Shown here in pieces: positions 1-64,000 of a stretch of 64,000 nucleotides of DNA. The notes beneath the pieces were generated by a model, which saw nothing but the letters and a program-made list of their open reading frames with translations, was not told the DNA's origin and made no database searches. Positions within the stretch are counted from its first letter, which is position 1, and each line of letters starts with the position of its first letter. This stretch comes from Candidatus Hydrogenedentota bacterium (GTDB taxonomy: Bacteria > Hydrogenedentota > Hydrogenedentia > Hydrogenedentales > SLHB01), in the NCBI GenBank assembly GCA_052033955.1, contig JBPOJD010000003.1, forward strand, positions 23,128 to 87,127. The letters run 5' to 3'. The position numbers were made by a program, and so were the translations under genes.

Positions 1-1022
1 TGGATGCCGACAACCTGCTGTACTACAAGGAAGCCCAGGACGGGCAGATCCTCGAAGAGGGCATCAACGAGGCCGGGTCGATGTCGTCGTTCATCGCGGC
101 GGGCACGGCCTATGCCAAGCAGGGCGTGTACACGATCCCCTTCTTCACGTACTACTCGATGTTTGGTTTCCAGCGCATCGGCGACCTGATCTGGGCCGCG
201 GCGGATTCGCGTGCGAAGGGCTTCCTCGTCGGCGGTACCGCCGGGCGCACGACGCTCAACGGCGAGGGGCTCCAGCATCAGGACGGCCACAGTCACCTGT
301 TGGCCTACCCGGTGCCCAACCTGATGGCCTATGACCTGGCCTTCGCGTTCGAGATTGCCGTGGTGATTCGCGATGGCATCCGCCGCATGTACCAGGAGCA
401 GGAGGATATCTTCTACTACCTCACGGTCGAGAACGAAAACTATCCGCAGCCGCCGATGCCGGGCGACGTGCGCGAAGGCATCCTCAAGGGCATGTACAAG
501 TTCAAGGCGTCGGACAAGAAGGACGCCCCGCTGCGCGCACAACTGTTCGGGAGCGGCGCGATTCTCAACGAAGTCATCAAGGCGCAGGCGCTACTTGAAG
601 AGTACGGCGTGGCTGCGGACGTGTGGAGCATCACGAGTTTCAAGGAACTCCAGCGCGACGCCATGGACGTGGAGCACTGGAACTTCCATCACCCAGACAA
701 GCGGCCCCGGAAATCGTACATCGAGCAGGTGCTCGAGAACGAAGACGGCGTGTTCGTCGCGGCGTCCGACTACGTCAAGGCCCTGCCCGACTCGATCAGC
801 AAGTGGTTCCCGCGTCCGCTGTTCTCGCTGGGAACCGACGGCTTCGGACGCAGCGAGACGCGCGAGGCGCTGCGCGATTTCTTCGAGGTGGACGCGCGGC
901 ACGTGGCCTTTGGCGCCCTGTATTCCTTGGCGCGCGAAAAGAAGATCAAACCGGCCCAACTGGCCAAGGCCATGGACGCCTTGGGCATCAACCCGGACAA
1001 ACCGCACGCCCTCGGGCTCTGA
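1..1022 (+). CDS. aceE: Pyruvate dehydrogenase E1 component, C-terminal part (5' end lies outside the window)
   Basis: Open frame from the window edge. Translation (SSFIAAGTAYAKQGVYTIPFFTYYSMFGFQRIGDLIWAAADSRAKGFLVGGTAGRTTLNGEGLQHQDGHSHLLAYPVPN...) matches the conserved C-terminal region of homodimeric AceE-type E1. It is followed by E2 and E3 genes. Confidence 0.9.
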   Translation, partial: DADNLLYYKEAQDGQILEEGINEAGSMSSFIAAGTAYAKQGVYTIPFFTYYSMFGFQRIGDLIWAAADSRAKGFLVGGTAGRTTLNGEGLQHQDGHSHLLAYPVPNLMAYDLAFAFEIAVVIRDGIRRMYQEQEDIFYYLTVENENYPQPPMPGDVREGILKGMYKFKASDKKDAPLRAQLFGSGAILNEVIKAQALLEEYGVAADVWSITSFKELQRDAMDVEHWNFHHPDKRPRKSYIEQVLENEDGVFVAASDYVKALPDSISKWFPRPLFSLGTDGFGRSETREALRDFFEVDARHVAFGALYSLAREKKIKPAQLAKAMDALGINPDKPHALGL

Positions 1023-1051
1023 CGCAACACGCAACGACAGGACGGTTCATC

Positions 1052-2407
1052 ATGGCAACAGAATTCACGCTGCCGGTCCTCGGCGAGAACATCGAGAAGG
1101 GGACGGTCGTCAAGGTGCTGGTCGCGGTGGGCGACGTTATCGAGAAGAACCAGCCCCTGCTGGAGCTCGAGACCGACAAGGCCGTGCTGGAGGTCCCGTC
1201 GGGCGTCAGCGGGACGGTGTCGGAGATCAAGGTGGCCGAAGGCGCCACGGTTTCGGTGGGACAGGTTGTCCTTCTCGTCGACGGTGCGGGCGCGCAGGGC
1301 GGCAAGAAGGCCGCTCCCGCTCCGGCCCCGCCTGCAACGAAGGAAGCGCCCGCTCCCGAGGCCCCGGCGCCTGCGGTGACGAGCGAGCAGGCGCCTCCGC
1401 CTGAAGAAAAGAAGCACACGGCGCCGCGCACCGAACGGCCGCGCGCAGCGATGACGGCCGAGGCAGCGCCGGCCCAGGATACCGGAGCGGATCGCCGATC
1501 GGTGGCGACGCCCACGGTACGGCGGATGGCGCGGGAAATCGGTGTGGATATCCATCAGGTCGCGGGCTCCGGTCCCGGTGGACGGATCACCGTCGAGGAT
1601 GTCAAAGAGTTTGCCCGGCAGCAGAACACGCCCGCCGCAGGACGGCCCCTGCAAGCCCCCTTGCGCGCGGCCACGCCTGCGGTGTTGCCGGATTTCGAGC
1701 GTTGGGGCGAGGTGGACGTGCAGGACATGAGCAGTGTGCGGCGCCGCACGGCCGAGCATATGGCCTATGCCTGGACGAGCATTCCGCACGTGACGCAGTT
1801 CGACAAGGCCGACGTGACCGATCTCGAACGGCTGCGCAAGGAGTACGGGCCGCGAGTCGAAAAGGCCGGCGGCAAGCTCACGATGACGGCCTTCCTCATC
1901 AGGATCCTCGCGGCGGCGCTCAAGCGCTTTCCGGCGTTCAATGCCACCATCGACGTCGACAACGAGCAGATCATCTTCAAGAAGTACGTCAATATCGGGG
2001 TTGCGGTGGACACGGACCGGGGCCTGCTGGTGCCGGTGCTTCGCGATGTCGACCAGAAGACCGTGACGGAGATCGCGGTCGAGCTGGCGGCCATCGCGCA
2101 GCGCACGCGGGATCGCAAGCTGAGCCTGGAGGACATGCAAGGCGGCACCTTCACGATCACGAATCTCGGCGGCATCGGCGGCACCGCGTTTACGCCCATC
2201 GTGAACGCGCCCGAGGTGGCGATCCTGGGCGTGTCGCGCTCGCAGATCGAGCCCGTCTACATCGACGGGCAGTTCCAGCCGCGGACCATGCTGCCGCTCT
2301 CGCTCTCGTACGACCACCGCATCATCGACGGCGCGGATGCGGCGCGCTTCCTGCGCTGGGTGGCCGAAGCCGCCGAACAACCGTTCCTGCTTTTCCTCGA
2401 AGGCTGA
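1052..2407 (+). CDS. aceF: Dihydrolipoyllysine-residue acetyltransferase (pyruvate dehydrogenase E2)
   Basis: Starts MATEFTLPVLGENIEKGTVVKVLVAVGDVIEKNQPLLELETDKAVLEVPS (lipoyl domain with the ETDKA motif). Has an Ala/Pro-rich linker, a peripheral-subunit-binding domain and a C-terminal catalytic domain ending DHRIIDGA. The ATG at 1052 has an AGGACGG Shine-Dalgarno. The longer ORF from 623 overlaps aceE and is rejected. Confidence 0.9.
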   Translation: MATEFTLPVLGENIEKGTVVKVLVAVGDVIEKNQPLLELETDKAVLEVPSGVSGTVSEIKVAEGATVSVGQVVLLVDGAGAQGGKKAAPAPAPPATKEAPAPEAPAPAVTSEQAPPPEEKKHTAPRTERPRAAMTAEAAPAQDTGADRRSVATPTVRRMAREIGVDIHQVAGSGPGGRITVEDVKEFARQQNTPAAGRPLQAPLRAATPAVLPDFERWGEVDVQDMSSVRRRTAEHMAYAWTSIPHVTQFDKADVTDLERLRKEYGPRVEKAGGKLTMTAFLIRILAAALKRFPAFNATIDVDNEQIIFKKYVNIGVAVDTDRGLLVPVLRDVDQKTVTEIAVELAAIAQRTRDRKLSLEDMQGGTFTITNLGGIGGTAFTPIVNAPEVAILGVSRSQIEPVYIDGQFQPRTMLPLSLSYDHRIIDGADAARFLRWVAEAAEQPFLLFLEG

Positions 2408-2433
2408 CACTGGCCAGGAGTAACGACTGAACC

Positions 2434-3858
2434 ATGGCGAACAACGACATCAAACCACTGGTGGTATTCGGCGGCGGTCCCGGCGGCTATGCGGCGGCCT
2501 TCATGGCGGCCGACCTCGGCCTGGACGTCACGATGATCGACCTCGAGGAGAATCCCGGCGGCACCTGCCTGTACCGCGGCTGCATTCCCTCGAAGGCGCT
2601 TCTGCACGCCGCCAAGGTCATGACGGATGCGCGCGAGGCCCGGCAGTGGGGCATCACCTTCTCCGAGCCGGAGATCAACCTCGACATGCTGCGAGACAAG
2701 ACCTATTCCGTCGTTGGTGGCCTGACCGGCGGCCTGGGCCAACTCTGCAAGGCGCGCAAGATCACCTTCATCCGCGGCCGCGCGCGCTTCGAGGACTCGA
2801 ACCGTTTGGTGGTCACGCGGAACAGCGGCGAGGAGGAGGAGGTGCGCTTTGCGAAGTGCATCCTGGCCGCCGGGTCGCGTCCGGCCATGCTGGACCACCT
2901 TCTGCTGGACTCCCCGCGCGTCATGAACTCGACCGATGCGCTCGAGATCGAGAACATCCCCGCGACGCTGCTCGTGATTGGCGGCGGATACATCGGTCTC
3001 GAACTTGGATCGGTGTATGCCGCGCTCGGCACCAAGGTGACCGTGGTGGAGATGACGCCGGGGTTGCTGCCCGGTGCGGATGCGGACCTGGTGAAACCGC
3101 TCGCCGACCGGATGCAGACGATCCTGCACAAGATTCTGCTGAAGACCAAGGTCGACAGCATGAAGGAAGTGAAGAACGGCATCGAGGTGAGGATGAGCGG
3201 CGAAGGGCTCGAGCAGCCGGTGCAGGTCTTCGAGAAGGTGCTCGTGTGCATCGGCCGCCGCCCCAATTCGAGCGGCATCGGACTCCAGAGCACTGACGTC
3301 GAAGTGGACGCCAAGGGATTTGTGAAGGTGGACGAGCAACGGCGCACGACCGACCCGAACATCTTCGCCGTTGGCGACATCACCGGGCAGCCGATGCTGG
3401 CCCACAAGGCCAGTCACGAGGGCCGTGTCGCAGCCGAAGTGATCGCGGGCAAGAACGCCGCCTTCGAACCCCGTGCGATTCCCGCGGTGGTCTTCACGGA
3501 CCCCGAACTGGCCTGGTGCGGCATCACGGAGAACGAGGCCCGGGCGGAGGGACGCGAGGTCAAGGTTGCCCGCTTCGCCTGGGGCGCCAGCGGCCGCGCG
3601 GCCACCATGGGCCGACCCGAGGGCCTGACCAAGATCATCGCCGATCCGGAGACGGACGAGGTGCTCGGGGTAGGCATCTGCGGCAGCGGCGCGGGCGAGC
3701 TGATCAGCGAGGGCGCCTTGGCCATGGAGATGGGGGCGCTTGCGAGCGACATCCAGTTCACCATCCATCCGCATCCCACACTCGGCGAGACCATCATGGA
3801 GACCGCCGAGATCATCTTCGGCAGCAGCACCCACAGCTACCGGGGGAAGAAAAACTAG
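2434..3858 (+). CDS. lpdA: Dihydrolipoyl dehydrogenase (E3)
   Basis: MANNDIKPLVVFGGGPGGYAAAF (FAD-binding GxGxxG). Contains GGTCLYRGCIPSK, the redox-active disulfide CxxxxC motif. Has the pyridine-nucleotide disulfide oxidoreductase dimerisation domain. Sits directly downstream of aceF. Confidence 0.9.
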   Translation: MANNDIKPLVVFGGGPGGYAAAFMAADLGLDVTMIDLEENPGGTCLYRGCIPSKALLHAAKVMTDAREARQWGITFSEPEINLDMLRDKTYSVVGGLTGGLGQLCKARKITFIRGRARFEDSNRLVVTRNSGEEEEVRFAKCILAAGSRPAMLDHLLLDSPRVMNSTDALEIENIPATLLVIGGGYIGLELGSVYAALGTKVTVVEMTPGLLPGADADLVKPLADRMQTILHKILLKTKVDSMKEVKNGIEVRMSGEGLEQPVQVFEKVLVCIGRRPNSSGIGLQSTDVEVDAKGFVKVDEQRRTTDPNIFAVGDITGQPMLAHKASHEGRVAAEVIAGKNAAFEPRAIPAVVFTDPELAWCGITENEARAEGREVKVARFAWGASGRAATMGRPEGLTKIIADPETDEVLGVGICGSGAGELISEGALAMEMGALASDIQFTIHPHPTLGETIMETAEIIFGSSTHSYRGKKN

Positions 3859-3875
3859 CCGTCATATCCTCTCCC

Positions 3876-4058
3876 ATGGGCAGCGGGTCTTGGGCCATCG
3901 CGCGGCGGCAATGGGTGAGTCTGCAGGAGGCATCGAGCAGCGAGGCGAGCCAGCGGCGCATTCTGCGTGCCCACGAGACGCTCGCCGCGCTGAACGAGCA
4001 GAACCGTGAACAGTTTGCCAAGGTCATAGAGTACCTGAGCAAGGCCACCGCGCCGTAA
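3876..4058 (+). CDS. Hypothetical small protein (60 aa)
   Basis: First ATG after the lpdA stop within ORF 3516..4058 (MGSGSWAIARRQWVSLQEASSSEASQRRILRAHETLAALNEQNREQFAKVIEYLSKATAP). No clear Shine-Dalgarno and no recognisable family. Confidence 0.2.
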   Translation: MGSGSWAIARRQWVSLQEASSSEASQRRILRAHETLAALNEQNREQFAKVIEYLSKATAP

Positions 4059-4068
4059 CGACCCGGCA

Positions 4069-4416
4069 TCAGCCGATCACGCCGCACCAGCGCAGCGCAA
4101 GCAGCGCGAGTCCCAGCAGCATGACCCCGCCAAAGAATCGAAACGTGTGACGCGTGGCGCGTTCCGGCAGGAAGGTGTCGAAGACGTGCCCCGAGGTGGC
4201 CCCGTACCGTACCGCCAGCGCGGTGAGGGGACAGCGCAGGCCGTTGAGCGAAAAGACAAGGGTTTCGGCGCCCAGCAGGACCAGGGCGGCCCACAGCCAG
4301 GCGCCCGAGCGGCCGGTCGCCCCCGCGTAGAGCACGACAAAGGTCGATGCCGCCATGACGAGGTAGATGGCCGTGTGCACCGCCCGCACGATGGCGAGGC
4401 GTTGTGCGTCGTTCAT
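4069..4416 (-). CDS. Small integral membrane protein (DUF2784-like)
   Basis: MNDAQRLAIVRAVHTAIYLVMAASTFVVLYAG...LNGLRCPLTALAVRYGA...HVFDTFLPE has two or three transmembrane helices. The ATG at 4416 is preceded by a GGAGAAAAGGA Shine-Dalgarno. Family assignment is from memory of DUF2784 conservation. Confidence 0.5.
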   Translation of the reverse strand: MNDAQRLAIVRAVHTAIYLVMAASTFVVLYAGATGRSGAWLWAALVLLGAETLVFSLNGLRCPLTALAVRYGATSGHVFDTFLPERATRHTFRFFGGVMLLGLALLALRWCGVIG

Positions 4417-4568
4417 GTCCTTTTCTCCATTGCCTGCAGCGATGCGCGTGACCGCACCCATGCTAACACACGCTGGCCGCTTTCCGGGCCTTGGATCCTG
4501 AAATCGACGTCATGCGCGCTATCTGGCATAATGCATCCGGTCGTTCACCCGAGGGGAGAAGAAGCACC

Positions 4569-5888
4569 ATGCGCATCAGTGTATTCGGATTGGGCTATGT
4601 CGGGGCCGTTTCGGGAATCTGCTTGGCCGAAGCAGGACACGAAGTCATCGGCGTGGATGTCGACGCGTTCAAGGTGGACACCATCAATCGCGGCGAGAGC
4701 CCGATTGTCGAGGAACTCGTGAGCGATATCACGCGCGCCGCGGTGGATTCGGGCCGCTTGCGGGCCACGACCAACGTAGGCGAGGCCGTGGCGGCGACCG
4801 ACATCTCCTGGGTATGCGTGGGCACCCCCTCGACGGAGGGCGGCGGGCTCGATTCGCGCTATGTGCAGCGCGTGTGCGAACAGATCGGCGATGCCCTCAA
4901 GGACAAGCAGGACTATCATCTGGTGGTGGTTCGCAGCACCGTGCTTCCGGGCACGGTGCACGGTGTGGCCATCCCGGCGTTGGAGACCTACTCGGGCAAG
5001 AAAGCGGGCCGGGACTTCGGGGTCTGCTTTCATCCCGAGTTCCTGCGCGAAGGGACGTCGGTCCGGGATTTCCGCGAACCGCCGAAGATCGTGATCGGCG
5101 CCGATGACGCGCGCGCGGCCGACCGGCTGGCGGAGATCTACGCGGGATTCACCGCGCCCCTCTTCAAGACGTCGGTCAATGCCGCCGAGATGGTCAAATA
5201 TGCCGACAACTGCTTTCACGCGTTGAAAGTGGTCTTCGGCAACGAGATCGGGGCGGTCTGCAAGGCGCTGGGGATCGACAGCCACGAGGTGATGCGCATT
5301 TTCTGCCAGGACCGGATCCTGAACATCAGCCCGGCGTACCTGATGCCGGGGTTTGCCTACGGCGGGTCGTGCCTGCCCAAGGATCTGCGCGCGCTCAACC
5401 ATCTGGCGCGGACGCAGCACCTCGAACTGCCTGTGCTCGCGAATGTGCACCGGAGCAACGAGCTGCACCTCAAGCGCACGGTGGATCTCGTGCTGGGGCT
5501 GAAGGAGCGTGAGGTGGCCCTGCTCGGACTGAGCTTCAAACCGGGCACGGACGATCTGCGGGAGAGTCCGCTGGTGGAACTGGCCGAGCAGCTTGTCGGC
5601 AAGGGCTGTTCGCTGGCCATCTACGACGAGTACGTCTCGATTGCACGGCTGCGCGGCGGCAACAAGGCGTATATCGAGCACAAGCTGCCGCACATTGCGC
5701 AGTTGCTGGTGGGCGACCTGGACCAAGCGATCCGCGAGGCGAAGGTCGTTGTCGTGGGCGCGGCCACCCCGGCCATCCGCGACGCCCTTGCGGCGCACGG
5801 CCACGGCAAGATCGTCGTGGACTTGGTGCGGCTGGCCAAGGGCGACCTGCCGGCGCTCGGGGCGTACCACGGGGTGAGCTGGGCGTGA
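4569..5888 (+). CDS. algD: GDP-mannose 6-dehydrogenase (UDP-glucose/GDP-mannose dehydrogenase family)
   Basis: MRISVFGLGYVGAVSGICLAEAGHEVIGVDV..., YLMPGFAYGGSCLPKDLRAL and LLGLSFKPGTDDLRESPLVELAE match AlgD-type GDP-mannose dehydrogenase closely. Shine-Dalgarno GAGGGGAGAAG upstream of the ATG at 4569. Confidence 0.8.
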   Translation: MRISVFGLGYVGAVSGICLAEAGHEVIGVDVDAFKVDTINRGESPIVEELVSDITRAAVDSGRLRATTNVGEAVAATDISWVCVGTPSTEGGGLDSRYVQRVCEQIGDALKDKQDYHLVVVRSTVLPGTVHGVAIPALETYSGKKAGRDFGVCFHPEFLREGTSVRDFREPPKIVIGADDARAADRLAEIYAGFTAPLFKTSVNAAEMVKYADNCFHALKVVFGNEIGAVCKALGIDSHEVMRIFCQDRILNISPAYLMPGFAYGGSCLPKDLRALNHLARTQHLELPVLANVHRSNELHLKRTVDLVLGLKEREVALLGLSFKPGTDDLRESPLVELAEQLVGKGCSLAIYDEYVSIARLRGGNKAYIEHKLPHIAQLLVGDLDQAIREAKVVVVGAATPAIRDALAAHGHGKIVVDLVRLAKGDLPALGAYHGVSWA

Positions 5889-5914
5889 CCGCCACGGCCT
5901 GAGGCCCGCTTGCG

Positions 5915-7231
5915 CTATTTCTCCGTTCGGGGCGAAAAGCCCAACGCTTGACGCATCTCTTGCGAGAACGCCTCGGCCACGATGTAGAGCAGGGTCGCCA
6001 GGAAGGCGAGCACGGTTGCCATGCCGATGCGGGCGCGGTTGCTCATGGCGCCCGCCCGAACCGTGTAGATCTCGTCCGAAATACGGTTGAGGCCGACCGG
6101 CTGTTTGCCAATCTCCGGCGACGGGCGCGTCATCTGGGACGCCGTGTCCGCGAGCAGGCGAACTTTGTCGACCTCCGCGAAGACGCCCTTGTAGATGTCG
6201 GCCTTGGCCGTCAGCTCCTTCTGGCGGTAGGTGTGCGAGGCCAGCTTGACCTGGAGCTGCTCCTTCTCCTGCGTGAGCCGCTCGATAGCCTGAGTGATCT
6301 CCGCGATCTGGCCCTCGGCCTCCGTCATCTTCTCCAGCGCAAGACTCTCATGCGACCGGATCGATGCGTAAATGTCGTTGAGTATCTCAGTCTTCATGGC
6401 GCGCGCGGACAGATCCTGCAGCGCGTCGTCGGCCCCCTCACTCTGGCGGAGCCAGTACACGTCGTCGGACGGGGCTTTCAGGACGGTCAGGACGCGCGTT
6501 TCCTTGTCCAGTTCGGCGCGCAGCGCCGCAGCCTGTCTGGCGGCGCCTTCCCGTGCGCGCTGGTAGGTGACCAGATCCTCTTCCAGTTTGGTCAGCCGGT
6601 CGACGATCCCCGTCAACTGGGCCGTCAGGACGGCGGTATTGCCCTCGCCCTCCTCGCGTGCCAGTTCATTCCAGAGCGATTCCAGCGTTTCGCGGTAGGC
6701 GCCCGCCTGCTGGGTCACGGTGTCGGCCGCCAGCCCCACCCGCATGTGGGTCGTCCGGTTCGCGACCTCGACGGCCACCGTGCCCCAGGTGTCCGCGATC
6801 TGCTTGGCGAGGTCCTCCGGTCCGGTTACCAGCAGCGAGATGTACGGGGAATACGTCACCGGGCGGGTCGTCTCGTCCACCGTGCGGACCACGGCGCGCA
6901 GGCTGCCGCTGAATACCGTCAGCCCGGGCGGCTCGTCGTTTCCCCAGGCATTCTGCTCGATCAGGCGCCTCCGGGTCTCGCCGAGCACGGCCTGACTCTT
7001 GAGCAGGGGTTCATACGACTTGGCGGTGAGGTCCTCGGGCAGGAAGGCGCCCAGTTCAGTGCCTGCGCGGAAGTTGGTTACTGCGAGGATCACCTCGGCG
7101 GTGCGCGGCGCCGTCCGAAAGAATGACGAGACGAAGGCGGCCGCGAACACCACAAGGGTGACAGCGATGAGCAGGGTCTTCCTCGCGATTACGGCCGTCG
7201 CGCCTCGAACGAGCAACTGAGCGCGGTCCAT
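5915..7231 (-). CDS. Polysaccharide chain-length determinant (Wzz/PCP-family, no kinase domain)
   Basis: N-terminal transmembrane helix (LLIAVTLVVFAAAFVSSFF), long coiled-coil periplasmic region, C-terminal transmembrane helix (IGMATVLAFLATLLYIVAEAF). Start placed at the second ATG (MDRAQLL) because the AGGAGG Shine-Dalgarno abuts the first ATG. Confidence 0.7.
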   Translation of the reverse strand: MDRAQLLVRGATAVIARKTLLIAVTLVVFAAAFVSSFFRTAPRTAEVILAVTNFRAGTELGAFLPEDLTAKSYEPLLKSQAVLGETRRRLIEQNAWGNDEPPGLTVFSGSLRAVVRTVDETTRPVTYSPYISLLVTGPEDLAKQIADTWGTVAVEVANRTTHMRVGLAADTVTQQAGAYRETLESLWNELAREEGEGNTAVLTAQLTGIVDRLTKLEEDLVTYQRAREGAARQAAALRAELDKETRVLTVLKAPSDDVYWLRQSEGADDALQDLSARAMKTEILNDIYASIRSHESLALEKMTEAEGQIAEITQAIERLTQEKEQLQVKLASHTYRQKELTAKADIYKGVFAEVDKVRLLADTASQMTRPSPEIGKQPVGLNRISDEIYTVRAGAMSNRARIGMATVLAFLATLLYIVAEAFSQEMRQALGFSPRTEK

Positions 7232-7502
7232 GCGCATCCTCCTGTGGGCGTTTGTCTAACACCTTGCCATTCTGGATGATAGCGCGGGCCGCCGACAGGA
7301 ATCAAGGCATGGACGGGGCCCAAACGGCCGCTCGCTGCCGGTTGACTCCACCGGGCACGATGCGGTAACCTCCCTTCAATAGACGGCTTAGCTCGCTTCG
7401 GACGTGTGCCCATCCAAGAACAGGCCCCGGAATGACGATGCACACCCAATATGTGACCCTTGCTTGCGGCAACGTCCCGGCGCGGCTGCGTCCGGAGGCC
7501 CA

Positions 7503-9587
7503 GTGAAGGGCATCGGCGCCCACGCGGGCAAGGTCCTTGGGCGCCTCAACAAGGTCCGCCATGCCGGACTCCGGAACGCTGCTGCCGCCGGGGCGTCTCG
7601 TCTCCGGAAGCGGCTCGCCGCCACGGGGCCGGGTGCCCGGCTGTTTCCTCTCCCCGGCGCGGTGGATATGGCGGTGCTCCGACAGGCAATCGCCCGCTCC
7701 ACGGACCCGGGGCAGGACCTCGCGGCCTGTTTCATTCAAAGCGCGCGGGCGCGGCACTTCCTGGACGACGCCGCGGCTTCGGCTGCATGTGTGCGAGCCG
7801 CGTTTCCCGACGCCGTCCCCGCAACAATCGCCGTCGCGGATGCGATCTGTGCACACCGGTTTCATTTCCTGGGCCGTGAGGTGGAATTCGGGCCGGAAAT
7901 CGACTGGCAATGGAACCCGGATGGGGCCATCCCGTGGCCGCTTGTCGACTCCGAGCTGTTCCGCTACCGTCACAGCTACTTTCGCGACGACCGGCCCGGC
8001 GACGTCAAGCATCCGTGGGAGCTGCACCGGCACCAGTATTTCATGACCCTCGCCAAGGCCTACCTCCATACGGGCGACGAACGCTATGCCGAGGCATTTG
8101 CAGCGCTGGTCCTCTCGTGGACCGAGGCCAACCCCTACGGTAAGGGACTGGGGTGGTACGGCTCGATGGAGTTCGGCATTCGGATCATCAGTTGGGCCAA
8201 CGCCTTTGCGGTGTTCCGGGGTTCGCCGCACTTCGTGGCGCACGGCCTCGAACCGTTTCTGTGTGGACTCTATGCCATGGCGCGGCGGCTGGCCGCCTTC
8301 CTGACCACGGACTGGCTGGTACCCACCAATCACCTGATCGGCGAAACCGCCGGTCTGTTTGTCTTCAGCGTCTGTTTCCCGCAGTTCAGGGAAAGCGCAC
8401 GATGGCGGCGCAAGGCGTTGCGCATCTTCGTGCGCGAAGTCGAGCGACAGATATTCAGGGACGGCGTCAACAAGGAGCAGGCGACGGGCTACCACCGCTT
8501 TGTGGTTGACTTCATCCTGTTGGTCATGCGCTTGGGCGAGTTGAACGGCGTGGCCCTGCCTCCTGTATTGCGCGAACGCCTGGAAGCGATGCTCGAATAC
8601 GAGCAGCATGTGCTGCCGCCGGACAACCGGGTGCCCCAGGTGGGCGATTGCGACGATGGGCGCGGCGTCCTTTTGGGTGAACACGACGCCTTTTTCGACT
8701 TTCGCGGCTGGCAGGCGGTGGGAGCGGTCTGGTTTGGCCGCGACGACTTCGCCCGGGCCGCGGCTGGTGGCACCGAGGAGGCCGTATGGCTGCTGGGTCC
8801 CGATGGCTGGCGCGCCTTTCAGGCGATGCGTCCCGGCGCCGAGCCGCGTGCGTCACGGCTGTTTCCCGAGGGCGGGCAGGCCATTCTGCGTACCGGCGAC
8901 GGTCCCCGCGACAGCTATGTCCACACGCGATGCGGTCCTTTTGGACTCGGCGGCGAGGGCTCGTCGGGACACAGCCACGCGGACATGCTTGCGCTGGCCA
9001 TTCACTGGAACGGCCTGCCCTTGGCGGTGGACTCCGGAACCTACGCCTACTACTGCGCGACGGACGAACGGGACGCCTTCCGCCGCACCGCCGCGCACAA
9101 CACCATCGCTCCCGACGATGTCGAGCTGGCTGCGATGCACCGCCTCAAGAATTGGGGAGCGGTGCCGCGCACGCAGTTGCTCGAGTGGACACCAGTGGCG
9201 CGGGGCGGCACGCTGCGTGCCCGGATGGAGTCCCCAGGCGGCTATATCCACGAGCGCGCGGTGTGCCTCGAGCCCGGACGGCTCATGATACATGACCAGC
9301 TGGCCATGGCGCCCGGACGTGCGGCCGGGCCTGTTGTGTGGCGCCTGCACCTTCATCCGGACTGCGACGCACGCGCCGATGGCGGCCTGGTTCACATCGT
9401 CCGCGATGGGAGACCGTTCGCACGGCTGACCTTCGACGGATTCAACGCCTGTTCGATTGATGACACGTGGTATGCGCCATCCTACGGCGTCAAGCAGCGC
9501 AATCGCTGTGTGACGCTCACGAAAGAGGGCAGCACCGCCGAGGTTTCTGTGACCTTGATGGACGACACGAGACGCCCGGCGAGCTGA
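7503..9587 (+). CDS. Heparinase II/III-like / alginate-lyase-family protein
   Basis: Region DWQWNPDGAIPWPLVDSELFRYRHSYFRDDRPGDVKHPWELHRHQYFMTLAKAYLHTGDERYAEAFAALVLSWTEANPYGKGLGWYGSMEFGIRIISWANAF is typical of alginate_lyase plus Hepar_II_III domain proteins found in O-antigen/EPS clusters. In-frame GTG at 7503 has a GGAGG Shine-Dalgarno 5 nt upstream; the ATG at 7404 is the alternative. No signal peptide is evident. Confidence 0.6.
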   Translation: MKGIGAHAGKVLGRLNKVRHAGLRNAAAAGASRLRKRLAATGPGARLFPLPGAVDMAVLRQAIARSTDPGQDLAACFIQSARARHFLDDAAASAACVRAAFPDAVPATIAVADAICAHRFHFLGREVEFGPEIDWQWNPDGAIPWPLVDSELFRYRHSYFRDDRPGDVKHPWELHRHQYFMTLAKAYLHTGDERYAEAFAALVLSWTEANPYGKGLGWYGSMEFGIRIISWANAFAVFRGSPHFVAHGLEPFLCGLYAMARRLAAFLTTDWLVPTNHLIGETAGLFVFSVCFPQFRESARWRRKALRIFVREVERQIFRDGVNKEQATGYHRFVVDFILLVMRLGELNGVALPPVLRERLEAMLEYEQHVLPPDNRVPQVGDCDDGRGVLLGEHDAFFDFRGWQAVGAVWFGRDDFARAAAGGTEEAVWLLGPDGWRAFQAMRPGAEPRASRLFPEGGQAILRTGDGPRDSYVHTRCGPFGLGGEGSSGHSHADMLALAIHWNGLPLAVDSGTYAYYCATDERDAFRRTAAHNTIAPDDVELAAMHRLKNWGAVPRTQLLEWTPVARGGTLRARMESPGGYIHERAVCLEPGRLMIHDQLAMAPGRAAGPVVWRLHLHPDCDARADGGLVHIVRDGRPFARLTFDGFNACSIDDTWYAPSYGVKQRNRCVTLTKEGSTAEVSVTLMDDTRRPAS

Positions 9588-9627
9588 CGTACGTGCCATC
9601 CGCTTCGGTGTGAAAGGAGAGACGACC

Positions 9628-10623
9628 ATGGGTCTATTGCCGACGCGCCCCGAGCGGCGCGTCTCGCTGTCGTGGATCCGGTACACGAGCCGGGGGCCCA
9701 GCTTCGCGGCCGCGCTCTCGGCCGAACACTACTTCATCCAGCACGGCGAGCCATGGGGTTTCCTGAAATACATTGCGCGGACGCTGGCGTCCCTCGCGAT
9801 TCTGCTGCGGCGCCGGCCATCCCTGGTCATCGCGATGAATCCGCCGCTGTTCGCGCCCCTGCTGGCGTGGCTGTACTGTCGGCTGTTCGACGCCGACTAC
9901 GTCATGGATTCGCACTCCGGGGCGTTCAATAATCCGGTCTGGGCACGTTTCCGGCGGCTTCACCGCTTTCTCTCGCGCCGAGCCCTGTTCTGTGTGGTGC
10001 ACAACGAGGTGATCCACGCGCAACTGCGCGAATTCGGCGCGCGCGGGGTCGTGGTGTCGGATATCGCCTGCGACCTCGAACAGGGGCACTACCCGCTCGC
10101 CGACGGTATTCACGTCGCCGTCGTGTCCCAATACAGTTTCGACGAGCCGCTCGATGCGGTCTGGGAAGCGGCGCGCCGGATGCCGCACGTGACCTTTCAC
10201 GTGACCGGCAATGACAAGAAGGCACCGCGCGCCCTGCTCGAATCCCGCCCCGGCAACGTCGTCCTGACCGGCTTTCTGCCGGCGGCGGACTACGGCGCGC
10301 TGATGGCCCACGCCACCGTGATTCTGGCGCTCACCACTCGCGACAACACGATGCAGCGCGGCGGCAGCGAGGCAATCTCCGTCGGGCGGCCGCTGGTCAC
10401 GTCGGACTGGGCGTTGCTGCGCGAGGCCTACCGCGACGGCGCGGTGTACTGCGACAACTCGCCCGGGGGAATCCAGACCGCCATCGACGAGGTCCTGCAC
10501 AACCTGCCCCGCCACGAGCAGGGCATTGCCGCGTTGCGCGCCGCCCGGGATGCCCGCTGGCATGCCACGCTGGCGCAGATCGAGGCGCTGTTGTCCGAGG
10601 GCGGGCGCGCGTTGACGCGTTGA
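9628..10623 (+). CDS. Glycosyltransferase (GT-B fold, group 1-like)
   Basis: ATG at 9628 sits 8 nt after an AAGGAG Shine-Dalgarno. C-terminal half (HVTGNDKKAPRALLESRPGNVVLTGFLPAADYGALMAHATVILALTTRD...) resembles the GT4 C-terminal donor-binding domain. Confidence 0.55.
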   Translation: MGLLPTRPERRVSLSWIRYTSRGPSFAAALSAEHYFIQHGEPWGFLKYIARTLASLAILLRRRPSLVIAMNPPLFAPLLAWLYCRLFDADYVMDSHSGAFNNPVWARFRRLHRFLSRRALFCVVHNEVIHAQLREFGARGVVVSDIACDLEQGHYPLADGIHVAVVSQYSFDEPLDAVWEAARRMPHVTFHVTGNDKKAPRALLESRPGNVVLTGFLPAADYGALMAHATVILALTTRDNTMQRGGSEAISVGRPLVTSDWALLREAYRDGAVYCDNSPGGIQTAIDEVLHNLPRHEQGIAALRAARDARWHATLAQIEALLSEGGRALTR

Positions 10624-10698
10624 ACGTCAGGAAAAGCGCCGGTATACTCGTGGCTCACGCTCCGGGGACGCGCTGCTGCAAAGGATGGGACGGCAATC

Positions 10699-11610
10699 AT
10701 GGTGAAATCGCTGGTGAGATCCTGCGTCGCGCGCATGACGCATGCGATGCTCCGGGTCGCGCACGTGCCGCGCGTGCACGGCCGCCTCGAACAACGTGCG
10801 ACGATGCAGGGGGCGCGCGACCTGCGCCACCGGTACCTTGCCCCGCCGTCAAAAGAGGATCCCCGTCATTTGACGTGGCACGAGAACAGTGTGTACTCGC
10901 AAAATGGCGAGGACGGCATCCTGCAACACCTATTCTCCGAGATCGGGACCGGCTCGAAGCAGTTTGTCGAGTTCGGCGTTGAGGATGGCACGGAATGTAA
11001 CAGCGCCTTTCTGTCCATAGAGATGGGATGGAGCGGCCTTCTGATGGACGGCAGCGACGAGAATGCCCGCCGGGGCCGCATTTTCTATGATGCGATGATT
11101 CCGCATCGTCCTGGGGCGGTTGTCTTCAAGAGGGCCTGGATCACGCGCGAGAACATCAATGGCCTGATTGAGGAGAGTGGTTTCCGAGGCGAGATCGATC
11201 TGCTGAGTGTTGATATTGACGGTAATGACTACTGGGTGTGGCAGGCCATTGACGTAGTGCAGCCGCGGGTGGTGGTGGTGGAGTACAACGCCACCTTCGG
11301 TCCGGATCGTGCGGTCACGGTGCCCTATGAAGCGGATTTCGATCGCAGAAAGAAGTCGCCGACGCACTTTTACCACGGTGCATCGCTTGCGGCGCTTGAG
11401 AAGCTCGGCCGGGCCAAGGGCTACCGGCTGATTGGATGCGAATCGACCGGGGTCAATGCCTTCTTCGTTCGCGAGGACGTGATGGCGGATCACTTCCATG
11501 CCTTCAGCGCACGGGCCGCGTACATTCCTCAGCGGGCACGCCTCTTGAGAGGGTTCTCCACCGCCGCGCAGATGACGGCGATCCAACACCTTCCACTGGT
11601 CGAGGTATGA
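10699..11610 (+). CDS. FkbM-family SAM-dependent methyltransferase
   Basis: FVEFGVEDGTECNS (the FxDxGAnxG-like motif) and LLSVDIDGNDYWVWQAI (the lkiDvEGaE-like motif) match Methyltransf_21/FkbM. Sits inside the polysaccharide cluster. Start uncertain; later in-frame ATGs are possible. Confidence 0.5.
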   Translation: MVKSLVRSCVARMTHAMLRVAHVPRVHGRLEQRATMQGARDLRHRYLAPPSKEDPRHLTWHENSVYSQNGEDGILQHLFSEIGTGSKQFVEFGVEDGTECNSAFLSIEMGWSGLLMDGSDENARRGRIFYDAMIPHRPGAVVFKRAWITRENINGLIEESGFRGEIDLLSVDIDGNDYWVWQAIDVVQPRVVVVEYNATFGPDRAVTVPYEADFDRRKKSPTHFYHGASLAALEKLGRAKGYRLIGCESTGVNAFFVREDVMADHFHAFSARAAYIPQRARLLRGFSTAAQMTAIQHLPLVEV

Positions 11611-12902
11611 CGATATCGCGTGAGGAGATGCCTGTGCAGGCAATCGTCGCGTCTTCCAATGCCCCCATTCGTGTCTGTATGGCCGGCAGCCTCCCGCCAC
11701 CGACGGGAGGCGTACCGGAACTGTGTGTGCAGGTATCGCGTCGGCTCCCCTCCGCTGGCGTGACGGTTACCTTCGTGGACATCACGAAGCACCGGCGTAA
11801 CAAGCGTGTGCCGGACCATGCGGACCCCTATCTCCGTGGATCGATGGCGCGGCGGCTCCTTCGTGTCTCGGGTCATGTTCCGCTCCTGGTTAGGTACGCG
11901 TGGCAACTCTTCCGGGATCACCGCGCGCTGTTGGGTGGCGTGCGGCAAGTAGTCCGTGTCGCCGAGATGGCAACGGTGATTCACTTGGGATGCACGAAAT
12001 TCGGCCGGCCCGATGTGATTCACGCGCACCATGCCGCGGCCCGCGCTCTTGCCGGGATCGTCGTGGCCAGGACGCTGAAGGTGCCCTGCATCGTTACGAT
12101 CTACAGCGCGGAATTTGTGGAGACGTGGGCGAATCTCCCGCTCGCAATCTACTGCTGCAACGAGGCGGATCATGTCATCGCGATCTCGGAGTTCGCACTC
12201 CAGTTGGCCCGCGAACTGGGGGCGGACCCCGCGGCAAGCGTCGTCTACTGCGGCGTCGATCATGAGTATTTCAAGCGTTCCGCTGACGCGGCGCGTGTTC
12301 GCCCGAAATACGGCGTGGGGGCCGACGACCGGCTTGTGCTGTATGCGGGCTGGTACATCCATCGCAAGGGCCCCGATGTCCTCGTGGAGGCGCTGTGTCT
12401 ACTCAAGGAGAAAGGCCGGCTTCGTAGTGTCAAATGCGTCATGTGTGGTCCCGAGGAAGGACTCGGCCCGCGGCTGCGGCAGCTCGTGTTGGAGTATGGG
12501 CTTGAGGCGCACGTGAACGTTACGGGCGAGGTGCCTTTTGGGGACCTGGTGCAGTTGCATGCCACGGCCGATGTCTTTGTGTTCCCGACGCGGTGCCGCA
12601 CCGAAGGCTTCGGATTGGCCGCCGCCGAGGCGATGGCAAGCGGTACCCCCGTGGTCGCGTCACGCATTGGCGCCATCCCCGAGGTCGTGGAGGACGGCGT
12701 GACCGGCCTGCTGGCGACGCCGGATGACCCGGCGGATCTCGCCGACAAGCTGGAGCGACTTCTGAGCGATGAGCCCCTGCGTGCGCGGATGGCGGCGGCA
12801 GGGCCGGTGCGGATGCGGGAGAGGTTCAGTTGGCAGCGGGCCGCCGACGAGACCGCCGCCGTGTACCGGAAGGTCCTCGATTCCTTCGCCTCGGACCGGT
12901 AG
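11607..12902 (+). CDS. Glycosyltransferase family 4
   Basis: C-terminal GT4 signature region FPTRCRTEGFGLAAAEAMASGTPVVASRIGAIPEVVEDGVTGLL (EX7E-like). Its ATG overlaps the upstream stop (ATGA). Confidence 0.8.
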   Translation: MTISREEMPVQAIVASSNAPIRVCMAGSLPPPTGGVPELCVQVSRRLPSAGVTVTFVDITKHRRNKRVPDHADPYLRGSMARRLLRVSGHVPLLVRYAWQLFRDHRALLGGVRQVVRVAEMATVIHLGCTKFGRPDVIHAHHAAARALAGIVVARTLKVPCIVTIYSAEFVETWANLPLAIYCCNEADHVIAISEFALQLARELGADPAASVVYCGVDHEYFKRSADAARVRPKYGVGADDRLVLYAGWYIHRKGPDVLVEALCLLKEKGRLRSVKCVMCGPEEGLGPRLRQLVLEYGLEAHVNVTGEVPFGDLVQLHATADVFVFPTRCRTEGFGLAAAEAMASGTPVVASRIGAIPEVVEDGVTGLLATPDDPADLADKLERLLSDEPLRARMAAAGPVRMRERFSWQRAADETAAVYRKVLDSFASDR

Positions 12903-12950
12903 GGTCCGTTCTCAAGACCCTTCCTTGCGGCGCATCGTGCGGGGCCACGT

Positions 12951-14423
12951 TCAGATCTGACGGCCCCCCCGGGCCAGTTTCCCGCGAACGAAGCCGCTGA
13001 TCTGACGTCGTTCCTTCGGCGACACGATGCCAAACGCGAAGAGAACGAATACGAAGCCCATCAACGCCCCCGTCCTCACGGGCAGCGATACCAGGTAGGA
13101 CAGCGGATACGCGACGTAACAAAGTGCGCCGAGCGCGCCACCCGCGAGGAGGAGGGCGGCCAGGCGGCCGCGCTCATAGGGCACCGGATACACGCGCTGT
13201 GCCAGGACATACGCAACGCAGGCCTCCAGACTGAAGGCGAGGAACGTTGCCTGCGCGGCGCCTTCCATGCCGATGACGCGGATCAGCACCAGGGTCAGGA
13301 CCACCTTGGCCGCGGCGCCCATCACGTAGACCACCGCAACCAACGAGGTCTTCTTGGCGATGGTGATGTTGTTGCTCAACAGGAGCGTCGTCATGGACGA
13401 TACATACGAGAACGCGAACCACGGGATGTAGCGCACGGCGGCGGCGAGTGCGGGGGTGCCAAGAATCAGCACCAGTTCGGGAGCGAACGCGGTCAGACCG
13501 AGTGCCGCAAACAGCACGGCGGCAATCAGCAGGCGGTGAATGCGGCCAAGTATGGCCGGTCCATCGGGCTCGTTGGCGATCTGGAACGAGGCGGGTGGCC
13601 AGGCAGTCTGCATGGACCGTGTGACCAGCGCCATCATGATGGAGACTTTGAAGGCGAAGGAGTACGGCGCCATGGCCTCCAGGCCGAAGGCGCTCCGCAG
13701 GATGTAGCGGTCGGATACCGTTATCACGACGTAGGCCAGACCGCACAGCGTGAGCGGGACCCCGAAGGTGAGCATCTTGCGCGCCAGGACGGGGTCAAAA
13801 CGCGGGACGACCCATTTCCGGCACACCCACAGGCCGCTCAGCGCCATGGCCGACAGCCCGGCAAGATCGCCCCAGAGCACGCCGGCCGTGCCCATGTCGA
13901 AGTACACCACCAGCAGCAGGATAAGGGGCGGCCCCAGAACGACCCGTACGATAGTGAGCGTGACGTAGGTCGCGCTGCGTTCCTGGGCGCGCAGCAGCGA
14001 CAGTGGCTGGTTTCCAAGGACGGTTACGGCAGTGAGACAGACAATGAGCGGCACAAGCCCGGCGTGTTCCGGAGATCCAAAGATCGCCTGTGCCAAGGGG
14101 CGGCTGAACGCGAATCCAGCCACGATGCCAGTGCCTGCGAACAGCGCTACCAGGGCCAGGCTCGTGCTGAAGATCCGGCGACGCGACTCCTCGCCGTCAA
14201 CAAGATAATAGAAGCGCATCAGGGCGGTTGAGAGGCCTATCTCCAGAACGGGGATAGCGAACAATACCGTTGTGGTGCTCAGGTCCCAGATCGACATCTC
14301 GGCGAGTTGATCCTGCCACACGCGCGAATAGATAGGCAGAAGAATAAACGAGATGCCCCGGCTGGCAATCAATCCGGCGCTGTATATGCCCGTGTGCCAA
14401 AGCGTCCGCCGCGTTACTCCCAT
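12951..14423 (-). CDS. Oligosaccharide flippase (Wzx / polysaccharide biosynthesis protein, MOP superfamily)
   Basis: About 12-14 predicted transmembrane helices. The N-terminus MGVTRRTLWHTGIYSAGLIASRGISFILLPIYSRVW is typical of PST-family flippases. Confidence 0.75.
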   Translation of the reverse strand: MGVTRRTLWHTGIYSAGLIASRGISFILLPIYSRVWQDQLAEMSIWDLSTTTVLFAIPVLEIGLSTALMRFYYLVDGEESRRRIFSTSLALVALFAGTGIVAGFAFSRPLAQAIFGSPEHAGLVPLIVCLTAVTVLGNQPLSLLRAQERSATYVTLTIVRVVLGPPLILLLVVYFDMGTAGVLWGDLAGLSAMALSGLWVCRKWVVPRFDPVLARKMLTFGVPLTLCGLAYVVITVSDRYILRSAFGLEAMAPYSFAFKVSIMMALVTRSMQTAWPPASFQIANEPDGPAILGRIHRLLIAAVLFAALGLTAFAPELVLILGTPALAAAVRYIPWFAFSYVSSMTTLLLSNNITIAKKTSLVAVVYVMGAAAKVVLTLVLIRVIGMEGAAQATFLAFSLEACVAYVLAQRVYPVPYERGRLAALLLAGGALGALCYVAYPLSYLVSLPVRTGALMGFVFVLFAFGIVSPKERRQISGFVRGKLARGGRQI

Positions 14424-15865
14424 GAGGCGTCCGCCCCCCCTTCCACCTGAGGCTTACCGGTCGACGCAAGGAGATGAAGTGTCAGCCCCATGGACATATA
14501 GAGCGCGATGATGCTGCCAACCGCGAGCGGTTGCAGCATGGAGAATCCGAGCGCGCAGCAGTACAATGCGAGCATCGCGACCACCGGGGCGGCGTCAGCC
14601 GTGGTATCCCGGCGGAGTCCCCGGAATACGCGCCGGATCCATGCCACGTGAAACGCGCAGAAGAGCAGGAACCCCGGCACGCCCGTCTGGTACAGCACCG
14701 TCAGCAGTGTGTTGTGGGTACTGGAACGATACCAGTGAAAGAGACCATCGGATGCCCGGAAGGGATACACCAGTACCTGGCCCAGCCCGGCTCCGAGAAG
14801 TGGCCGTGCCGAAAACTGCCGCCAAGCTTCCTGCCACGCGTAGTAGCGCATGTCGTCCTTGAGCGAGAACGATGCCACGCGATCAACGAACTGCTCCCAC
14901 GCGTCGGTGAACGCGTGTGGAAACACGTAGATCGCGGCCGCGGCGCCACACGCGAGCAGAAGGGTGCCGAAGACACACACGTTGAAGAGTCCCTTCAGCC
15001 GTTCGCGCCGGATCCACGCGGCCCCCGCGAGTGCCAGCAAGGGAACGGCCAACGCAAGCACCGCCGATACGCGGTAACCGCTCATGAGCAGCAGCACCAT
15101 GGCCAGGGCGGCGCCGGGCACAGCCATCAGTTTGCCGAACCTTGATCCAGGCGTGCGCAGAATGGCGGCGAAATACGCCAGCGACATGGCCAGCGTGATG
15201 CATTCGGTGTACGAGAGCAGACGCGGCGACGGTATGTTGGCCATAATCACAAACTGGTGTTCGCGCCACGTCTGGCCGGTGGCCAGCCGGTACAGTCCCA
15301 TCGCGGCGACGAGGAGGAATGCGGTCCACAGGGCGGCGGGCACCAGGCGGAGGTGACGCCGGTCAAGCGGCATCAGCAGGACCAGGGGGAAAGCCAGGGA
15401 GTAGAAGAATATCCGCCGATAGGCCCCCAGAACGTCGTTGATGCGATGGTCCCGTAAGACAAGAGTCATCGCCAGTGCCAGGATGCCCCAACAGAAGTAG
15501 GCCGTGTAGGCCCTGGGGACACCAAGTTTGGGCGGCGCGCCGCAGGGTTCCGGGCTTCGTGTTCCTTCGGGTTTGAGCCAGCGCACCACCGGCAACGAGA
15601 GCATCAGCAACAGCACCGCATCCGCGCCGTAGAAGGAGTACCCGCCGATGGAAACCGGGTGCTCGTTCATGGCCACGGCGGCGCCGGTGAGCACGGCGAA
15701 GAATGGCAGCACCAGCCAATCGCCGACGGGCAGCAAAAAGAGTGCGACGGCCACGGCGATGAGCCCCAGAAGAACCGTCAGTTCCACCCAAACCAGCGCG
15801 AAGCCCGCGGCCGCCACCACGACGAGCGCCACTATTCTGGTTGCGGATGTGGATCGGGTCTGCAT
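14414..15865 (-). CDS. O-antigen ligase/polymerase-like membrane protein (Wzy_C domain)
   Basis: Multi-transmembrane protein with a central periplasmic loop (GYRVSAVLALAVPLLALAG...HNTLLTVLYQTGVPG) typical of the Wzy/WaaL family. The six-frame ORF extends to 16612, but its first 249 codons are Arg/Pro-rich, hydrophilic and overlap the divergent asnB-like gene. The ATG at 15865 (MQTRSTSATRIVALVVV...) is chosen as start; the alternative is 15964. Confidence 0.6.
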   Translation of the reverse strand: MQTRSTSATRIVALVVVAAAGFALVWVELTVLLGLIAVAVALFLLPVGDWLVLPFFAVLTGAAVAMNEHPVSIGGYSFYGADAVLLLMLSLPVVRWLKPEGTRSPEPCGAPPKLGVPRAYTAYFCWGILALAMTLVLRDHRINDVLGAYRRIFFYSLAFPLVLLMPLDRRHLRLVPAALWTAFLLVAAMGLYRLATGQTWREHQFVIMANIPSPRLLSYTECITLAMSLAYFAAILRTPGSRFGKLMAVPGAALAMVLLLMSGYRVSAVLALAVPLLALAGAAWIRRERLKGLFNVCVFGTLLLACGAAAAIYVFPHAFTDAWEQFVDRVASFSLKDDMRYYAWQEAWRQFSARPLLGAGLGQVLVYPFRASDGLFHWYRSSTHNTLLTVLYQTGVPGFLLFCAFHVAWIRRVFRGLRRDTTADAAPVVAMLALYCCALGFSMLQPLAVGSIIALYMSMGLTLHLLASTGKPQVEGGADASWE

Positions 15866-16165
15866 CGTGTCTGCGGAGTTTCCTGTGCCGTACCGCCCGA
15901 TAGGACCCGCTGCACGCTGCCGCACCGTGCCGGGCCAAGCCGCCGAAACTATAGCACACGCCATGAACCGTGCGGTAGCCGGCGTGGAGCCGGACAACCT
16001 GATCCTGAGCACCGTGACATCCCCCGCGCCCCGCCTCTCGTCTCTCGGAAAAGCCGTGCCGCGCGGTGGTCGTTTGCGCGGCCCGACCATGCTTGGTATC
16101 CTGCGGTGCATCAGTAGTTGTGCCGTCAATATCAAGGACGTACGCGCGTCCAGTGGAGGGATCGC

Positions 16166-18061
16166 ATGTTCTCGTTTCTCTTCGTTGCGGGCTGTGAAGA
16201 CCAGGCTGCGGGCGAACTGCTCGCGGCAGCTTGCGCGGTGATGAGCGGGCAGATGCCGGGCTGGCGAGCTGACGGCCGCATCGAGACGGCAGACCTGCCC
16301 GAGATCAGCGGTGGATTTGCTGTCATGGTGCCACGGGTCGGTTGGGAGCGTCCCCTCGTGGACGTTCATGTAGACGAGGATACCGCGGCGGTCGTCTATG
16401 GATCGCTCATCCTTGGCGAGGCGTCGATTGCCCGGGCGCTTTGTGGCGCATACCGTCGCGGCGGCGCGTCGGCCGCCCGGCGCCTCGAGGGCCACTATGG
16501 CGCCGTGGTCGTTGATCGTGCCAAGGGCGAGACCGTGGTGCTCGGCGATGTTTTGGGGGACCGGTCGTTGCGTTATGTGCATTCGGGCGGCATGTTGCTG
16601 GTCAGCCCGCATGACCTCACCCTCGTGGCGACCGGGCGCGTGGACGTGACGGACGTTGATCTGTGCAGCGCGGCCGCAGTGCTTGCCTTGGACAACTCCA
16701 CCAAGTCGAAGAGCCTGCTGAAGGGTATCGAGCCAGTGCCGCCGGAGACTTGGCTGCGCTGGCGCCCGGGCCGCCTTGACCAGATGGTGGATCAGCCTTT
16801 TTCATTCGAGAACCGCATTGCGGCGAACGATGCCACGGCCCTGCGCGACCAGAACGAGCGCATTCTAGCGCTGGCACGCCAGCAGGCGGCCGAACATCTC
16901 GCTGGCCGTGATGAGATCGCCCTTGACCTTACGGCTGGCCAGGACTCCCGCGCGATCCTGGCCCTGATCCGTTCGATTTCCGAGCCGCCCCGGATCAACG
17001 CCTATTGTGAGGGCGCACCGTGGTCGCTCGATGTCCGCGGCGCCAGAACAGTTGCACGGGCGGCGGGCATCCATTTTTCCTCGGCCAATCCTTCACCGGT
17101 CGAACCGGACACGTATCTGGACAACCTGGCTCGCAGCGCGTTCTGGATGAACGGTGCGACGGATGCCCAGCGCATGGTTACGGCCCGGCCCGTCTTCCCG
17201 CCTGCGGGCGTTCGCGTGTTTGGCGTCCCGGGGGAGTGTTTCCGGGACCCCTATCCGCTCGGCGATATCAGTGCCTGGCGCGACCAGCCGGCGGTCCGGT
17301 GTGTTTCCGATTTCATCTTCTCGAGAAGCCGGCACCGCACAAGCGGACTGGCGTTTATTCGTTTCCACACGCTTCCGTTCAGAGACGAGCTGCGCCGCTC
17401 AGTCCGCGAGCGTGTCGAGCAACGGCTCAACGACTTTGCCGCGTTCGCGGACGATCCGCACGACATCTGGAGTCTCTTCTACCTGCTTGAGCACATCATG
17501 ATCTGGGGGCAGATGGTCTATCGTGAACCCTATTGCCAGCACTACTGGATCCCGTTTGGCAGCCCGTCCCTGCTCGCGGAGACCTTCCGGTTTCCGGCGC
17601 CGATTGGCCCGCATTGCACGCTTCACCGCGACGCGATTCGGCGGTTCTTCCCGGAGGCCTACCGGATTCCGGTCAACGGCCGCCTTTTCCTGTTCTCGGA
17701 GACCCTTTCCAAGGCGTACAAATACAAGTACTACGCGGAAAAGGCGGTGATGCGGCTGCTGGGGCGCTTCGGGTCGCGCACCCGCCTCTATCAGGACAAG
17801 CTGCGGGCGCATCAGGATGAGCGTGGACGGTTTCTGGCCGAAACGCTGGGGGGCGTGGTGCGCGAGCGCCTGACCGGTTCCGGGAGCGTCGGGGGGCAAC
17901 TTTTCGGCGATGAGGGCCTTGACCGGCTCATGGCGCAGTTCATGGCCGAGCCCGGCTACCGGCACAGCCTCGCCTCCGTATCCCTGCTGCTGTCGATCGA
18001 GAGCTTCCTGCAACAGGCGAGAAATGTCGGGGCGGCCGCCGGTCTTTCTCATCGCGGGTGA
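16166..18061 (+). CDS. Asparagine synthase-family amidotransferase (AsnB/WbpS-like), EPS-associated
   Basis: The AsnB fold and synthetase domain, including a PP-loop-like LTAGQDSRAIL motif, are recognisable. The ATG at 16166 has a GGAGGG Shine-Dalgarno. The N-terminus (MFSFLF...) lacks the Cys2 nucleophile found in the MCG start of canonical AsnB. Confidence 0.75.
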   Translation: MFSFLFVAGCEDQAAGELLAAACAVMSGQMPGWRADGRIETADLPEISGGFAVMVPRVGWERPLVDVHVDEDTAAVVYGSLILGEASIARALCGAYRRGGASAARRLEGHYGAVVVDRAKGETVVLGDVLGDRSLRYVHSGGMLLVSPHDLTLVATGRVDVTDVDLCSAAAVLALDNSTKSKSLLKGIEPVPPETWLRWRPGRLDQMVDQPFSFENRIAANDATALRDQNERILALARQQAAEHLAGRDEIALDLTAGQDSRAILALIRSISEPPRINAYCEGAPWSLDVRGARTVARAAGIHFSSANPSPVEPDTYLDNLARSAFWMNGATDAQRMVTARPVFPPAGVRVFGVPGECFRDPYPLGDISAWRDQPAVRCVSDFIFSRSRHRTSGLAFIRFHTLPFRDELRRSVRERVEQRLNDFAAFADDPHDIWSLFYLLEHIMIWGQMVYREPYCQHYWIPFGSPSLLAETFRFPAPIGPHCTLHRDAIRRFFPEAYRIPVNGRLFLFSETLSKAYKYKYYAEKAVMRLLGRFGSRTRLYQDKLRAHQDERGRFLAETLGGVVRERLTGSGSVGGQLFGDEGLDRLMAQFMAEPGYRHSLASVSLLLSIESFLQQARNVGAAAGLSHRG

Positions 18062-18121
18062 TCTTTCCGGGGGTTCGTGCCATAATGAAGTGGGCAGTAC
18101 GGCCAGCAAGGAGGGGGTGGC

Positions 18122-18928
18122 ATGAAGCTCCTGCGTTGGATGGGTCTGCTATTGGCACTGCTGTTGGGACTCGGAGAGGGCGCGCCAGCGGTGGCGTCAG
18201 CGTCGGGACCCGGCGGTGTGTTGGGCGACTGCGGCTTTTTCATGGCCCGTGTCTGGTTTGACAACAACAAGCCGGATCCCAAGTCATGGAATATTTATCC
18301 GGGCGCGGACCGCAATGCTCTCGAGGAACTCCAGGCGTCGATGCGGTGCAGCGTGCACTTGCCCGGCGGCACGACCAACCTGCAACCCCGGACCGGCGAC
18401 CAGAGTCTCTTCAACGCCGTGGTCGACCTCCACTCCCTTGCCGTGTTGCGCGAGTACCCCGTCTTGTTCATGACATCGGACCGCTGTTTCGATCTGGATC
18501 CGCAACAGAAAAACAACCTGAAGGTCTATCTCGAACAGGGGGGCTTCCTTCTGTTGGATGACTGTGTGTGTTCAAGCGTTGTGGACTCCTGCACCTGCAA
18601 GGAGTGTGCGCCGGATGAGTTCTATCAGTGCGCCTACGCGATGCTCGAGGAATTGTTTGGTGCGGGCGCGGTGACACCGTTGCCGCTGGACCATGAGGTC
18701 TTCCACAACGTCTACGATCTCAGCGCCGTGGGCCTGCCGCACCTGCAAGGGATCAACCACGGCGGCCAAGGCGTCCATATCGACGGCCGCCTGGCGGTGT
18801 TTCTCAGTTCGACCGACATCCACTGCGGCTGGGGAGACCGCGAGCGCACCGAGTTCAAGGGCCGTCACGGTTACGACGAGGCGGTCCAGATGGCGGTCAA
18901 CATCTTCATGTATGCGATGACGCATTAG
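18122..18928 (+). CDS. Secreted protein, DUF4159-like (ThuA/GATase1-like fold)
   Basis: Signal peptide MKLLRWMGLLLALLLGLGEGAPAVASA. Motifs GGFLLLDDC and the C-terminal YDEAVQMAVNIFMYAMTH recall DUF4159 proteins common in Planctomycetes and Verrucomicrobia. Confidence 0.45.
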   Translation: MKLLRWMGLLLALLLGLGEGAPAVASASGPGGVLGDCGFFMARVWFDNNKPDPKSWNIYPGADRNALEELQASMRCSVHLPGGTTNLQPRTGDQSLFNAVVDLHSLAVLREYPVLFMTSDRCFDLDPQQKNNLKVYLEQGGFLLLDDCVCSSVVDSCTCKECAPDEFYQCAYAMLEELFGAGAVTPLPLDHEVFHNVYDLSAVGLPHLQGINHGGQGVHIDGRLAVFLSSTDIHCGWGDRERTEFKGRHGYDEAVQMAVNIFMYAMTH

Positions 18929-18949
18929 CGCGGCCGCGCGCGTCCCTTT

Positions 18950-19600
18950 CTACAGGTACCGTCCGCAGCCGTGCCACGTCTGGTCGTCGACCGTCAGGGT
19001 GACGCTGTGGTCAAAGCGTTCGCCGCTCATGATGTCCCGGCACGGCTCGCGGGTGATGATGACCCACACGTCGTGCTCTCCGGTCACCGCGTGGTAGACC
19101 GTGCGCGGGCCGTCAGTCGCAGGGCCGGGATCCGGCACGGTCACGTGGCGCTCGCCGTAGTCCGCCACCACCACAATGCGGTCGCCCGGGATGATCTCGA
19201 GGGTCCAGCCGGGTTCCTGACCGATCGCGCGGAAGGCTGCGCCGCGCGCGCGGGCGTCGTCCCACGGCTGGGAGGAGTAGGGTTCGGTGATCACGCAGTC
19301 GTTACAGGCGTTTCCATCCATCTCGACCATGGCGGCGTCGCCTTTCATCCAGACCATCATCCCGGCGCCCTCATATTTCACGCCGGATGCGGTCCGGACG
19401 TGGCGCAGCACCTGCCGGACGCCGTCCGGACGATCGACGACCAGGGTATCCGCGTCGACCACGGCATCGAGTGTGATGCCATCGCAGGTGATGCGGATCG
19501 CGTGCGGTTCGGGCGCGTCGAGCGACTCCGGGGGGCCGAGCGGGGCGGTGGCGCAGCCAGCGGCGGGGAGCAGCGCAGCGAGTAGGAGGAGGCATTTCAT
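18950..19600 (-). CDS. Lipoprotein with MliC-like N-terminal half and META/DUF306-like C-terminal half
   Basis: Lipobox LLPAAGC after an MKCLLLLAAL signal. Two small beta-rich modules with conserved Cys pairs. Confidence 0.45.
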   Translation of the reverse strand: MKCLLLLAALLPAAGCATAPLGPPESLDAPEPHAIRITCDGITLDAVVDADTLVVDRPDGVRQVLRHVRTASGVKYEGAGMMVWMKGDAAMVEMDGNACNDCVITEPYSSQPWDDARARGAAFRAIGQEPGWTLEIIPGDRIVVVADYGERHVTVPDPGPATDGPRTVYHAVTGEHDVWVIITREPCRDIMSGERFDHSVTLTVDDQTWHGCGRYL

Positions 19601-19910
19601 GGGCGGAACTCCTGATGATCGGCGGCCGGCAAACGCGCGGCGACAGGCCCAGCGCGTGCGCCGCTACCGCTCCTGCTTGAGGCGAGGCGTCGACCCACAG
19701 GATACCAGAAGTCCGCCCCGGACTGTCTCGTGGGCCGCGGCGTGATCACTTTGGGCGGTCGCGGCCATTGTATTCACGAATCCGGCTGCCGACTGTCGCT
19801 CCCCCTTTGCGGCAGCGGCAGCCCCAGGATGGGGCGGGCGTCCAACTCAGCGCCCGTCCCCTCCTCCCCTTGCCGGGGCGGTCTTTCGCCTCCGTTTTCC
19901 GCGGGCGGCC

Positions 19911-22900
19911 TTACGGTTCCAGAAAATCCGGGATGCCGTTGCCCGAGCTGTCGCCTTGCCCCTCGACGGCATCGGGGATGCCGTCGCCGTCGGAATCTGC
20001 CTCGGGGTCCAGGATCGGCAGGATGCCGTGGGTCACGAGCTGCCAATACTCGGTCGGCAGCACAAAGCTCGCGCCTTGCGCGAGGATGTAGTCGACGATC
20101 TGGTCGAACACGGGAAGGTTGCCGGGGAAGACCGGGGCATCCGGGTGAATCTGCAACACCAGGTACTCGGGTTCGGGCCGATAGTGCCCAACAAAGTGGT
20201 CGTAATCGAAGGTGCCAATCGTGACCGGCTCGAGCGAGAAGTCGCGGCCAAGCACCATCTTCGTCGAACCCGCGGATGGTCCGTACAGCCACACCTCGAT
20301 GTCCGGCGATTCGTTGATTACCTGCGTAGTTGCCGCGTCGATCTGGTTGAAGGGGGCGCCAAAGGCCGTGAAGGGGAACCCGAGCACATCTCGGGCCAAC
20401 GCCTCGGACATATCGACGTGCGCCTTCTGGAACGAGTAGGGCGTGTTGAAGAACTCGGTCCAGCCGACGCCGGACGAGTGGTCGTAGCCGTGCAGCCAGA
20501 ATTCGAAGCGCCCGGTCTCATGCAGCGCCACGGTGAGGTCGATGTATGCGCCCCAGGCGTTGTCGGCCGGGGGCGTGGGTACCGACGGGTAATCCGGGTC
20601 GAGTGATTGGGCGACGACACCCATGGAGGACTTGATCCCCTTGTCGAGGATGTAGTCGGCGTAGATCTGCCAATAGGGTCCGACGCCGTTGGGCTCCCAT
20701 GGGTAACGCGCCCAGTCGTCTGCCTTGAGCATCACAAATTGGTTGTACAGGACCAGTGCGGCGGATCGGGTGACCAGCGGAACGCCCTGCCGCGATACCG
20801 TCACGCTGACTACCGCGTACCCAGGTTCGACCGCGCTGGGAGCCGTCAACACCGCCGAGGAGCCCTGGGCCGTGAGCGAGCCGGCGGTCGTGGTCCACTG
20901 GTAGGACCAGTAGGGATCCAACTCGTCGCCCGGCGTCACGTGCAGCGTGACGGACTGGCCGGGACGCAGTGAGCCAGTCGCAGGCAGAACATGTAGGTCA
21001 TCCGGATCGGCAATGTGGGTCGGTTTGTCGATGTAGTTGGGCAGGCCGCCGGGTGTCAGAGCATCCGGTGTGCCGTCCCCGTCCGAATCGAGATCGAGGA
21101 AATTGGGGATGCCGTCCCCCTCGAGGTCCTCCATCCCTTCCATGTGATCGGGAATCCCGTCGCCGTCGGTGTCTCCCAAGGGGTCGAGCATCGGCAGCGT
21201 TCCAGTCCTTGCCAGCCGGGCGTATTCGGTCGGAAGGATGAAGGTGGCCTTGTTGGCGACCAGCCAATCGAGGATCAGGCCAAATTCCGGGAAGTTGTCG
21301 CGGAAGGTCTGAGCCCAAGGCTGATGCTGGAGCACCAGGACGCCCGGTGTGGCCGTGTAAGTGGAGAGGAAGCGTGCGTAGCTCGGCATCCCTGAGCTGG
21401 ATTCGACTTGGACGCTGGTCGAGGGCAGCACAAGCTTCTGTGAACCGCTTGCGGGCCCATACAGCCACGCCTCGACGTCTGGCGACTCGTTCACCACCGT
21501 GGTGGTGACGGCGTCGATGGCGTTGAACGGCGCACCAAAGGCCGTCAACGGAAACCCGAGGACATTGCGGGCCAAGGCCTGGCCGCGTTCGAGGTGATCT
21601 TTCTGATACTCATATGTGGTAGCGCGGAATTCCCACCAGCCCGATCCGCTCGACCGGTCGTAGCCGTTGTTCCAGAACTCAACATACCCACCGTCGTGGC
21701 GGTCGCGCATGTACTGCATGCTTTGCGCGTAGGTCGGGTGGTCGTTATAGGCCGGGTCCAGGAAACGGGTGAGCACCCCCGCCGACGTCTTGATGCGGCG
21801 CGCATCCACCACCTGCTCGAGATAGTACTTCCACTGATCAGGCACGACCTTCCACCCCACGAAGACGTCACCCTTGAGCACCACGAACTGCGAATAGACC
21901 AGCACAACGCAGTGGCCAGTACCCGCATGCTCGCCGTCGATATAGAGCGAGACGGACACGACGTCATAGCCGGGGTTCACGGTCGCCCCGGCGGCGTACG
22001 TGACCACGGCCCCATCGCTGGTGATGGACCCGCGCTGCGCGGCCCAGACGTACTGTCCCTGAGCGGCGGGCGAATCCACGCGGAGCGTCGTCGTCTGTCC
22101 CCGGCGGACCATGCGGGAGTCCGGCGTTACATGCAGCGTTGCTGGAGAGGCCGCAATGACGATGACGGTGCGCGAGACAGGCTCAGCGTTGTTTCCGGCG
22201 GCGTCGGCGACGTTGTAGGTGACGGTATAGGTGCCGGGTACGGCGGTATCGACGTTGCTTGTGGCGACGAGTTGTGCGGTGATGTCGCCATCGACGTCAT
22301 CGTGAGCGGTGGCGCCGGCATCGACGTAGGCGTCGCCGGTGTAGAGGTAGACGGTGGCGTCGCCGATGAGCGTGATGACGGGGGGCGCGGTGTCGGGCGG
22401 CGCGAGCACAGCGACGGTGCGCGAGACGGTCTCGGCCGCGATGCCGAGCGAATTGGAGACGTCGTAGGTGAGTACGTAGACACCCGGAGTGAACACATCC
22501 ACCGCGCCGCCCACGACGATACTCGCTGTCAGGTCGCCATCGGTTTCGTCATAGGCAGTTGCGCCAGCGTCCACATAGGGTTGGCCCGCGGCGACGGAGA
22601 CCCACGGTTCGCCCAGCAGGGTGATGGTGGGCTTGACGGCTGGGGTGGACTCGACCGTCAGCACGGCCGCGTTGGAGACGGCATTGCCAAGCCAGTCGCC
22701 TGCCCGGTTGCGGATTTCGCAGGTGTACACGCCCGCGTCATCGCTCTGAACGGCCGCGAGCGAGAGCGTTGGCGCTTCGGCGCCCGGCAGGGGCGTGCCA
22801 TCCTTCCTCCACTGGTAGAAGAGCGGTTCCGACCCATCGGCGACCACGGTGAACGTGAAGGGCTGACCGATATAGGCCGTGCTGCCCTGAGGGTGCGTGA

Positions 22901-24044
22901 GAATAGCGGGCGGATGGTCTACCTCGAGGAAATCCGGGAGCCCGTTGCCATTGCTGTCTCCCGCCCCTTCGATGGTGTCGGGAATGCCGTCGCCGTCCGT
23001 GTCCGCATCCGGTTCAAGCGGCAGGCGGCCTTCGCGAACGAGGCGGTAGTACTCGGTGGGCAGGATGAAGGTCACCTTCTGGGCAACAAGATGGTCCAGG
23101 ACCTGTTCAAACTGCGCGAAGTTGTCGCGGAAGGTCTGAACATAGGGGTGGTGTTGCAGCACGACGACGTTTGGCTGGGCCGAGTAGATTGAAGTGAAGC
23201 GGCTGTAGCTTGGTGACCCCCAACTGCTCTCGATCTCGCCGCCGCCGCGGCTGAGCGTGACGCCGTTGAACCCGGTCGTGGGGCCGAAGAGCCACACGCG
23301 CAGGTCCGGCGACTCGTTGGCCACGGTCACGGTCGTCGCGTCGTACTGATTGGCCGGCGCCCCGAACGCGGTCATCGGGAAGCCGAGAACAGTGCGCGCC
23401 AGGTTTTCGGTGAGGCTCATGTGGCTCTTCTGGAACTCGTAGGTGGTATTCATGAACTCGTACCACCCGGTGCCGCTCTGATGGTCGTATCCTTTGTTCC
23501 AGAACTCGACGCGTCCGGTTGCGTGCAGCGCCGACATGTACGCCATGTTCTGGGCATAACTTGCCAGGTTGTTGTAGGCGGGGTCGAGAAAGCGGCCCAG
23601 CACGCCGATGGATGTCTTGATCTTGCGAGTCGTGACCACGCGGTCAATGTAATAGAGGTAGTTGGCGGGGATGACCTTCCAGGTCACCCAGTCTTCGGCC
23701 TTGAGGACCACAAACTGGGCGTAGACCAACAGGGCGCAGTACCGGGTATCCAGCAGGGTGTCGCCGGAGTGAACCGACACGGACACGATGTCGTAGCCGG
23801 GCGCGAGGCCGGTCGCGGCCGAGTAGGTTGCCTGGGCGCCGTTGCCGGAGACGAGACCGCGCTGAGCCGTCCAGGTATAGGTCCACGCGGGGTCGGGAGG
23901 GGTGGCTGTCTGGGCGTGCAGGGCCGTGGACTGGCCTGTGCGCACGGCCCACTGGCCGGGGACGACGGTGAGGGATTCTAGCGCTGCCTGCGCGGCAACG
24001 GCGGGCAAAAGCAGCGCCAGGAAAACACGTATCCACGGACCCAT
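19911..24044 (-). CDS. Giant secreted multidomain protein (1377 aa): three polysaccharide-deacetylase-like modules (DUF2334-like), one Ig I-set-like domain, two DUF5011 Ig-like domains, and Ca-binding TSP3-like motifs
   Basis: Signal peptide [21 protein letters not shown]. The ATG at 24044 has an AGGAGG Shine-Dalgarno 5 nt upstream; the upstream part of the ORF to 24104 is rejected. There are three approximately 340-aa paralogous modules (...FVVLK.D.W..W...P..Y.YY.....D...IKTS.GVL.RFLDP.Y.......YAQ.M.YM...H..G.VEFW..GYD..SG.GW.EF..T.Y..QK.H......LAR.VLGFP.TAFGAP.N..D..T..V.NESPD...WL.GP..G). DxDxDGxxD-type motifs recur ([29 protein letters not shown]). Confidence 0.8.
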
Positions 24045-24259
24045 GCGGCACCTCCTTCCGAGACAGATTTCGCCTCGGAAAGATAGGTGCGCCCCGCAAC
24101 CCATTCGTCGCGTTTACACGCTCAGTATAGCACGGAACAGCCGTTGGAGGAGCAATATTTCTGCCGGAACGGGACTCAAAGCAATGCCGGCGGCCCGCTT
24201 GTCGCGGACCGCCGGCACGTTCCGTCGCGTTGCGCCCCCTTGGACGCCAAGGTGTTGTC

Positions 24260-27200
24260 TTATCTGAAGCTGCGCGTCGTGGCCACAACCCTGACCGTGC
24301 GCGTTACCGTCTTGGCCGCGTTGCCCGCCGTATCGCTCACGTTGTAGGTCAACGTATAGGTGCCGGCCACGGACGTGTTCACCGTGCCACTTACCACAAT
24401 GCGCCCGGTGATGTCGCCGTCGACGTCATCATAGGCGGTGGCGCCTGGATCCGTAGAGGCTGAGCCGACGGGAATCCGTACATTGGACGAGCCGATCAGC
24501 GTGATCACCGGCGGCGTCGTGTCGAGGACCGGGGCCGGTTCCGGCTCGGGCTGAGGGGCCGGGCTGCTGGAACTGTGGACGAACTCGAACGCGCCGATGT
24601 CCGGGGCGCCGCCCTGGGGCACCGGCGTGCCGTCGAAGTCCGCCTCGACGCCGACGTAGGCGCCCGCATCGACGAGCGGGCTGTCCGGCTTCAGGCGGAA
24701 GTCGCCCTTGGCCGGGTCCACGAACTTGTGGTCACTCACGCGCAGGTCGCCGGGGCGCAGCGTGAGGTTGCCCGGGACGGCGTTGTGGCTCACGGCCGGA
24801 CTCGAGTTGGTCCACATGTACCGGCCCGTGGCCGAGATTGCGTTGTTCCTGACGGTCGCGCTGGGACAGTCGTGCAACTCGATGTCGTAGTCGCGGACGC
24901 CGTGGAACGTGTTGTTCTCGATGCGGATACCCGGGAGCGGCACGACCTCGCGGGTCGAGTCATTGATGCCCCAGATGTTGAGGCCACGGTAGGCCGTGAT
25001 GACGTTGTTGCGGAACGTGATGTCACGGGTGGGCTGGCGCATCTGGGAAATCATCGCGGCCTGATACCCCGCGTTGCCGGTTGGCAGATTGACCGTGTTG
25101 CCTTCGATCAGGATGTCGTAGGCAGGCCCGAAGGTCTGGAAGGCATCGACATGAGGCCCGACGTTGCCGTAATCGTCCATCGTGATGCTGTGGATGTGGT
25201 TGCCGCGGATCACGTGGTTCCGGCCACCAAACTTGATGCCGTCGGCGTCGGGTCCGCCGGCCGTGCTCAGTGTGGGATACAGCGGGTGCTGCACGGTGTG
25301 GCTGATGTCGTTGTACTCGATCAACTGGGCCATGCCGTTCAGCGTGATGCCCGCGTAGGCGCCGGCATACTCAATGCGGTTGGCGCTGATCACGTTGTAG
25401 CTGCTGTCCGCGGCGTCCTCGCCGAGGGTCGAGTACACCATGACCCCTTCCCGCAACGTGTGGTGAACGTAGTTGTTCTTCACCGTGCAGTACTTGGTGT
25501 TGATCAGGGCGACGCCACTTCCCGTGCCCCAGACATCCCATGAAGCCAGCCGGGGAATCGTGATCTCGAAACCGTCGATCTGGACGTAGGAGCCGCGTAC
25601 CGTGAAGCCGTAGGTGACCACGCCCGGTGCCGCAGCCTTGAAGACAAGCGGGGCGCTGGCCGTCCCGGACCGCGTGATCGTAACCCGCTGGGCATAGGTG
25701 CCCGGGGCCACGAGACAGGTGTTCCCAGCAGGCATGGAGTTGGCGGCCTTCTGGATCGTCTTCCACGCTGCCGTGGGCGAAAGGCCGCTGTTGAGGTCGT
25801 TGCCGGTGGCCGCGTTCACGTAGTACGTGTTGGCATCGGCGATGACCTGTTCGACCTTGACGTAGCGGGTGACCGGCGTGGCGGCGTTCCCGGCGTTGTC
25901 CTTGACGTTGTAAACCACCGTATAGTTGCCCGCCACGTACGTGTTCACCGTGCTGGTCGCCACAATGCGGCTGGTGATGTCGCCGTCCACATTATCCGAG
26001 GCCGTGGCGCCGGCATCGGTGTACACCGCGCCCACCGTGAGCGTCACCTGGGCCGATCCGAGCAGGGTGATGACCGGCGGCGTCGTATCGGGAGCGGTCT
26101 GGACAACCACCGTGCGCACGACCGGTGTGGCAGCGTTCCCGGCGTTGTCCTTGACGTTGTAGGTGACCGTGTAGGTGCCGACCGCGTTCGTGTTGACGTT
26201 GCTGGTCGTCACGATCCGGCTGGTGATGGTGCCGTCGACGTTGTCCGAGGCCGTCGCGTCGGCGTCGGTGTAGGCCGTGCCCACGGTGACCGTGACGGTT
26301 GCCGACCCGAGCAGGGTGATCACCGGCGGAGTCGTGTCGACGACATTGACCGCACGCACGACGGGGGTGGCGGCGTTCCCGGCGTTGTCCTTGACGTTGT
26401 AGGTGACGGTGTAGGCGCCGACCTTGGCCGTATTGACGTTGCTGGTGGCGACGACGCGGCTGGTGATGTCGCCGTCCACGTTATCCGAGGCCGTGGCGCC
26501 CGCGTCGGTGTAGGTGGCACCAAAGGAGACCGTAACCGTCGCCGATCCGAGGAGCGTAATGACCGGAGGGGTCGTATCGGGAGCGGTCTGGACGACCACC
26601 GTGCGGACAACAGGCGTGGCGGCGTTTCCGGCGTTGTCCTTGACGTTGTAGGTGACGGTGTAGGTACCCGCCGCGTTCGTGTTGACGTTGCTGGTGGTGA
26701 CGATACGGCTGGTGATGTTTCCGTCGACGTTGTCCGAAGCCGTGGCACCCGCGTCGGTGTAGGTGGCGCCAAGAGAGACGGAGACAGTCGCCGACCCGAG
26801 CAGCGCAATGACCGGCGGCGTCGTGTCGACGACGTTGACGGTGCGCGCCACGGGCGCTGCGGAGTTTCCAGCGATGTCCTTGACGTTGTAGGTGACATTG
26901 TAGGTGCCGACCTTCGCGGTATTGACGTTGCTGGTGGCGACGATACGGCTTGTGATGTTTCCGTCGACGTTATCGGAGGCGGTAGCGCCCGCATCGGTGT
27001 AGGTCGTGCCGAAGGAGACGGTGACGGTCGCGGAGCCGAGCAGGGCGATGACCGGCGGCGTCGTGTCGACGACGTTGACGGTGCGGACGACGGGCGCAGC
27101 GGCGTTTCCGGCGCTGTCCTTGACGTTGTAGGTGACGTTGTAGGCACCTACCTTCGCGGTATTGACGTTGCTGGTGGCGACGATGCGGCTGGTGATGTTT

Positions 27201-28693
27201 CCGTCGACGTTATCGGAGGCGGTAGCGCCCGCATCGCTGTAGGTCGTGCCGAAGGAGACCGTAACGGTCGCCGACCCGAGGAGCGTGATGACCGGCGGGG
27301 TGGTGTCCGCGGGGTTGGTGCCAACCGAGGTCGAGAACTCAAAAGCGCCGATATCCGGGGCCGATCCTTGCGGAACGGAGGTTCCATCGAGATCGCTCGT
27401 AATGCCGACATGGGTTCCCGCATCGATGAGCGGGCTGGTGGCCTGCAGGCGGAAATTACGGCCCGCGGCGTCCACAAACTTCGGATCGCTGATCCGGACG
27501 TCGCCGGACCGCAACGTGATCGAACCCGGGACAGCGTTATGGCTGGTGGTGGGCCCGGAATTGGTCCACATGTACCGGCCCGTGGCCGAAATGACGTTGT
27601 TCTTGACGGTTGCACTCGGGCAGTCGTGCAGTTCGACGTCGTAGTCGCGCACGCCGTAGAACGTGTTGTTCTCGATGCGGATGCCCGGAAGCGGGACGAT
27701 CTCGCGGGTCGAGTCGTTGATACCCCAGATGTTCAGCCCGCGGTACGCCGTGATGACGTTGTTGCGGAAGGTAAGGTCGCGCGTGGGGGTGCGCATCTGG
27801 GAGATCATCGCCGCCTGATAGGTGCCGTTGGTGGTCGGCAGGTTGATGGTATTGCCTTCGATGAGGATGTTGTAGGCGGGACCGAAGGTCTGGAAGGCAT
27901 CGATATGCGGACTCACGTTGCCGGTGTCCGCCATGGTGATGCTGTGAATGTGGTTGCCGCGGAAGATGTGGTCGCGGCCGTGGAACTTGATGCCATCGGC
28001 ATCCGGGCCACCGGCAGTGCTCAGTGTGGGATAGAGCGGGTGCTGGATGGTGTGGCTGATGTCGTTGTTCTCGATGAGCTGCGCGGCGCCATTGAGCGTG
28101 ATGCCGGCGTAGGCGCCCGCGTAGGCGATCCGGTTGCCGCGAATGATGTTGTAGCTGCTGTTGGTGGAATCCGCGGCGCCGGTCGTGAAGACCATGACGC
28201 CTTCCCGCAGCGTGTGGTGAATGTAGGTGTTCTGCACCGTGCAGTACTGCGTGTTGACGAGCGCGACCCCGCTGCCCTTGCCCCAGACGTCCCAGGAGGT
28301 CTGGCGAGGCATCGTGATCTCGAAGCCGTCGATGACGACGTAGCGCACGGTCGAGGAACCCTGGACCGTGAATCCCTGGGTGACCACGGCGCCGTCAGCC
28401 TTGAAGATGAGGGGGGCCGAGGCCGTGCCCGAACGCGAGATGGTCACGCGTTCATTGTAGGTGCCCGGCGCGACGAGACAGGTATTGCCCGCGGGCATGC
28501 TGTTGGCGGCCTTCTGGATCGTGCGCCACGCGGAGGCCGACGAGGTGCCGGTGTTGGCGTCGTTGCCACTTGAACCGTTTACATAGTAGGTGGCGGCGTG
28601 GGCCATAGCGCCCGTGGCCAGCAGGGCCAGCACCACCACGGTGGTGAAAGCGCGGAAGGGCGGAATGCTTCTTCCTGTGCGAATTGTTCCCAT
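24260..28693 (-). CDS. Giant secreted protein (1477 aa): two right-handed parallel beta-helix (pectin-lyase-fold) modules separated by six tandem DUF5011 Ig-like repeats, with a seventh at the C-terminus
   Basis: Signal peptide MGTIRTGRSIPPFRAFTTVVVLALLATGAMAHAATYY. Shine-Dalgarno AAAGGAG upstream of the ATG at 28693. The beta-helix module (ATYYVNGSSGNDANTG...[34 protein letters not shown]...[29 protein letters not shown]...) occurs twice. The approximately 80-aa repeats begin DTTPPVITLLGSATVTVSFGTTY.DAGATASDNVDG.ITSRIV.TSNVNT...Y.VTYNVKD.AGNAA.PV.RTV.V. Confidence 0.8.
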   Translation of the reverse strand: MGTIRTGRSIPPFRAFTTVVVLALLATGAMAHAATYYVNGSSGNDANTGTSSASAWRTIQKAANSMPAGNTCLVAPGTYNERVTISRSGTASAPLIFKADGAVVTQGFTVQGSSTVRYVVIDGFEITMPRQTSWDVWGKGSGVALVNTQYCTVQNTYIHHTLREGVMVFTTGAADSTNSSYNIIRGNRIAYAGAYAGITLNGAAQLIENNDISHTIQHPLYPTLSTAGGPDADGIKFHGRDHIFRGNHIHSITMADTGNVSPHIDAFQTFGPAYNILIEGNTINLPTTNGTYQAAMISQMRTPTRDLTFRNNVITAYRGLNIWGINDSTREIVPLPGIRIENNTFYGVRDYDVELHDCPSATVKNNVISATGRYMWTNSGPTTSHNAVPGSITLRSGDVRISDPKFVDAAGRNFRLQATSPLIDAGTHVGITSDLDGTSVPQGSAPDIGAFEFSTSVGTNPADTTPPVITLLGSATVTVSFGTTYSDAGATASDNVDGNITSRIVATSNVNTAKVGAYNVTYNVKDSAGNAAAPVVRTVNVVDTTPPVIALLGSATVTVSFGTTYTDAGATASDNVDGNITSRIVATSNVNTAKVGTYNVTYNVKDIAGNSAAPVARTVNVVDTTPPVIALLGSATVSVSLGATYTDAGATASDNVDGNITSRIVTTSNVNTNAAGTYTVTYNVKDNAGNAATPVVRTVVVQTAPDTTPPVITLLGSATVTVSFGATYTDAGATASDNVDGDITSRVVATSNVNTAKVGAYTVTYNVKDNAGNAATPVVRAVNVVDTTPPVITLLGSATVTVTVGTAYTDADATASDNVDGTITSRIVTTSNVNTNAVGTYTVTYNVKDNAGNAATPVVRTVVVQTAPDTTPPVITLLGSAQVTLTVGAVYTDAGATASDNVDGDITSRIVATSTVNTYVAGNYTVVYNVKDNAGNAATPVTRYVKVEQVIADANTYYVNAATGNDLNSGLSPTAAWKTIQKAANSMPAGNTCLVAPGTYAQRVTITRSGTASAPLVFKAAAPGVVTYGFTVRGSYVQIDGFEITIPRLASWDVWGTGSGVALINTKYCTVKNNYVHHTLREGVMVYSTLGEDAADSSYNVISANRIEYAGAYAGITLNGMAQLIEYNDISHTVQHPLYPTLSTAGGPDADGIKFGGRNHVIRGNHIHSITMDDYGNVGPHVDAFQTFGPAYDILIEGNTVNLPTGNAGYQAAMISQMRQPTRDITFRNNVITAYRGLNIWGINDSTREVVPLPGIRIENNTFHGVRDYDIELHDCPSATVRNNAISATGRYMWTNSSPAVSHNAVPGNLTLRPGDLRVSDHKFVDPAKGDFRLKPDSPLVDAGAYVGVEADFDGTPVPQGGAPDIGAFEFVHSSSSPAPQPEPEPAPVLDTTPPVITLIGSSNVRIPVGSASTDPGATAYDDVDGDITGRIVVSGTVNTSVAGTYTLTYNVSDTAGNAAKTVTRTVRVVATTRSFR
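25873..27328. repeat. Six tandem, near-identical coding repeats of about 240 bp (DUF5011 Ig-like units) inside the giant beta-helix gene
   Basis: The unit ggcggcgttcccggcgttgtccttgacgttgtaggtgac recurs at about 25876, 26131, 26371, 26611, 26851 and 27091, i.e. a period of 240 bp (255 bp once), with only a few substitutions per unit. Confidence 0.85.
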
Positions 28694-29068
28694 CTGTGAG
28701 ACTCCTTTGTAACGTACCGCTGCATGTGCAATCCAAAGAGTCTCAACTCGAGAGGCGCGGGCGAGGGCCAGTCCCCATGCGCCTCCCGGGACCGAGGGGC
28801 GCCCTTAGAGGGAACTCTGGGGGCGCCTGACGACGTCACGGAGGCGGGTGCGGATGTCGCGCCACGCCGTGAGCGTTGGTGTCAGACCGGTAGAGGAGGC
28901 GAACGCGCCAGCGGGTGTCTGCGCTGCAATAGCGACGCTCTCAGGGGACAGACGTGTCATCAGAGATTGAGGCTCCTTTTGCGTGCATCCTCGGAACAGC
29001 GTGCTGGCGAATCGAGTCTCAAAGCGGCGAGACGGAAGCCGTCGAAAGCCACACCGTCTTGCGACCTT

Positions 29069-29120
29069 CACTCAGTGTTTCTGGACTACCGATCCAGGGA
29101 CACTGAGTGTCGTTTTTCGG
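29069..29120 (+). terminator. Rho-independent-terminator-like hairpin oriented on the plus strand
   Basis: A 9-bp perfect stem CACTCAGTG ... CACTGAGTG encloses an inner 5-bp stem (CTGGA/TCCAG), followed by TCGTTTTTCGG. Immediately after comes a second small hairpin TTTCGG-CCTG-CCGAAA. The U-run occurs only in plus orientation, although no convincing plus-strand gene lies upstream. Confidence 0.35.
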
Positions 29121-29479
29121 CCTGCCGAAACGTCGCGCCGTGGGGCACGACTCACCGCACACAGAACGAGTGCACATGACCTGGGACAGATGACTGACAC
29201 GATGCGGCAGGTCCCAAAAAACGATGGAGGGGGTGGCGTGTGCGCCGGGAGGGAATTTATCAGTAAGCGCACATTGATGTCGCCGAACCCTCAAATCTCG
29301 CGCCGTAGTCCGCAGACCCGGCATGAACTCCACAGAGAGTATGCCTTTTCGCAGCCAGAATGTCAAGTGTTTCTGGGAAATAATCGTTCTCGGTTGACAA
29401 ACATTGACCGGAAGGAAGGCGTAAATCACGCCGTGTTGGGGGGATGCGGATGCAGCGGCAAGGCCGGTGACCGGCCGGG

Positions 29480-30625
29480 TTACCGCGGCGCGGGAGGCCG
29501 CGGGATCGGGCGGGGCCGGTGGCGCCAGTTCTGGAAGGTGCGCCAGGTGTGCCGGGCCTGCATGGCCGCGCCGATGATGACCCGGCTCGCGGGGCTCTCG
29601 CAGATCTGGTACTCGCCGATGTACTGGATGTCCCGGCCGCCGACGCCCTTCTTGAAGGTGTAGCCGCCCGGGTACGCCACGGGATCGATGCCGCCCATGT
29701 CCAGGTGCCGGAAGCCCATTTCCTTGGCGGCGCAGATCTGATCCCAGACGAGCCGGTTCGCGGCTTGGCACGTGAGCGCGCGGTCGCTCGTGGCGAACAG
29801 GATTCCCATGGCCCGGCCCCCGACGGCCGAAAGCGTGGATGCGGCCACCGGCTCGCCCTCGGAGTACAGCACGGTGATGCGCATCTTGTGGTGATCCGGC
29901 AGGCGCCGCTGGATCTCGCGGAATTCGTTTACGTCCACGTAGCGCACGAAGCCCTTGCGCGCATGCATTACCTCGTAGAGGTCCGCCAAGTGCCCGTAGA
30001 GGTCGTCGCCGACGCCGTGGACGAGGGTGATGTCGCGGTCGTAGCTTTTCCGGAGCCGGTTTCGCCAGTCAGAGGCCAGCCCCTTGTGCAGGCCGTCGAT
30101 GGACGGGGTGAGGTCCAGCAGGAAGGTGCGGTAGGGCTTCGTCGCGGCCACAAGGCGGAAGCCTTCCTGTTCCAGGATGTCCCGGGCGGGACACGGCTCT
30201 TCGGCGACCTCGCGGGGGATGATCCGGAGCTGGAGCCCGCGCCGGGCGACAAATTCGTCCCGGAGCGCGCGCAGAACGGCCCGCAGGGCCTCGGGGTCGG
30301 CCTCGTGGCCGCGGGGCCGCCACATCGGGCCGAGGTACAGATACGCGACGCCCGCCCTGAGGACCGGGAGGACGAGCGCGCGCACCTGCGCGGCCGCCAC
30401 GACGCGTCCGCCACGGCGTATGACGACATGGTGCATGCGATGCGCGCCCCACCGGACCTCCTCATAGGCCCAAGTCTGGTAGATGGTCGCATCCTCGAAC
30501 TCGTCGACGATGGCGGTCCACTCGGAGGCGGTGACCTGGTCGATTTCCGCGGTGAACGCGTTGTCTGCGGCCACGCGGCGCCACGCCGCCGGGGGGGCGG
30601 CTTCACGGACGGGTGAAATGGACAC
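29480..30625 (-). CDS. FemAB-family (Acetyltransf_6/GNAT-fold) protein, EPS-locus associated
   Basis: Start is a GTG with an AAGGAG Shine-Dalgarno 6 nt upstream. Similar in length and sequence to the exosortase-system-associated FemAB family (...IYQTWAYEEV...LHKGLASDWRNRLRKSY...GGIDPVAYPGGYTFKKG...). Confidence 0.7.
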   Translation of the reverse strand: MSISPVREAAPPAAWRRVAADNAFTAEIDQVTASEWTAIVDEFEDATIYQTWAYEEVRWGAHRMHHVVIRRGGRVVAAAQVRALVLPVLRAGVAYLYLGPMWRPRGHEADPEALRAVLRALRDEFVARRGLQLRIIPREVAEEPCPARDILEQEGFRLVAATKPYRTFLLDLTPSIDGLHKGLASDWRNRLRKSYDRDITLVHGVGDDLYGHLADLYEVMHARKGFVRYVDVNEFREIQRRLPDHHKMRITVLYSEGEPVAASTLSAVGGRAMGILFATSDRALTCQAANRLVWDQICAAKEMGFRHLDMGGIDPVAYPGGYTFKKGVGGRDIQYIGEYQICESPASRVIIGAAMQARHTWRTFQNWRHRPRPIPRPPAPR

Positions 30626-31496
30626 TGGCCTCTCCTTTCGCCTCGATGCGTTCCGGGGAACGGCGCATCAGCCGGCGCATCAGCTGTCCCTTGATGGCCG
30701 ACATGACAGGCATCCAGCAATACGCGCCCTTGACCTTGAGCCGGAACTCCCACAGGAGGTCCGAGGGGTCCACGCGGACGCGTCCAATGACGAACTCGTC
30801 CTGGGTCATGCGGGCCGGCCGGGCATTGCCGGTGAACACCCGCCGGTAACCGGCGTTCCGCACCATGTCGACCAGGGATGCATTGTGGCGGCCGTAGGGG
30901 AACACAAAGGTGTCGATCTCGCGCCCCAGCGCCTGCTCGAGGCATTCCCGGGAGGCCTCGAGCTCCAGACGGGCCTCCTGTTCGTTGAGCAGACACATGT
31001 TCCGGTGGGAGACGCCGTGGGACCCGATGGCGACCAGGCCGGCGGGCAGTTGCCGCAGGTCGCTCGCCGAGGCCACGGTCTCCGAGGTGTCGCGCGAGTG
31101 GAGCGCCTGGCGCCAGTTGGCCGGTCCGCCCATCTTGCCCGAGGGCACAAAGACCGAACAGGGAAGGCCTCGCGAGACAATTTCGGGTATGGCCCCGGTG
31201 ACGGCGCAGGTGAACGCGTCGTCGAAGGTGAGAGCGGCGTAGCGGCTTCCAGGCGCGAGTCCGTGCCGTTCACCGGCCGGGACCACGCGGGCCATGCGCT
31301 GCAACTCGTCCAACTGGCGGCGGAACGCGGGCATCTCATCGGCGCGGACCGAGTGATAACACACCACCATGCAGGTGGGAGGCGTTTCCTGTCCGGCGGC
31401 GCGCCGGATCCGCTGCCAGGCCTGATGCAGGATCCAGTACACCTGGCTGACGGCGAGTGTGAGGATGCGGTGGAGGATGGCGGTTACCGTGTGCAT
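30603..31496 (-). CDS. Polysaccharide deacetylase (NodB homology domain, CE4)
   Basis: ALTFDDAFTCAVTGAIPEIVSRGLPCSVFVPSG (the TFDD motif) ... IGSHGVSHRNM (His motif) ... FVFPYGRHNASLV. The ATG at 31496 is chosen; the upstream 150 codons of the ORF are Arg-rich, overlap the next gene and are rejected. Confidence 0.75.
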   Translation of the reverse strand: MHTVTAILHRILTLAVSQVYWILHQAWQRIRRAAGQETPPTCMVVCYHSVRADEMPAFRRQLDELQRMARVVPAGERHGLAPGSRYAALTFDDAFTCAVTGAIPEIVSRGLPCSVFVPSGKMGGPANWRQALHSRDTSETVASASDLRQLPAGLVAIGSHGVSHRNMCLLNEQEARLELEASRECLEQALGREIDTFVFPYGRHNASLVDMVRNAGYRRVFTGNARPARMTQDEFVIGRVRVDPSDLLWEFRLKVKGAYCWMPVMSAIKGQLMRRLMRRSPERIEAKGEASVHFTRP

Positions 31497-31954
31497 TGCG
31501 CGGCCTCTGCGCCGTGCCGGCGCGTGTCGTCGGGAAAGGCGGTGACGGTGTGCGTAAGGGTGCCGCGCAGCGCAGCGCCACGCGCCTGAAACGCGGCCTC
31601 GATGGCGCGCACCACGTGACGCGCATGCTCCGTGGGGGTGCCGGTCAGGATGACCCCGATGGCGGATCCGCTGTTCTGCCATCCGGCCACGTCGCTCAGG
31701 CGCACGCGGGTGCGCACCGCGCCGGCGAGCAGGCCGAGGAGCCGGTCCGGATCCGCGCCGTCCCAGGCATCGACGGTAAACGACACGAGCACACACGGCG
31801 TGCCGGTGCGGTCCGCGAGGGCACGTTGGCGCAGCAACGCGTCGCGAAAGGCACGTTCGTCGAGCAGCGCAGGCGTGTCCAAGGGCGGCGGGGATTCCGC
31901 GCGGGTCCCACTGGGCCACCTTTCCGGTGTCTTCTGCTGTCGCCACCTTGTCAT
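31484..31954 (-). CDS. Small protein with a degenerate GGDEF-like (diguanylate-cyclase-fold) domain
   Basis: CVLVSFTVDAWDGADPDRLLGLLAGAVRTRVRLSDVAGWQNSGSAIGVILTGTPTEHARHVVRAIEAAF aligns to the GGDEF-domain core, with GWQNS in place of GGDEF. Start at ATG 31954; upstream ORF part rejected. Confidence 0.45.
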   Translation of the reverse strand: MTRWRQQKTPERWPSGTRAESPPPLDTPALLDERAFRDALLRQRALADRTGTPCVLVSFTVDAWDGADPDRLLGLLAGAVRTRVRLSDVAGWQNSGSAIGVILTGTPTEHARHVVRAIEAAFQARGAALRGTLTHTVTAFPDDTRRHGAEAAQCTR

Positions 31955-31994
31955 GTCGTGTCGCCTGGCCGCCGCTGGCGCCGGTTCTGCCCTG

Positions 31995-32390
31995 TCAGTG
32001 ATTGACCACTGACGGCCGGTCCTGGTTCTGATTGCCGCCTTCGTCGAGGCGTCTGCGTGCAACATCCAGCAGCGTGGAGATGTCCCGGCCGTCGCTCGGG
32101 TACGAGGCCGCGCCGAAACGCACCGACACCGCCCCGCCATAGGCGTGCTGGAGCCGGTGTATTGCCGCGCGCGCCCCGTCGCTGTCGGTCTCGCCCATGA
32201 GCACCGTTACGTGGGGCTTCGACTCGATCACCGCGTCGCTCACGCGCAGGAACCCCGAGAAGAGCTGGCGGAACTTGTCGCGGGGTTTCCCGACACTGCA
32301 CACGAGCACCGTGAAAAACCGCTGATAGCGTTCGGAGTTGCGCAGCTCGTGTTCGGCGAGCAACTCGAAAAGCTCAGGCTTGTTCTCCAC
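31995..32390 (-). CDS. Second small protein with a degenerate GGDEF-like domain
   Basis: FTVLVCSVGKPRDKFRQLFSGFLRVSDAVIESKPHVTVLMGETDSDGARAAIHRLQ...PSDGRDISTLLDVARRRLDEG follows the GGDEF-domain pattern but lacks the GGDEF/GGEEF residues. The GTG at 32390 avoids overlap with the upstream GT4; the alternative ATG at 32519 would overlap it by about 57 nt. Confidence 0.4.
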   Translation of the reverse strand: MENKPELFELLAEHELRNSERYQRFFTVLVCSVGKPRDKFRQLFSGFLRVSDAVIESKPHVTVLMGETDSDGARAAIHRLQHAYGGAVSVRFGAASYPSDGRDISTLLDVARRRLDEGGNQNQDRPSVVNH

Positions 32391-32461
32391 TCGTGAGACC
32401 CTTGTCGTTCCGGGTGCGCGGCGCCGGTGCGCGGGGTGTCCCGGGCGGCGCCGCGGCGCCG

Positions 32462-33637
32462 CTATGCCGCCAGAAGCCGTTCTACCAGATTCGTGTACAC
32501 CCTCTTGTGTTCGTTCCATCTGTATTTCGCTCCAAATCCCATCCAGGCCGCCTGGCCGAGTTCCAAACGCTTGTCCGGGTGAGCGTAGAGATCCTCCACG
32601 GCCCCGGCGAACGACGTGGGGTCGTCTGCGTCGAAGAACTGAACCATGGCGGCATCGAAATAGCGCATGATGGTCTGTGTCCTGGGTACCACACAGGGAA
32701 TCCCCATCTGCACGTACTCGAGCAGCTTGGTGGGAAGCATCAATTCGGTCGCGCTCGAGATGCGCATCGGGATGACGCCGACATCGACGTCCGCCAGGCG
32801 ATACGGAATCTCTTCGACGGGCACGAACCCGTCGCTGAACGCGACCCGGGACGCAACGCCGAGGTCCGCGGCCCGCCGCGCCAGCTCCTCGCGGGCTTCC
32901 CCGTCCCCGATGATGCGCAGCTCGATGTCCGGAATGCGTTCGCACAGCACCGGCATGGCCTCGACGGCGATGTCCAGGCCAAGACGGTGCGCGAGCGTGC
33001 CGTGATAGGCCAGGACAAAGGGCGCGCCCGGACGCCGGGTTCGCGGTTCGCGCGGCGGCGCGAAGATCCGCTCGTCCGGAAGATTGAACAATACCGAGAT
33101 CTTGTTGCGCGGGATGCCGCGTTGGGACAGCACGTCCTTGAGGCGCTCCTCGACGGTGAGCACCTGTGTGGCAAAGCGCCCGGCCATCCACTCTTGGGAC
33201 GCAAGCAGCCGGATCACCCAGTGGCGCGCGCCGACATGAAACTTCTCCATGTAAAGCTCGGGCATCGGGTCATGGACGTCGTGGATAACGGGAACACCCA
33301 GGGCGCGGGGAAGCCACGCGGCGAGGACGAGGAAATCGGGCATGTTGCTGACGTGAATCAGGCGGTACCGGAGCGGGTGGGCCGTCATGTGCGCGCAGAT
33401 CTGAAGGAAGAAGAGGAGATAGTCCGCCAGATAGGCCGCGACCGAATCCGGTTTGTGCGACCGCGCCCGGGTCCGGCGCACGTCCACCCCCATGATCGTC
33501 TCGCGCCGGGGTTGGCCCGGCTGGCCGCGGGCGATGAAGACCACGCGGTGGCCTTCCTCGACCAGCGCCTCGGCCTCGCGCCGGACGCGGGGATCGCGGC
33601 TGTAGTTCGTGTATGCGGCCATGAGCACGGTTGCCAT
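32462..33637 (-). CDS. Glycosyltransferase family 4
   Basis: MATVLMAAYTNYSRDPRVRREAEALVEEGHRVVFI ... C-terminal GT4 signature MLPTKLLEYVQMGIPCVVPRTQTI (EX7E). ATG at 33637. Confidence 0.8.
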   Translation of the reverse strand: MATVLMAAYTNYSRDPRVRREAEALVEEGHRVVFIARGQPGQPRRETIMGVDVRRTRARSHKPDSVAAYLADYLLFFLQICAHMTAHPLRYRLIHVSNMPDFLVLAAWLPRALGVPVIHDVHDPMPELYMEKFHVGARHWVIRLLASQEWMAGRFATQVLTVEERLKDVLSQRGIPRNKISVLFNLPDERIFAPPREPRTRRPGAPFVLAYHGTLAHRLGLDIAVEAMPVLCERIPDIELRIIGDGEAREELARRAADLGVASRVAFSDGFVPVEEIPYRLADVDVGVIPMRISSATELMLPTKLLEYVQMGIPCVVPRTQTIMRYFDAAMVQFFDADDPTSFAGAVEDLYAHPDKRLELGQAAWMGFGAKYRWNEHKRVYTNLVERLLAA

Positions 33638-33641
33638 TGCC

Positions 33642-35012
33642 TTACCCGTCCAGGTCGCGCGGCGCGACCGAGGCGTGCGCGTCGCATCCCCCCGCCATCG
33701 CGGCGGACCAGTCCTTGGGGATGCCGAGCGTCCTGCGGCCGGTGCCCAAGTACAAGAGGCCCGCGCGTGCCGCAGCGAGGGGGTCCCAGAAGTCCCTTCC
33801 ATCAACGACTACGCTGATCCCACCGGCCGCCCACGCAGCGAAGTCCGGCGAGGCAAATTCCTCGTGCGCGGTGTTCAGAAACACGACGTCCGCGCGGTCC
33901 CGGTCCACGTCCGCCGGACGGAACCCCGCGCAGAGAATCTCGTGACTGCTGTAATGCGGATCCTGGAGCGTGACGATGGCGCCGTGCCGGATCAGTTCAT
34001 CGCGAAGCGCGTAGGCGCTGCTGAAGATGTCGACCTTGACGCCGGGGCGGAAGGCGAGTCCGAGGATATGCGCCCGTTTGTTCGCGAGCGGCTGCCACGC
34101 CTGGGCCACACGCGCCACGTGCCGCGCAGGCTGGGCGTCGTTGACCGCCCGCGCGGTCTCCGCGAGCCGCTGTCCGACCCCGAGGCGCCGCGCGGCCCGG
34201 GTCAGAAAGTAGGGGTACACCGGAGTGCAGTGACCGCCGACGCCGATTCCCGGCGCGAGCAGATGGGCCTCGCCGCTGGTGTTGGCGGCGCGCCGGACTA
34301 CCTCGAAATCCACGCCAACGGCCTCGGCGAACTCGGCCAGTTCGTTGGCGAGCGCGATGCTGACGTCGCGGTAGAGCATGTCGGCAAGCTTCGCCATCTC
34401 AGCGGCCTCGAGGGTCCGCACGTCGTGCACGGGCGCGCCCAGATACAGACTGTAGAAGGCGACGGCCTTGGCGCAGGAGGCCTGATCATAGCCCCCGACG
34501 ACCTTGGGCGTCTTCCGCAGGCGTTCCAGCACGAGGTTGGCCTTGACCCGTTCGGGGCTGAATGCCACGTGAAAATCGCGTCCGGCCTTGAGGCCACTGT
34601 GGTCTTCAAGCACCGGGACCAGTTCGTGACGGGTGCCGCCGACCGATACCGTCGTTTCGAAAATGACGAGGGCGCCCGGCTGGAGCCCCTCGCCGACCCG
34701 TGCCGCCGCGTCCTTGAGAATGGCGTAGTCGATGTCGCGCTCATTCGTGAGGTGGGCCGGGACGATGACAATGATGACGTCCGCATCCCGCGCGGCCTGC
34801 GTCGTGTCGAGGGTCGCCCGGAGCCGGCCTTCCTGGTGGACTTCATCGAGGAGGGCGGCGAGGCCGGGCTCCTCGTACGGGCACAAGCCCTCGTTGATCT
34901 GGCGGACGAGGGCGGGGTTGATGTCGCAGACCGTGGCTGCGGCGCCGTTTCCAGCGAGCACACACGCCAGCGGCAACCCCATGCGGCCGGCGCCCACGAC
35001 CATCGCGTTCAT
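33642..35012 (-). CDS. Nucleotide-sugar 6-dehydrogenase (WbpA/WecC-like UDP-N-acetylhexosamine dehydrogenase)
   Basis: MNAMVVGAGRMGLPLACVLA (Rossmann GxGxxG) ... GGHCTPVYPYFL (catalytic Cys region of the UDPG/MGDP dehydrogenase family). Its ATG overlaps the upstream aminotransferase stop (ATGA). Confidence 0.75.
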   Translation of the reverse strand: MNAMVVGAGRMGLPLACVLAGNGAAATVCDINPALVRQINEGLCPYEEPGLAALLDEVHQEGRLRATLDTTQAARDADVIIVIVPAHLTNERDIDYAILKDAAARVGEGLQPGALVIFETTVSVGGTRHELVPVLEDHSGLKAGRDFHVAFSPERVKANLVLERLRKTPKVVGGYDQASCAKAVAFYSLYLGAPVHDVRTLEAAEMAKLADMLYRDVSIALANELAEFAEAVGVDFEVVRRAANTSGEAHLLAPGIGVGGHCTPVYPYFLTRAARRLGVGQRLAETARAVNDAQPARHVARVAQAWQPLANKRAHILGLAFRPGVKVDIFSSAYALRDELIRHGAIVTLQDPHYSSHEILCAGFRPADVDRDRADVVFLNTAHEEFASPDFAAWAAGGISVVVDGRDFWDPLAAARAGLLYLGTGRRTLGIPKDWSAAMAGGCDAHASVAPRDLDG

Positions 35013-36139
35013 GCGCAGCGCTCCTTCAGGGTTGATACCGCCGCCCGAAGCCCGTCGCAGACGAAGCCGATCTGTTCATCGGTGATCTCGGCGAACATCG
35101 GCAGCGACAGCAGGTGCAGGGCCTGCTGTTCGGCCACGGGGAAATCGCCTTCGCCATGGCCGCGCGCGGCGTAGGCCTTCTGCAGGTGCAGCGGGATGGG
35201 GTAATGCAGGCCGGTGGCGATGCCCTGCCCGGCGAGCGCGGCCTGGACCTCGTCCCGGTTGGGCACCTGCACCACGAAGAGATGCCAGACGGGCCGGCAG
35301 TGCGCCGGCACCGTCGGCAAGACCACCCCATCCACATGCGCCAGCAGCTCCATGTAGCGCCGGGCGGCCCTGCGCCGGGCCTCCGTCCAATCCGGCAGGC
35401 AGCGGAGCTTCACGCGCAGTGCCGCCGCCTGAAGGGCGTCACAGCGGCCATTGTGTCCTTCGATGTCGTGATAGTACTTCTTGACCTGGCCGTGGTCGCG
35501 CAGCATGCGCACCCGGTCGGCGAGGTCGGTGTCGTTGGTGACGACGGCCCCGGCCTCCCCGCAGGCGCCGAGGTTCTTGCCCGGATAGAACGAGAATCCG
35601 GCCGCGACGCCCATCGTTCCGGTGCGACGGCCTTTGTACTCGGCGAGATGGGCCTGTGCGGCATCTTCGACGACCCACAGCCCATGCTCGGCGGCTACGG
35701 CGCCGATGGCGTCCATGTCGGCGGGCTGTCCATAGAGGTGGACCGGAACGATGCCCTTGGTGCGGGGCGTGATGACTTGTTCGATCTGCTGCACGTCCAG
35801 GTTGTACGTGTCCGGGCGGACATCGATGAAGACGGGTGTTCCGCCGGCCAGGCTCACGGCCTCGCTCGTGGCGATGAAGGTGTTGGCCGGTACGATGACC
35901 TCGTCGCCGGGGCGGAGTCCCAGGGCCTTGAAGATGAAGAGGAGCGCGTCCGTCCCATTGCTGACCGTCACGCAGTGACGCGCGTCGCATGCCGCGGCGA
36001 ACTCTTCTTCGAAGGCAGCAACGTGCGCCCCGCCGATGAACCCCGCCGTGTCAAGAATGTCGCTCCACAGGGTCAAGATCTCTTGCTTGACGAGCCGGTG
36101 CTGCGCTCTCAGATCCAGGAAGGGGACGTTCGTCTGCAT
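35009..36139 (-). CDS. DegT/DnrJ/EryC1/StrS-family PLP-dependent sugar aminotransferase (WbpE/PglE-like)
   Basis: MQTNVPFLDLRAQHRLVKQEILTLWSDILDTAGFIGGAHVAAFEEEFAAACDARHCVTVSNGTDAL ... SFYPGKNLGACGEAGAVVTND is the classic DegT family signature. Confidence 0.85.
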   Translation of the reverse strand: MQTNVPFLDLRAQHRLVKQEILTLWSDILDTAGFIGGAHVAAFEEEFAAACDARHCVTVSNGTDALLFIFKALGLRPGDEVIVPANTFIATSEAVSLAGGTPVFIDVRPDTYNLDVQQIEQVITPRTKGIVPVHLYGQPADMDAIGAVAAEHGLWVVEDAAQAHLAEYKGRRTGTMGVAAGFSFYPGKNLGACGEAGAVVTNDTDLADRVRMLRDHGQVKKYYHDIEGHNGRCDALQAAALRVKLRCLPDWTEARRRAARRYMELLAHVDGVVLPTVPAHCRPVWHLFVVQVPNRDEVQAALAGQGIATGLHYPIPLHLQKAYAARGHGEGDFPVAEQQALHLLSLPMFAEITDEQIGFVCDGLRAAVSTLKERCA

Positions 36140-36620
36140 GGGATGCCGCCTTTCTCATGAAGCGGGCGGGATTGCCCGCCCAGATCTCGCCATCAGGGAT
36201 GGACTTGGTCACGACACTGCCCGCGCCGACGACGGCGCCCGCACCGATGCGTACGCCACAGAGAACCGTGACGCTCGAACCGAGTGAGGCCCCGTCGCCG
36301 ACATGCGTTGGGATAACAGCCCAATCCGCCTCGGTCTGAAGGGAACCGCCGGGGTTGGTCGCCCGGGGGTACCGGTCATTGATGAAGGTGACGTTGTGGC
36401 CGACAAACACCCCGTCGCCAATGGTCACGCCCTCGCAGATAAAGGTGTGACTGGATACCTTGCAGTCCTTGCCGATAACGGCGTTTTTCTGGATCTCGAC
36501 GAAGCAGCCGATCCGCGAGCGGTCGCCGATCCGGCAGCCGTAGAGGTTGACGAATCCAAAGATCCGCACGTCTTCTCCCATCACCACGTCCGGCGCGATG
36601 CGCGAATAGGATTCCATCAT
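36051..36620 (-). CDS. Hexapeptide-repeat (left-handed beta-helix) sugar N-acetyltransferase (WbpD/PglD-like)
   Basis: MMESYSRIAPDVVMGEDVRIFGFVNLYGCRIGDRSRIGCFVEIQKNAVIGKDCKVSSHTFICEGVTIGDGVFVGHNVTFIND is made of hexapeptide repeats. Shine-Dalgarno AAAGGA 6 nt upstream of the ATG at 36620. The C-terminal 30 aa overlap the aminotransferase start by 88 nt. Confidence 0.7.
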   Translation of the reverse strand: MMESYSRIAPDVVMGEDVRIFGFVNLYGCRIGDRSRIGCFVEIQKNAVIGKDCKVSSHTFICEGVTIGDGVFVGHNVTFINDRYPRATNPGGSLQTEADWAVIPTHVGDGASLGSSVTVLCGVRIGAGAVVGAGSVVTKSIPDGEIWAGNPARFMRKAASHADERPLPGSESAAPARQARDLDPVERHS

Positions 36621-36858
36621 GCGTTGTCCTTTCGAATGGATGGGGCTCCGAACCGCCGGCGCCCATGCCGCGATGCGAGCAACGCATGTGCCAACGCGTC
36701 GCCGCCCCGCAAGACTGCCGCGGATATGCGGAAATCTGCGGGCGCGCCGGTGATCAACGGGAACACCAGCGCTGTGATGTGGCGATTGCATGCGCGATCT
36801 GGCGCGCAACCCTTGGCTGGATTCGGCATGTCCGCAGTGGGCCGCGGCATGGGTGAGG

Positions 36859-37752
36859 TCACTGGACGCGCCATGGCCGCCACCCCCCCGACACCGAGCC
36901 CCAGAGCTTGCGGTGCTGTTCCTCGCGGATAAACCGCGCCAGATCCGGCGGCACGCGGTAGTCGCCATGGCCCGCGACGCCCCAGAGATACCCGAGCGTC
37001 CGCACGAGCGCGCCGACAACGTAGGGGCGCTCGATGCTGCGGTACGCCGCGCGCGCCAGCACGAACCACGGGCTCCATCCGAAGACGCCCTGCGTGACAC
37101 CTTGGCGGAAACGCGCGCGCAGCAGGCTGCCCGCGGCCTGGCCGGTTACGCCGTGATGCAGCACGGGCAATTCGGGAAACGAGCGTGACTCCCATCCCTT
37201 CCACCGGGCGACATGGAGTGCCAGCGCATCTTCGGAGCCCAGCCGCAACGGCACGTAGCCGCCGATGTCCTCGTAGCACGCCCGTCGGAACATCTGGACC
37301 GCGCCCCCGACGCTGTCGAGGCTCGCATGCTTGGGATGGGCCATGCCGTCGTAGAAGTCGAAGGTGACGCCGCCGCCGATGCCGAGGCGGGGGTTGGCGT
37401 CGAAGCGCGCAAGCAGCCGCTCGAAGTAGTCGGGGCCAAACGTAATGTCCGCGTCGAGATTGCCCACGTACGCGTAGTCCTCGCCGGCCAACAGTTCCAG
37501 GCCGGCGTTGATGGCATGCACCTTCGAACCGAAGTCCCGGGTCCCTTGACCATCGCGGCGGAGGTAGCGTACGAACGGATAGTGTTCCGCGCAGGCCTTT
37601 GCGATTTCGTCGGTGCCGTCCGTGGACCCGTCGCTGACGATTACCCATCCAAGCGGGCGGCGGGTCTGCGAGACGACCGCGTCGATCGTGAGTTCGAGGG
37701 TTGCTGCGGCGTCGCGCGCGGGGGTGATCAATACGTAGTCCTGCCCGTTCAT
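36859..37752 (-). CDS. Glycosyltransferase family 2
   Basis: MNGQDYVLITPARDAAATLELTIDAVVSQTRRPLGWVIVSDGSTDGTDEIA is a GT-A fold N-terminus with a DxD-type region. The ATG at 37752 overlaps the upstream gene's stop. The long Arg-rich N-terminal ORF extension is rejected. Confidence 0.75.
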   Translation of the reverse strand: MNGQDYVLITPARDAAATLELTIDAVVSQTRRPLGWVIVSDGSTDGTDEIAKACAEHYPFVRYLRRDGQGTRDFGSKVHAINAGLELLAGEDYAYVGNLDADITFGPDYFERLLARFDANPRLGIGGGVTFDFYDGMAHPKHASLDSVGGAVQMFRRACYEDIGGYVPLRLGSEDALALHVARWKGWESRSFPELPVLHHGVTGQAAGSLLRARFRQGVTQGVFGWSPWFVLARAAYRSIERPYVVGALVRTLGYLWGVAGHGDYRVPPDLARFIREEQHRKLWGSVSGGWRPWRVQ

Positions 37753-39155
37753 GCCAGTGCCTCCCCTTCTGAGACGCCACGTCCGAGGTGAACTGGCGTC
37801 TGCCGGGGCACGGGCGCCTGTTCTGGTTGCGCCAAGACCGCCGGAAGCGCGCAACAGAGCGCCCAGAAGCACCAGAAGGCGACGGAGGTGAAGCCGCGGC
37901 TGCTGGTGATCGCCGTCTCGACGAAGTTCGACAGCAGGCACTGCACCATCACAATGACCACGACCGCCTTCAGGTCGCCGGGCGGAAGGTGCAGAGCTCT
38001 TATCAAGGGCAGCACGAGGATGATCATCCAGACCAGTCCACCCACGAGCCCCATGCCGATCACGGCATTCAGGTAGCCATTGTGGAGCGATGTGCGCGCG
38101 CTGCCCCAGGTCGACTCCATCTGCTTGGTCGAAAAACGTGGGTCGGTCCATACCTCGCCGCCTACCTCGTAGCCGTAGCCGCGAAGCGGGCGCTGCCCGA
38201 TGAGGGCCAGGCTGGGCCCCCAGAACTGTTCGCGCCCGGTGAGATCGGTGATCGTGCGTGTGGCGGCCTGATCGCGCTCGAGACTGGGCACCACCGCCGC
38301 GGACAGAAGCACCAGCGGTACCCCGACGACAACGGCCGTCAGGCTGAAACGAAGGCCCTGTCCCAAGAGGACGTGCCAGAGCAGGACCGCGGCCACGGCA
38401 CACCCGATGGATGACCGGGAGCCTGACAGGAGGAGCAGCCCCCATGCGAGCCCGAACATGGCGCCGAAGAAGGTCTTGCCGAAACCGGCCGAGCGCCGGT
38501 ACCGCCACATGAGCAGCGATATGGCGATCATGCACAGTCCGCCAAGCATGTTGGGGTGGCCCGTGATGCCCTGATACCGGTTCGGAGACTGCCACCACCA
38601 CACCTGGGACGGCGCGAACACCAGTGCCGCCGCGTTGATCACCAGCCCGGCGCATGACAGCACGGTAAGCAGCGCTAAGATGCGCTCGACACCGGACCGC
38701 TCCTGGGCCATCGCATACAAGCCAAGGAGGAAGGCCAGGAAGACGATGGCCTCGGACGCCCGAATGAAAGTAAAAGCGGGATTGATGCTGTACCACGTGG
38801 TGACCAACGCCGCACCAAAGAATGCGCCGGCCATCGTGAAGACCGGCGGCACGGGGAGTTCCTGCCGCGAGCGGACGCGCAGGCAGGCGGCGGCTCCTGC
38901 GAGCCCGGCGACAAGAATGATCGCCATGCGGACGTAGGTGCTGATCTCAGTGGATTCGGCGAACTCGAGAAACTCGTTGAAGCGCAGTTCCTCATTTGAT
39001 GAGGTCAACCAGTGGGCCCACGGGGATATCCACACGAGCCCGGCCATGATCTCGAAGCGGCGCAGCGAGTGCGCGAAGACGACCGCGACAGTCAGCGCGC
39101 CGCACAGTGCCAAAAGGGCGCTCACCACGAGGCCATGTTGCACCAGGAACGTCAT
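37749..39155 (-). CDS. O-antigen ligase/polymerase-like membrane protein (Wzy_C domain)
   Basis: Multi-transmembrane protein whose periplasmic loop carries GSRSSIGCAVAAVLLWHVLL ... HNGYLNAVIGMGLVG, typical of O-antigen ligase/Wzy. ATG at 39155 (MTFLVQHGLVVSALLAL). Confidence 0.7.
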   Translation of the reverse strand: MTFLVQHGLVVSALLALCGALTVAVVFAHSLRRFEIMAGLVWISPWAHWLTSSNEELRFNEFLEFAESTEISTYVRMAIILVAGLAGAAACLRVRSRQELPVPPVFTMAGAFFGAALVTTWYSINPAFTFIRASEAIVFLAFLLGLYAMAQERSGVERILALLTVLSCAGLVINAAALVFAPSQVWWWQSPNRYQGITGHPNMLGGLCMIAISLLMWRYRRSAGFGKTFFGAMFGLAWGLLLLSGSRSSIGCAVAAVLLWHVLLGQGLRFSLTAVVVGVPLVLLSAAVVPSLERDQAATRTITDLTGREQFWGPSLALIGQRPLRGYGYEVGGEVWTDPRFSTKQMESTWGSARTSLHNGYLNAVIGMGLVGGLVWMIILVLPLIRALHLPPGDLKAVVVIVMVQCLLSNFVETAITSSRGFTSVAFWCFWALCCALPAVLAQPEQAPVPRQTPVHLGRGVSEGEALA

Positions 39156-39174
39156 GGCGTGTCCCCGTGTACTG

Positions 39175-40629
39175 TCAGCGATCGGCCCATGCCAACGCTC
39201 CCCGGAGCGCGGTGCGCTCCTGTGCGGTCCAAAAAGGTCCCAGCCAGACCACGGCCGTGCAGGCCGCGAAGAAGGCGCCGATGCCGCCGAGGAACAGGGG
39301 GACGGTGGCGTGGCGCAGCGCGAAGGCCGCCATGAGCAGGGCGCCAAACACGCAGCACAGCAGAAAGAGTCGTCCCCACTCGACATGCTCGACAAGGTTC
39401 AGCCGGCGCATGCCCAGCGCCAGCTCAACGGAGTCAGCGAATAAGGCCGCCGATGTCGAGGCGATGACCGCGCCGTGCCATCCGAAGCGGGGAATCAGCA
39501 CGAGGCTCAGGACCACACAGGCCGCACCGCACGAGGAGTTGAGCGCGGCGAGCACGCTGGTGCGACGCGCGGCGCCCAGCAGCGTCTCGCCGAAGTAATG
39601 AAGGCCCATGAGCGCCTGTCCCGGCAGGAGCCACAGCATCACGATGAAGGCATCGGAGTAGGTTGGGGGCGCGACGAGCGGCAGCAGCAGCCGCGTCCCG
39701 ACTATGATGGCGAAGGAGAAGGTCGTGGTGACCAGCACGAGATAGGTCAGCAGGCGTGCCACATTGCGTTCAATCCCCGGGTTGCCCAGATTACCGTACA
39801 CGTAGGGCTGGAACGCCAGCTGGAACGGCAGAAAGACGCCTATCGCGGTCAGGGTGGCGAACTTGTAGCCGAGCGAGAACACGGCGACCGTGGTCAGGCC
39901 TGCGGAATAGCTGAGGACGTACAGACTTACGCCGTAAATCGTCGATTGCCCCGCGGACGAAATAACGAGCGGGCCGCCAAAACGCAGGAAGACGGGCAGC
40001 AGCGTTCGGGACACGCGGACGCCACGCCGGGGAAAGATGTCCAGCGCGACGATGATGTAGACCATGCAGTACGTCGCGATGTACGCGTACAGCGCGCCGC
40101 GAACGCCGAGGCGGAGCACATACAGCGCGATGATGGTGTTCACGAGGAGGATCAGGCCGCTGCCCAGACCGACGCCGATGAAGCGGCGGGAGAGGTTATG
40201 GGCGCGGTAATACGACATGATCTGGAGGGTGAGCGTCTGGGCGAGCGCCGCGACACAGGTCAGTCCGATCAGGGCGAGCACCGTGTCGGTGTGCAGGATG
40301 ACCCGGAAGAGGTTGGGCAACAGCAGGACGGCGACGCCGGTCACGACGGCGCCGCCCATCAGCACAATGACCGTGCAGGTGCCCAGCAGGTGGCTGATGC
40401 GGCCGGCTTCCTCGCATTCCTTGGTGAATCGCAGCGCGGTCTCGCCCATTCCGACGTTCATCAGAAACAGCATGAAGTGGATGGTGATCTGGAGCGTCGC
40501 CCACATGCCGAAGTCGTCCATGGACAGGCAGTAGGTGTAGACCGGCGTCAACAGCAGCGAGGCGGTCCGCATTCCGATGTTGCCGAGCCCGTACAGCGCG
40601 GCATCTTTGAAGAAACCCGACAGTTTCAT
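39175..40629 (-). CDS. Oligosaccharide flippase (Wzx / polysaccharide biosynthesis protein)
   Basis: MKLSGFFKDAALYGLGNIGMRTASLLLTPVYTYCLSMDDFGMW is a typical PST-family start. About 12-14 transmembrane helices. Its ATG at 40629 overlaps the stop of the upstream oxidoreductase. Confidence 0.75.
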   Translation of the reverse strand: MKLSGFFKDAALYGLGNIGMRTASLLLTPVYTYCLSMDDFGMWATLQITIHFMLFLMNVGMGETALRFTKECEEAGRISHLLGTCTVIVLMGGAVVTGVAVLLLPNLFRVILHTDTVLALIGLTCVAALAQTLTLQIMSYYRAHNLSRRFIGVGLGSGLILLVNTIIALYVLRLGVRGALYAYIATYCMVYIIVALDIFPRRGVRVSRTLLPVFLRFGGPLVISSAGQSTIYGVSLYVLSYSAGLTTVAVFSLGYKFATLTAIGVFLPFQLAFQPYVYGNLGNPGIERNVARLLTYLVLVTTTFSFAIIVGTRLLLPLVAPPTYSDAFIVMLWLLPGQALMGLHYFGETLLGAARRTSVLAALNSSCGAACVVLSLVLIPRFGWHGAVIASTSAALFADSVELALGMRRLNLVEHVEWGRLFLLCCVFGALLMAAFALRHATVPLFLGGIGAFFAACTAVVWLGPFWTAQERTALRGALAWADR

Positions 40630-41807
40630 GCGATATGCCGTCCGGTGTCGCTCGCAACCGGCGCGGCGGCCGGCGCTCCCTTGGACTGAAGGGCCGCATG
40701 GGCGACGTGCGCGATGGAGGAACCATTTACCGGTTCGGGCCTCATGGGGACCGCTGCCGCCGGTTTCATCGCCCAGACGGCGCGGCGCCCATTGGTCGCC
40801 ACCTTGCCGCCGCCGTTCCGGAGGGAGGCGGTCGAGGCCTCGAGCACCCGCACGACGGCCAGCCCGTTGGCGCCGTCGCTCAGGGGGGTCTTGCCTTCGC
40901 GCAGGCACTCGACGAAGTGCTGGCACTCGATCTTGAGCGGTTCCTGCTCGCGGATGTAGGGACAATGCATGTCGCCGTAGTGATACGAGTACTGAAAGTC
41001 GGCGTAGGTATCGTAGTGCGGCGGCACCTCGACGTGTTTGTCGTAGATCTTGATCTTCTCGACGGGTGCGATGTCGTCGTAGACAAGCATCTTACGGGTG
41101 CCGACAAAGGTCATCTCGCGGGTCTTGTTCGGGTCGAGCCAACTGCTCTGGACCATGGCGAGGACGCCCGAGGGGAAGCTCAGCGTCATGTTGGTGACAT
41201 CCTCGATGCCGCGCGCGATACCGGCCTTGCCCTGGCAGGCGACGAACTCGGGGTCTTCGCCGACGACATGGATGATGATGGAGATGTCGTGGGGGGCAAG
41301 ATCCCAGGTGACGTTGATGTCCTTCTGGAAGAGCCCGAGGTTCAACCGGCGCGAGGTGACGTAGAGCAGCGTGCCCAGTTCGCCGGAGTCCACGATTTCC
41401 TTGATGGCGCGGACCGGACTCGAGTACAGGAAGGTGTGGCCGACCATCAGGGTCAGGCCCTTCTTCTGGGCCAGCCCGATCAGGGTGCGGCATTCGGCCG
41501 AGGACGCGGCCATCGGTTTCTCGATGAAGGTGTGTTTCCCGGCGCTCAGTGCCTTCTTTGCCAAGGCGAAGTGGGCCTGCACGGGGGTGACGATGGCCAC
41601 GGCATGGATGTCCGGGTTGCCCGTGACGTCATTGAAGTCCGAGGTGGTGGTGACCTGGGGCCAGAGGCCCTTCATGTGGGCAAGCCGGCTGGGGTTTGCG
41701 TCGCACAGCATCGTCACTTGGCAGTCCGGTGCGGAATTGAAGTTCCGCACCAGGTTTGGGCCCCAGTACCCGCACCCCACGACGGCGACATTGCATGTGG
41801 CGTTCAT
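40626..41807 (-). CDS. Gfo/Idh/MocA-family NAD-dependent oxidoreductase (WbpB-like UDP-sugar 3-dehydrogenase)
   Basis: MNATCNVAVVGCGYWGPNLVRNFNSAPDCQVTMLCDANPSRLAHMKG ... EKPMAASSAECRTLIGLAQKKGLTLMVGHTF is the Gfo/Idh/MocA N-terminal Rossmann fold plus its C-terminal domain. Start at ATG 41807. Confidence 0.8.
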   Translation of the reverse strand: MNATCNVAVVGCGYWGPNLVRNFNSAPDCQVTMLCDANPSRLAHMKGLWPQVTTTSDFNDVTGNPDIHAVAIVTPVQAHFALAKKALSAGKHTFIEKPMAASSAECRTLIGLAQKKGLTLMVGHTFLYSSPVRAIKEIVDSGELGTLLYVTSRRLNLGLFQKDINVTWDLAPHDISIIIHVVGEDPEFVACQGKAGIARGIEDVTNMTLSFPSGVLAMVQSSWLDPNKTREMTFVGTRKMLVYDDIAPVEKIKIYDKHVEVPPHYDTYADFQYSYHYGDMHCPYIREQEPLKIECQHFVECLREGKTPLSDGANGLAVVRVLEASTASLRNGGGKVATNGRRAVWAMKPAAAVPMRPEPVNGSSIAHVAHAALQSKGAPAAAPVASDTGRHIA

Positions 41808-41812
41808 TACAG

Positions 41813-42892
41813 TCACTCCTTTCCGAAGAGAAGATCGTTGAATTGGCTGCCGACCGTCGGCAGCGTCTTGAGCAGTATCCAAAGGTCCGACCACAGCGAA
41901 AACGTGCGGGCGTACCGGATATCCAGCCGGACCATTTCGTGAAAGGTGAGCCGGTTCTTGCCGCTGACCTGCCACAGGCCTGTCATGCCCGGGACGCAGT
42001 CAAAACGCGCGGCGTGCCACGCGGCGTAGGCCTCGACCTCGTAGGGGATGGCGGGCCGCGGGCCGATCAGGCTCATTTCCCCGCAGAGGACATTGAAGAG
42101 CTGCGGGAGTTCATCCAGACAGAGCGAACGCAGCAGGCGCGCGAAGGGGATAAGCTGCGGATCGTACTCGAGCTTGACCATCGGGCGTTGGACGTCGCCG
42201 CGGCACACGCCATTGCCCTGGATGAGTTCGGTGACGTGACGGCGGTGGATTGCCGTGTCGGCGTGCACCCGCATGGTGCGGAATTTCCACATGCGGAACG
42301 GGAATCCGCGGAACCCGACGCGCTCCTGCGAGAATAATACCGGCCCCGGCGACGCGATCTTGACGTAGAGAGCCAGTGCCGCAAAAAGGGGCGCCAGCAG
42401 AATCAGTCCGATCAGCGCGCCGGTGACGTCCATCGCCCGTTTCCAGCGCGGCAGTGGGCGCCCGAAGAGCGCTTCGGCCGGCATGCACGGCGGGGAGTTC
42501 ACTGCGGCGTCCGGCGCCGTCTCGCGGCCCGTTGTCGTGGGATACACGAACATCGAGCACAGGATCCGCGGGACGGGCGTTCCGGCAGGCAGCCGTGTGG
42601 CGGCCGCTTCCGCGAAGGCCGCCTCGATCGATGCCATCACGCTTTGCGCGCCCGCCTGCCGGGCATTGGGGAGCAGGAGGCCGATGGCGTGGTGGCGCGG
42701 GTCCTCCCAGCCGGCGATGTCGCTCTTGCGGTGGCGTGCGGCAACGGTCTCGGCGAGAAGGGTGAGCCACGTCCGTTTGCCGGGACGGGATCCCTCGATG
42801 CGGAACCGCAGGAACGCGAACGGCCGTTCCGATCGGTCGGCGTAGGCGCGATGCTGCACCAGTGCCCGGGCCAGGGCCTCGCTGGACAACAT
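41813..42892 (-). CDS. Polyprenyl-phosphate sugar transferase (bacterial sugar transferase, WbaP/EpsB-like) with an N-terminal degenerate GGDEF-like domain
   Basis: C-terminal LIGLILLAPLFAALALYVKIASPGPVLFSQERVGFRGFPFRMWKFRTM...DELPQLFNVLCGEMSLIGPRP is the Bac_transf domain. The N-terminal region ERPFAFLRFRIEG...KSDIAGWEDPRHHAIGLLLPNARQAGAQSVMASIEAAF resembles GGDEF, with GWEDP in place of GGDEF. Start at ATG 42892 (MLSSEALARAL...). Confidence 0.75.
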   Translation of the reverse strand: MLSSEALARALVQHRAYADRSERPFAFLRFRIEGSRPGKRTWLTLLAETVAARHRKSDIAGWEDPRHHAIGLLLPNARQAGAQSVMASIEAAFAEAAATRLPAGTPVPRILCSMFVYPTTTGRETAPDAAVNSPPCMPAEALFGRPLPRWKRAMDVTGALIGLILLAPLFAALALYVKIASPGPVLFSQERVGFRGFPFRMWKFRTMRVHADTAIHRRHVTELIQGNGVCRGDVQRPMVKLEYDPQLIPFARLLRSLCLDELPQLFNVLCGEMSLIGPRPAIPYEVEAYAAWHAARFDCVPGMTGLWQVSGKNRLTFHEMVRLDIRYARTFSLWSDLWILLKTLPTVGSQFNDLLFGKE

Positions 42893-42958
42893 CCCGGCGC
42901 TGGGGGGCGGGTCAGACGCGCGCTGTGTTCCCCCTGTGCGTGCGTGCGTACCGTTGCC

Positions 42959-43648
42959 GTGTCCTTGCATGGCGTGTTCCTGGCGCTACAGGCGCTGGTA
43001 GAGGAACTCGGGGATGTACTGCCGTTGATTGCTCAGGATGGCCCCGAGAATCCGGCCGTTGTTCGCGACGATCTGTTCCGCCTGGTGTTTGACGGCCTGC
43101 CACCGGGCCCTCTCGGCTTCGACGACCAGCACGACGCCGTCCGCCGCGCCGCACAGAAGCTGAGTGCGCGCGGGCAGCCCGCCGAGGGCCGCATCCACCA
43201 GCACCCAGTCGAACGTTTCGCGCCACTGGGCGCAGAGCCGGTCCACATCGGCGGGGTCGCCCGCCGCGGCGGTCGCCGCATCCACGGCATCCGGGCGTGA
43301 GCCGTTGTTTCCGTTAACAGGCGCTTCCGGCCATGCCGGGTCGTTCTTGTGAAGCCCGTTGCCCATGACGCGCCCACCCACGACGAGCACTCGCTTCTTG
43401 AGGCAGCACTCCGCCGTCCTGGCGACCAAGGTCAGCACAGGCGTCCCGTTCGGCTGCGCGGGCACGGAGACGAAGGCCAGCACGGCGCCGCGTGAACGGT
43501 CGAGCTGTGCATCGATGCGCTTGCATGCCCCAAGGAGGCTCTCGTCAATCTCCGCCAAGGGAAGCGGGGGGACGGCGGCAACCGGGGCGGTCTCGACGGG
43601 TTGTGCGCGGTCTTTACTGGCCTGTTGCAGGGCTTCGTAGATCTTCGT
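42959..43648 (-). CDS. BY-kinase-like (ParA/MinD-fold) protein with a degenerate Walker A motif
   Basis: MTKIYEALQQASKDR ... VLAFVSVPAQPNGTPVLTLVARTAE ... DWVLVDAALGGLPARTQLLCGAADGVVLVVEAERARWQAVKHQAEQIVANNGRILGAILSNQ has the architecture of an EPS tyrosine autokinase C-terminal domain. The Walker A GK(S/T) is replaced by PNGT. Confidence 0.5.
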
Positions 43649-45126
43649 CATGGCTGGCGGGACTCCCATTCCGGCACGCCGGGTTCTTCCGCTGCGAGCA
43701 AACTGTCCGCTGCGTTGTCCGGCATGGACGCCGGGAAGACGATCTCCTGTCCGACGTGGATCACATCCACGTTCTGTATTCCGGGGTTGTGACGCTGCAC
43801 GAATTCGATCATCGTGCCGTTGCAGTACCCATAGATCTCCGTGATCAGGCGTGTGAGGCAGTCTCCTTGGCCCGCGACGCGGCGCAGCTCCGCCGGAGCC
43901 TGAGCCGGAGCCGGAGCGGGCGCGGAGGCGAGGGTAGCCTGTTGGACCGGGGCCTCGACCGGCGGCAGGTCGACGCGCTCCACCGCCGGGGCAATCGCTG
44001 GCGGCCCGGGCGAAACCGGTGCGGCCGCGGGCTCGGGCGCCGTCGTAGCGGCTTGGGTGTCGCCAACATGGGGAACAGAAAGGGGAATCGGGCTGGGGAC
44101 CGCGGCCAGGTGAGTGCTGTCCGGAGCGATCTCGGCGTCCGCCGCATAGGTGCGGGGCAGCACATTTCCGTCATTCGACGACTCGGCGGTCGTGACGAGG
44201 GGGCTTCCAGCCGCATCCAGGCCGGACCGGATCCCCAGGCCCGATAGCAGACCAACAACCAGCACCACGAGGGCGAGGGCCGCGACACTCCGCGTGCGCC
44301 GCGCCGCCGGAACCGGAGCGGCCCCGGAGAGTTCGCGGGCGACCCGTGCGGCGATGCGCGCCGGCACCGGGCGGCGCTGGCTTCCGTACCCGGCGATGAG
44401 GGCGTTGTCGCAGAGGATGTTCAGGGTGCGCGGGATGCCCTTGGCGCGAAGGGTGATCGCGGACAGGGCCCGCAGCGAGAAGACGGGTCCCAGCGCGCCC
44501 GCCTTATCGAGGCGAAAGCGGATGTACTCGGTGCTCTCCCTCGGGGACAGCGGCTGGATCGCCGCCCGCACGGCGATGCGCTGTTTGAGCTGGCGGAGGG
44601 CGTAGAGGTCCAGCTTGTGGTCCAGCTCCGGCTGTCCCACAAGCACGATTTGTAGGAGTTTCTCCTGTTCGGTTTCGAGGTTTGACAGGAGCCGGAGCTT
44701 TTCCAGCGTCTCGACGGGCATGTTCTGTGCCTCGTCGATAAGCAGGACCACATTGCGTCCCTGGGTGAACTCTGCGATGAGCTGCATCTGAAGCCGTTCG
44801 AGCGGACTCGCCAGGCCGTCATCACCGGCAGGGGCCCCCAGTTCGCGAAGCAGCAGGGCCAGGAGGGCGTCGTAGGTGATATCCGGGTCGAAGAGGTAGA
44901 TCGGATGGACGCCGCTGCCTTGGGCCATGCTCAGATAGGCCCGCAGTACCGTCGTCTTGCCCGTGCCGACCTCGCCGGTCACGACGACGAATCCCTTGCG
45001 GGCGTTCACGCCGTATACGACCGAGGCGAAGGCCTCGCGGTGGCTCGGGCTCAGGTAGAGGAACTTCGGATCCGGTGTGATCCGGAACGCCTCCTCGGAG
45101 AGTTGATAGAAGTCCAGGTACATCAC
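43648..45126 (-). CDS. ExeA/GspA-like AAA ATPase (EPS/exosortase-locus secretion ATPase family)
   Basis: MMYLDFYQLSEEAFRITPDPKFLYLSPSHREAFASVVYGVNARKGFVVVTGEVGTGKTTVLRAYL (Walker A) ... LLIDEAQNMPVETLEKLRLLSN (Walker B). Ala/Pro-rich linker, then a C-terminal probable peptidoglycan-binding module. Confidence 0.75.
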   Translation of the reverse strand: MMYLDFYQLSEEAFRITPDPKFLYLSPSHREAFASVVYGVNARKGFVVVTGEVGTGKTTVLRAYLSMAQGSGVHPIYLFDPDITYDALLALLLRELGAPAGDDGLASPLERLQMQLIAEFTQGRNVVLLIDEAQNMPVETLEKLRLLSNLETEQEKLLQIVLVGQPELDHKLDLYALRQLKQRIAVRAAIQPLSPRESTEYIRFRLDKAGALGPVFSLRALSAITLRAKGIPRTLNILCDNALIAGYGSQRRPVPARIAARVARELSGAAPVPAARRTRSVAALALVVLVVGLLSGLGIRSGLDAAGSPLVTTAESSNDGNVLPRTYAADAEIAPDSTHLAAVPSPIPLSVPHVGDTQAATTAPEPAAAPVSPGPPAIAPAVERVDLPPVEAPVQQATLASAPAPAPAQAPAELRRVAGQGDCLTRLITEIYGYCNGTMIEFVQRHNPGIQNVDVIHVGQEIVFPASMPDNAADSLLAAEEPGVPEWESRQP

Positions 45127-46664
45127 GTGTAACTCTTCTCCCGCAGGACGGCGAGCACCGGAATCCCGAGCGATTTCTCGAGTTGCTCGCGCGACCGGAC
45201 GGAGCTGTCGAAGTGGTCACGCACAAAGGCCAGGGTAACCGCCAGAAAGAGGGCGGCGATCATGCCGAGGACGATATCGACCGGCTTGTTGGGGCGAACC
45301 GGTGCGGGAAACACCGTGGCCGCCTGCACTACGCTGATGTTCGAGACGCGATCCATATCCATCGCGGTCGAGATGCGCGCCCGCTGAAGGCTGTCGTGAT
45401 AGTCGCGGTAGGCCTTTTCGGCCAGTTGCGCTTCGCGGGCCAGGCCGTCCAGCTCGACTTCGCGCGCCACCAGGGTGGCCAGCATATCCTCGTGCCGCGC
45501 AAGCTGGGCCAGCAACACCTCGTGCCGGGCCTTCTCCGCCTGGGCACGGGTCACCTCGCTGTCGAGTTCGAACTGGAGAGCCTCGCGCCGTTCGTCCAGC
45601 CCGGTCGTGACTTCGGTCAACGTGGCGTTCTCGGCCGCGAGCGAGGCCTCGAGCTGTGCTATCTGTTCACGGACCTGTACCAAGGGGCGATGGCTGTCGG
45701 GGTAGCGGGCCGAAAGGTCGGTTTCCTGGAGGCGCAGATCAGACAGGCGCTCCTTGAGCGAGTCGGCCGCGACGTTGGTCTTGCCGGTTGTGCGCACGAT
45801 TTCGCGGGTCGTGGGGCGGCCCGCCAACGTGTTGCGGAGGGCCGCGGCGCGGGCCTCGTGGGCGGAAGCGGCGGCCGCGGCCAGGTCCGCTTCGGACCGC
45901 GCCGAACTGATGCGCTCGATGAGCGTCGATTTCTCCTGGGCCAGGTCCGCGATGCGGTGCTGAGTGCGGAAGGCCTCGAGCGCGCGTTGCCGGTCGGTGA
46001 GTTCGGCGCCCAGAGCGCCTACCTGCGCCTCGAAGAAGTCCGGCGTGGCCTGGGTCGCATAGACCTCGATATGACGTTTCAGATAGCCCGTCACGATGTA
46101 GTCGAGCGCCTGCCGGGCGATCTCGGGATCGTGCGCCTCATAGGTGGCGCTGATAATGTTGTCGCGCTTGCCGACCTCGGCGGAGAAGCTCCGCATGACC
46201 CGCCGCACGGCCTTGTTCCGCGTCGTGACCGGCGGCAGGATGTTCAGCGCGGCGAGGGTGCCGGCGACCGCACTCTTTGCGTTTCGGACCGCAGCGCCCA
46301 CAGCGCCGGGTTCTTCGGACGACGGGCGACGCCCCAGGATCGTCTCGGGGCCAAGGGAATCGACGAGTCCTTCGGCGAGGTCACGGCTCTGGAGAATGGC
46401 GAGCTCGGAATGAACCTCATTGTCGCGGTTCACGTAGGGGTTGACCGTGGGTCCTGACACGGACGGGTCCATCGCCAGGTTCTCGCGCCCGAGCCGGATG
46501 AGCATATGGGCCTCGGCCTGGTATACCGGCGCGCGCAGACAGGTGACGACGACGACCAGCGCGGTGACGGTCGCGAAGACCACCAGGATCATCCGGCGCC
46601 GGCGAAACAGCACGGCGAGGATGTCCCGGGGAGAAGTGGTTACCGTCCCATTATTTCCAGCCAT
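45123..46664 (-). CDS. Polysaccharide chain-length determinant protein (Wzc N-terminal-type / GumC-EpsF-like, no kinase domain)
   Basis: N-terminal transmembrane helix (ILVVFATVTALVVVVTCL), Wzz domain, long coiled-coil, C-terminal transmembrane helix (IVLGMIAALFLAVTLAFV). The ATG overlaps the stop of the upstream ATPase gene. Confidence 0.75.
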   Translation of the reverse strand: MAGNNGTVTTSPRDILAVLFRRRRMILVVFATVTALVVVVTCLRAPVYQAEAHMLIRLGRENLAMDPSVSGPTVNPYVNRDNEVHSELAILQSRDLAEGLVDSLGPETILGRRPSSEEPGAVGAAVRNAKSAVAGTLAALNILPPVTTRNKAVRRVMRSFSAEVGKRDNIISATYEAHDPEIARQALDYIVTGYLKRHIEVYATQATPDFFEAQVGALGAELTDRQRALEAFRTQHRIADLAQEKSTLIERISSARSEADLAAAAASAHEARAAALRNTLAGRPTTREIVRTTGKTNVAADSLKERLSDLRLQETDLSARYPDSHRPLVQVREQIAQLEASLAAENATLTEVTTGLDERREALQFELDSEVTRAQAEKARHEVLLAQLARHEDMLATLVAREVELDGLAREAQLAEKAYRDYHDSLQRARISTAMDMDRVSNISVVQAATVFPAPVRPNKPVDIVLGMIAALFLAVTLAFVRDHFDSSVRSREQLEKSLGIPVLAVLREKSYT

Positions 46665-46677
46665 GGCAAACGTCCTC

Positions 46678-47487
46678 TTAAGGCACGGTTATGGGCCACT
46701 GTGTGTCAATGGTTACGTTGCGGGACTCGGACCGCGACTCGTTGGCGACCTCGCTGAAGGTGTAGTGAAGATTGCGCGGGACGATGCGGTTGATGTACTG
46801 CTCGACCCACTGGTTGACCCGGTCGATGCCGGTGCGCGGCACGTACACAATGTCATAGGGTTCGAGAAAGAATGCCTCGCTCTGCGGCGATCGCATTGGC
46901 TTGGCGAGATCGATGGCCATCGCGTATTGCTGGTCGCCCTCGCGCCGCAGGACCACGACGTTGGACATCTGGGCGCTTTCCTTGAGATGACCGCCAGCCT
47001 GCATGATCGCCTGGAGCGGGGTCATGCGGCCTGTCAGCGCGATGACGCCCGGCGCCTGCACCTCGCCGCCGACGTAGACGCGGTGGCTCTCCAGGCCACT
47101 CACGACCACGTTGATCTCCGGATCCTTGAGCTTGTCCCGGTAGGCTTCCAGAAGCTGGTCGCGGAACTGCGCGGGCGTGCGTCCCTCGGCATGTTGCTCG
47201 CCCACCAGCGGCAGCGACAGCTTGCCGTCCGGGCGGATGGCCTGATTCTGATTGAGTTCTGGCCAGTGGATGAACTGGATCTCGAGCACGTCGCCGGCGC
47301 GCAGCAGCAGCGCGTCCTGGGTCGCCGGACCGTCCGTGTGGGCACTCTCGATGGTGCGCGGCAACGACGTGCTGGCGCATCCACCGGCGAGTGCCGCCAC
47401 GGCCATCAGAAGACCCAGGACCGCAGTGCACACCGGGGCGTACCGCCGCCCTGAGCAGCCCAAGGATGAAGCAGTAATTGGATTCAT
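46678..47487 (-). CDS. Polysaccharide export outer-membrane lipoprotein (Wza-like; Poly_export + SLBB)
   Basis: Lipobox LAGGC after the signal peptide. DVLEIQFIHWPELNQNQAIRPDGKLSLPLVGEQHAEGRTPAQFRDQLLEAYRDKLKDPEINVVVSG is the Poly_export domain. The ATG at 47487 has a GGAGGAA Shine-Dalgarno; the GTG at 47505 is the alternative. Confidence 0.8.
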   Translation of the reverse strand: MNPITASSLGCSGRRYAPVCTAVLGLLMAVAALAGGCASTSLPRTIESAHTDGPATQDALLLRAGDVLEIQFIHWPELNQNQAIRPDGKLSLPLVGEQHAEGRTPAQFRDQLLEAYRDKLKDPEINVVVSGLESHRVYVGGEVQAPGVIALTGRMTPLQAIMQAGGHLKESAQMSNVVVLRREGDQQYAMAIDLAKPMRSPQSEAFFLEPYDIVYVPRTGIDRVNQWVEQYINRIVPRNLHYTFSEVANESRSESRNVTIDTQWPITVP

Positions 47488-47586
47488 GTCCAGCGATTCC
47501 TCCACGCTTGCCGTCTGCCGGTTGCGTTGCCGGGTGGGGGGGCTTCCGATTCACCGTCCCGCCCGCGTCGACGCGCGCCGGGCTGT

Positions 47587-47608
47587 GCAAGAGCAAGCGG
47601 TGTGCCGG
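47587..47608 (-). promoter_or_regulatory. Candidate sigma-54 (-24/-12) promoter for the wza-led EPS operon
   Basis: The minus-strand sequence cCGGCACaccgcTTGCtcttgca has GG at -24 and GC at -12 with the canonical 5-nt spacing between GGCAC and TTGC. It lies about 95-115 nt upstream of the wza start codon and immediately downstream of a sigma-54-dependent activator gene. Confidence 0.45.
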
Positions 47609-47908
47609 TTTCCGAAGATAGGGGAACGCCCGGGGGGGCGCGTTCCGGGTATGCGGGGACAGCAGGATGATCGCTCCGGGCGTTGCGCACCGATTCAATG
47701 AAGCCCGTATGGTTGGGCGGACGCGGGGGCCGGTTCAGGAGCAGCGCTTCGGAAGACCCAGCGGTTTCATGCGCAATGTGTCGGGCGGCAGGTGTCGAAA
47801 ACGATTAAGGGAATGCCCGATGGCGTGTGAAGCGAACAGAGCGGGGGCGGGGGAACAGGGCCGGGCCAGCCATCGCGCGAGCGCGGCTGCGGCGGGGCGA
47901 GATGCGCG

Positions 47909-49300
47909 CTACGCGCAACGGAAGGGCACGGTCTCGTCAAGGTGATGTTTGGCGATGCGGCGCCGGAGGGCGCTGTAGCTGATGCCGAGGTTCGAGGCGG
48001 CCTGGCGCTGGTTCCACCGGCACTCGACGAGGGCGGCGAGAATGGTGCTGCGTTCGATGGCCTCGAGCTTGTCGTCGTGGGGGCCGGTCTCCGGAGCGGC
48101 CACGGCGGGAGCAACGGTTTGCAGGACCGGCTCGATGTCGCCCGTGAGGGCGTAGCGTGCCACGAGTGCTTCCAGCTCGCGGACATTCCCCGGCCATTGG
48201 TAGCGGATGAAGTGCGGGACGACCTCGGGCGGCAGCCCGGTGTGCGTGAACCCGCGCTTGGCCGCGCAGGTCTGTAGAAAATGCTCACACAGCAGCGGGA
48301 TGTCGTCGACGCGGTCGCGCAGCGCGGGCAGGGTGATGCTGAACTGGCGCAAGCGGTAGAACAGGTCCGGCCGGAAGGCGCCGGTCTCGATCATGTGCTC
48401 GAGGGGCGAGCTGGTCGCGGCGATGATGCGGCCGTCAAACAGCGTGGTTCCCTTTCCTCCGACCCGCACGAACTGCTTGTGCTCGATCACCTCAAGGAGC
48501 TTCGACTGCATCGAGGGGGACATGAGCCCGATCTCGTCGAGAAAGATGGTGCCGCCCTCGGCCAGCTCGAAGCGGCCCGGCTTCTGCGACACCGCGCCGG
48601 TGAAGGCGCCCTTCTCGTAGCCGAACAACTCGGACTCGAGCAAGGTGTCGGGGATGGTGGGGCAGTTGATCTTCACGAAGTTGCCCGTTGCGGCCCGGGG
48701 AGACAGCGCGTGGATCAGGCGGGCGACCACGTCCTTGCCGGTGCCGCTCTCGCCCCGGATCAGGACCGTCATGTCCGACGGGGCGACCTGGGCGACGAGG
48801 TCCAGCACCCGCTTGACGCACGGTGTGGCCCCGACGAAGGCAGGCAACACCTGATCCCAGTCAGTCGAGGGGGCCTGTACGGGCACGGTTCTCCTCTGGT
48901 GTCCGTTCAGATGCACAGCGGCCGTCTGACACTCGATGGCGCGGGTCGTGGACGCCGGGAGCCGGCCGAGGTCGTCCGGGCGAATGAGAAATTCGTAGAC
49001 GGCAGCGCCCAGGCGCTCGCGGAGAGTGGTGATGCCGGGTTCGGGTGCAGTGACAATCAGTTTCGCGCGGCACGGCGGACAGGTCAGTCGTTCAACCAGT
49101 TGGATGCTGGACTCGTCGATGTGCTCAATGTCGATCACCGCCACGTCAAAGCCGTCGCGGGATACGAGGGCCATAACGTCATACTCGGACTCGCCAGGGG
49201 TGATTGCGCATCCGGTCTCGTGCAGGCACCACACGAGGGCCTTGCGCCACCCCTCGGTTTCAGACCAGACCAGCACGTTCCCCTTCCGCCTGGTGTTCAT
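47909..49300 (-). CDS. Sigma-54-dependent response regulator (NtrC family; resembles PEP-CTERM-locus regulator PrsR)
   Basis: N-terminal receiver-like domain (NVLVWSETEGWRKAL...DVAVIDIEH). Central AAA+ sigma-54 activator domain (GESGTGKDVVARLIH...ESELFGYEKGAFTGA with the GAFTGA motif...GGTIFLDEIG). C-terminal Fis-type HTH (AASNLGISYSALRRRIAKH). ATG at 49300. Confidence 0.85.
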   Translation of the reverse strand: MNTRRKGNVLVWSETEGWRKALVWCLHETGCAITPGESEYDVMALVSRDGFDVAVIDIEHIDESSIQLVERLTCPPCRAKLIVTAPEPGITTLRERLGAAVYEFLIRPDDLGRLPASTTRAIECQTAAVHLNGHQRRTVPVQAPSTDWDQVLPAFVGATPCVKRVLDLVAQVAPSDMTVLIRGESGTGKDVVARLIHALSPRAATGNFVKINCPTIPDTLLESELFGYEKGAFTGAVSQKPGRFELAEGGTIFLDEIGLMSPSMQSKLLEVIEHKQFVRVGGKGTTLFDGRIIAATSSPLEHMIETGAFRPDLFYRLRQFSITLPALRDRVDDIPLLCEHFLQTCAAKRGFTHTGLPPEVVPHFIRYQWPGNVRELEALVARYALTGDIEPVLQTVAPAVAAPETGPHDDKLEAIERSTILAALVECRWNQRQAASNLGISYSALRRRIAKHHLDETVPFRCA

Positions 49301-49582
49301 CTCGACCTCCCCTTCTTTCTCACATGCAGGGTCTTTTTCACTTTTCGCTCCTATATCAAAATACCCGCAACCATCGCCATCGCCTATCGGGACGCGGCGC
49401 ATTATCGGGTCAGGGGAACCCGGATAACGCGAAAGCGGCCGATCAGGTACACTGTGGTGGGGCTCAGACCGCTCGAGCCGTCCAACCACCTTCACGCGCC
49501 GCTCTGAGCCCCCCGAGATGCGGCGCGTTTCCGGCTACAGGCCGGGTGGGAGACCTCCACCGTGTTTCCCGGAGTGAGGCCA

Positions 49583-51250
49583 ATGCGTCGTAGCGCGTCG
49601 CGCGCCGTCGGCCCGGTATCCCTGTTTCCCCTCGCGGCGGCGCTGGCGGCGGTGTTGGCGGGTCTCGGGATTGCCTTGGCCGCAGACGCCGCCACGTACT
49701 ACGTCGACGGGGCCACGGGGCGCAACACCAACAACGGCCTGAGCGCCGGTACCGCCTGGCGGACGATCCAGAAGGCGGCCACCACGGTGACCAGCGGGAG
49801 CACGGTGCTGGTGGCGCCGGGCCAGTATCCCGAGCGCGTGACCATGTCCCGGTCGGGCGCGGCCGGTGCGCCGATCGTCTTTCAGGCCATGGGACCCGGG
49901 ACACAGTGCTACGGCTTCACAGTCGAGGGGTCGGTCATCGTGCGCTACGTCATCGTGGACGGATTCGAGATCACGATGCCACGAAGCAGCACGTGGGATG
50001 TATGGGGCGCCGGAAGCGGGGTGGCGCTCGTCCATACCCAGTACTGCGAGGTGCGAAACAACTGGATCCACCACACCTTGCGCGAAGGCGTCCTGGTGCA
50101 CACCCGCGGGGCGGCGGACGGATACAACAGCAGCTTCAATGTGGTCCGCGGGAACCGCATCGAGTACGCGGGGACCTATGCGGGCATCACGGTCAACGGC
50201 GCGTCGCAGCTCATCGAGAACAACGACATCAGTCACACCATCCAGCACCCGCTCTATCCCATCCTCAGCAGCGCGGGCGGCCCGGATGCCGACGGCATCA
50301 AGTTTTCGGGGCGGGACCACGTGTTTCGCGGCAACCGGATTCACAGCCTGAGCGCCAACGACCCGGGGAATGTGGATGCGCACATCGACGCCTTCCAGAC
50401 CCTGGGCCCGGCGTACAACATCCTCATCGAGGCCAACGTCATTGACCTGCCGCCGAGCGATTCCCATGGTCAGGCGGCCATGATCAGCCAGATGGTGCAG
50501 CCTACGCGCGACCTGACCTTCCGTTACAACGTGATCTGCGCCTACACGGGCTTGAACATCTGGGGCATCCACGACCAGACGCGCGAGGTGGTTCCGATCA
50601 GCGGGATACGCATCTTCAACAATACCTTCTACGGCATGCAGGCCTACGAGATCGAGCTGCACGACTGTCCGTCGGCCGTGGTGAAGAACAACATGATGTC
50701 GGCGACCGGACGCTACATCTGGTTCAACTACCCGACGGATATTGGCTACAACGGCGTCCGCCGCCGCAGCATGGCACGTCCCAACGACGTCGTTGTCACC
50801 GATGCGCGGTTTGTGGATGCATCCGCACGCAACTTCCGGCTGCTCGCCGACAGCCCGCTGATCGACGCGGGCGTCAACGTGGGATTGGCCGAGGACTTCG
50901 ACGGCACGCCGGTTCCGCAGGGAAATGGGGTCGACATTGGAGCTTTCGAGTTTGACCTGCGGAGCACCAATGGAGGTGGTGACGACGGCGGGGGCGAGGC
51001 AGATCCCGACGACGACGGGGACGGCCTGTCCAACGCGCGGGAACTCGAGCTCGGCACCGACCCGAACAACCCCGATACCGATGGTGACGGGATCCCGGAC
51101 GGCGTCGAGGTGGCGCTCGGGCTCGATCCGCTCGACCCGGGCGACCCCGCGCTTCTGATTGTGCGCGGATGGCCGTTCTTCTTGATAGCGGGTCTGTTGG
51201 CGCTGGTGTCCCGGCGCGCGTGGCGGCCCGTCGCGCGGCGGCAACCCTGA
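49583..51250 (+). CDS. Secreted right-handed beta-helix protein (paralog of the modules in 24260..28693) with TSP3-like motifs and a C-terminal transmembrane helix plus Arg-rich tail
   Basis: ATG at 49583 after a GGAGTGAGG Shine-Dalgarno. Signal peptide [36 protein letters not shown]. The beta-helix module ([56 protein letters not shown]...) is about 60 percent identical to the modules in the giant protein. The C-terminus reads ...[82 protein letters not shown]. Confidence 0.8.
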
Positions 51251-51333
51251 ATCAGGGGACGGCTTGGTTTTTGTGCTTGTCTTTGTGGCGGCGGGTCCCC
51301 GATACTCTGTGGAACTACCGGAAAGGGAATGCC

Positions 51334-53916
51334 ATGCCGCGCACGCCTCTCAATGACGGTCCCCGGTCGCCGCTGTTCAGCCCCATACCCCTTGCCGGCA
51401 CGACTTCGCTGAAGGCGCTGTCCCGCCAAGGCACGTCGGAGGCGATGCGCGCCAACGCATGCCACGCGCCCGAGGGACCATGCACGGCGTGGGGCATCCC
51501 CTTCGACGTGGGGCGGGTCATCCTGGCGTCGGACCGGCCCGTGGTGGAGACGTGGCGAGGCTTCAAGGCGCCGTGGCTGGTCTTCATGCACACGACCGAC
51601 TTTGTGCCACCGGACCGCAACGAGGACGGACTCATTTCGCCGATGCGTGGTGCGGGCCGCTTGGGCGAGTGCGTTGCGGATTACGTCTTCGTGTACGCGG
51701 ACGGCACCGAGGTGCGGGAGAAGATCCTGCGGCGGCGGCAGATCGGCATGCTGATGCGGACGCACTGGGGCGAGGTCTGTTTCGAGGCCGTCGGTCCGCA
51801 GAAGCCGCATCCCGTGCCGTCCCTCACGGACCAGCCGCAGTTCGGGGGAGCGTGGGGCTGGTCGCAGCAGCACATTGCCAATCCGGACTGGAAACCGTGG
51901 ATGAACTGGCTCTGGGCGTGGGAGAACCCGCACCCGCGCAAGCCGATCACCGGGCTCCGTATCGAGCCCAAGGCGCCGCTCGTCATTTCGGCGGTGACAC
52001 TTGGCCGGGTGTCGTCGATGCCGTTGCGCTGGGGATCGCGTCAGAAGGCCCTGTGGCGCCTGCCCAAAGGTGAGCGCTTCGACCCGGCGTATGCCGCGAA
52101 CGGCACCGTGAAGCAACTACAGATCGACCTGGGACAGGTGATCTCCGTGATGCCGAAGTTCGAGTACCCGAATGACACGTGGAAGGATTCCTACAACAAC
52201 CAGGTGCCGGCCGTTCGCGAGGATACGTTCATCGTCGAGTACACCGCCCACCCTGAGGCACGGTTCCACTTCGCCGATGGAACGGCGGTGCCCGTCGAGG
52301 CACTGGGCAGCCGCAAGGCGTTGACACCGGTTGCGCCTGCGACGCGCCGTGTGCGGCTTCGGGTTGTCGAGAAGGGCAGCACCACGCCCGTAGCCGTCAA
52401 GCTGCACGTGCACGGCGAGGCGGGCGAGTACCTGGCGCCCGTTGACCGGCACCGCATCCCGAATCCGAACTGGTTTGAGGACTACGGCGCGGACTTCCTC
52501 AACGAGCGCAACCACTTCTGCACCTATATCCCCGGCGAGACGGTCATCGACCTGCCGCTGGGAACGGTGTACATCGAAGTGAGCAAGGGGTTCGAGATCG
52601 CGCCTATCCGCCGGGTGGTCAAGGTTGGCCCGAACACGAGGAAAATCACGTTCACACTGAAACGGGTGCTGCCGTGGCGGGCGCGCGGCTGGGTGACGGC
52701 GGACACGCATGTGCACTTCCTGTCGCCGCCGACCGCGGGGCTCGAGGGGGCGGGTGAAGACGTCAACGTCGTCAACCTGCTGGCGAGCCAGTGGGGCGAG
52801 CTCATGACGAATGTCGGCGACTTTGACGGCAGGACGACGTTCGGCGCCCGGGAGGCAGGCGGCACGGGCGAGTACCTCGTCCGGGTGAGCACGGAGAACC
52901 GCCAGCATACCCTCGGGCACATTTCGCTGCTAGGCTATAGCGGCCCGATCATCGCGCCGATGTGCGCGGGCGGGGCCGATGAATCCGCGCTGGGCGATCC
53001 AGTCGCGATCCTGCTGACCGAGTGGGCGCAGCAGTGCCGTAAACAGGGGGGTATGGTGGTCATTCCACATTTCCCCAATCCCCGGGCCGAACACGCGGCG
53101 ACAATCGTCACCGGCAACGCCGACGCGATTGAGATGACCTCGTGGGGCTGGCACTACGGCGGTATTGACCCGTATTCGCTGTCGGACTGGTACCGCTATC
53201 TCAACTGCGGCCACTTTATCCCCGCGGTCGGCGGCACGGACAAGATGAGCGCGGACACAAGCGTCGGGACCATCCGCACCTATGCGCGGCTTCCCGAGGG
53301 CCGGGAGTTTACGTACGACGCGTGGATGGACGCGGTGCGTTCGGGCAACACCTTTGTTTCCTATGGACCGCTGGTCGAATTTACCGTAGACGGCCGGTCG
53401 GCGGGGTCACGCATTTCGATGGGCCGCAGCGGGGGCACGGTGGACGTCGAGTGGACGGTTGCGAGCGTGACGGTGCCCCTGTCCCGCGTCGATCTGGTCG
53501 TCAACGGGGAGATCGTCGAAAGCCGGGCCCTCGACCCGCGCGAGGATACGGGGCGCTGCCGGGTGAAGGTCGGGAAGAGTTCGTGGATGGCACTCCTCGT
53601 GCGGGGCCACTATCCAGACAAGCCGGAGATGATTGCCGCGCACACCTCGCCGGTCGTGGTGCCGGTGGAGGGCTCACCGTTCTTTGCGGCGGCCGACGCC
53701 TTGACCATCCTCGAACAGATCGAGGGCGCGATCGCCTTCTTTGACACGATGGCCACGCGGGCGGACGAGACGGCCCGCAAGCGCATGCGGCTCGTGCTCA
53801 CCGGCGCGTACCGCGCCCTGCATAACCGCCTGCACCAGCAGGGCTACGACCACCCGCACACGCACGTCACCGACCACCCCGGCCACCATCGGGCGCGCGG
53901 CCCGCGGCGACGTTGA
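51334..53916 (+). CDS. Large cytoplasmic protein with a C-terminal PHP-type (CehA/McbA-like) metallohydrolase domain
   Basis: WVTADTHVHFLSPP (HxH motif I), GHISLLG, MVVIPHFPNP and GGTDKMS resemble PHP-domain metal ligands. The N-terminal 450 aa or so are of unknown function. ATG at 51334 follows an AAAGGGA Shine-Dalgarno. Assignment is tentative. Confidence 0.5.
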   Translation: MPRTPLNDGPRSPLFSPIPLAGTTSLKALSRQGTSEAMRANACHAPEGPCTAWGIPFDVGRVILASDRPVVETWRGFKAPWLVFMHTTDFVPPDRNEDGLISPMRGAGRLGECVADYVFVYADGTEVREKILRRRQIGMLMRTHWGEVCFEAVGPQKPHPVPSLTDQPQFGGAWGWSQQHIANPDWKPWMNWLWAWENPHPRKPITGLRIEPKAPLVISAVTLGRVSSMPLRWGSRQKALWRLPKGERFDPAYAANGTVKQLQIDLGQVISVMPKFEYPNDTWKDSYNNQVPAVREDTFIVEYTAHPEARFHFADGTAVPVEALGSRKALTPVAPATRRVRLRVVEKGSTTPVAVKLHVHGEAGEYLAPVDRHRIPNPNWFEDYGADFLNERNHFCTYIPGETVIDLPLGTVYIEVSKGFEIAPIRRVVKVGPNTRKITFTLKRVLPWRARGWVTADTHVHFLSPPTAGLEGAGEDVNVVNLLASQWGELMTNVGDFDGRTTFGAREAGGTGEYLVRVSTENRQHTLGHISLLGYSGPIIAPMCAGGADESALGDPVAILLTEWAQQCRKQGGMVVIPHFPNPRAEHAATIVTGNADAIEMTSWGWHYGGIDPYSLSDWYRYLNCGHFIPAVGGTDKMSADTSVGTIRTYARLPEGREFTYDAWMDAVRSGNTFVSYGPLVEFTVDGRSAGSRISMGRSGGTVDVEWTVASVTVPLSRVDLVVNGEIVESRALDPREDTGRCRVKVGKSSWMALLVRGHYPDKPEMIAAHTSPVVVPVEGSPFFAAADALTILEQIEGAIAFFDTMATRADETARKRMRLVLTGAYRALHNRLHQQGYDHPHTHVTDHPGHHRARGPRRR

Positions 53917-54061
53917 CTCCGCGGGCCGCTCACGAGGCACGGCTGGACTGACAAGACTCTCGAAAACGAGGGATGGCTTGTGTATAGTGCTTCGTGGCAG
54001 AGGCTGCCGCGGGGGTGGCTGGGAGTTACTGGGCCGTTGGTTATACTGTGTGGGAACGGGC

Positions 54062-55888
54062 ATGTCCTTAGAGGTAAATGAAACCGTACCAGTGAGGCGC
54101 AAGGGATTCAGCGCCTTTTTCCACGTCGTCGCGTATTTCTTGCCTTCTCTTTATCCTGTCTGGGACAAGATCCTTCTCAAGTTTCTCATCGGCAATTGTA
54201 TGACGTTTCTCGGGGTGTCCGGGGCCATGGTGGCCGGGAAGGTGGTGGACGAAGGCCTTGCCCCGCTCGACATGGACCGCTTTATGTTCTGGATTGGTCT
54301 CGGCGGCCTGATCTCCCTGATAGTAGCCTCGCTGGGCCTCTGCAATACCATCATCGGCGCCTACATCAACGCGGTGCTCGAGGCCCGCTTTCGCTTCTCG
54401 GTATTCGATCACCTCCAGAAGCACTCACTGCGTTTTTTCCAGTCGCGCCCCGTGGGCGAGCACATGTATCGCACCAACGACGACACGATGATGACGGTAC
54501 AGTTCGTTGGCGTGGCGTTTCTCCAGTTGCTTGAACGGCTTCAGACGGTGACCATCGCGCTGGGCGTGATCTTTACGGTAAACGTCTCGGTCGGGCTGAT
54601 TGTGCTGGTCTACATGGTCTTCTATGCCCCGGTCAGTCACATTGCCGCTTCGTTTGTGCGCAACATGCATTTCACCTCGCGCTGGCGCATTCAGCGGTCC
54701 TTCGCCACACTCCAGGAGAACCTTGCGGGCTATCCCGTCGACAAGATGTTCGCTACCGAACGCCGCAATCTGCGCACCTACTACGCCATCCTGTCCGATG
54801 CCACGCGGTACGCGATTCGCTACATGAACTTCAGTTCCATCCTCAACCATTTCATATCGGGTATTGGCGGCAATCTCCTGCGCTCGGTGTTCCTGCATGT
54901 GTCCGGGGTGATGTTCTTCGGGTACCTGGTCATGTCGGATCGCCTGAGCACCGGCGAATACATTTTCATGGGCGGCGTGCTGGTGACCCTGATTGGCCCC
55001 TTCGAGGAACTGATTGCCTCGGTCGCGGGCATGCGTATCTGGGCGGTGCCCGCGGAACGCATGCTCGAAACCCTTGAGGTCAAGCCGGAGATCGAGAATG
55101 TTCCGGCGCCCAAGCGCATCACGGCACCTCAGGGCGTCGTCGAGTTCGAGAACGTCTCGTTCCGCTACGGGCCCGGCATGCCGGACGTGGTGAAGGGACT
55201 GTCCTTCCGCGCAACACCGGGCACGATGACCGCCTTCGTCGGGTTGTCGGGGGCCGGAAAGACGTCGGTGTTCAACCTGCTCATGCGGTTCTATGATCCC
55301 ACCGGCGGGTGCGTGCGCATCGATGGCGAAGATCTTCGCGCGTACGACCTGAAGTCCTATCGCGACCATGTGGGCCTGGTGTTGCAGGAGAGCTACCTGT
55401 TCTCCGCGACGCTGCGCGACAACATTCTCGTCGGTAACCCCCATGCCACGGAAGAGGCCGTGACGGCCGCCCTGCGCCGCGTCGACATGGAGGAATTCGT
55501 GCGGCGGCTGCCGTACGGACTGGATGCGGTCATGTCCGAAGCGGGCAATGTGTCGGTGGGCGACCGTCAGCGCATCAGCATTGCCCGCGCCTTGCTGCGG
55601 GATCCGCAGTTCCTGTACCTGGACGAGCCGACGGCATCGCTCGACCCCGAGACGACCCGCGAAATTGCCAGGCATCTGGATGTGGTGATGGCGGGGCGGA
55701 CGAGCATCGTCATTGCCCACAGCCTGCAACTCATCACCGGCGCGGATCAGATCATCGTGATGGACAAGGGCGTGGCGATTCAGCGCGGCAAACACGCCGA
55801 CTTGCTCGAGCAACCGGGATTCTACCGTGAGATGTGGTACGCCGAACTGGAGAAGAACCGGCGTGACGTTCAGGCGAGGGGAAACTAG
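54062..55888 (+). CDS. ABC transporter permease/ATP-binding protein (exporter type; MsbA/HlyB-like half transporter)
   Basis: Six-transmembrane domain, then an NBD with GLSGAGKTSVFNLLMRFYDP (Walker A), LSVGDRQRISIARALL (ABC signature variant) and FLYLDEPTASLD (Walker B). ATG at 54062. No N-terminal C39 peptidase domain. Confidence 0.85.
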   Translation: MSLEVNETVPVRRKGFSAFFHVVAYFLPSLYPVWDKILLKFLIGNCMTFLGVSGAMVAGKVVDEGLAPLDMDRFMFWIGLGGLISLIVASLGLCNTIIGAYINAVLEARFRFSVFDHLQKHSLRFFQSRPVGEHMYRTNDDTMMTVQFVGVAFLQLLERLQTVTIALGVIFTVNVSVGLIVLVYMVFYAPVSHIAASFVRNMHFTSRWRIQRSFATLQENLAGYPVDKMFATERRNLRTYYAILSDATRYAIRYMNFSSILNHFISGIGGNLLRSVFLHVSGVMFFGYLVMSDRLSTGEYIFMGGVLVTLIGPFEELIASVAGMRIWAVPAERMLETLEVKPEIENVPAPKRITAPQGVVEFENVSFRYGPGMPDVVKGLSFRATPGTMTAFVGLSGAGKTSVFNLLMRFYDPTGGCVRIDGEDLRAYDLKSYRDHVGLVLQESYLFSATLRDNILVGNPHATEEAVTAALRRVDMEEFVRRLPYGLDAVMSEAGNVSVGDRQRISIARALLRDPQFLYLDEPTASLDPETTREIARHLDVVMAGRTSIVIAHSLQLITGADQIIVMDKGVAIQRGKHADLLEQPGFYREMWYAELEKNRRDVQARGN

Positions 55889-55891
55889 ACG

Positions 55892-57724
55892 ATGATCCAG
55901 CCGGTCATTCTGGATTCAGTCGCACGGCCCGACGAGAGCCGTTTCACAGGCTGGCAGCAGCTCATCCTGATCCTGCGCGTGCTGCGCTATGCCCGGCTGG
56001 TGTGGGATAAAGTCCTGCTGCGACTGGTCATCTCGCAGATCAACGCGTTCGTTGCCGCGGCGCCGGCGGTGCTGGGCATCCGCATCATCGACGAGGCCTT
56101 CGCGCAACGCGACATGGGCTTGTTTCTTGAACTGGCGCTCATCGCGGGCGCGGCGCTCATCATGGTCAAACTGCTCGATTTCACCGCCGACGTGATGGCC
56201 ATCTACGGGATTGGCCGCGTGGGCCTGCAATTGCGCACGGATGTCGTCGAGCACATTCTGCACCTGCCGCCGAGCTTCTACGAGTCCCGGCCGGTAGGTG
56301 AGCACATGTACCGTTGTGTATATGACACAAGCGACGTGCAGATGGTCGTCAATGATCTGCTGCCGCGCGCCATCATGAATCTCCAGAAGATGGTGGCCCT
56401 GACCATTGTGCTGGCGTCGATCAAGCTGTGGCTGCTTCCGATCTGCGCCGTGTACCTGGTGCTTTTCTTCCTTGTGAAACACACCATCGCCACGAGGTTG
56501 CGTGTTGTGCTGCGCCGCGAGCGCCGCGCCGCGCAGCGTGTCGACGCGCTCAGCCGGGAGCTGTTCACGGCCTTCAAGCTCGTCAAGGGGTACAACCTCG
56601 AGCGCATGGCGCGCCGCTGGTACTGGGCCCAGATGTCGATCTACGTCCGTCAGGTGTTCCGCCGCAACGCCTGGACGGCGCTGGACATCACCCTCGGTCA
56701 TCCCAGCTTGGGGTTCGGGTTTCCGTTGCTGATCTTTCTGTTGAATCTCATTGCGGGCAGAATGCTCATAGCCGGCGAGATGGGGCTGACCATCGGCGAG
56801 TACACCGCCATCGCGTTGGTGGTCGGTCAGTTGGCCCTGCCCATCCAGGACGCGATCGCGCTGTTCCAGGAAACGCGCCAGCGCCTGGTCCCGGTGGAAC
56901 GTCTCATGGACACGATGGAGATACAGTCGGACATCGTCGATGCGCCGGGCGCCGTGGAACTGAATGCCCCCGCCGGCCACATCGAGGTGCGCAACGTGAC
57001 CTTCGCCTACGGCGACGAGCCGGTGCTGCGCAACGTATCCATCGAAGCGAAGCCGGGCGAGAAGGTCGCCATCGTTGGTCCCATCGGCGCGGGGAAGAGC
57101 ACGCTGCTGCGGCTGCTGTTGCGGCTGGCGGATCCGCAGGACGGCGCCATCTGCATCGACGGCATCGACATTCGCGCGATCGGGCAGCGCAGCCTGCGCC
57201 GGGCCTTCGGCACGGTGCCGCAAGGGGCGATCCTGTTTTCCGAGACGCTCGAGGACAACATTCGGCGCGCGGTCCCGGGAGCGCGGCGCGCGCGGGTCGA
57301 GGATGCCGCGCGCATGGCGCGAGTGGATGAGTTTGTGGACGAGCTGCCCGAGGGGTATGACACCCAGATTCAGGCCGGGACGAATCTTTCCGGCGGCCAG
57401 CGGCAGCGCGTGTGTCTGGCGAGGGCGCTCATCAAGGACGCACCCATGCTGCTGCTTGACGAGGCGACTTCGGCCCTCGACCCTGTTTCCGAGCAGGAGG
57501 TGGTCGCCGCGGTGGATGCCCGGTATGCCGGGCGCACGCGTGTGATTGTTGCCCACAACCTGCTCAACGCGCGCACCGCGGACCGGGTGTATGTGCTCGA
57601 TCAGGGCGAAGTGGTCGAGTCGGGCACGCACGCCGAACTCATGGCCCGGGGGGGCAAGTACTGCGAGTTGTGGGAAAGCGAGCCGCGGCGCGAACCGGAT
57701 GCCGAGCAGGCCAAGACTGTCTAG
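55892..57724 (+). CDS. ABC transporter permease/ATP-binding protein (second half-transporter, probable heterodimer partner)
   Basis: Transmembrane domain, then an NBD with GPIGAGKSTLLRLLLRL (Walker A), LSGGQRQRVCLARAL (signature) and LLLDEATSALD (Walker B). Begins 4 nt after the upstream ABC gene. Confidence 0.85.
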   Translation: MIQPVILDSVARPDESRFTGWQQLILILRVLRYARLVWDKVLLRLVISQINAFVAAAPAVLGIRIIDEAFAQRDMGLFLELALIAGAALIMVKLLDFTADVMAIYGIGRVGLQLRTDVVEHILHLPPSFYESRPVGEHMYRCVYDTSDVQMVVNDLLPRAIMNLQKMVALTIVLASIKLWLLPICAVYLVLFFLVKHTIATRLRVVLRRERRAAQRVDALSRELFTAFKLVKGYNLERMARRWYWAQMSIYVRQVFRRNAWTALDITLGHPSLGFGFPLLIFLLNLIAGRMLIAGEMGLTIGEYTAIALVVGQLALPIQDAIALFQETRQRLVPVERLMDTMEIQSDIVDAPGAVELNAPAGHIEVRNVTFAYGDEPVLRNVSIEAKPGEKVAIVGPIGAGKSTLLRLLLRLADPQDGAICIDGIDIRAIGQRSLRRAFGTVPQGAILFSETLEDNIRRAVPGARRARVEDAARMARVDEFVDELPEGYDTQIQAGTNLSGGQRQRVCLARALIKDAPMLLLDEATSALDPVSEQEVVAAVDARYAGRTRVIVAHNLLNARTADRVYVLDQGEVVESGTHAELMARGGKYCELWESEPRREPDAEQAKTV

Positions 57725-57741
57725 AGGAGACGACGTCCGCC

Positions 57742-58587
57742 ATGACAAGACGTACCGACGAAGAGATGGCCGTGCGGCCCATGGGTTTCCGGCGGTTCTT
57801 CAACCAGCGCTTTGTGCAGGCTGTGGAAGTCTTTGGCTATCTCGTGTGCGCCATGATCGCCCTTGGGCTGGCCTACGCGGTCTGGGCGAAGGTGGATATT
57901 GAGGTGCAGCTTGAGGGCGTTCTCATCGCGCCATCCGCGGCGATCCACGCGCCCGGCGACCTCGCGGTCACGGGGTGGGCCGTGGAGGCGGGCCAGCCGA
58001 CCGAAGCGGGTGCATTGGTGTACGCCTATGTCTCCGACCCTGCGCAGCGCGACACCGCGCGAGCCCGCACGTTGATCGCCGGCGCGATGGAGGCGCTGAA
58101 AGGCAACCATTCGGCCACGCAGGCCGCGGCCGAACACTGTGCGCGGGCGCTGGAAGCACTGCCTGCCGTCGAGGGGGAAGTGCGGGTGACATCGCCCACG
58201 GCGGGGATCGCCGTGCCGTCGCCGTTGGCGGCCCTGGGCGCGACCGTGCCGCAAGACACGGTTGTTGCGCGGGTAGTCGACGTGACGCGGCTCCAACTCG
58301 AGGGCTCGCTGACCGGCAATGCGGCGGCGCAGGTGAAAGAGGGAAATCCGGTCCGTGTCACGGATCCGTTGTCCGGGCAGGATCTGGTGGGCGAGGTGGC
58401 GCGCGTGGAGCGTGAGAACGTGACCGCAAACCTCGTGCTGGCCTTTGCGCAGGTCCCCAAGGAGACGGCCGAGGCCTATGAGCACGACGTGCTGAACCCC
58501 GATCCCGCCTCACCGTCCGCGCGCGTCCGGGCCCGTATCGTGGTGGGCCAGCAGTCGCTGTTCAAGAGTGTGTTTGGCCGCCGCTGA
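57742..58587 (+). CDS. HlyD-family periplasmic adaptor / membrane fusion protein (short form)
   Basis: ATG at 57742 after an AGGAGA Shine-Dalgarno. N-terminal transmembrane anchor (FGYLVCAMIALGLAYAVWA), then a beta-rich region with biotinyl/lipoyl-like hairpin motifs (VEGEVRVTSPTAGIAV...GNPVRVTDPLSGQDLVGEV). Confidence 0.55.
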   Translation: MTRRTDEEMAVRPMGFRRFFNQRFVQAVEVFGYLVCAMIALGLAYAVWAKVDIEVQLEGVLIAPSAAIHAPGDLAVTGWAVEAGQPTEAGALVYAYVSDPAQRDTARARTLIAGAMEALKGNHSATQAAAEHCARALEALPAVEGEVRVTSPTAGIAVPSPLAALGATVPQDTVVARVVDVTRLQLEGSLTGNAAAQVKEGNPVRVTDPLSGQDLVGEVARVERENVTANLVLAFAQVPKETAEAYEHDVLNPDPASPSARVRARIVVGQQSLFKSVFGRR

Positions 58588-58667
58588 CGCCTTCCCGCGC
58601 GTTTGGCGGGGTAGAACACCCCCCCGGACACTCATGGTGACCGGGGGAGCGATGCAGGGCAGGTCCT

Positions 58668-58820
58668 ATGAGACGGGTACCTGCTTGAGGAGGCCCGCAA
58701 GCAGACTGTCAGCGTCCACACACTTCGTGTTGGAGCGGACGATGAGCCAGCCGCAGACCGTATCCTCTTGTGCCTTGGCGGGCATCTTCTCAGACGACAA
58801 CGTGTTCAGATGCTTCATCA
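58668..58820 (-). CDS. Unlisted small ORF (50 aa) with a strong Shine-Dalgarno: MKHLNTLSSEKMPAKAQEDTVCGWLIVRSNTKCVDADSLLAGLLKQVPVS
   Basis: Found by reading the minus strand. GGGAGG lies 6 nt upstream of the ATG at 58820. The ORF lies between the end of the ABC/HlyD operon and the terminator of the downstream beta-helix gene. Two Cys in a CxW...KC context. Absent from the supplied ORF track, presumably because it is under the length cut-off. Confidence 0.3.
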
Positions 58821-58887
58821 CTTGCCTCCCTCTATCGTTGCGGTTTCGACTACCTGTGGGGTTAACCCGCCGCCAGCAGCGGGTATT

Positions 58888-58931
58888 CCCAGAATAAGGA
58901 AGGGGCTGTCCCTCGTGTGAAGGACAGCCCC
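58888..58931 (-). terminator. Intrinsic (Rho-independent) terminator after the 939-aa beta-helix protein gene
   Basis: On the minus strand a perfect 10-bp stem GGGGCTGTCC / GGACAGCCCC with a 10-nt loop is followed by TTCCTTATTCT, about 25 nt downstream of the stop codon at 58957-58959. Confidence 0.55.
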
Positions 58932-58956
58932 GAACGCGCCGTTTCAGGCGGTTTGC

Positions 58957-61620
58957 TCAGTTGGAGCGCAGCTTTCGCGATCGCCTGCTGAACACGGCGA
59001 GGGCCGCGAGCACGAGCGCCACCACGCTCAGGTCGGTCCACGGCGCGCCGTGGCTGCTCCCGGCATGGCAGCCGACCGCAGTGTTGCCATCGCCGCCGCC
59101 GCGGATGAAGGGCGTCACGTTGACCGGTCCGATGATTTTCTTGTTGATCATTCCTCTGGTGTAGACGCCCCAGTCATTGTTCTGGGCCAGCATCTCAATG
59201 CCGGTATTGTTGATGATGAAATTGCCGCCAATATTGCGGAACACATTGTTGCCGCTCTCACCGACCCTCGTGCTTCCCAGGAAAGGCACGGCTGCGGCGG
59301 TACTTTTTTCGAGTGGCGGCTGCACAAAGATCGCATCGCTCCGAATAGCCTCAAAGGTGTTGTCGCGCAGTTCGACTTCCGTGTCAATGGCATGTACGCC
59401 AAAGTGAAGCCGCCGGATCTGGCAGTCTTCAATGAGCGTGTCGAAGGACCCCTCGCCGTCAATCAGCAGACCTATCGAAAACAGATTGTCGTTGCCCACA
59501 AAGTCGACACCGGCGACGTGCATGTTTACATTGTGGATGCGCAAGAGCGTCGTAACGAAGCCGTGGACGCCGGGAAGGCGCACGGTGCAGTCATAGAGAC
59601 CGCCGTTGTCGGCGCCGTACAAGACGAAGCTCTCCGCCCCCATCTGCCCGACGCCACTGATGACCGTGGCGCCCTGTCCGGCGCCCGCCAGCGTCACATC
59701 AGCGCCGAAGACGACGCTTTCCGGGTAGATGCCGGCGCCCACGCTGACGTTCACGGGGCGGGCGCCCAGTCCGTAGATGCCCCCGGCGGTATAGATGCGG
59801 GCGGCCGTCATGGCGCGCGTGATGGTTCTCCATGGACTGTCGGCGGCCCCGAGGTTCTGGTAATCGTCGCCTTGCAGTTTCACAAACCGTTCCTGCGGCG
59901 GATCCGCCGGGTCGGTGGGATCGATATCATAAATCACCTCGTATCCATTGGGCAGTCCGTCGCCATCGGCGTCATCCAAGGCATCATGCATGGTCGGATC
60001 CAGGCCGTAGGCCACCTCGACGCCATCGCGCATGCCGTCGCGGTCCGTGTCCCAACTCAGGGGATCGGTGCCGTACACCATGATCTCGTCGTGATTCGTC
60101 AGTCCGTCGCCATCGTCATCGCGATCGGCATCCTCCGCGTCATAGGGGTTCAGCCCGGCGGCCACCTCCAACAGGTCCGGAATGCCGTCGCCGTCCGTGT
60201 CGTCCTCACCGGTAATGCCGTCGCCGTTTTCGCCCTGCAAGAACTCATAGGCACCCATGTCCGGTGCGGCGCCGCTGGGCTGCCAGATCCCGTTCAACGA
60301 CGGACCCGGTACCCACAGCGCCTCGGCGGCGTCGATGCTCGGCGAGTCTGCGGTCAGGTTGTAGTCGCCGTTGGCGGGGTCCGCGAAGAGCGGGTCGGCG
60401 GTGATGTTGCCCAAGCCGGGCAGGGACGACAGGAGCGCGGAATAGGTGACGGTCCGGGAGGTGGCCGTGATCGGTTCGCGCACAATGCTGTTCTGAACAG
60501 TGACGTTTTTCGCGAGAATGCCGCCGTTCACATTATCCGCCACCGTGCAATGCAGCAACTGCACGGCGCCCGAGTCGGTGGCATGGACGGTCCGTCCTGT
60601 GTTGCCGGTTACCTGACAGTTGGCCATGATCAACGAACCTACATGCAATCCGGTGAGCGTGCCGCTTGCCGTGGACGTGTTGCCAGAAATGATCGTTCGC
60701 TCGATGACGACGGCACTGTTGTACGCCACGGCCCGCGTCGTGTTGTCGAGAAAGACACAGTCCGTGATGCGCAGCGGCGCGAAATTTGTCCTGACCGTCC
60801 CGTTGGTGGACGACGTGCGCTCGAACCGGCTGCCCTGTATCTGGCCACGGCTATGCAATAAATAGACGGCTGTTCCGGTCAGGTCCTCGAACACGCAGTC
60901 GTCGACCAAGAGGTACGCCACCGCGGATGCCTCTATGCCGGCCACTGCGTCTGCGTTAGAACCGTTCCCCCGGAAGGAACATCCACGGAACGTGGCAACC
61001 CGGCTTCTGTCCAGTTGCACCGGCGCACGCCCCGTGAAGTGGTGGAACTCGCAGTTGATGAAGACAGGGGCACAGTTGGCCGAGGCGTCTACAGCCTCGC
61101 TCTCCGGACCACTGCCGCGGAAGCGGCAGTTGCGCACATGCGGGGAGGCTTCACGGATGTAAAGTGCAACATTCCAGCTGTTGCTCGTCGGCCCCGCCCC
61201 CTGGATCGTGAACCCGTCCAGTACGTTGCTTGCGGCCCTGATCACAACCGAGGCAGGGTAGCCCTTGCGGGCCGTGGAACCGTCGATGATGGTCACGTTG
61301 GCGTCCCAGTCGCGTTCTTCGCGCAGCGTCTCGGTCCCCGAGAATCCGCCGTAGAGGTCGACGTTGCTGCGCATGATGAGCGCCCCATCCGGGTCGGTAC
61401 GCAGTTCGTCATAGGTGCCCGCGGCCACCCAGACCTCACTGAACGTGGCCGGGTCGGCCGCGTCGATGGCATCCTGGACCGCGCGGAACGCCGTGGCCCA
61501 CGAGGCCCCGTCCTGCACGCCGGACGTGTTGGCGCGGTCAACGTAGATGACGGCGGCCGGAGCGGACAGGGCGGTCAGTATGGCTGCGCAGACAACACCT
61601 GATAGTACGAGTACACGCAT
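58957..61620 (-). CDS. Secreted right-handed parallel beta-helix repeat protein (887 aa) with TSP3-like Ca-binding motifs and a C-terminal transmembrane helix plus Arg/Lys-rich tail
   Basis: ATG at 61620 after a GGAAAGGA Shine-Dalgarno. Signal peptide MRVLVLSGVVCAAILTALSAPAA. Many NxT/NxS-rich beta-helix rungs. Asp-rich DxDxDGxxD motifs occur mid-protein. The C-terminus reads ...GGGDGNTAVGCHAGSSHGAPWTDLSVVALVLAALAVFSRRSRKLRSN. Confidence 0.8.
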   Translation of the reverse strand: MRVLVLSGVVCAAILTALSAPAAVIYVDRANTSGVQDGASWATAFRAVQDAIDAADPATFSEVWVAAGTYDELRTDPDGALIMRSNVDLYGGFSGTETLREERDWDANVTIIDGSTARKGYPASVVIRAASNVLDGFTIQGAGPTSNSWNVALYIREASPHVRNCRFRGSGPESEAVDASANCAPVFINCEFHHFTGRAPVQLDRSRVATFRGCSFRGNGSNADAVAGIEASAVAYLLVDDCVFEDLTGTAVYLLHSRGQIQGSRFERTSSTNGTVRTNFAPLRITDCVFLDNTTRAVAYNSAVVIERTIISGNTSTASGTLTGLHVGSLIMANCQVTGNTGRTVHATDSGAVQLLHCTVADNVNGGILAKNVTVQNSIVREPITATSRTVTYSALLSSLPGLGNITADPLFADPANGDYNLTADSPSIDAAEALWVPGPSLNGIWQPSGAAPDMGAYEFLQGENGDGITGEDDTDGDGIPDLLEVAAGLNPYDAEDADRDDDGDGLTNHDEIMVYGTDPLSWDTDRDGMRDGVEVAYGLDPTMHDALDDADGDGLPNGYEVIYDIDPTDPADPPQERFVKLQGDDYQNLGAADSPWRTITRAMTAARIYTAGGIYGLGARPVNVSVGAGIYPESVVFGADVTLAGAGQGATVISGVGQMGAESFVLYGADNGGLYDCTVRLPGVHGFVTTLLRIHNVNMHVAGVDFVGNDNLFSIGLLIDGEGSFDTLIEDCQIRRLHFGVHAIDTEVELRDNTFEAIRSDAIFVQPPLEKSTAAAVPFLGSTRVGESGNNVFRNIGGNFIINNTGIEMLAQNNDWGVYTRGMINKKIIGPVNVTPFIRGGGDGNTAVGCHAGSSHGAPWTDLSVVALVLAALAVFSRRSRKLRSN

Positions 61621-61845
61621 TGGGTGGTTTCCTTTCCCCCGTAGAGACCTGCCGTTCCCCGCCCCCATGGCGCTGACGGCAAAGCCGGCACATGAACCTG
61701 CGCCGATTGGACCAGATGGTATCACGCGGGGTTTCAGCCAAGAAAGTTTCGCCGCCGCGGGATGGCCAACGAGCAATAGTCTCGCCGCGGCGGGTTGTTC
61801 ACTACAAGGCCTGACGCCGTCTACCCGTCAGGCTGGGAGGGACAT

Positions 61846-62742
61846 ATGGAACGGCGCCGCTTTGGGGGGACGGACATGGAGGTTTCGGTGCTGGGGTTTG
61901 GCGGGGCGGAGATTGGCTTCGAGGGGGCCGGGCAGTGGGATGTGGACTGTCTGCTTGGAGAGGCACTGGACGCAGGGCTCAACGTGATTGACACGGCCCC
62001 CTGCTACGCCAACAGCGAGGAGCTGATCGGCGAGGCGATTGGCGCCCGTCGCGACAGCTATTACCTTTTCACCAAGTGCGGCCACGTCGGCGAACTGGGC
62101 AAGGAGGATTGGAGCCGCGAATGGATCCTTCAGAGCATCCAGAACAGTCTGCGACGGCTCAAGACGGACCACGTTGACGTGTTGCTGCTGCATAGTTGCA
62201 CGGAGGAGATCTTGCGGCGCGGCGAGGCCATCGAGGCGTTGCAGACGGCCCGCGACAAGGGGTACACCCGGTACATCGGCTATAGCGGCGACCACGCGGC
62301 GGCCGCTTTCGCCATCGAGTGCCGCGCGTTCGATGCCCTGGAGACCTCGGTCAACATCGCTGACCAGATGTGCCTGACCGACACCCTGCCTCAGGCGCGT
62401 GAAAACGGTTTGGGGGTGATCGCCAAGCGGCCGGTCGCCAACGTGGCGTGGAGAACGAAGCACAAGCCCGAAAATCCCTACCACGAGGTCTATTGGGAGC
62501 GCCTGAAGGCGCTGGACTACGATTTCCTCGGGTACGACCTGCAGCAGGCGGTCGCGATCGCCCTGCGCTTTGTTCTGGCCGTTGCGGGGGTTCACACCCT
62601 GATCGTGGGCACGAAGAAGCCGGGCCGGTGGCTGGAGAACGCGTCGTTGGCGGCCGAAGGCCGGCTGTCCGCCGCGGACGTGGCGGCCATTCGGGCGCGG
62701 TGGGATACCGTGGCGGACCCGTCGTGGACTGGCCAGGTCTAG
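61846..62742 (+). CDS. Aldo/keto reductase family oxidoreductase
   Basis: MERRRFGGTDMEVSVLGFGGAEIG...LNVIDTAPCYANSEELIGEAIG ... LLLHSC are AKR signature regions. GGAGGG Shine-Dalgarno before the ATG at 61846. Confidence 0.85.
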   Translation: MERRRFGGTDMEVSVLGFGGAEIGFEGAGQWDVDCLLGEALDAGLNVIDTAPCYANSEELIGEAIGARRDSYYLFTKCGHVGELGKEDWSREWILQSIQNSLRRLKTDHVDVLLLHSCTEEILRRGEAIEALQTARDKGYTRYIGYSGDHAAAAFAIECRAFDALETSVNIADQMCLTDTLPQARENGLGVIAKRPVANVAWRTKHKPENPYHEVYWERLKALDYDFLGYDLQQAVAIALRFVLAVAGVHTLIVGTKKPGRWLENASLAAEGRLSAADVAAIRARWDTVADPSWTGQV

Positions 62743-62818
62743 GGCTTGCCGTCTGGGTCCGTATTCTGTAGAGTAATAAGACATGTTACCGATTGCCTTC
62801 AACATGGGAGAAGCGACG

Positions 62819-63466
62819 ATGAGCGGGTTCAAGAAGTCAGTCCTGGTCTCCTTGCCGTGTGTTCCGGCGGTTGCGGTCCTTCTTGTGTTTGTTGCGAGCG
62901 CGCTGGCACAGCAGCAGCCGGTGGCGGGCGCGGAATATGTCGGCCACCAACAGTGTAAGGTGTGTCACAACAAGCCCTCGACCGGCGCGCAGTGGAGCAA
63001 ATGGAGCGAGATGGGCCATTCCAAGGCCATCGAGGTGCTGAAGACCGACGAGGCCAAACAGGTGGCCGCCGATCTCGGGTTGGAGGTGCCCCCTCATGAG
63101 GCGCCGGACTGCCTGCGGTGCCATGTGACGGCCTACGATGTGGAGACGAAAGCGTTGCCGGCGGCGTTGAAGATGGCCGACAGTGTCCAGTGTGAATCGT
63201 GTCACGGCCCGGCGTCGGTCCATGTCGAGGCCGCCAAGAAGGTCATGTTCAGCAAGGACGCGGGCGATATCGATCTGACGTCGTTTGTGCGCCATGCGGA
63301 CGATGCGACGTGCAGGACCTGTCACAACGAGGAGAGTCCGACCTGGAAGGCCGACCGGTACACCCTCGAGGACGGCACGAAGGCTGGTTTCGATTTCGAA
63401 CAGGCGTGGAAGAAGATTGCCCATCCCAACCCCGAAAAGGCGGCTGGTGCAGCGCCCGGCGCGTAA
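62819..63466 (+). CDS. Tetraheme c-type cytochrome (secreted or periplasmic)
   Basis: Signal peptide, then four CxxCH haem-binding motifs (CKVCH, CLRCH, CESCH, CRTCH). GGGAGAAG Shine-Dalgarno before the ATG at 62819. Confidence 0.75.
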   Translation: MSGFKKSVLVSLPCVPAVAVLLVFVASALAQQQPVAGAEYVGHQQCKVCHNKPSTGAQWSKWSEMGHSKAIEVLKTDEAKQVAADLGLEVPPHEAPDCLRCHVTAYDVETKALPAALKMADSVQCESCHGPASVHVEAAKKVMFSKDAGDIDLTSFVRHADDATCRTCHNEESPTWKADRYTLEDGTKAGFDFEQAWKKIAHPNPEKAAGAAPGA

Positions 63467-63621
63467 CCCGCGCGTCGCGGAGTGGCAGTTGTCTCTGGAG
63501 ATCCGATGATGCGAGGTTCCCTGCTGTGTGAGGTGGGGAACCTTTCTGTTTACCGTGCCGTGACCACACCTGGTCATGTGACCGAATCCGCGCGGATACC
63601 CGCAGGAGGCTGGCTGTCGCG

Positions 63622-64000
63622 ATGGGTCACGATGCGGCCCAATCCGGAACTACCGACAAGGAAGACGTTGTGCCAAGTCCAGTAACCCGTGTTGCAGTGG
63701 GATTGTACCGCTTCTTCAGCTCGTACAGCCTGGCGTCTGTGCTCTTCCTGTTCCTGTTGCTGCTCACGTACCTGGGCACCGTGGAGCAGGTCAACCACGG
63801 CCTGTACCTGACCCAGAAGAAGTACTTCGAATCGCTCTTCGTCGTGCATCCGTTGTTCAACGCCATCCCGATCGTGCTTCCGGGGGTCTACCTCCTGTTG
63901 ATTCTGCTCAGCATCAACATCTTTCTCGGCGGCATCGTGCGGTTGCGCAAGAGCTGGACGCAGGTGGGCGTGTTCATTTCGCACGGCGGCATTCTGCTGC
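63622..64000 (+). CDS. ResB/Ccs1-like cytochrome c biogenesis membrane protein, N-terminal part (continues past the window)
   Basis: Open frame to the window end. Hydrophobic start ...SLASVLFLFLLLLTYLGTVEQ... resembles the ResB N-terminus. It directly follows a multihaem cytochrome gene. Start codon uncertain (ATG 63622, or GTG 63670 or 63697). Confidence 0.45.
   Translation, partial: MGHDAAQSGTTDKEDVVPSPVTRVAVGLYRFFSSYSLASVLFLFLLLLTYLGTVEQVNHGLYLTQKKYFESLFVVHPLFNAIPIVLPGVYLLLILLSINIFLGGIVRLRKSWTQVGVFISHGGILL

Follow-up and report, generated by a model that had tools for sequence, protein, structure and literature searches.

A cysteine-containing C-terminal tail domain of Hydrogenedentota proteins that resembles bacterial surface-sorting signals and is distinct from the anchor-like tail of an EPS-locus beta-helix protein

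The analyzed window, a stretch of 64,000 nucleotides, contains the gene of protein A, a putative EPS-locus-associated beta-helix enzyme of 555 aa that carries TSP3 repeats and ends in a transmembrane anchor (49583..51250, plus strand), and that of protein B, a strain-variable beta-helix/TSP3 surface protein of 887 aa with a Cys-type C-terminal tail (58957..61620, minus strand). Both open reading frames are real, as a preliminary description had held: their GC3 values of 0.85 (A) and 0.79 (B) against approximately 0.65 overall indicate coding sequence, and a public library contains a 96% orthologue of protein A with the same start (P0001, 552 aa) and an identical 887-aa copy of protein B (P0122). 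The N-terminal signal peptides ascribed to the two proteins were borne out by Sec-type N-termini read from the sequence, that of protein A running to ...GIALA before cleavage and that of protein B (approximately residues 1-22, MRVLVLSGVVCAAILTALSAPA; 61555..61620, minus strand) running to ...TALS, followed by APAAVIYVD; the mature start "(V/W)YVD" is the same in protein B homologues. DUF1565, Beta_helix and TSP3_bac are the Pfam matches common to both proteins. The suggestion that their beta-helices are paralogous did not hold, as BLASTP aligned A and B at only 29% similarity, over the choice-of-anchor-Q/TSP3 stretch.

NCBIfam and Pfam scans delineated an EPS biosynthesis/export cluster (29480..47505, minus strand) encoding a Wza-like exporter, chain-length determinant, ATPase, priming transferase, flippase, Wzy-like polymerase and sugar-modifying enzymes; the open reading frame at 37749..39395 corresponds to Wzy_C and not to an exosortase. 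The best NCBIfam matches of the EPS genes were XrtA/PEP-CTERM-system families (ATPase, 242 bits; chain-length determinant, 133; exporter, 90), with all scores under the curated cutoffs. A sigma-54-dependent response regulator divergent from the protein A gene (47909..49495, minus strand; NCBIfam) matched PEP_resp_reg at 277 bits, under the cutoff of 502.6, and gave generic NtrC/NifA-type matches; the same regulator adjoins the protein A orthologue in another locus (L004). The locus had been described as an adjacent exosortase-type EPS locus, but its genes only resemble the XrtA/PEP-CTERM set; since the window is devoid of exosortase and other sortase-family genes, the link of the tails to such a locus is unsupported. 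The window also encodes a secreted protein of 1477 aa with two copies of the putative catalytic module of protein A and Ig-like/HYR domains (24260..28693, minus strand; BLASTP, Pfam). Its alignments with protein A cover A residues 7-457 (65%) and 34-457 (64%); the protein contains no transmembrane tail and is a paralogue of protein A with a different C-terminal solution.

The AF2 model of protein A (pLDDT 88.5 overall) predicts a right-handed, putatively catalytic beta-helix at approximately residues 36-458 (49688..50956, plus strand; pLDDT 95-99), for which the best PDB matches in Foldseek were GH136 lacto-N-biosidases, PL9 Pel9A, PL6 lyases and RbmB. Residues 416-457 form a choice-of-anchor Q domain (NF041518, 42.8 bits, over the cutoff of 25), and TSP3 repeats occupy approximately residues 476-519 (51008..51139, plus strand; two Pfam TSP3_bac stretches, 53.1 bits). 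The C-terminal tail (residues 520-555; 51140..51247, plus strand) consists of GDP, a hydrophobic stretch at residues 523-542 with an embedded Arg528, and an Arg-rich end; it contains neither a Cys nor a recognizable sorting motif, and no sorting-signal model matched it at E ≤ 10. Among protein A orthologues, one of 59% identity (P0002) still lies in synteny with the sigma-54 regulator and the genes for EPS export, and the tail diverges: P0001 has an extra Leu inside the helix and an altered basic cluster, and homologues with 50-61% identity in the enzyme domain have, in its place, transmembrane tails that share no motif, Ig domains or dockerin, or lack such an extension. An acidic residue lies beside the hydrophobic stretch in all four transmembrane-tailed orthologues (GD in A, PE in P0003, AD in P0006 and YD in P0002, the last sitting several residues upstream of the stretch), and given this sequence feature the tail may contain a weakly defined sorting signal. 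EPS operons encode membrane-tethered or periplasmic EPS-processing enzymes, such as PslG, AlgL and BcsZ, and a secreted matrix lyase is exemplified by RbmB. Like these, protein A has a predicted polysaccharide-active fold beside EPS export genes and a predicted periplasm- or exterior-facing location; it differs in that this putative enzyme combines a DUF1565/Pel9A-like beta-helix and TSP3 repeats, and in that its anchor helix is C-terminal and not N-terminal.

In protein B, an N-terminal right-handed beta-helix (approximately residues 22-461; 60238..61557, minus strand) was delineated by Pfam (Beta_helix, 78.7 bits) and by an AF2 model (mean pLDDT 74) with strands at residues 23-422; residues 419-460 constitute a choice-of-anchor-Q-like stretch with an NF041518 score of 21.6 bits, under the NCBIfam cutoff of 25. 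It is followed by calcium-binding TSP3 repeats (approximately residues 473-575; 59896..60204, minus strand; four Pfam TSP3_bac stretches), whose Asp columns are invariant in the alignment. The model, with strands at residues 577-838, and the homologues point to a second beta-helix-like domain (approximately residues 580-840; 59101..59883, minus strand) that is closed by DWGVY...VxxxPF(I/L). Homologues matching residues 473-884 at 36-46% identity escaped a word-index search. Furthermore, the protein B gene is deleted in a 96% relative and is therefore dispensable.

Residues 846-887 of protein B read NTAVGCHAGSSHGAPWTDLSVVALVLAALAVFSRRSRKLRSN, and the tripartite tail delineated by profile and model (residues 848-887; 58960..59079, minus strand) comprises, in order, G850-C851, an 11-residue spacer, T862-D863, a hydrophobic helix at residues 864-877 and the basic cluster RRSRKLR. 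In the AF2 model, D863 marks the helix start, and the juxtamembrane stretch that contains the Cys is disordered. The hydrophobic helix and following basic cluster reported for both tails are present, and PEP is indeed missing from both, with no PEP-CTERM model match even at E ≤ 10; "HGAP", earlier put forward as the protein B motif, gives way to G850-C851 ... T862-D863 as the informative motif. A profile built from 28 Cys-type tails, protein B excluded, scored protein B at 32.7-32.8 bits (E 1.8e-9 among 532 window ORFs), with the runner-up at 5.5 bits and protein A at 0.5 bits; protein B is the sole carrier within the window. The protein B tail is, on statistical grounds, a clear member of a C-terminal domain that recurs as a module in several copies and always contains the Cys. 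The idea that both tails are non-canonical sorting signals is supported for protein B, and more strongly than its sequence alone could show, and is unsupported for protein A, whose Cys-less tail is variable or absent in close orthologues. The two tails therefore do not form a single system.

The domain is laid out as G-C(xC), a spacer of 10-22 residues, [G]D, a Leu-rich helix of 14-18 residues and an Arg cluster. An exhaustive search with protein B yielded 150 representatives, 30 of which have a hydrophobic helix and basic end, and Cys ... [GS]D occurs just ahead of the helix in approximately 20 of these 30; the background rate of "GC" is 3% of 35-residue body windows from the same proteins. 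A metagenome DNA scan, whose pattern specified GD(L/F)F(L/F)xG(L/F)(A/S)(L/F)xx(L/F) and nothing else, gave 13 hits within 25 codons of the stop in long ORFs; 12 show GC(x)C upstream together with a cluster of Arg/Lys, and the atypical one (L053) has a lone Cys outside any GC. Among 284 proteins and 7514 locus ORFs, every profile match of at least 21.7 bits ended 0-6 residues from the C-terminus. Other matches among the 284 proteins reached at most 3.6 bits, and three internal matches of 18-20 bits among the locus ORFs are frames drawn in by the DNA pattern itself. Across 29 tails, the Cys is present in all, GC in 25 and the boundary Asp in 28; the helix spans 14-18 residues and is accompanied by 1-6 basic residues, the Cys-to-helix spacer has a median of 16 residues (range 5-22), and double Cys motifs of the GCGC type are frequent.

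All carriers with a name are Hydrogenedentota MAGs. Two assemblies each contain at least four carriers: GCA_016278185.1 has four on four contigs, and GCA_012522755.1, a Candidatus Hydrogenedens MAG, has three consecutive carrier genes and a fourth elsewhere. The passengers are unrelated (WD40, BACON, PASTA+Ig, PASTA+EF-hand and PMP-repeat beta-helix, with many pairs lacking BLAST similarity), and most carriers have signal peptides. Moreover, dockerin repeats replace the tail in homologues having protein B's own C-terminal domain, and an EF-hand loop lies just upstream of the tail in canonical subfamily members. Apart from a sub-threshold MYXO-CTERM match of protein B, no NCBIfam or Pfam model covers the domain. 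Collectively, the Cys-type domain exists, includes protein B and behaves genomically like a sorting signal, and its status as a tripartite sorting signal is supported under the criteria published by Haft (bioRxiv 10.1101/2023.06.07.544157, section 5).

We consider it probable that the two tails are different devices, that of protein B a modular sorting domain and that of protein A an ordinary stop-transfer anchor on an EPS-locus enzyme. The Sec signal peptide would direct the export of protein B, and the C-terminal helix would first keep it in the cytoplasmic membrane, with the RRSRKLR cluster cytoplasmic; its tail would belong to a modular C-terminal sorting domain specific to the lineage. 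For the known invariant-Cys analogues, the processing enzymes are of the CPBP/Rce1 type and are not exosortases (bioRxiv 10.1101/2023.06.07.544157; PMC11980579); the known Cys-type signals, four of four, pair with CPBP proteases, and for MrtX, Cys-dependent cleavage was demonstrated experimentally (PMC11980579). By analogy, we infer Cys modification, cleavage and enzyme identity for protein B: the juxtamembrane Cys would be modified, probably by lipidation; the helix would be cut off by a dedicated intramembrane protease, for which a glutamic endopeptidase of the CPBP/Rce1 type with its gene elsewhere in the genome is the most likely candidate; and the mature protein would be handed to the cell surface. 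The 64-kb window, which spans the whole EPS cluster, yielded no candidate for a CPBP protease, exosortase, rhombosortase or rhomboid, and all its ORFs with at least four transmembrane segments encode ABC transporters, flippases or Wzy-like proteins; nor did the flanks of seven tail carriers contain a processing-enzyme candidate. The absence of a protease near the carriers is expected for systems in which one enzyme serves many substrates.

The same absence, in the window and in every carrier flank examined, would also fit a reading that we regard as possible but unlikely, in which both tails, the Cys-type included, are permanent C-terminal membrane anchors of type I bitopic proteins, with the Cys-rich stretch, EF-hand and Asp forming a structural, metal-binding or disulfide "stalk" at the membrane instead of serving for recognition, and nothing being cleaved. 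The length and variability of the Cys-helix spacer are compatible with such an anchor, as are the EF-hand loops of canonical members, which suggest a folded calcium-binding module, and stop-transfer needs no more than a hydrophobic stretch and positive-inside charge. However, plain anchors would not normally retain an invariant Cys and Asp across unrelated passengers, or be exchanged between close homologues for dockerin or another anchoring module, and a stable helix in a bacterial inner membrane usually has a hydrophobic run longer than 14-18 residues. Furthermore, all four known invariant-Cys tripartite tails are proposed or shown to be processed, and large adhesin-like beta-helix, BACON and PASTA/Ig passengers fit the cell surface better than the inner membrane of a diderm.

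We judge it improbable that the B-type tail is instead an exosortase-type, PEP-CTERM-like signal, with G-D in place of P-E-P, an exosortase elsewhere tied to the XrtA-like EPS locus, a Cys motif that stays on the mature protein and the GDP of protein A as a possibly degenerate form. PEP-CTERM (TIGR02595; XrtA EPS loci) shares the signal peptide, boundary acidic residue, helix and Arg cluster, and the acidic residue of the Cys-type tail lies right at the helix start, where the Glu of PEP sits; the EPS genes beside protein A, regulator included, match XrtA/PEP-CTERM families best, and individual family tails weakly matched VPLPA-CTERM (16.8 bits), IPTL-CTERM (13.3), XDP1 (13.0) and VPDSG-CTERM (11.7). 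These tail matches nevertheless reflect helix and Arg composition only, with no significant PEP-CTERM model match to any tail, the tails lack a PEP motif, and the EPS matches are all under cutoff in a window that has no exosortase despite its complete EPS cluster. Moreover, this reading gives no role to the invariant Cys, which is alien to PEP-CTERM, and the 0.5-bit profile score of protein A speaks against including its GDP.

Two known Cys-type signals also resemble the tail closely. MYXO-CTERM, which is paired with the myxosortases MrtX/MrtC/MrtP, likewise has an invariant Cys, often GCxC, followed by a hydrophobic helix and Arg cluster, and many carriers per genome among large secreted beta-helix/TSP3-type surface proteins; the Cys-type tail differs in its longer Cys-to-helix spacer, a near-invariant Asp (mostly as G-D) that opens the helix, the upstream EF-hand loop of its canonical subfamily and its named carriers, which are Hydrogenedentota, and no myxosortase was found for it. 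JDVT-CTERM of Pseudomonadota, with MrtJ (NF033191/NF033192), for which CPBP processing is proposed, similarly combines an invariant Cys and Asp-containing dipeptide with a Leu-rich helix. Its Cys is single, with DP exactly nine residues later inside the helix, and it has one carrier per genome with an adjacent protease gene, whereas in the Cys-type tail the Cys is often multiple, the Asp follows 10-22 residues later at the helix start, and a genome has several carriers, with no protease gene alongside. That the protein B tail is simply a divergent MYXO-CTERM, in a myxobacterium-like deltaproteobacterial host with a standard myxosortase and nothing new, is very improbable: TIGR03901 was the only model to match this tail, aligned from G850-C851 to the Arg cluster, and GCGC-type motifs recur in both families, but the score of 13.4-13.6 bits (E ~0.07) is under the cutoff of 20, none of 18 other family tails matched even at E ≤ 10, the near-invariant Asp and longer spacer are foreign to MYXO-CTERM, and its curated set is limited to Myxococcota and Bradymonadales.

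Under the preferred reading of two different devices, protein A would be a polysaccharide-active beta-helix enzyme, with a predicted lyase- or glycosidase-like fold, of the neighboring sigma-54-regulated EPS locus. Its helix and basic end, most likely an ordinary stop-transfer anchor, would hold it on the outer face of the cytoplasmic membrane near the Wzx/Wzy/Wza machinery, as one of several interchangeable C-terminal "anchors" in this enzyme family. The tail of protein A is thus most likely a plain anchor on a predicted EPS-locus polysaccharide-active enzyme, and the previously unmodelled Cys-type tail of protein B looks like a new relative of the known bacterial surface-sorting signals.

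The two beta-helix/TSP3 proteins of interest, A (555 aa; 49583..51250, + strand) and B (887 aa; 58957..61620, − strand), are both coding, with GC3 values of 0.85 and 0.79, respectively; public collections hold a 96% orthologue of A (P0001) and an identical copy of B (P0122), each with the same boundaries. Both carry Sec-type signal peptides, DUF1565/Beta_helix modules and bacterial TSP3 repeats, and both close, as the preliminary description had stated, with a hydrophobic helix and an Arg-rich terminus. Neither tail contains PEP, and the PEP-CTERM model (TIGR02595) gave no match with the whole proteins at E ≤ 1 or with the tails alone at E ≤ 10. The accompanying proposal that these two tails are non-canonical sorting signals was supported for B, whose tail belongs to a family, whereas the tail of A is most likely a look-alike anchor. 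B is a secreted multi-domain beta-helix/TSP3 protein whose tail belongs to a modular C-terminal domain that behaves, in genomes, like a sorting signal.

An exhaustive HMMER search with the whole of B recovered homologues of its C-terminal domain at 36-46% identity, and a word-index search with its C-terminal 307 residues, the C-terminal third, found no match. In the homologues, a conserved domain end (DWG.Y...VDF.PF.G) is followed by a variable Gly/Glu-rich linker and then by either dockerin repeats, as in P0132, P0166, P0188, P0238 and P0266, or a B-like tail, in which a Cys (mostly as G-C, frequently as GCxC) and a spacer precede G-D, a Leu-rich helix and Arg/Lys. Among the 150 best representatives from this search, 30 ended in a helix plus basic residues, about 20 of these 30 with the Cys ... 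D arrangement; 'GC' occurred in just 3% of 35-residue windows from the bodies of the same proteins. The tail of B has G-C and T-D, a 14-residue hydrophobic run and then RRSRKLR. In the structural model of B (mean pLDDT 74), the helix starts exactly at D863 and spans residues 863-885, with the Cys in a disordered juxtamembrane stretch.

Given that all tailed proteins so far had been found through homology to the body of B, we searched a metagenome collection at the DNA level, using a degenerate pattern that described the helix start only, GD(L/F)F(L/F)xG(L/F)(A/S)(L/F)xx(L/F), and left the Cys unspecified. Most of the 120 matches were due to chance, inside unrelated frames. Thirteen lay within 25 codons of the stop of a long ORF, and 12 of these 13 had an upstream GC(x)C and a terminal Arg/Lys cluster; the atypical one, at locus L053, has a single Cys and no GC. 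Over a set of 29 tails, the Cys was present in every one, G-C in 25, the boundary Asp in 28 and a Gly before that Asp in 24. The Asp lies at the helix start, 5-22 residues from the Cys, and the hydrophobic run of 14-18 residues is followed by 1-6 Arg/Lys.

A tail profile derived from 28 tails other than that of B was searched against 532 ORFs of the window and gave B 32.7 bits (E 1.8e-9) and the runner-up 5.5 bits, identifying B as the only tail carrier in the 64 kb. Across 284 proteins and 7514 ORFs from the fetched loci, all matches of at least 21.7 bits end 0-6 residues from the C-terminus. The next best score among the 284 proteins was 3.6 bits, and three internal matches of 18-20 bits among the locus ORFs lay in frames recruited by the DNA pattern itself. 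A word-index search with a 19-tail alignment returned no match at E ≤ 10, the model being too short for 5.8 billion sequences. In a canonical subfamily (L115:1924-3447, L057:3-644 and L030:106-2898 among the fetched loci, and the homologous protein P0209), one or two EF-hand calcium-binding loops (DxNGDGxLxxxEL) precede the Cys motif, so that the tail could belong to a module of somewhat larger size.

The tail occurs several times in each of two assemblies and on dissimilar passengers. The DNA-pattern scan located four carriers on four contigs of GCA_016278185.1, and the Candidatus Hydrogenedens sp. MAG GCA_012522755.1 contains a fourth carrier in addition to three consecutive carrier genes (L128:2510-14659, L129:271-12420). 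These three encode PMP-repeat/beta-helix proteins of 746, 1455 and 1466-1479 aa with a near-identical Cys tail (GCNC.KSK...LKKNLSDWLL.G.S...LL.FAA.RR.). Assignment of the tail family to Hydrogenedentota is based on three named carriers. Pfam passengers, besides PMP-repeat proteins, were WD40 (L036), BACON (L055), PASTA plus Ig-like (L056) and PASTA plus EF-hand (L115, L057) proteins, all five of these loci being without BLAST similarity to B or the beta-helix carriers; several carrier bodies resembled neither B nor one another by BLAST. According to a hydropathy heuristic, a hydrophobic N-terminal segment is present in 16 of 20 carriers, the others apparently being 5′-truncated, and also in L030 and L036. 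Separately, four TSP3-rich giants homologous to the TSP3 region of B (P0246, P0248, P0251 and P0268) end in a Gly-run, (S/T)xxW, a Leu-rich helix and Arg; by eye, these ends look like GlyGly-CTERM (rhombosortase) signals, which would mean that the same passengers swap anchors.

The criteria set out by Haft for tripartite signals ask for a C-terminal position, multiple copies in one genome, three or more conserved signature residues, a hydrophobic helix and then 2-5 clustered basic residues, signal peptides on carriers that are not otherwise related, and homologues anchored by other means (bioRxiv 10.1101/2023.06.07.544157, section 5). The B-type tail shows all of these features. A further criterion is a co-occurring processing enzyme; none turned up in the window or in the regions flanking seven carriers, and inspection of all fetched flanks for a CPBP-like motif or a multi-TM protease returned only a DedA-like protein, a SulP transporter, ABC transporters and flippases. 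This absence is what would be expected if one enzyme serves many substrates, but it keeps alive the less probable rival reading that the B-type tail is a plain membrane anchor.

As a sorting signal, the B-type tail is closest in kind to the known Cys-type tripartite signals, each of which pairs with a CPBP/Rce1-type intramembrane protease (bioRxiv 10.1101/2023.06.07.544157). MYXO-CTERM proteins have been shown to be cleaved by MrtX in a Cys-dependent manner and displayed on the surface (PMC11980579); the curated signal, which goes together with a myxosortase (NF040914 core), is confined to Myxococcota and Bradymonadales. Against the MYXO-CTERM model (TIGR03901), B scored 13.4-13.6 bits, below the cutoff of 20 (E ~0.07), with its Cys aligned, and A gave no match. 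Unlike MYXO-CTERM, the B-type tail has a longer spacer between Cys and helix, a near-invariant Asp at the helix start and, in its canonical subfamily, an EF-hand loop upstream, and its carriers occur in Hydrogenedentota MAGs. JDVT-CTERM (NF033191) has a single Cys, a DP nine residues downstream inside the helix and an adjacent MrtJ protease; its model did not match the B-type tail, which differs in its variable Cys-to-Asp distance, in the position of the Asp at the helix start and in having no adjacent protease. Relative to PEP-CTERM, the boundary Asp occupies the position of the Glu of PEP, so that the cognate enzyme could be either CPBP-like or exosortase-like.

NCBIfam release 20 gave no match for 18 other B-type tails, known sorting-signal models, run on sets of 5, 8 and 10 tails in NCBIfam and on seven tails in Pfam, yielded only sub-threshold, composition-level matches, and Pfam likewise contained no model for the tail. 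Within the literature searched, we found no paper linking Hydrogenedentota to such sorting signals. The tail of B is apparently a genuine and previously undescribed variant of the Cys-type sorting tail.

The tail of A behaves differently. It lacks a Cys, scored 0.5 bits against the B-type profile and matched no sorting-signal model at E ≤ 10. Furthermore, homologues with 50-61% identity over the enzyme domain differ widely in what follows it: TSP3 repeats plus a helix in A, P0001 and P0002 (the 59% orthologue of A), Ig domains plus a helix in P0003, a short linker plus a helix in P0006, Ig domains without a helix in P0004, a dockerin in P0009, and no extension in P0005 and P0008. The helix-bearing tails have no motif in common, and even the 96% orthologue has one additional Leu within the helix and an altered basic cluster. 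A single signal common to A and B was consequently rejected, on the grounds of the profile score, the missing Cys and this variability among orthologues. An acidic residue stands beside the hydrophobic stretch in all four helix-bearing A orthologues, which leaves a very loosely defined signal in A-type tails conceivable. The simplest reading is that the tail of A is a stop-transfer anchor that would keep a putative polysaccharide-active enzyme on the outer side of the cytoplasmic membrane, beside the export machinery.

The putative enzymatic assignment of A comes from its fold. An AlphaFold model based on 80 homologues is a right-handed beta-helix (mean pLDDT 88.5, with 95-99 over residues 40-460), whose best PDB matches by Foldseek were GH136 lacto-N-biosidases, the PL9 pectate lyase Pel9A, PL6 alginate/chondroitin lyases and the Vibrio matrix lyase RbmB (E 1e-12 to 1e-11, identity 12-19%). 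Pfam Pel9A-like_beta_helix is among its precomputed matches. The choice-of-anchor Q domain (NF041518) is matched by A at residues 416-457 with 42.8 bits against a cutoff of 25, and by B at residues 419-460 with 21.6 bits, below that cutoff. A secreted protein of 1477 aa (24260..28693, − strand) contains two A-type catalytic beta-helices (65% and 64% identity) with Ig-like/HYR domains between and after them and no membrane tail, so that the window encodes three copies of the enzyme module. P0002 is arranged in the same way, divergent from a sigma-54 activator gene that is followed by Poly_export, GNVR, ATPase, Bac_transf, GFO and flippase genes; from this shared synteny, we assign A to the EPS locus. 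Directly downstream of A, an 860-aa protein without a Pfam match or signal peptide (51334..53916, + strand) is kept in the 96% relative (L001) and missing after the 59% orthologue (L004).

The region of A and B (sequence G+C ~65%) lies at the end of a large polysaccharide-synthesis cluster of the Wzx/Wzy type (29480..47505, − strand), as identified by Pfam or NCBIfam scans. XrtA/PEP-CTERM-system families are the best NCBIfam matches of several of its genes, every one below its curated cutoff: 242 bits against 324 for the ATPase, 133 against 279 for the chain-length determinant, 90 against 180 for the exporter and 277 against 503 for the regulator. No exosortase (EpsH/Xrt), whose gene in PEP-CTERM systems is typically part of the EPS locus, was detected by Pfam or NCBIfam among all sizeable ORFs of the 64 kb, and no sortase-family gene of any class lies in the window. 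ORFs with at least four hydrophobic segments encode only ABC transporters, flippases and Wzy-like (Wzy_C) proteins; one of these membrane proteins (37749..39395), considered as an exosortase, is Wzy_C and was ruled out. With sub-cutoff matches and no exosortase, the exosortase-type character earlier attributed to the adjacent locus therefore reduces to a mere resemblance.

A perfect sigma-54 −24/−12 consensus (TGGCACATGCGTTGCT) lies within the EPS cluster at 36678..36693 (− strand), and a one-mismatch site at 47592..47607 (− strand), directly upstream of the Wza-like exporter gene, is consistent with control by the adjacent sigma-54 activator. The search found a site upstream of neither A nor B, and the total in the window is not above chance expectation. 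Between A and B (53741..58587, + strand) lie two fused ABC exporter genes (ABC_membrane+ABC_tran) and an HlyD-like adaptor gene, all kept in the close relative. Elsewhere, a 1397-aa secreted protein (19911..24104, − strand) with polysaccharide deacetylase/DUF2334 and Ig-like domains ends abruptly in TSP3-like repeats, with no helix downstream of this end in any frame.

Gene B varies between strains. The 96% relative (Logan SRR29340344 contig; L001:10340-10500) lacks nearly all of it, including the start (window ~59090..61750), and keeps only a remnant coding for the tail (...GNCAVGCHGGSSHGAPWADLSVVALVLAALAVFSRRSRKLRSN*), with a stop upstream; the junction of the deletion lies in a short CGCCGCCGC-type repeat. 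This near-complete loss indicates that B is strain-variable and dispensable. The locus of the 59% A orthologue (L004), with its EPS synteny, and that of P0144 (L007), the closest tailed homologue of B at 40% identity, both come from JGI metagenome 3300037484 and may represent one related organism. In that metagenome, the B-type tail keeps G-C and G-D, and the A-type tail has nothing in common with that of A.

By analogy with the characterized Cys-type systems, the B-type helix would keep the protein in the inner membrane for a time, its Arg cluster on the inner side. The Cys would be modified, an intramembrane protease would cut off the helix, and the processed protein would then be transferred to the cell surface. 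We propose, at what we judge to be an even balance of probability, that the G-C ... G-D/Leu-rich helix/Arg tail defines an undescribed sorting system of Hydrogenedentota-like bacteria with a dedicated intramembrane sortase, which would form a new subfamily of CPBP proteases or belong to an enzyme class not yet recognised. By modifying the Cys and cleaving the C-terminus, this system would deliver diverse proteins (adhesin-, enzyme- and lectin-like) to the cell surface, with B as a strain-variable cargo.

C-terminal sorting signals decide which proteins a bacterium shows on its surface, and the recognition of each further signal has brought a new sorting enzyme to light (sortase, exosortase, archaeosortase, rhombosortase and myxosortase). 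The B-type tail provides a phylogenetic profile directly usable for finding the cognate protease, and it puts to another test the rule pairing Cys-containing tails with Rce1-like proteases. Distinguishing a true modular signal, as in B, from a look-alike plain anchor, as in A, is relevant to any mining of 'helix plus Arg' endings. For Hydrogenedentota, which have almost no experimental biology and whose cell surface is known mainly from genomes, the tail can serve to mark surface proteins when MAGs are annotated, its carriers there being now listed as 'hypothetical' or 'outer membrane repeat' proteins.
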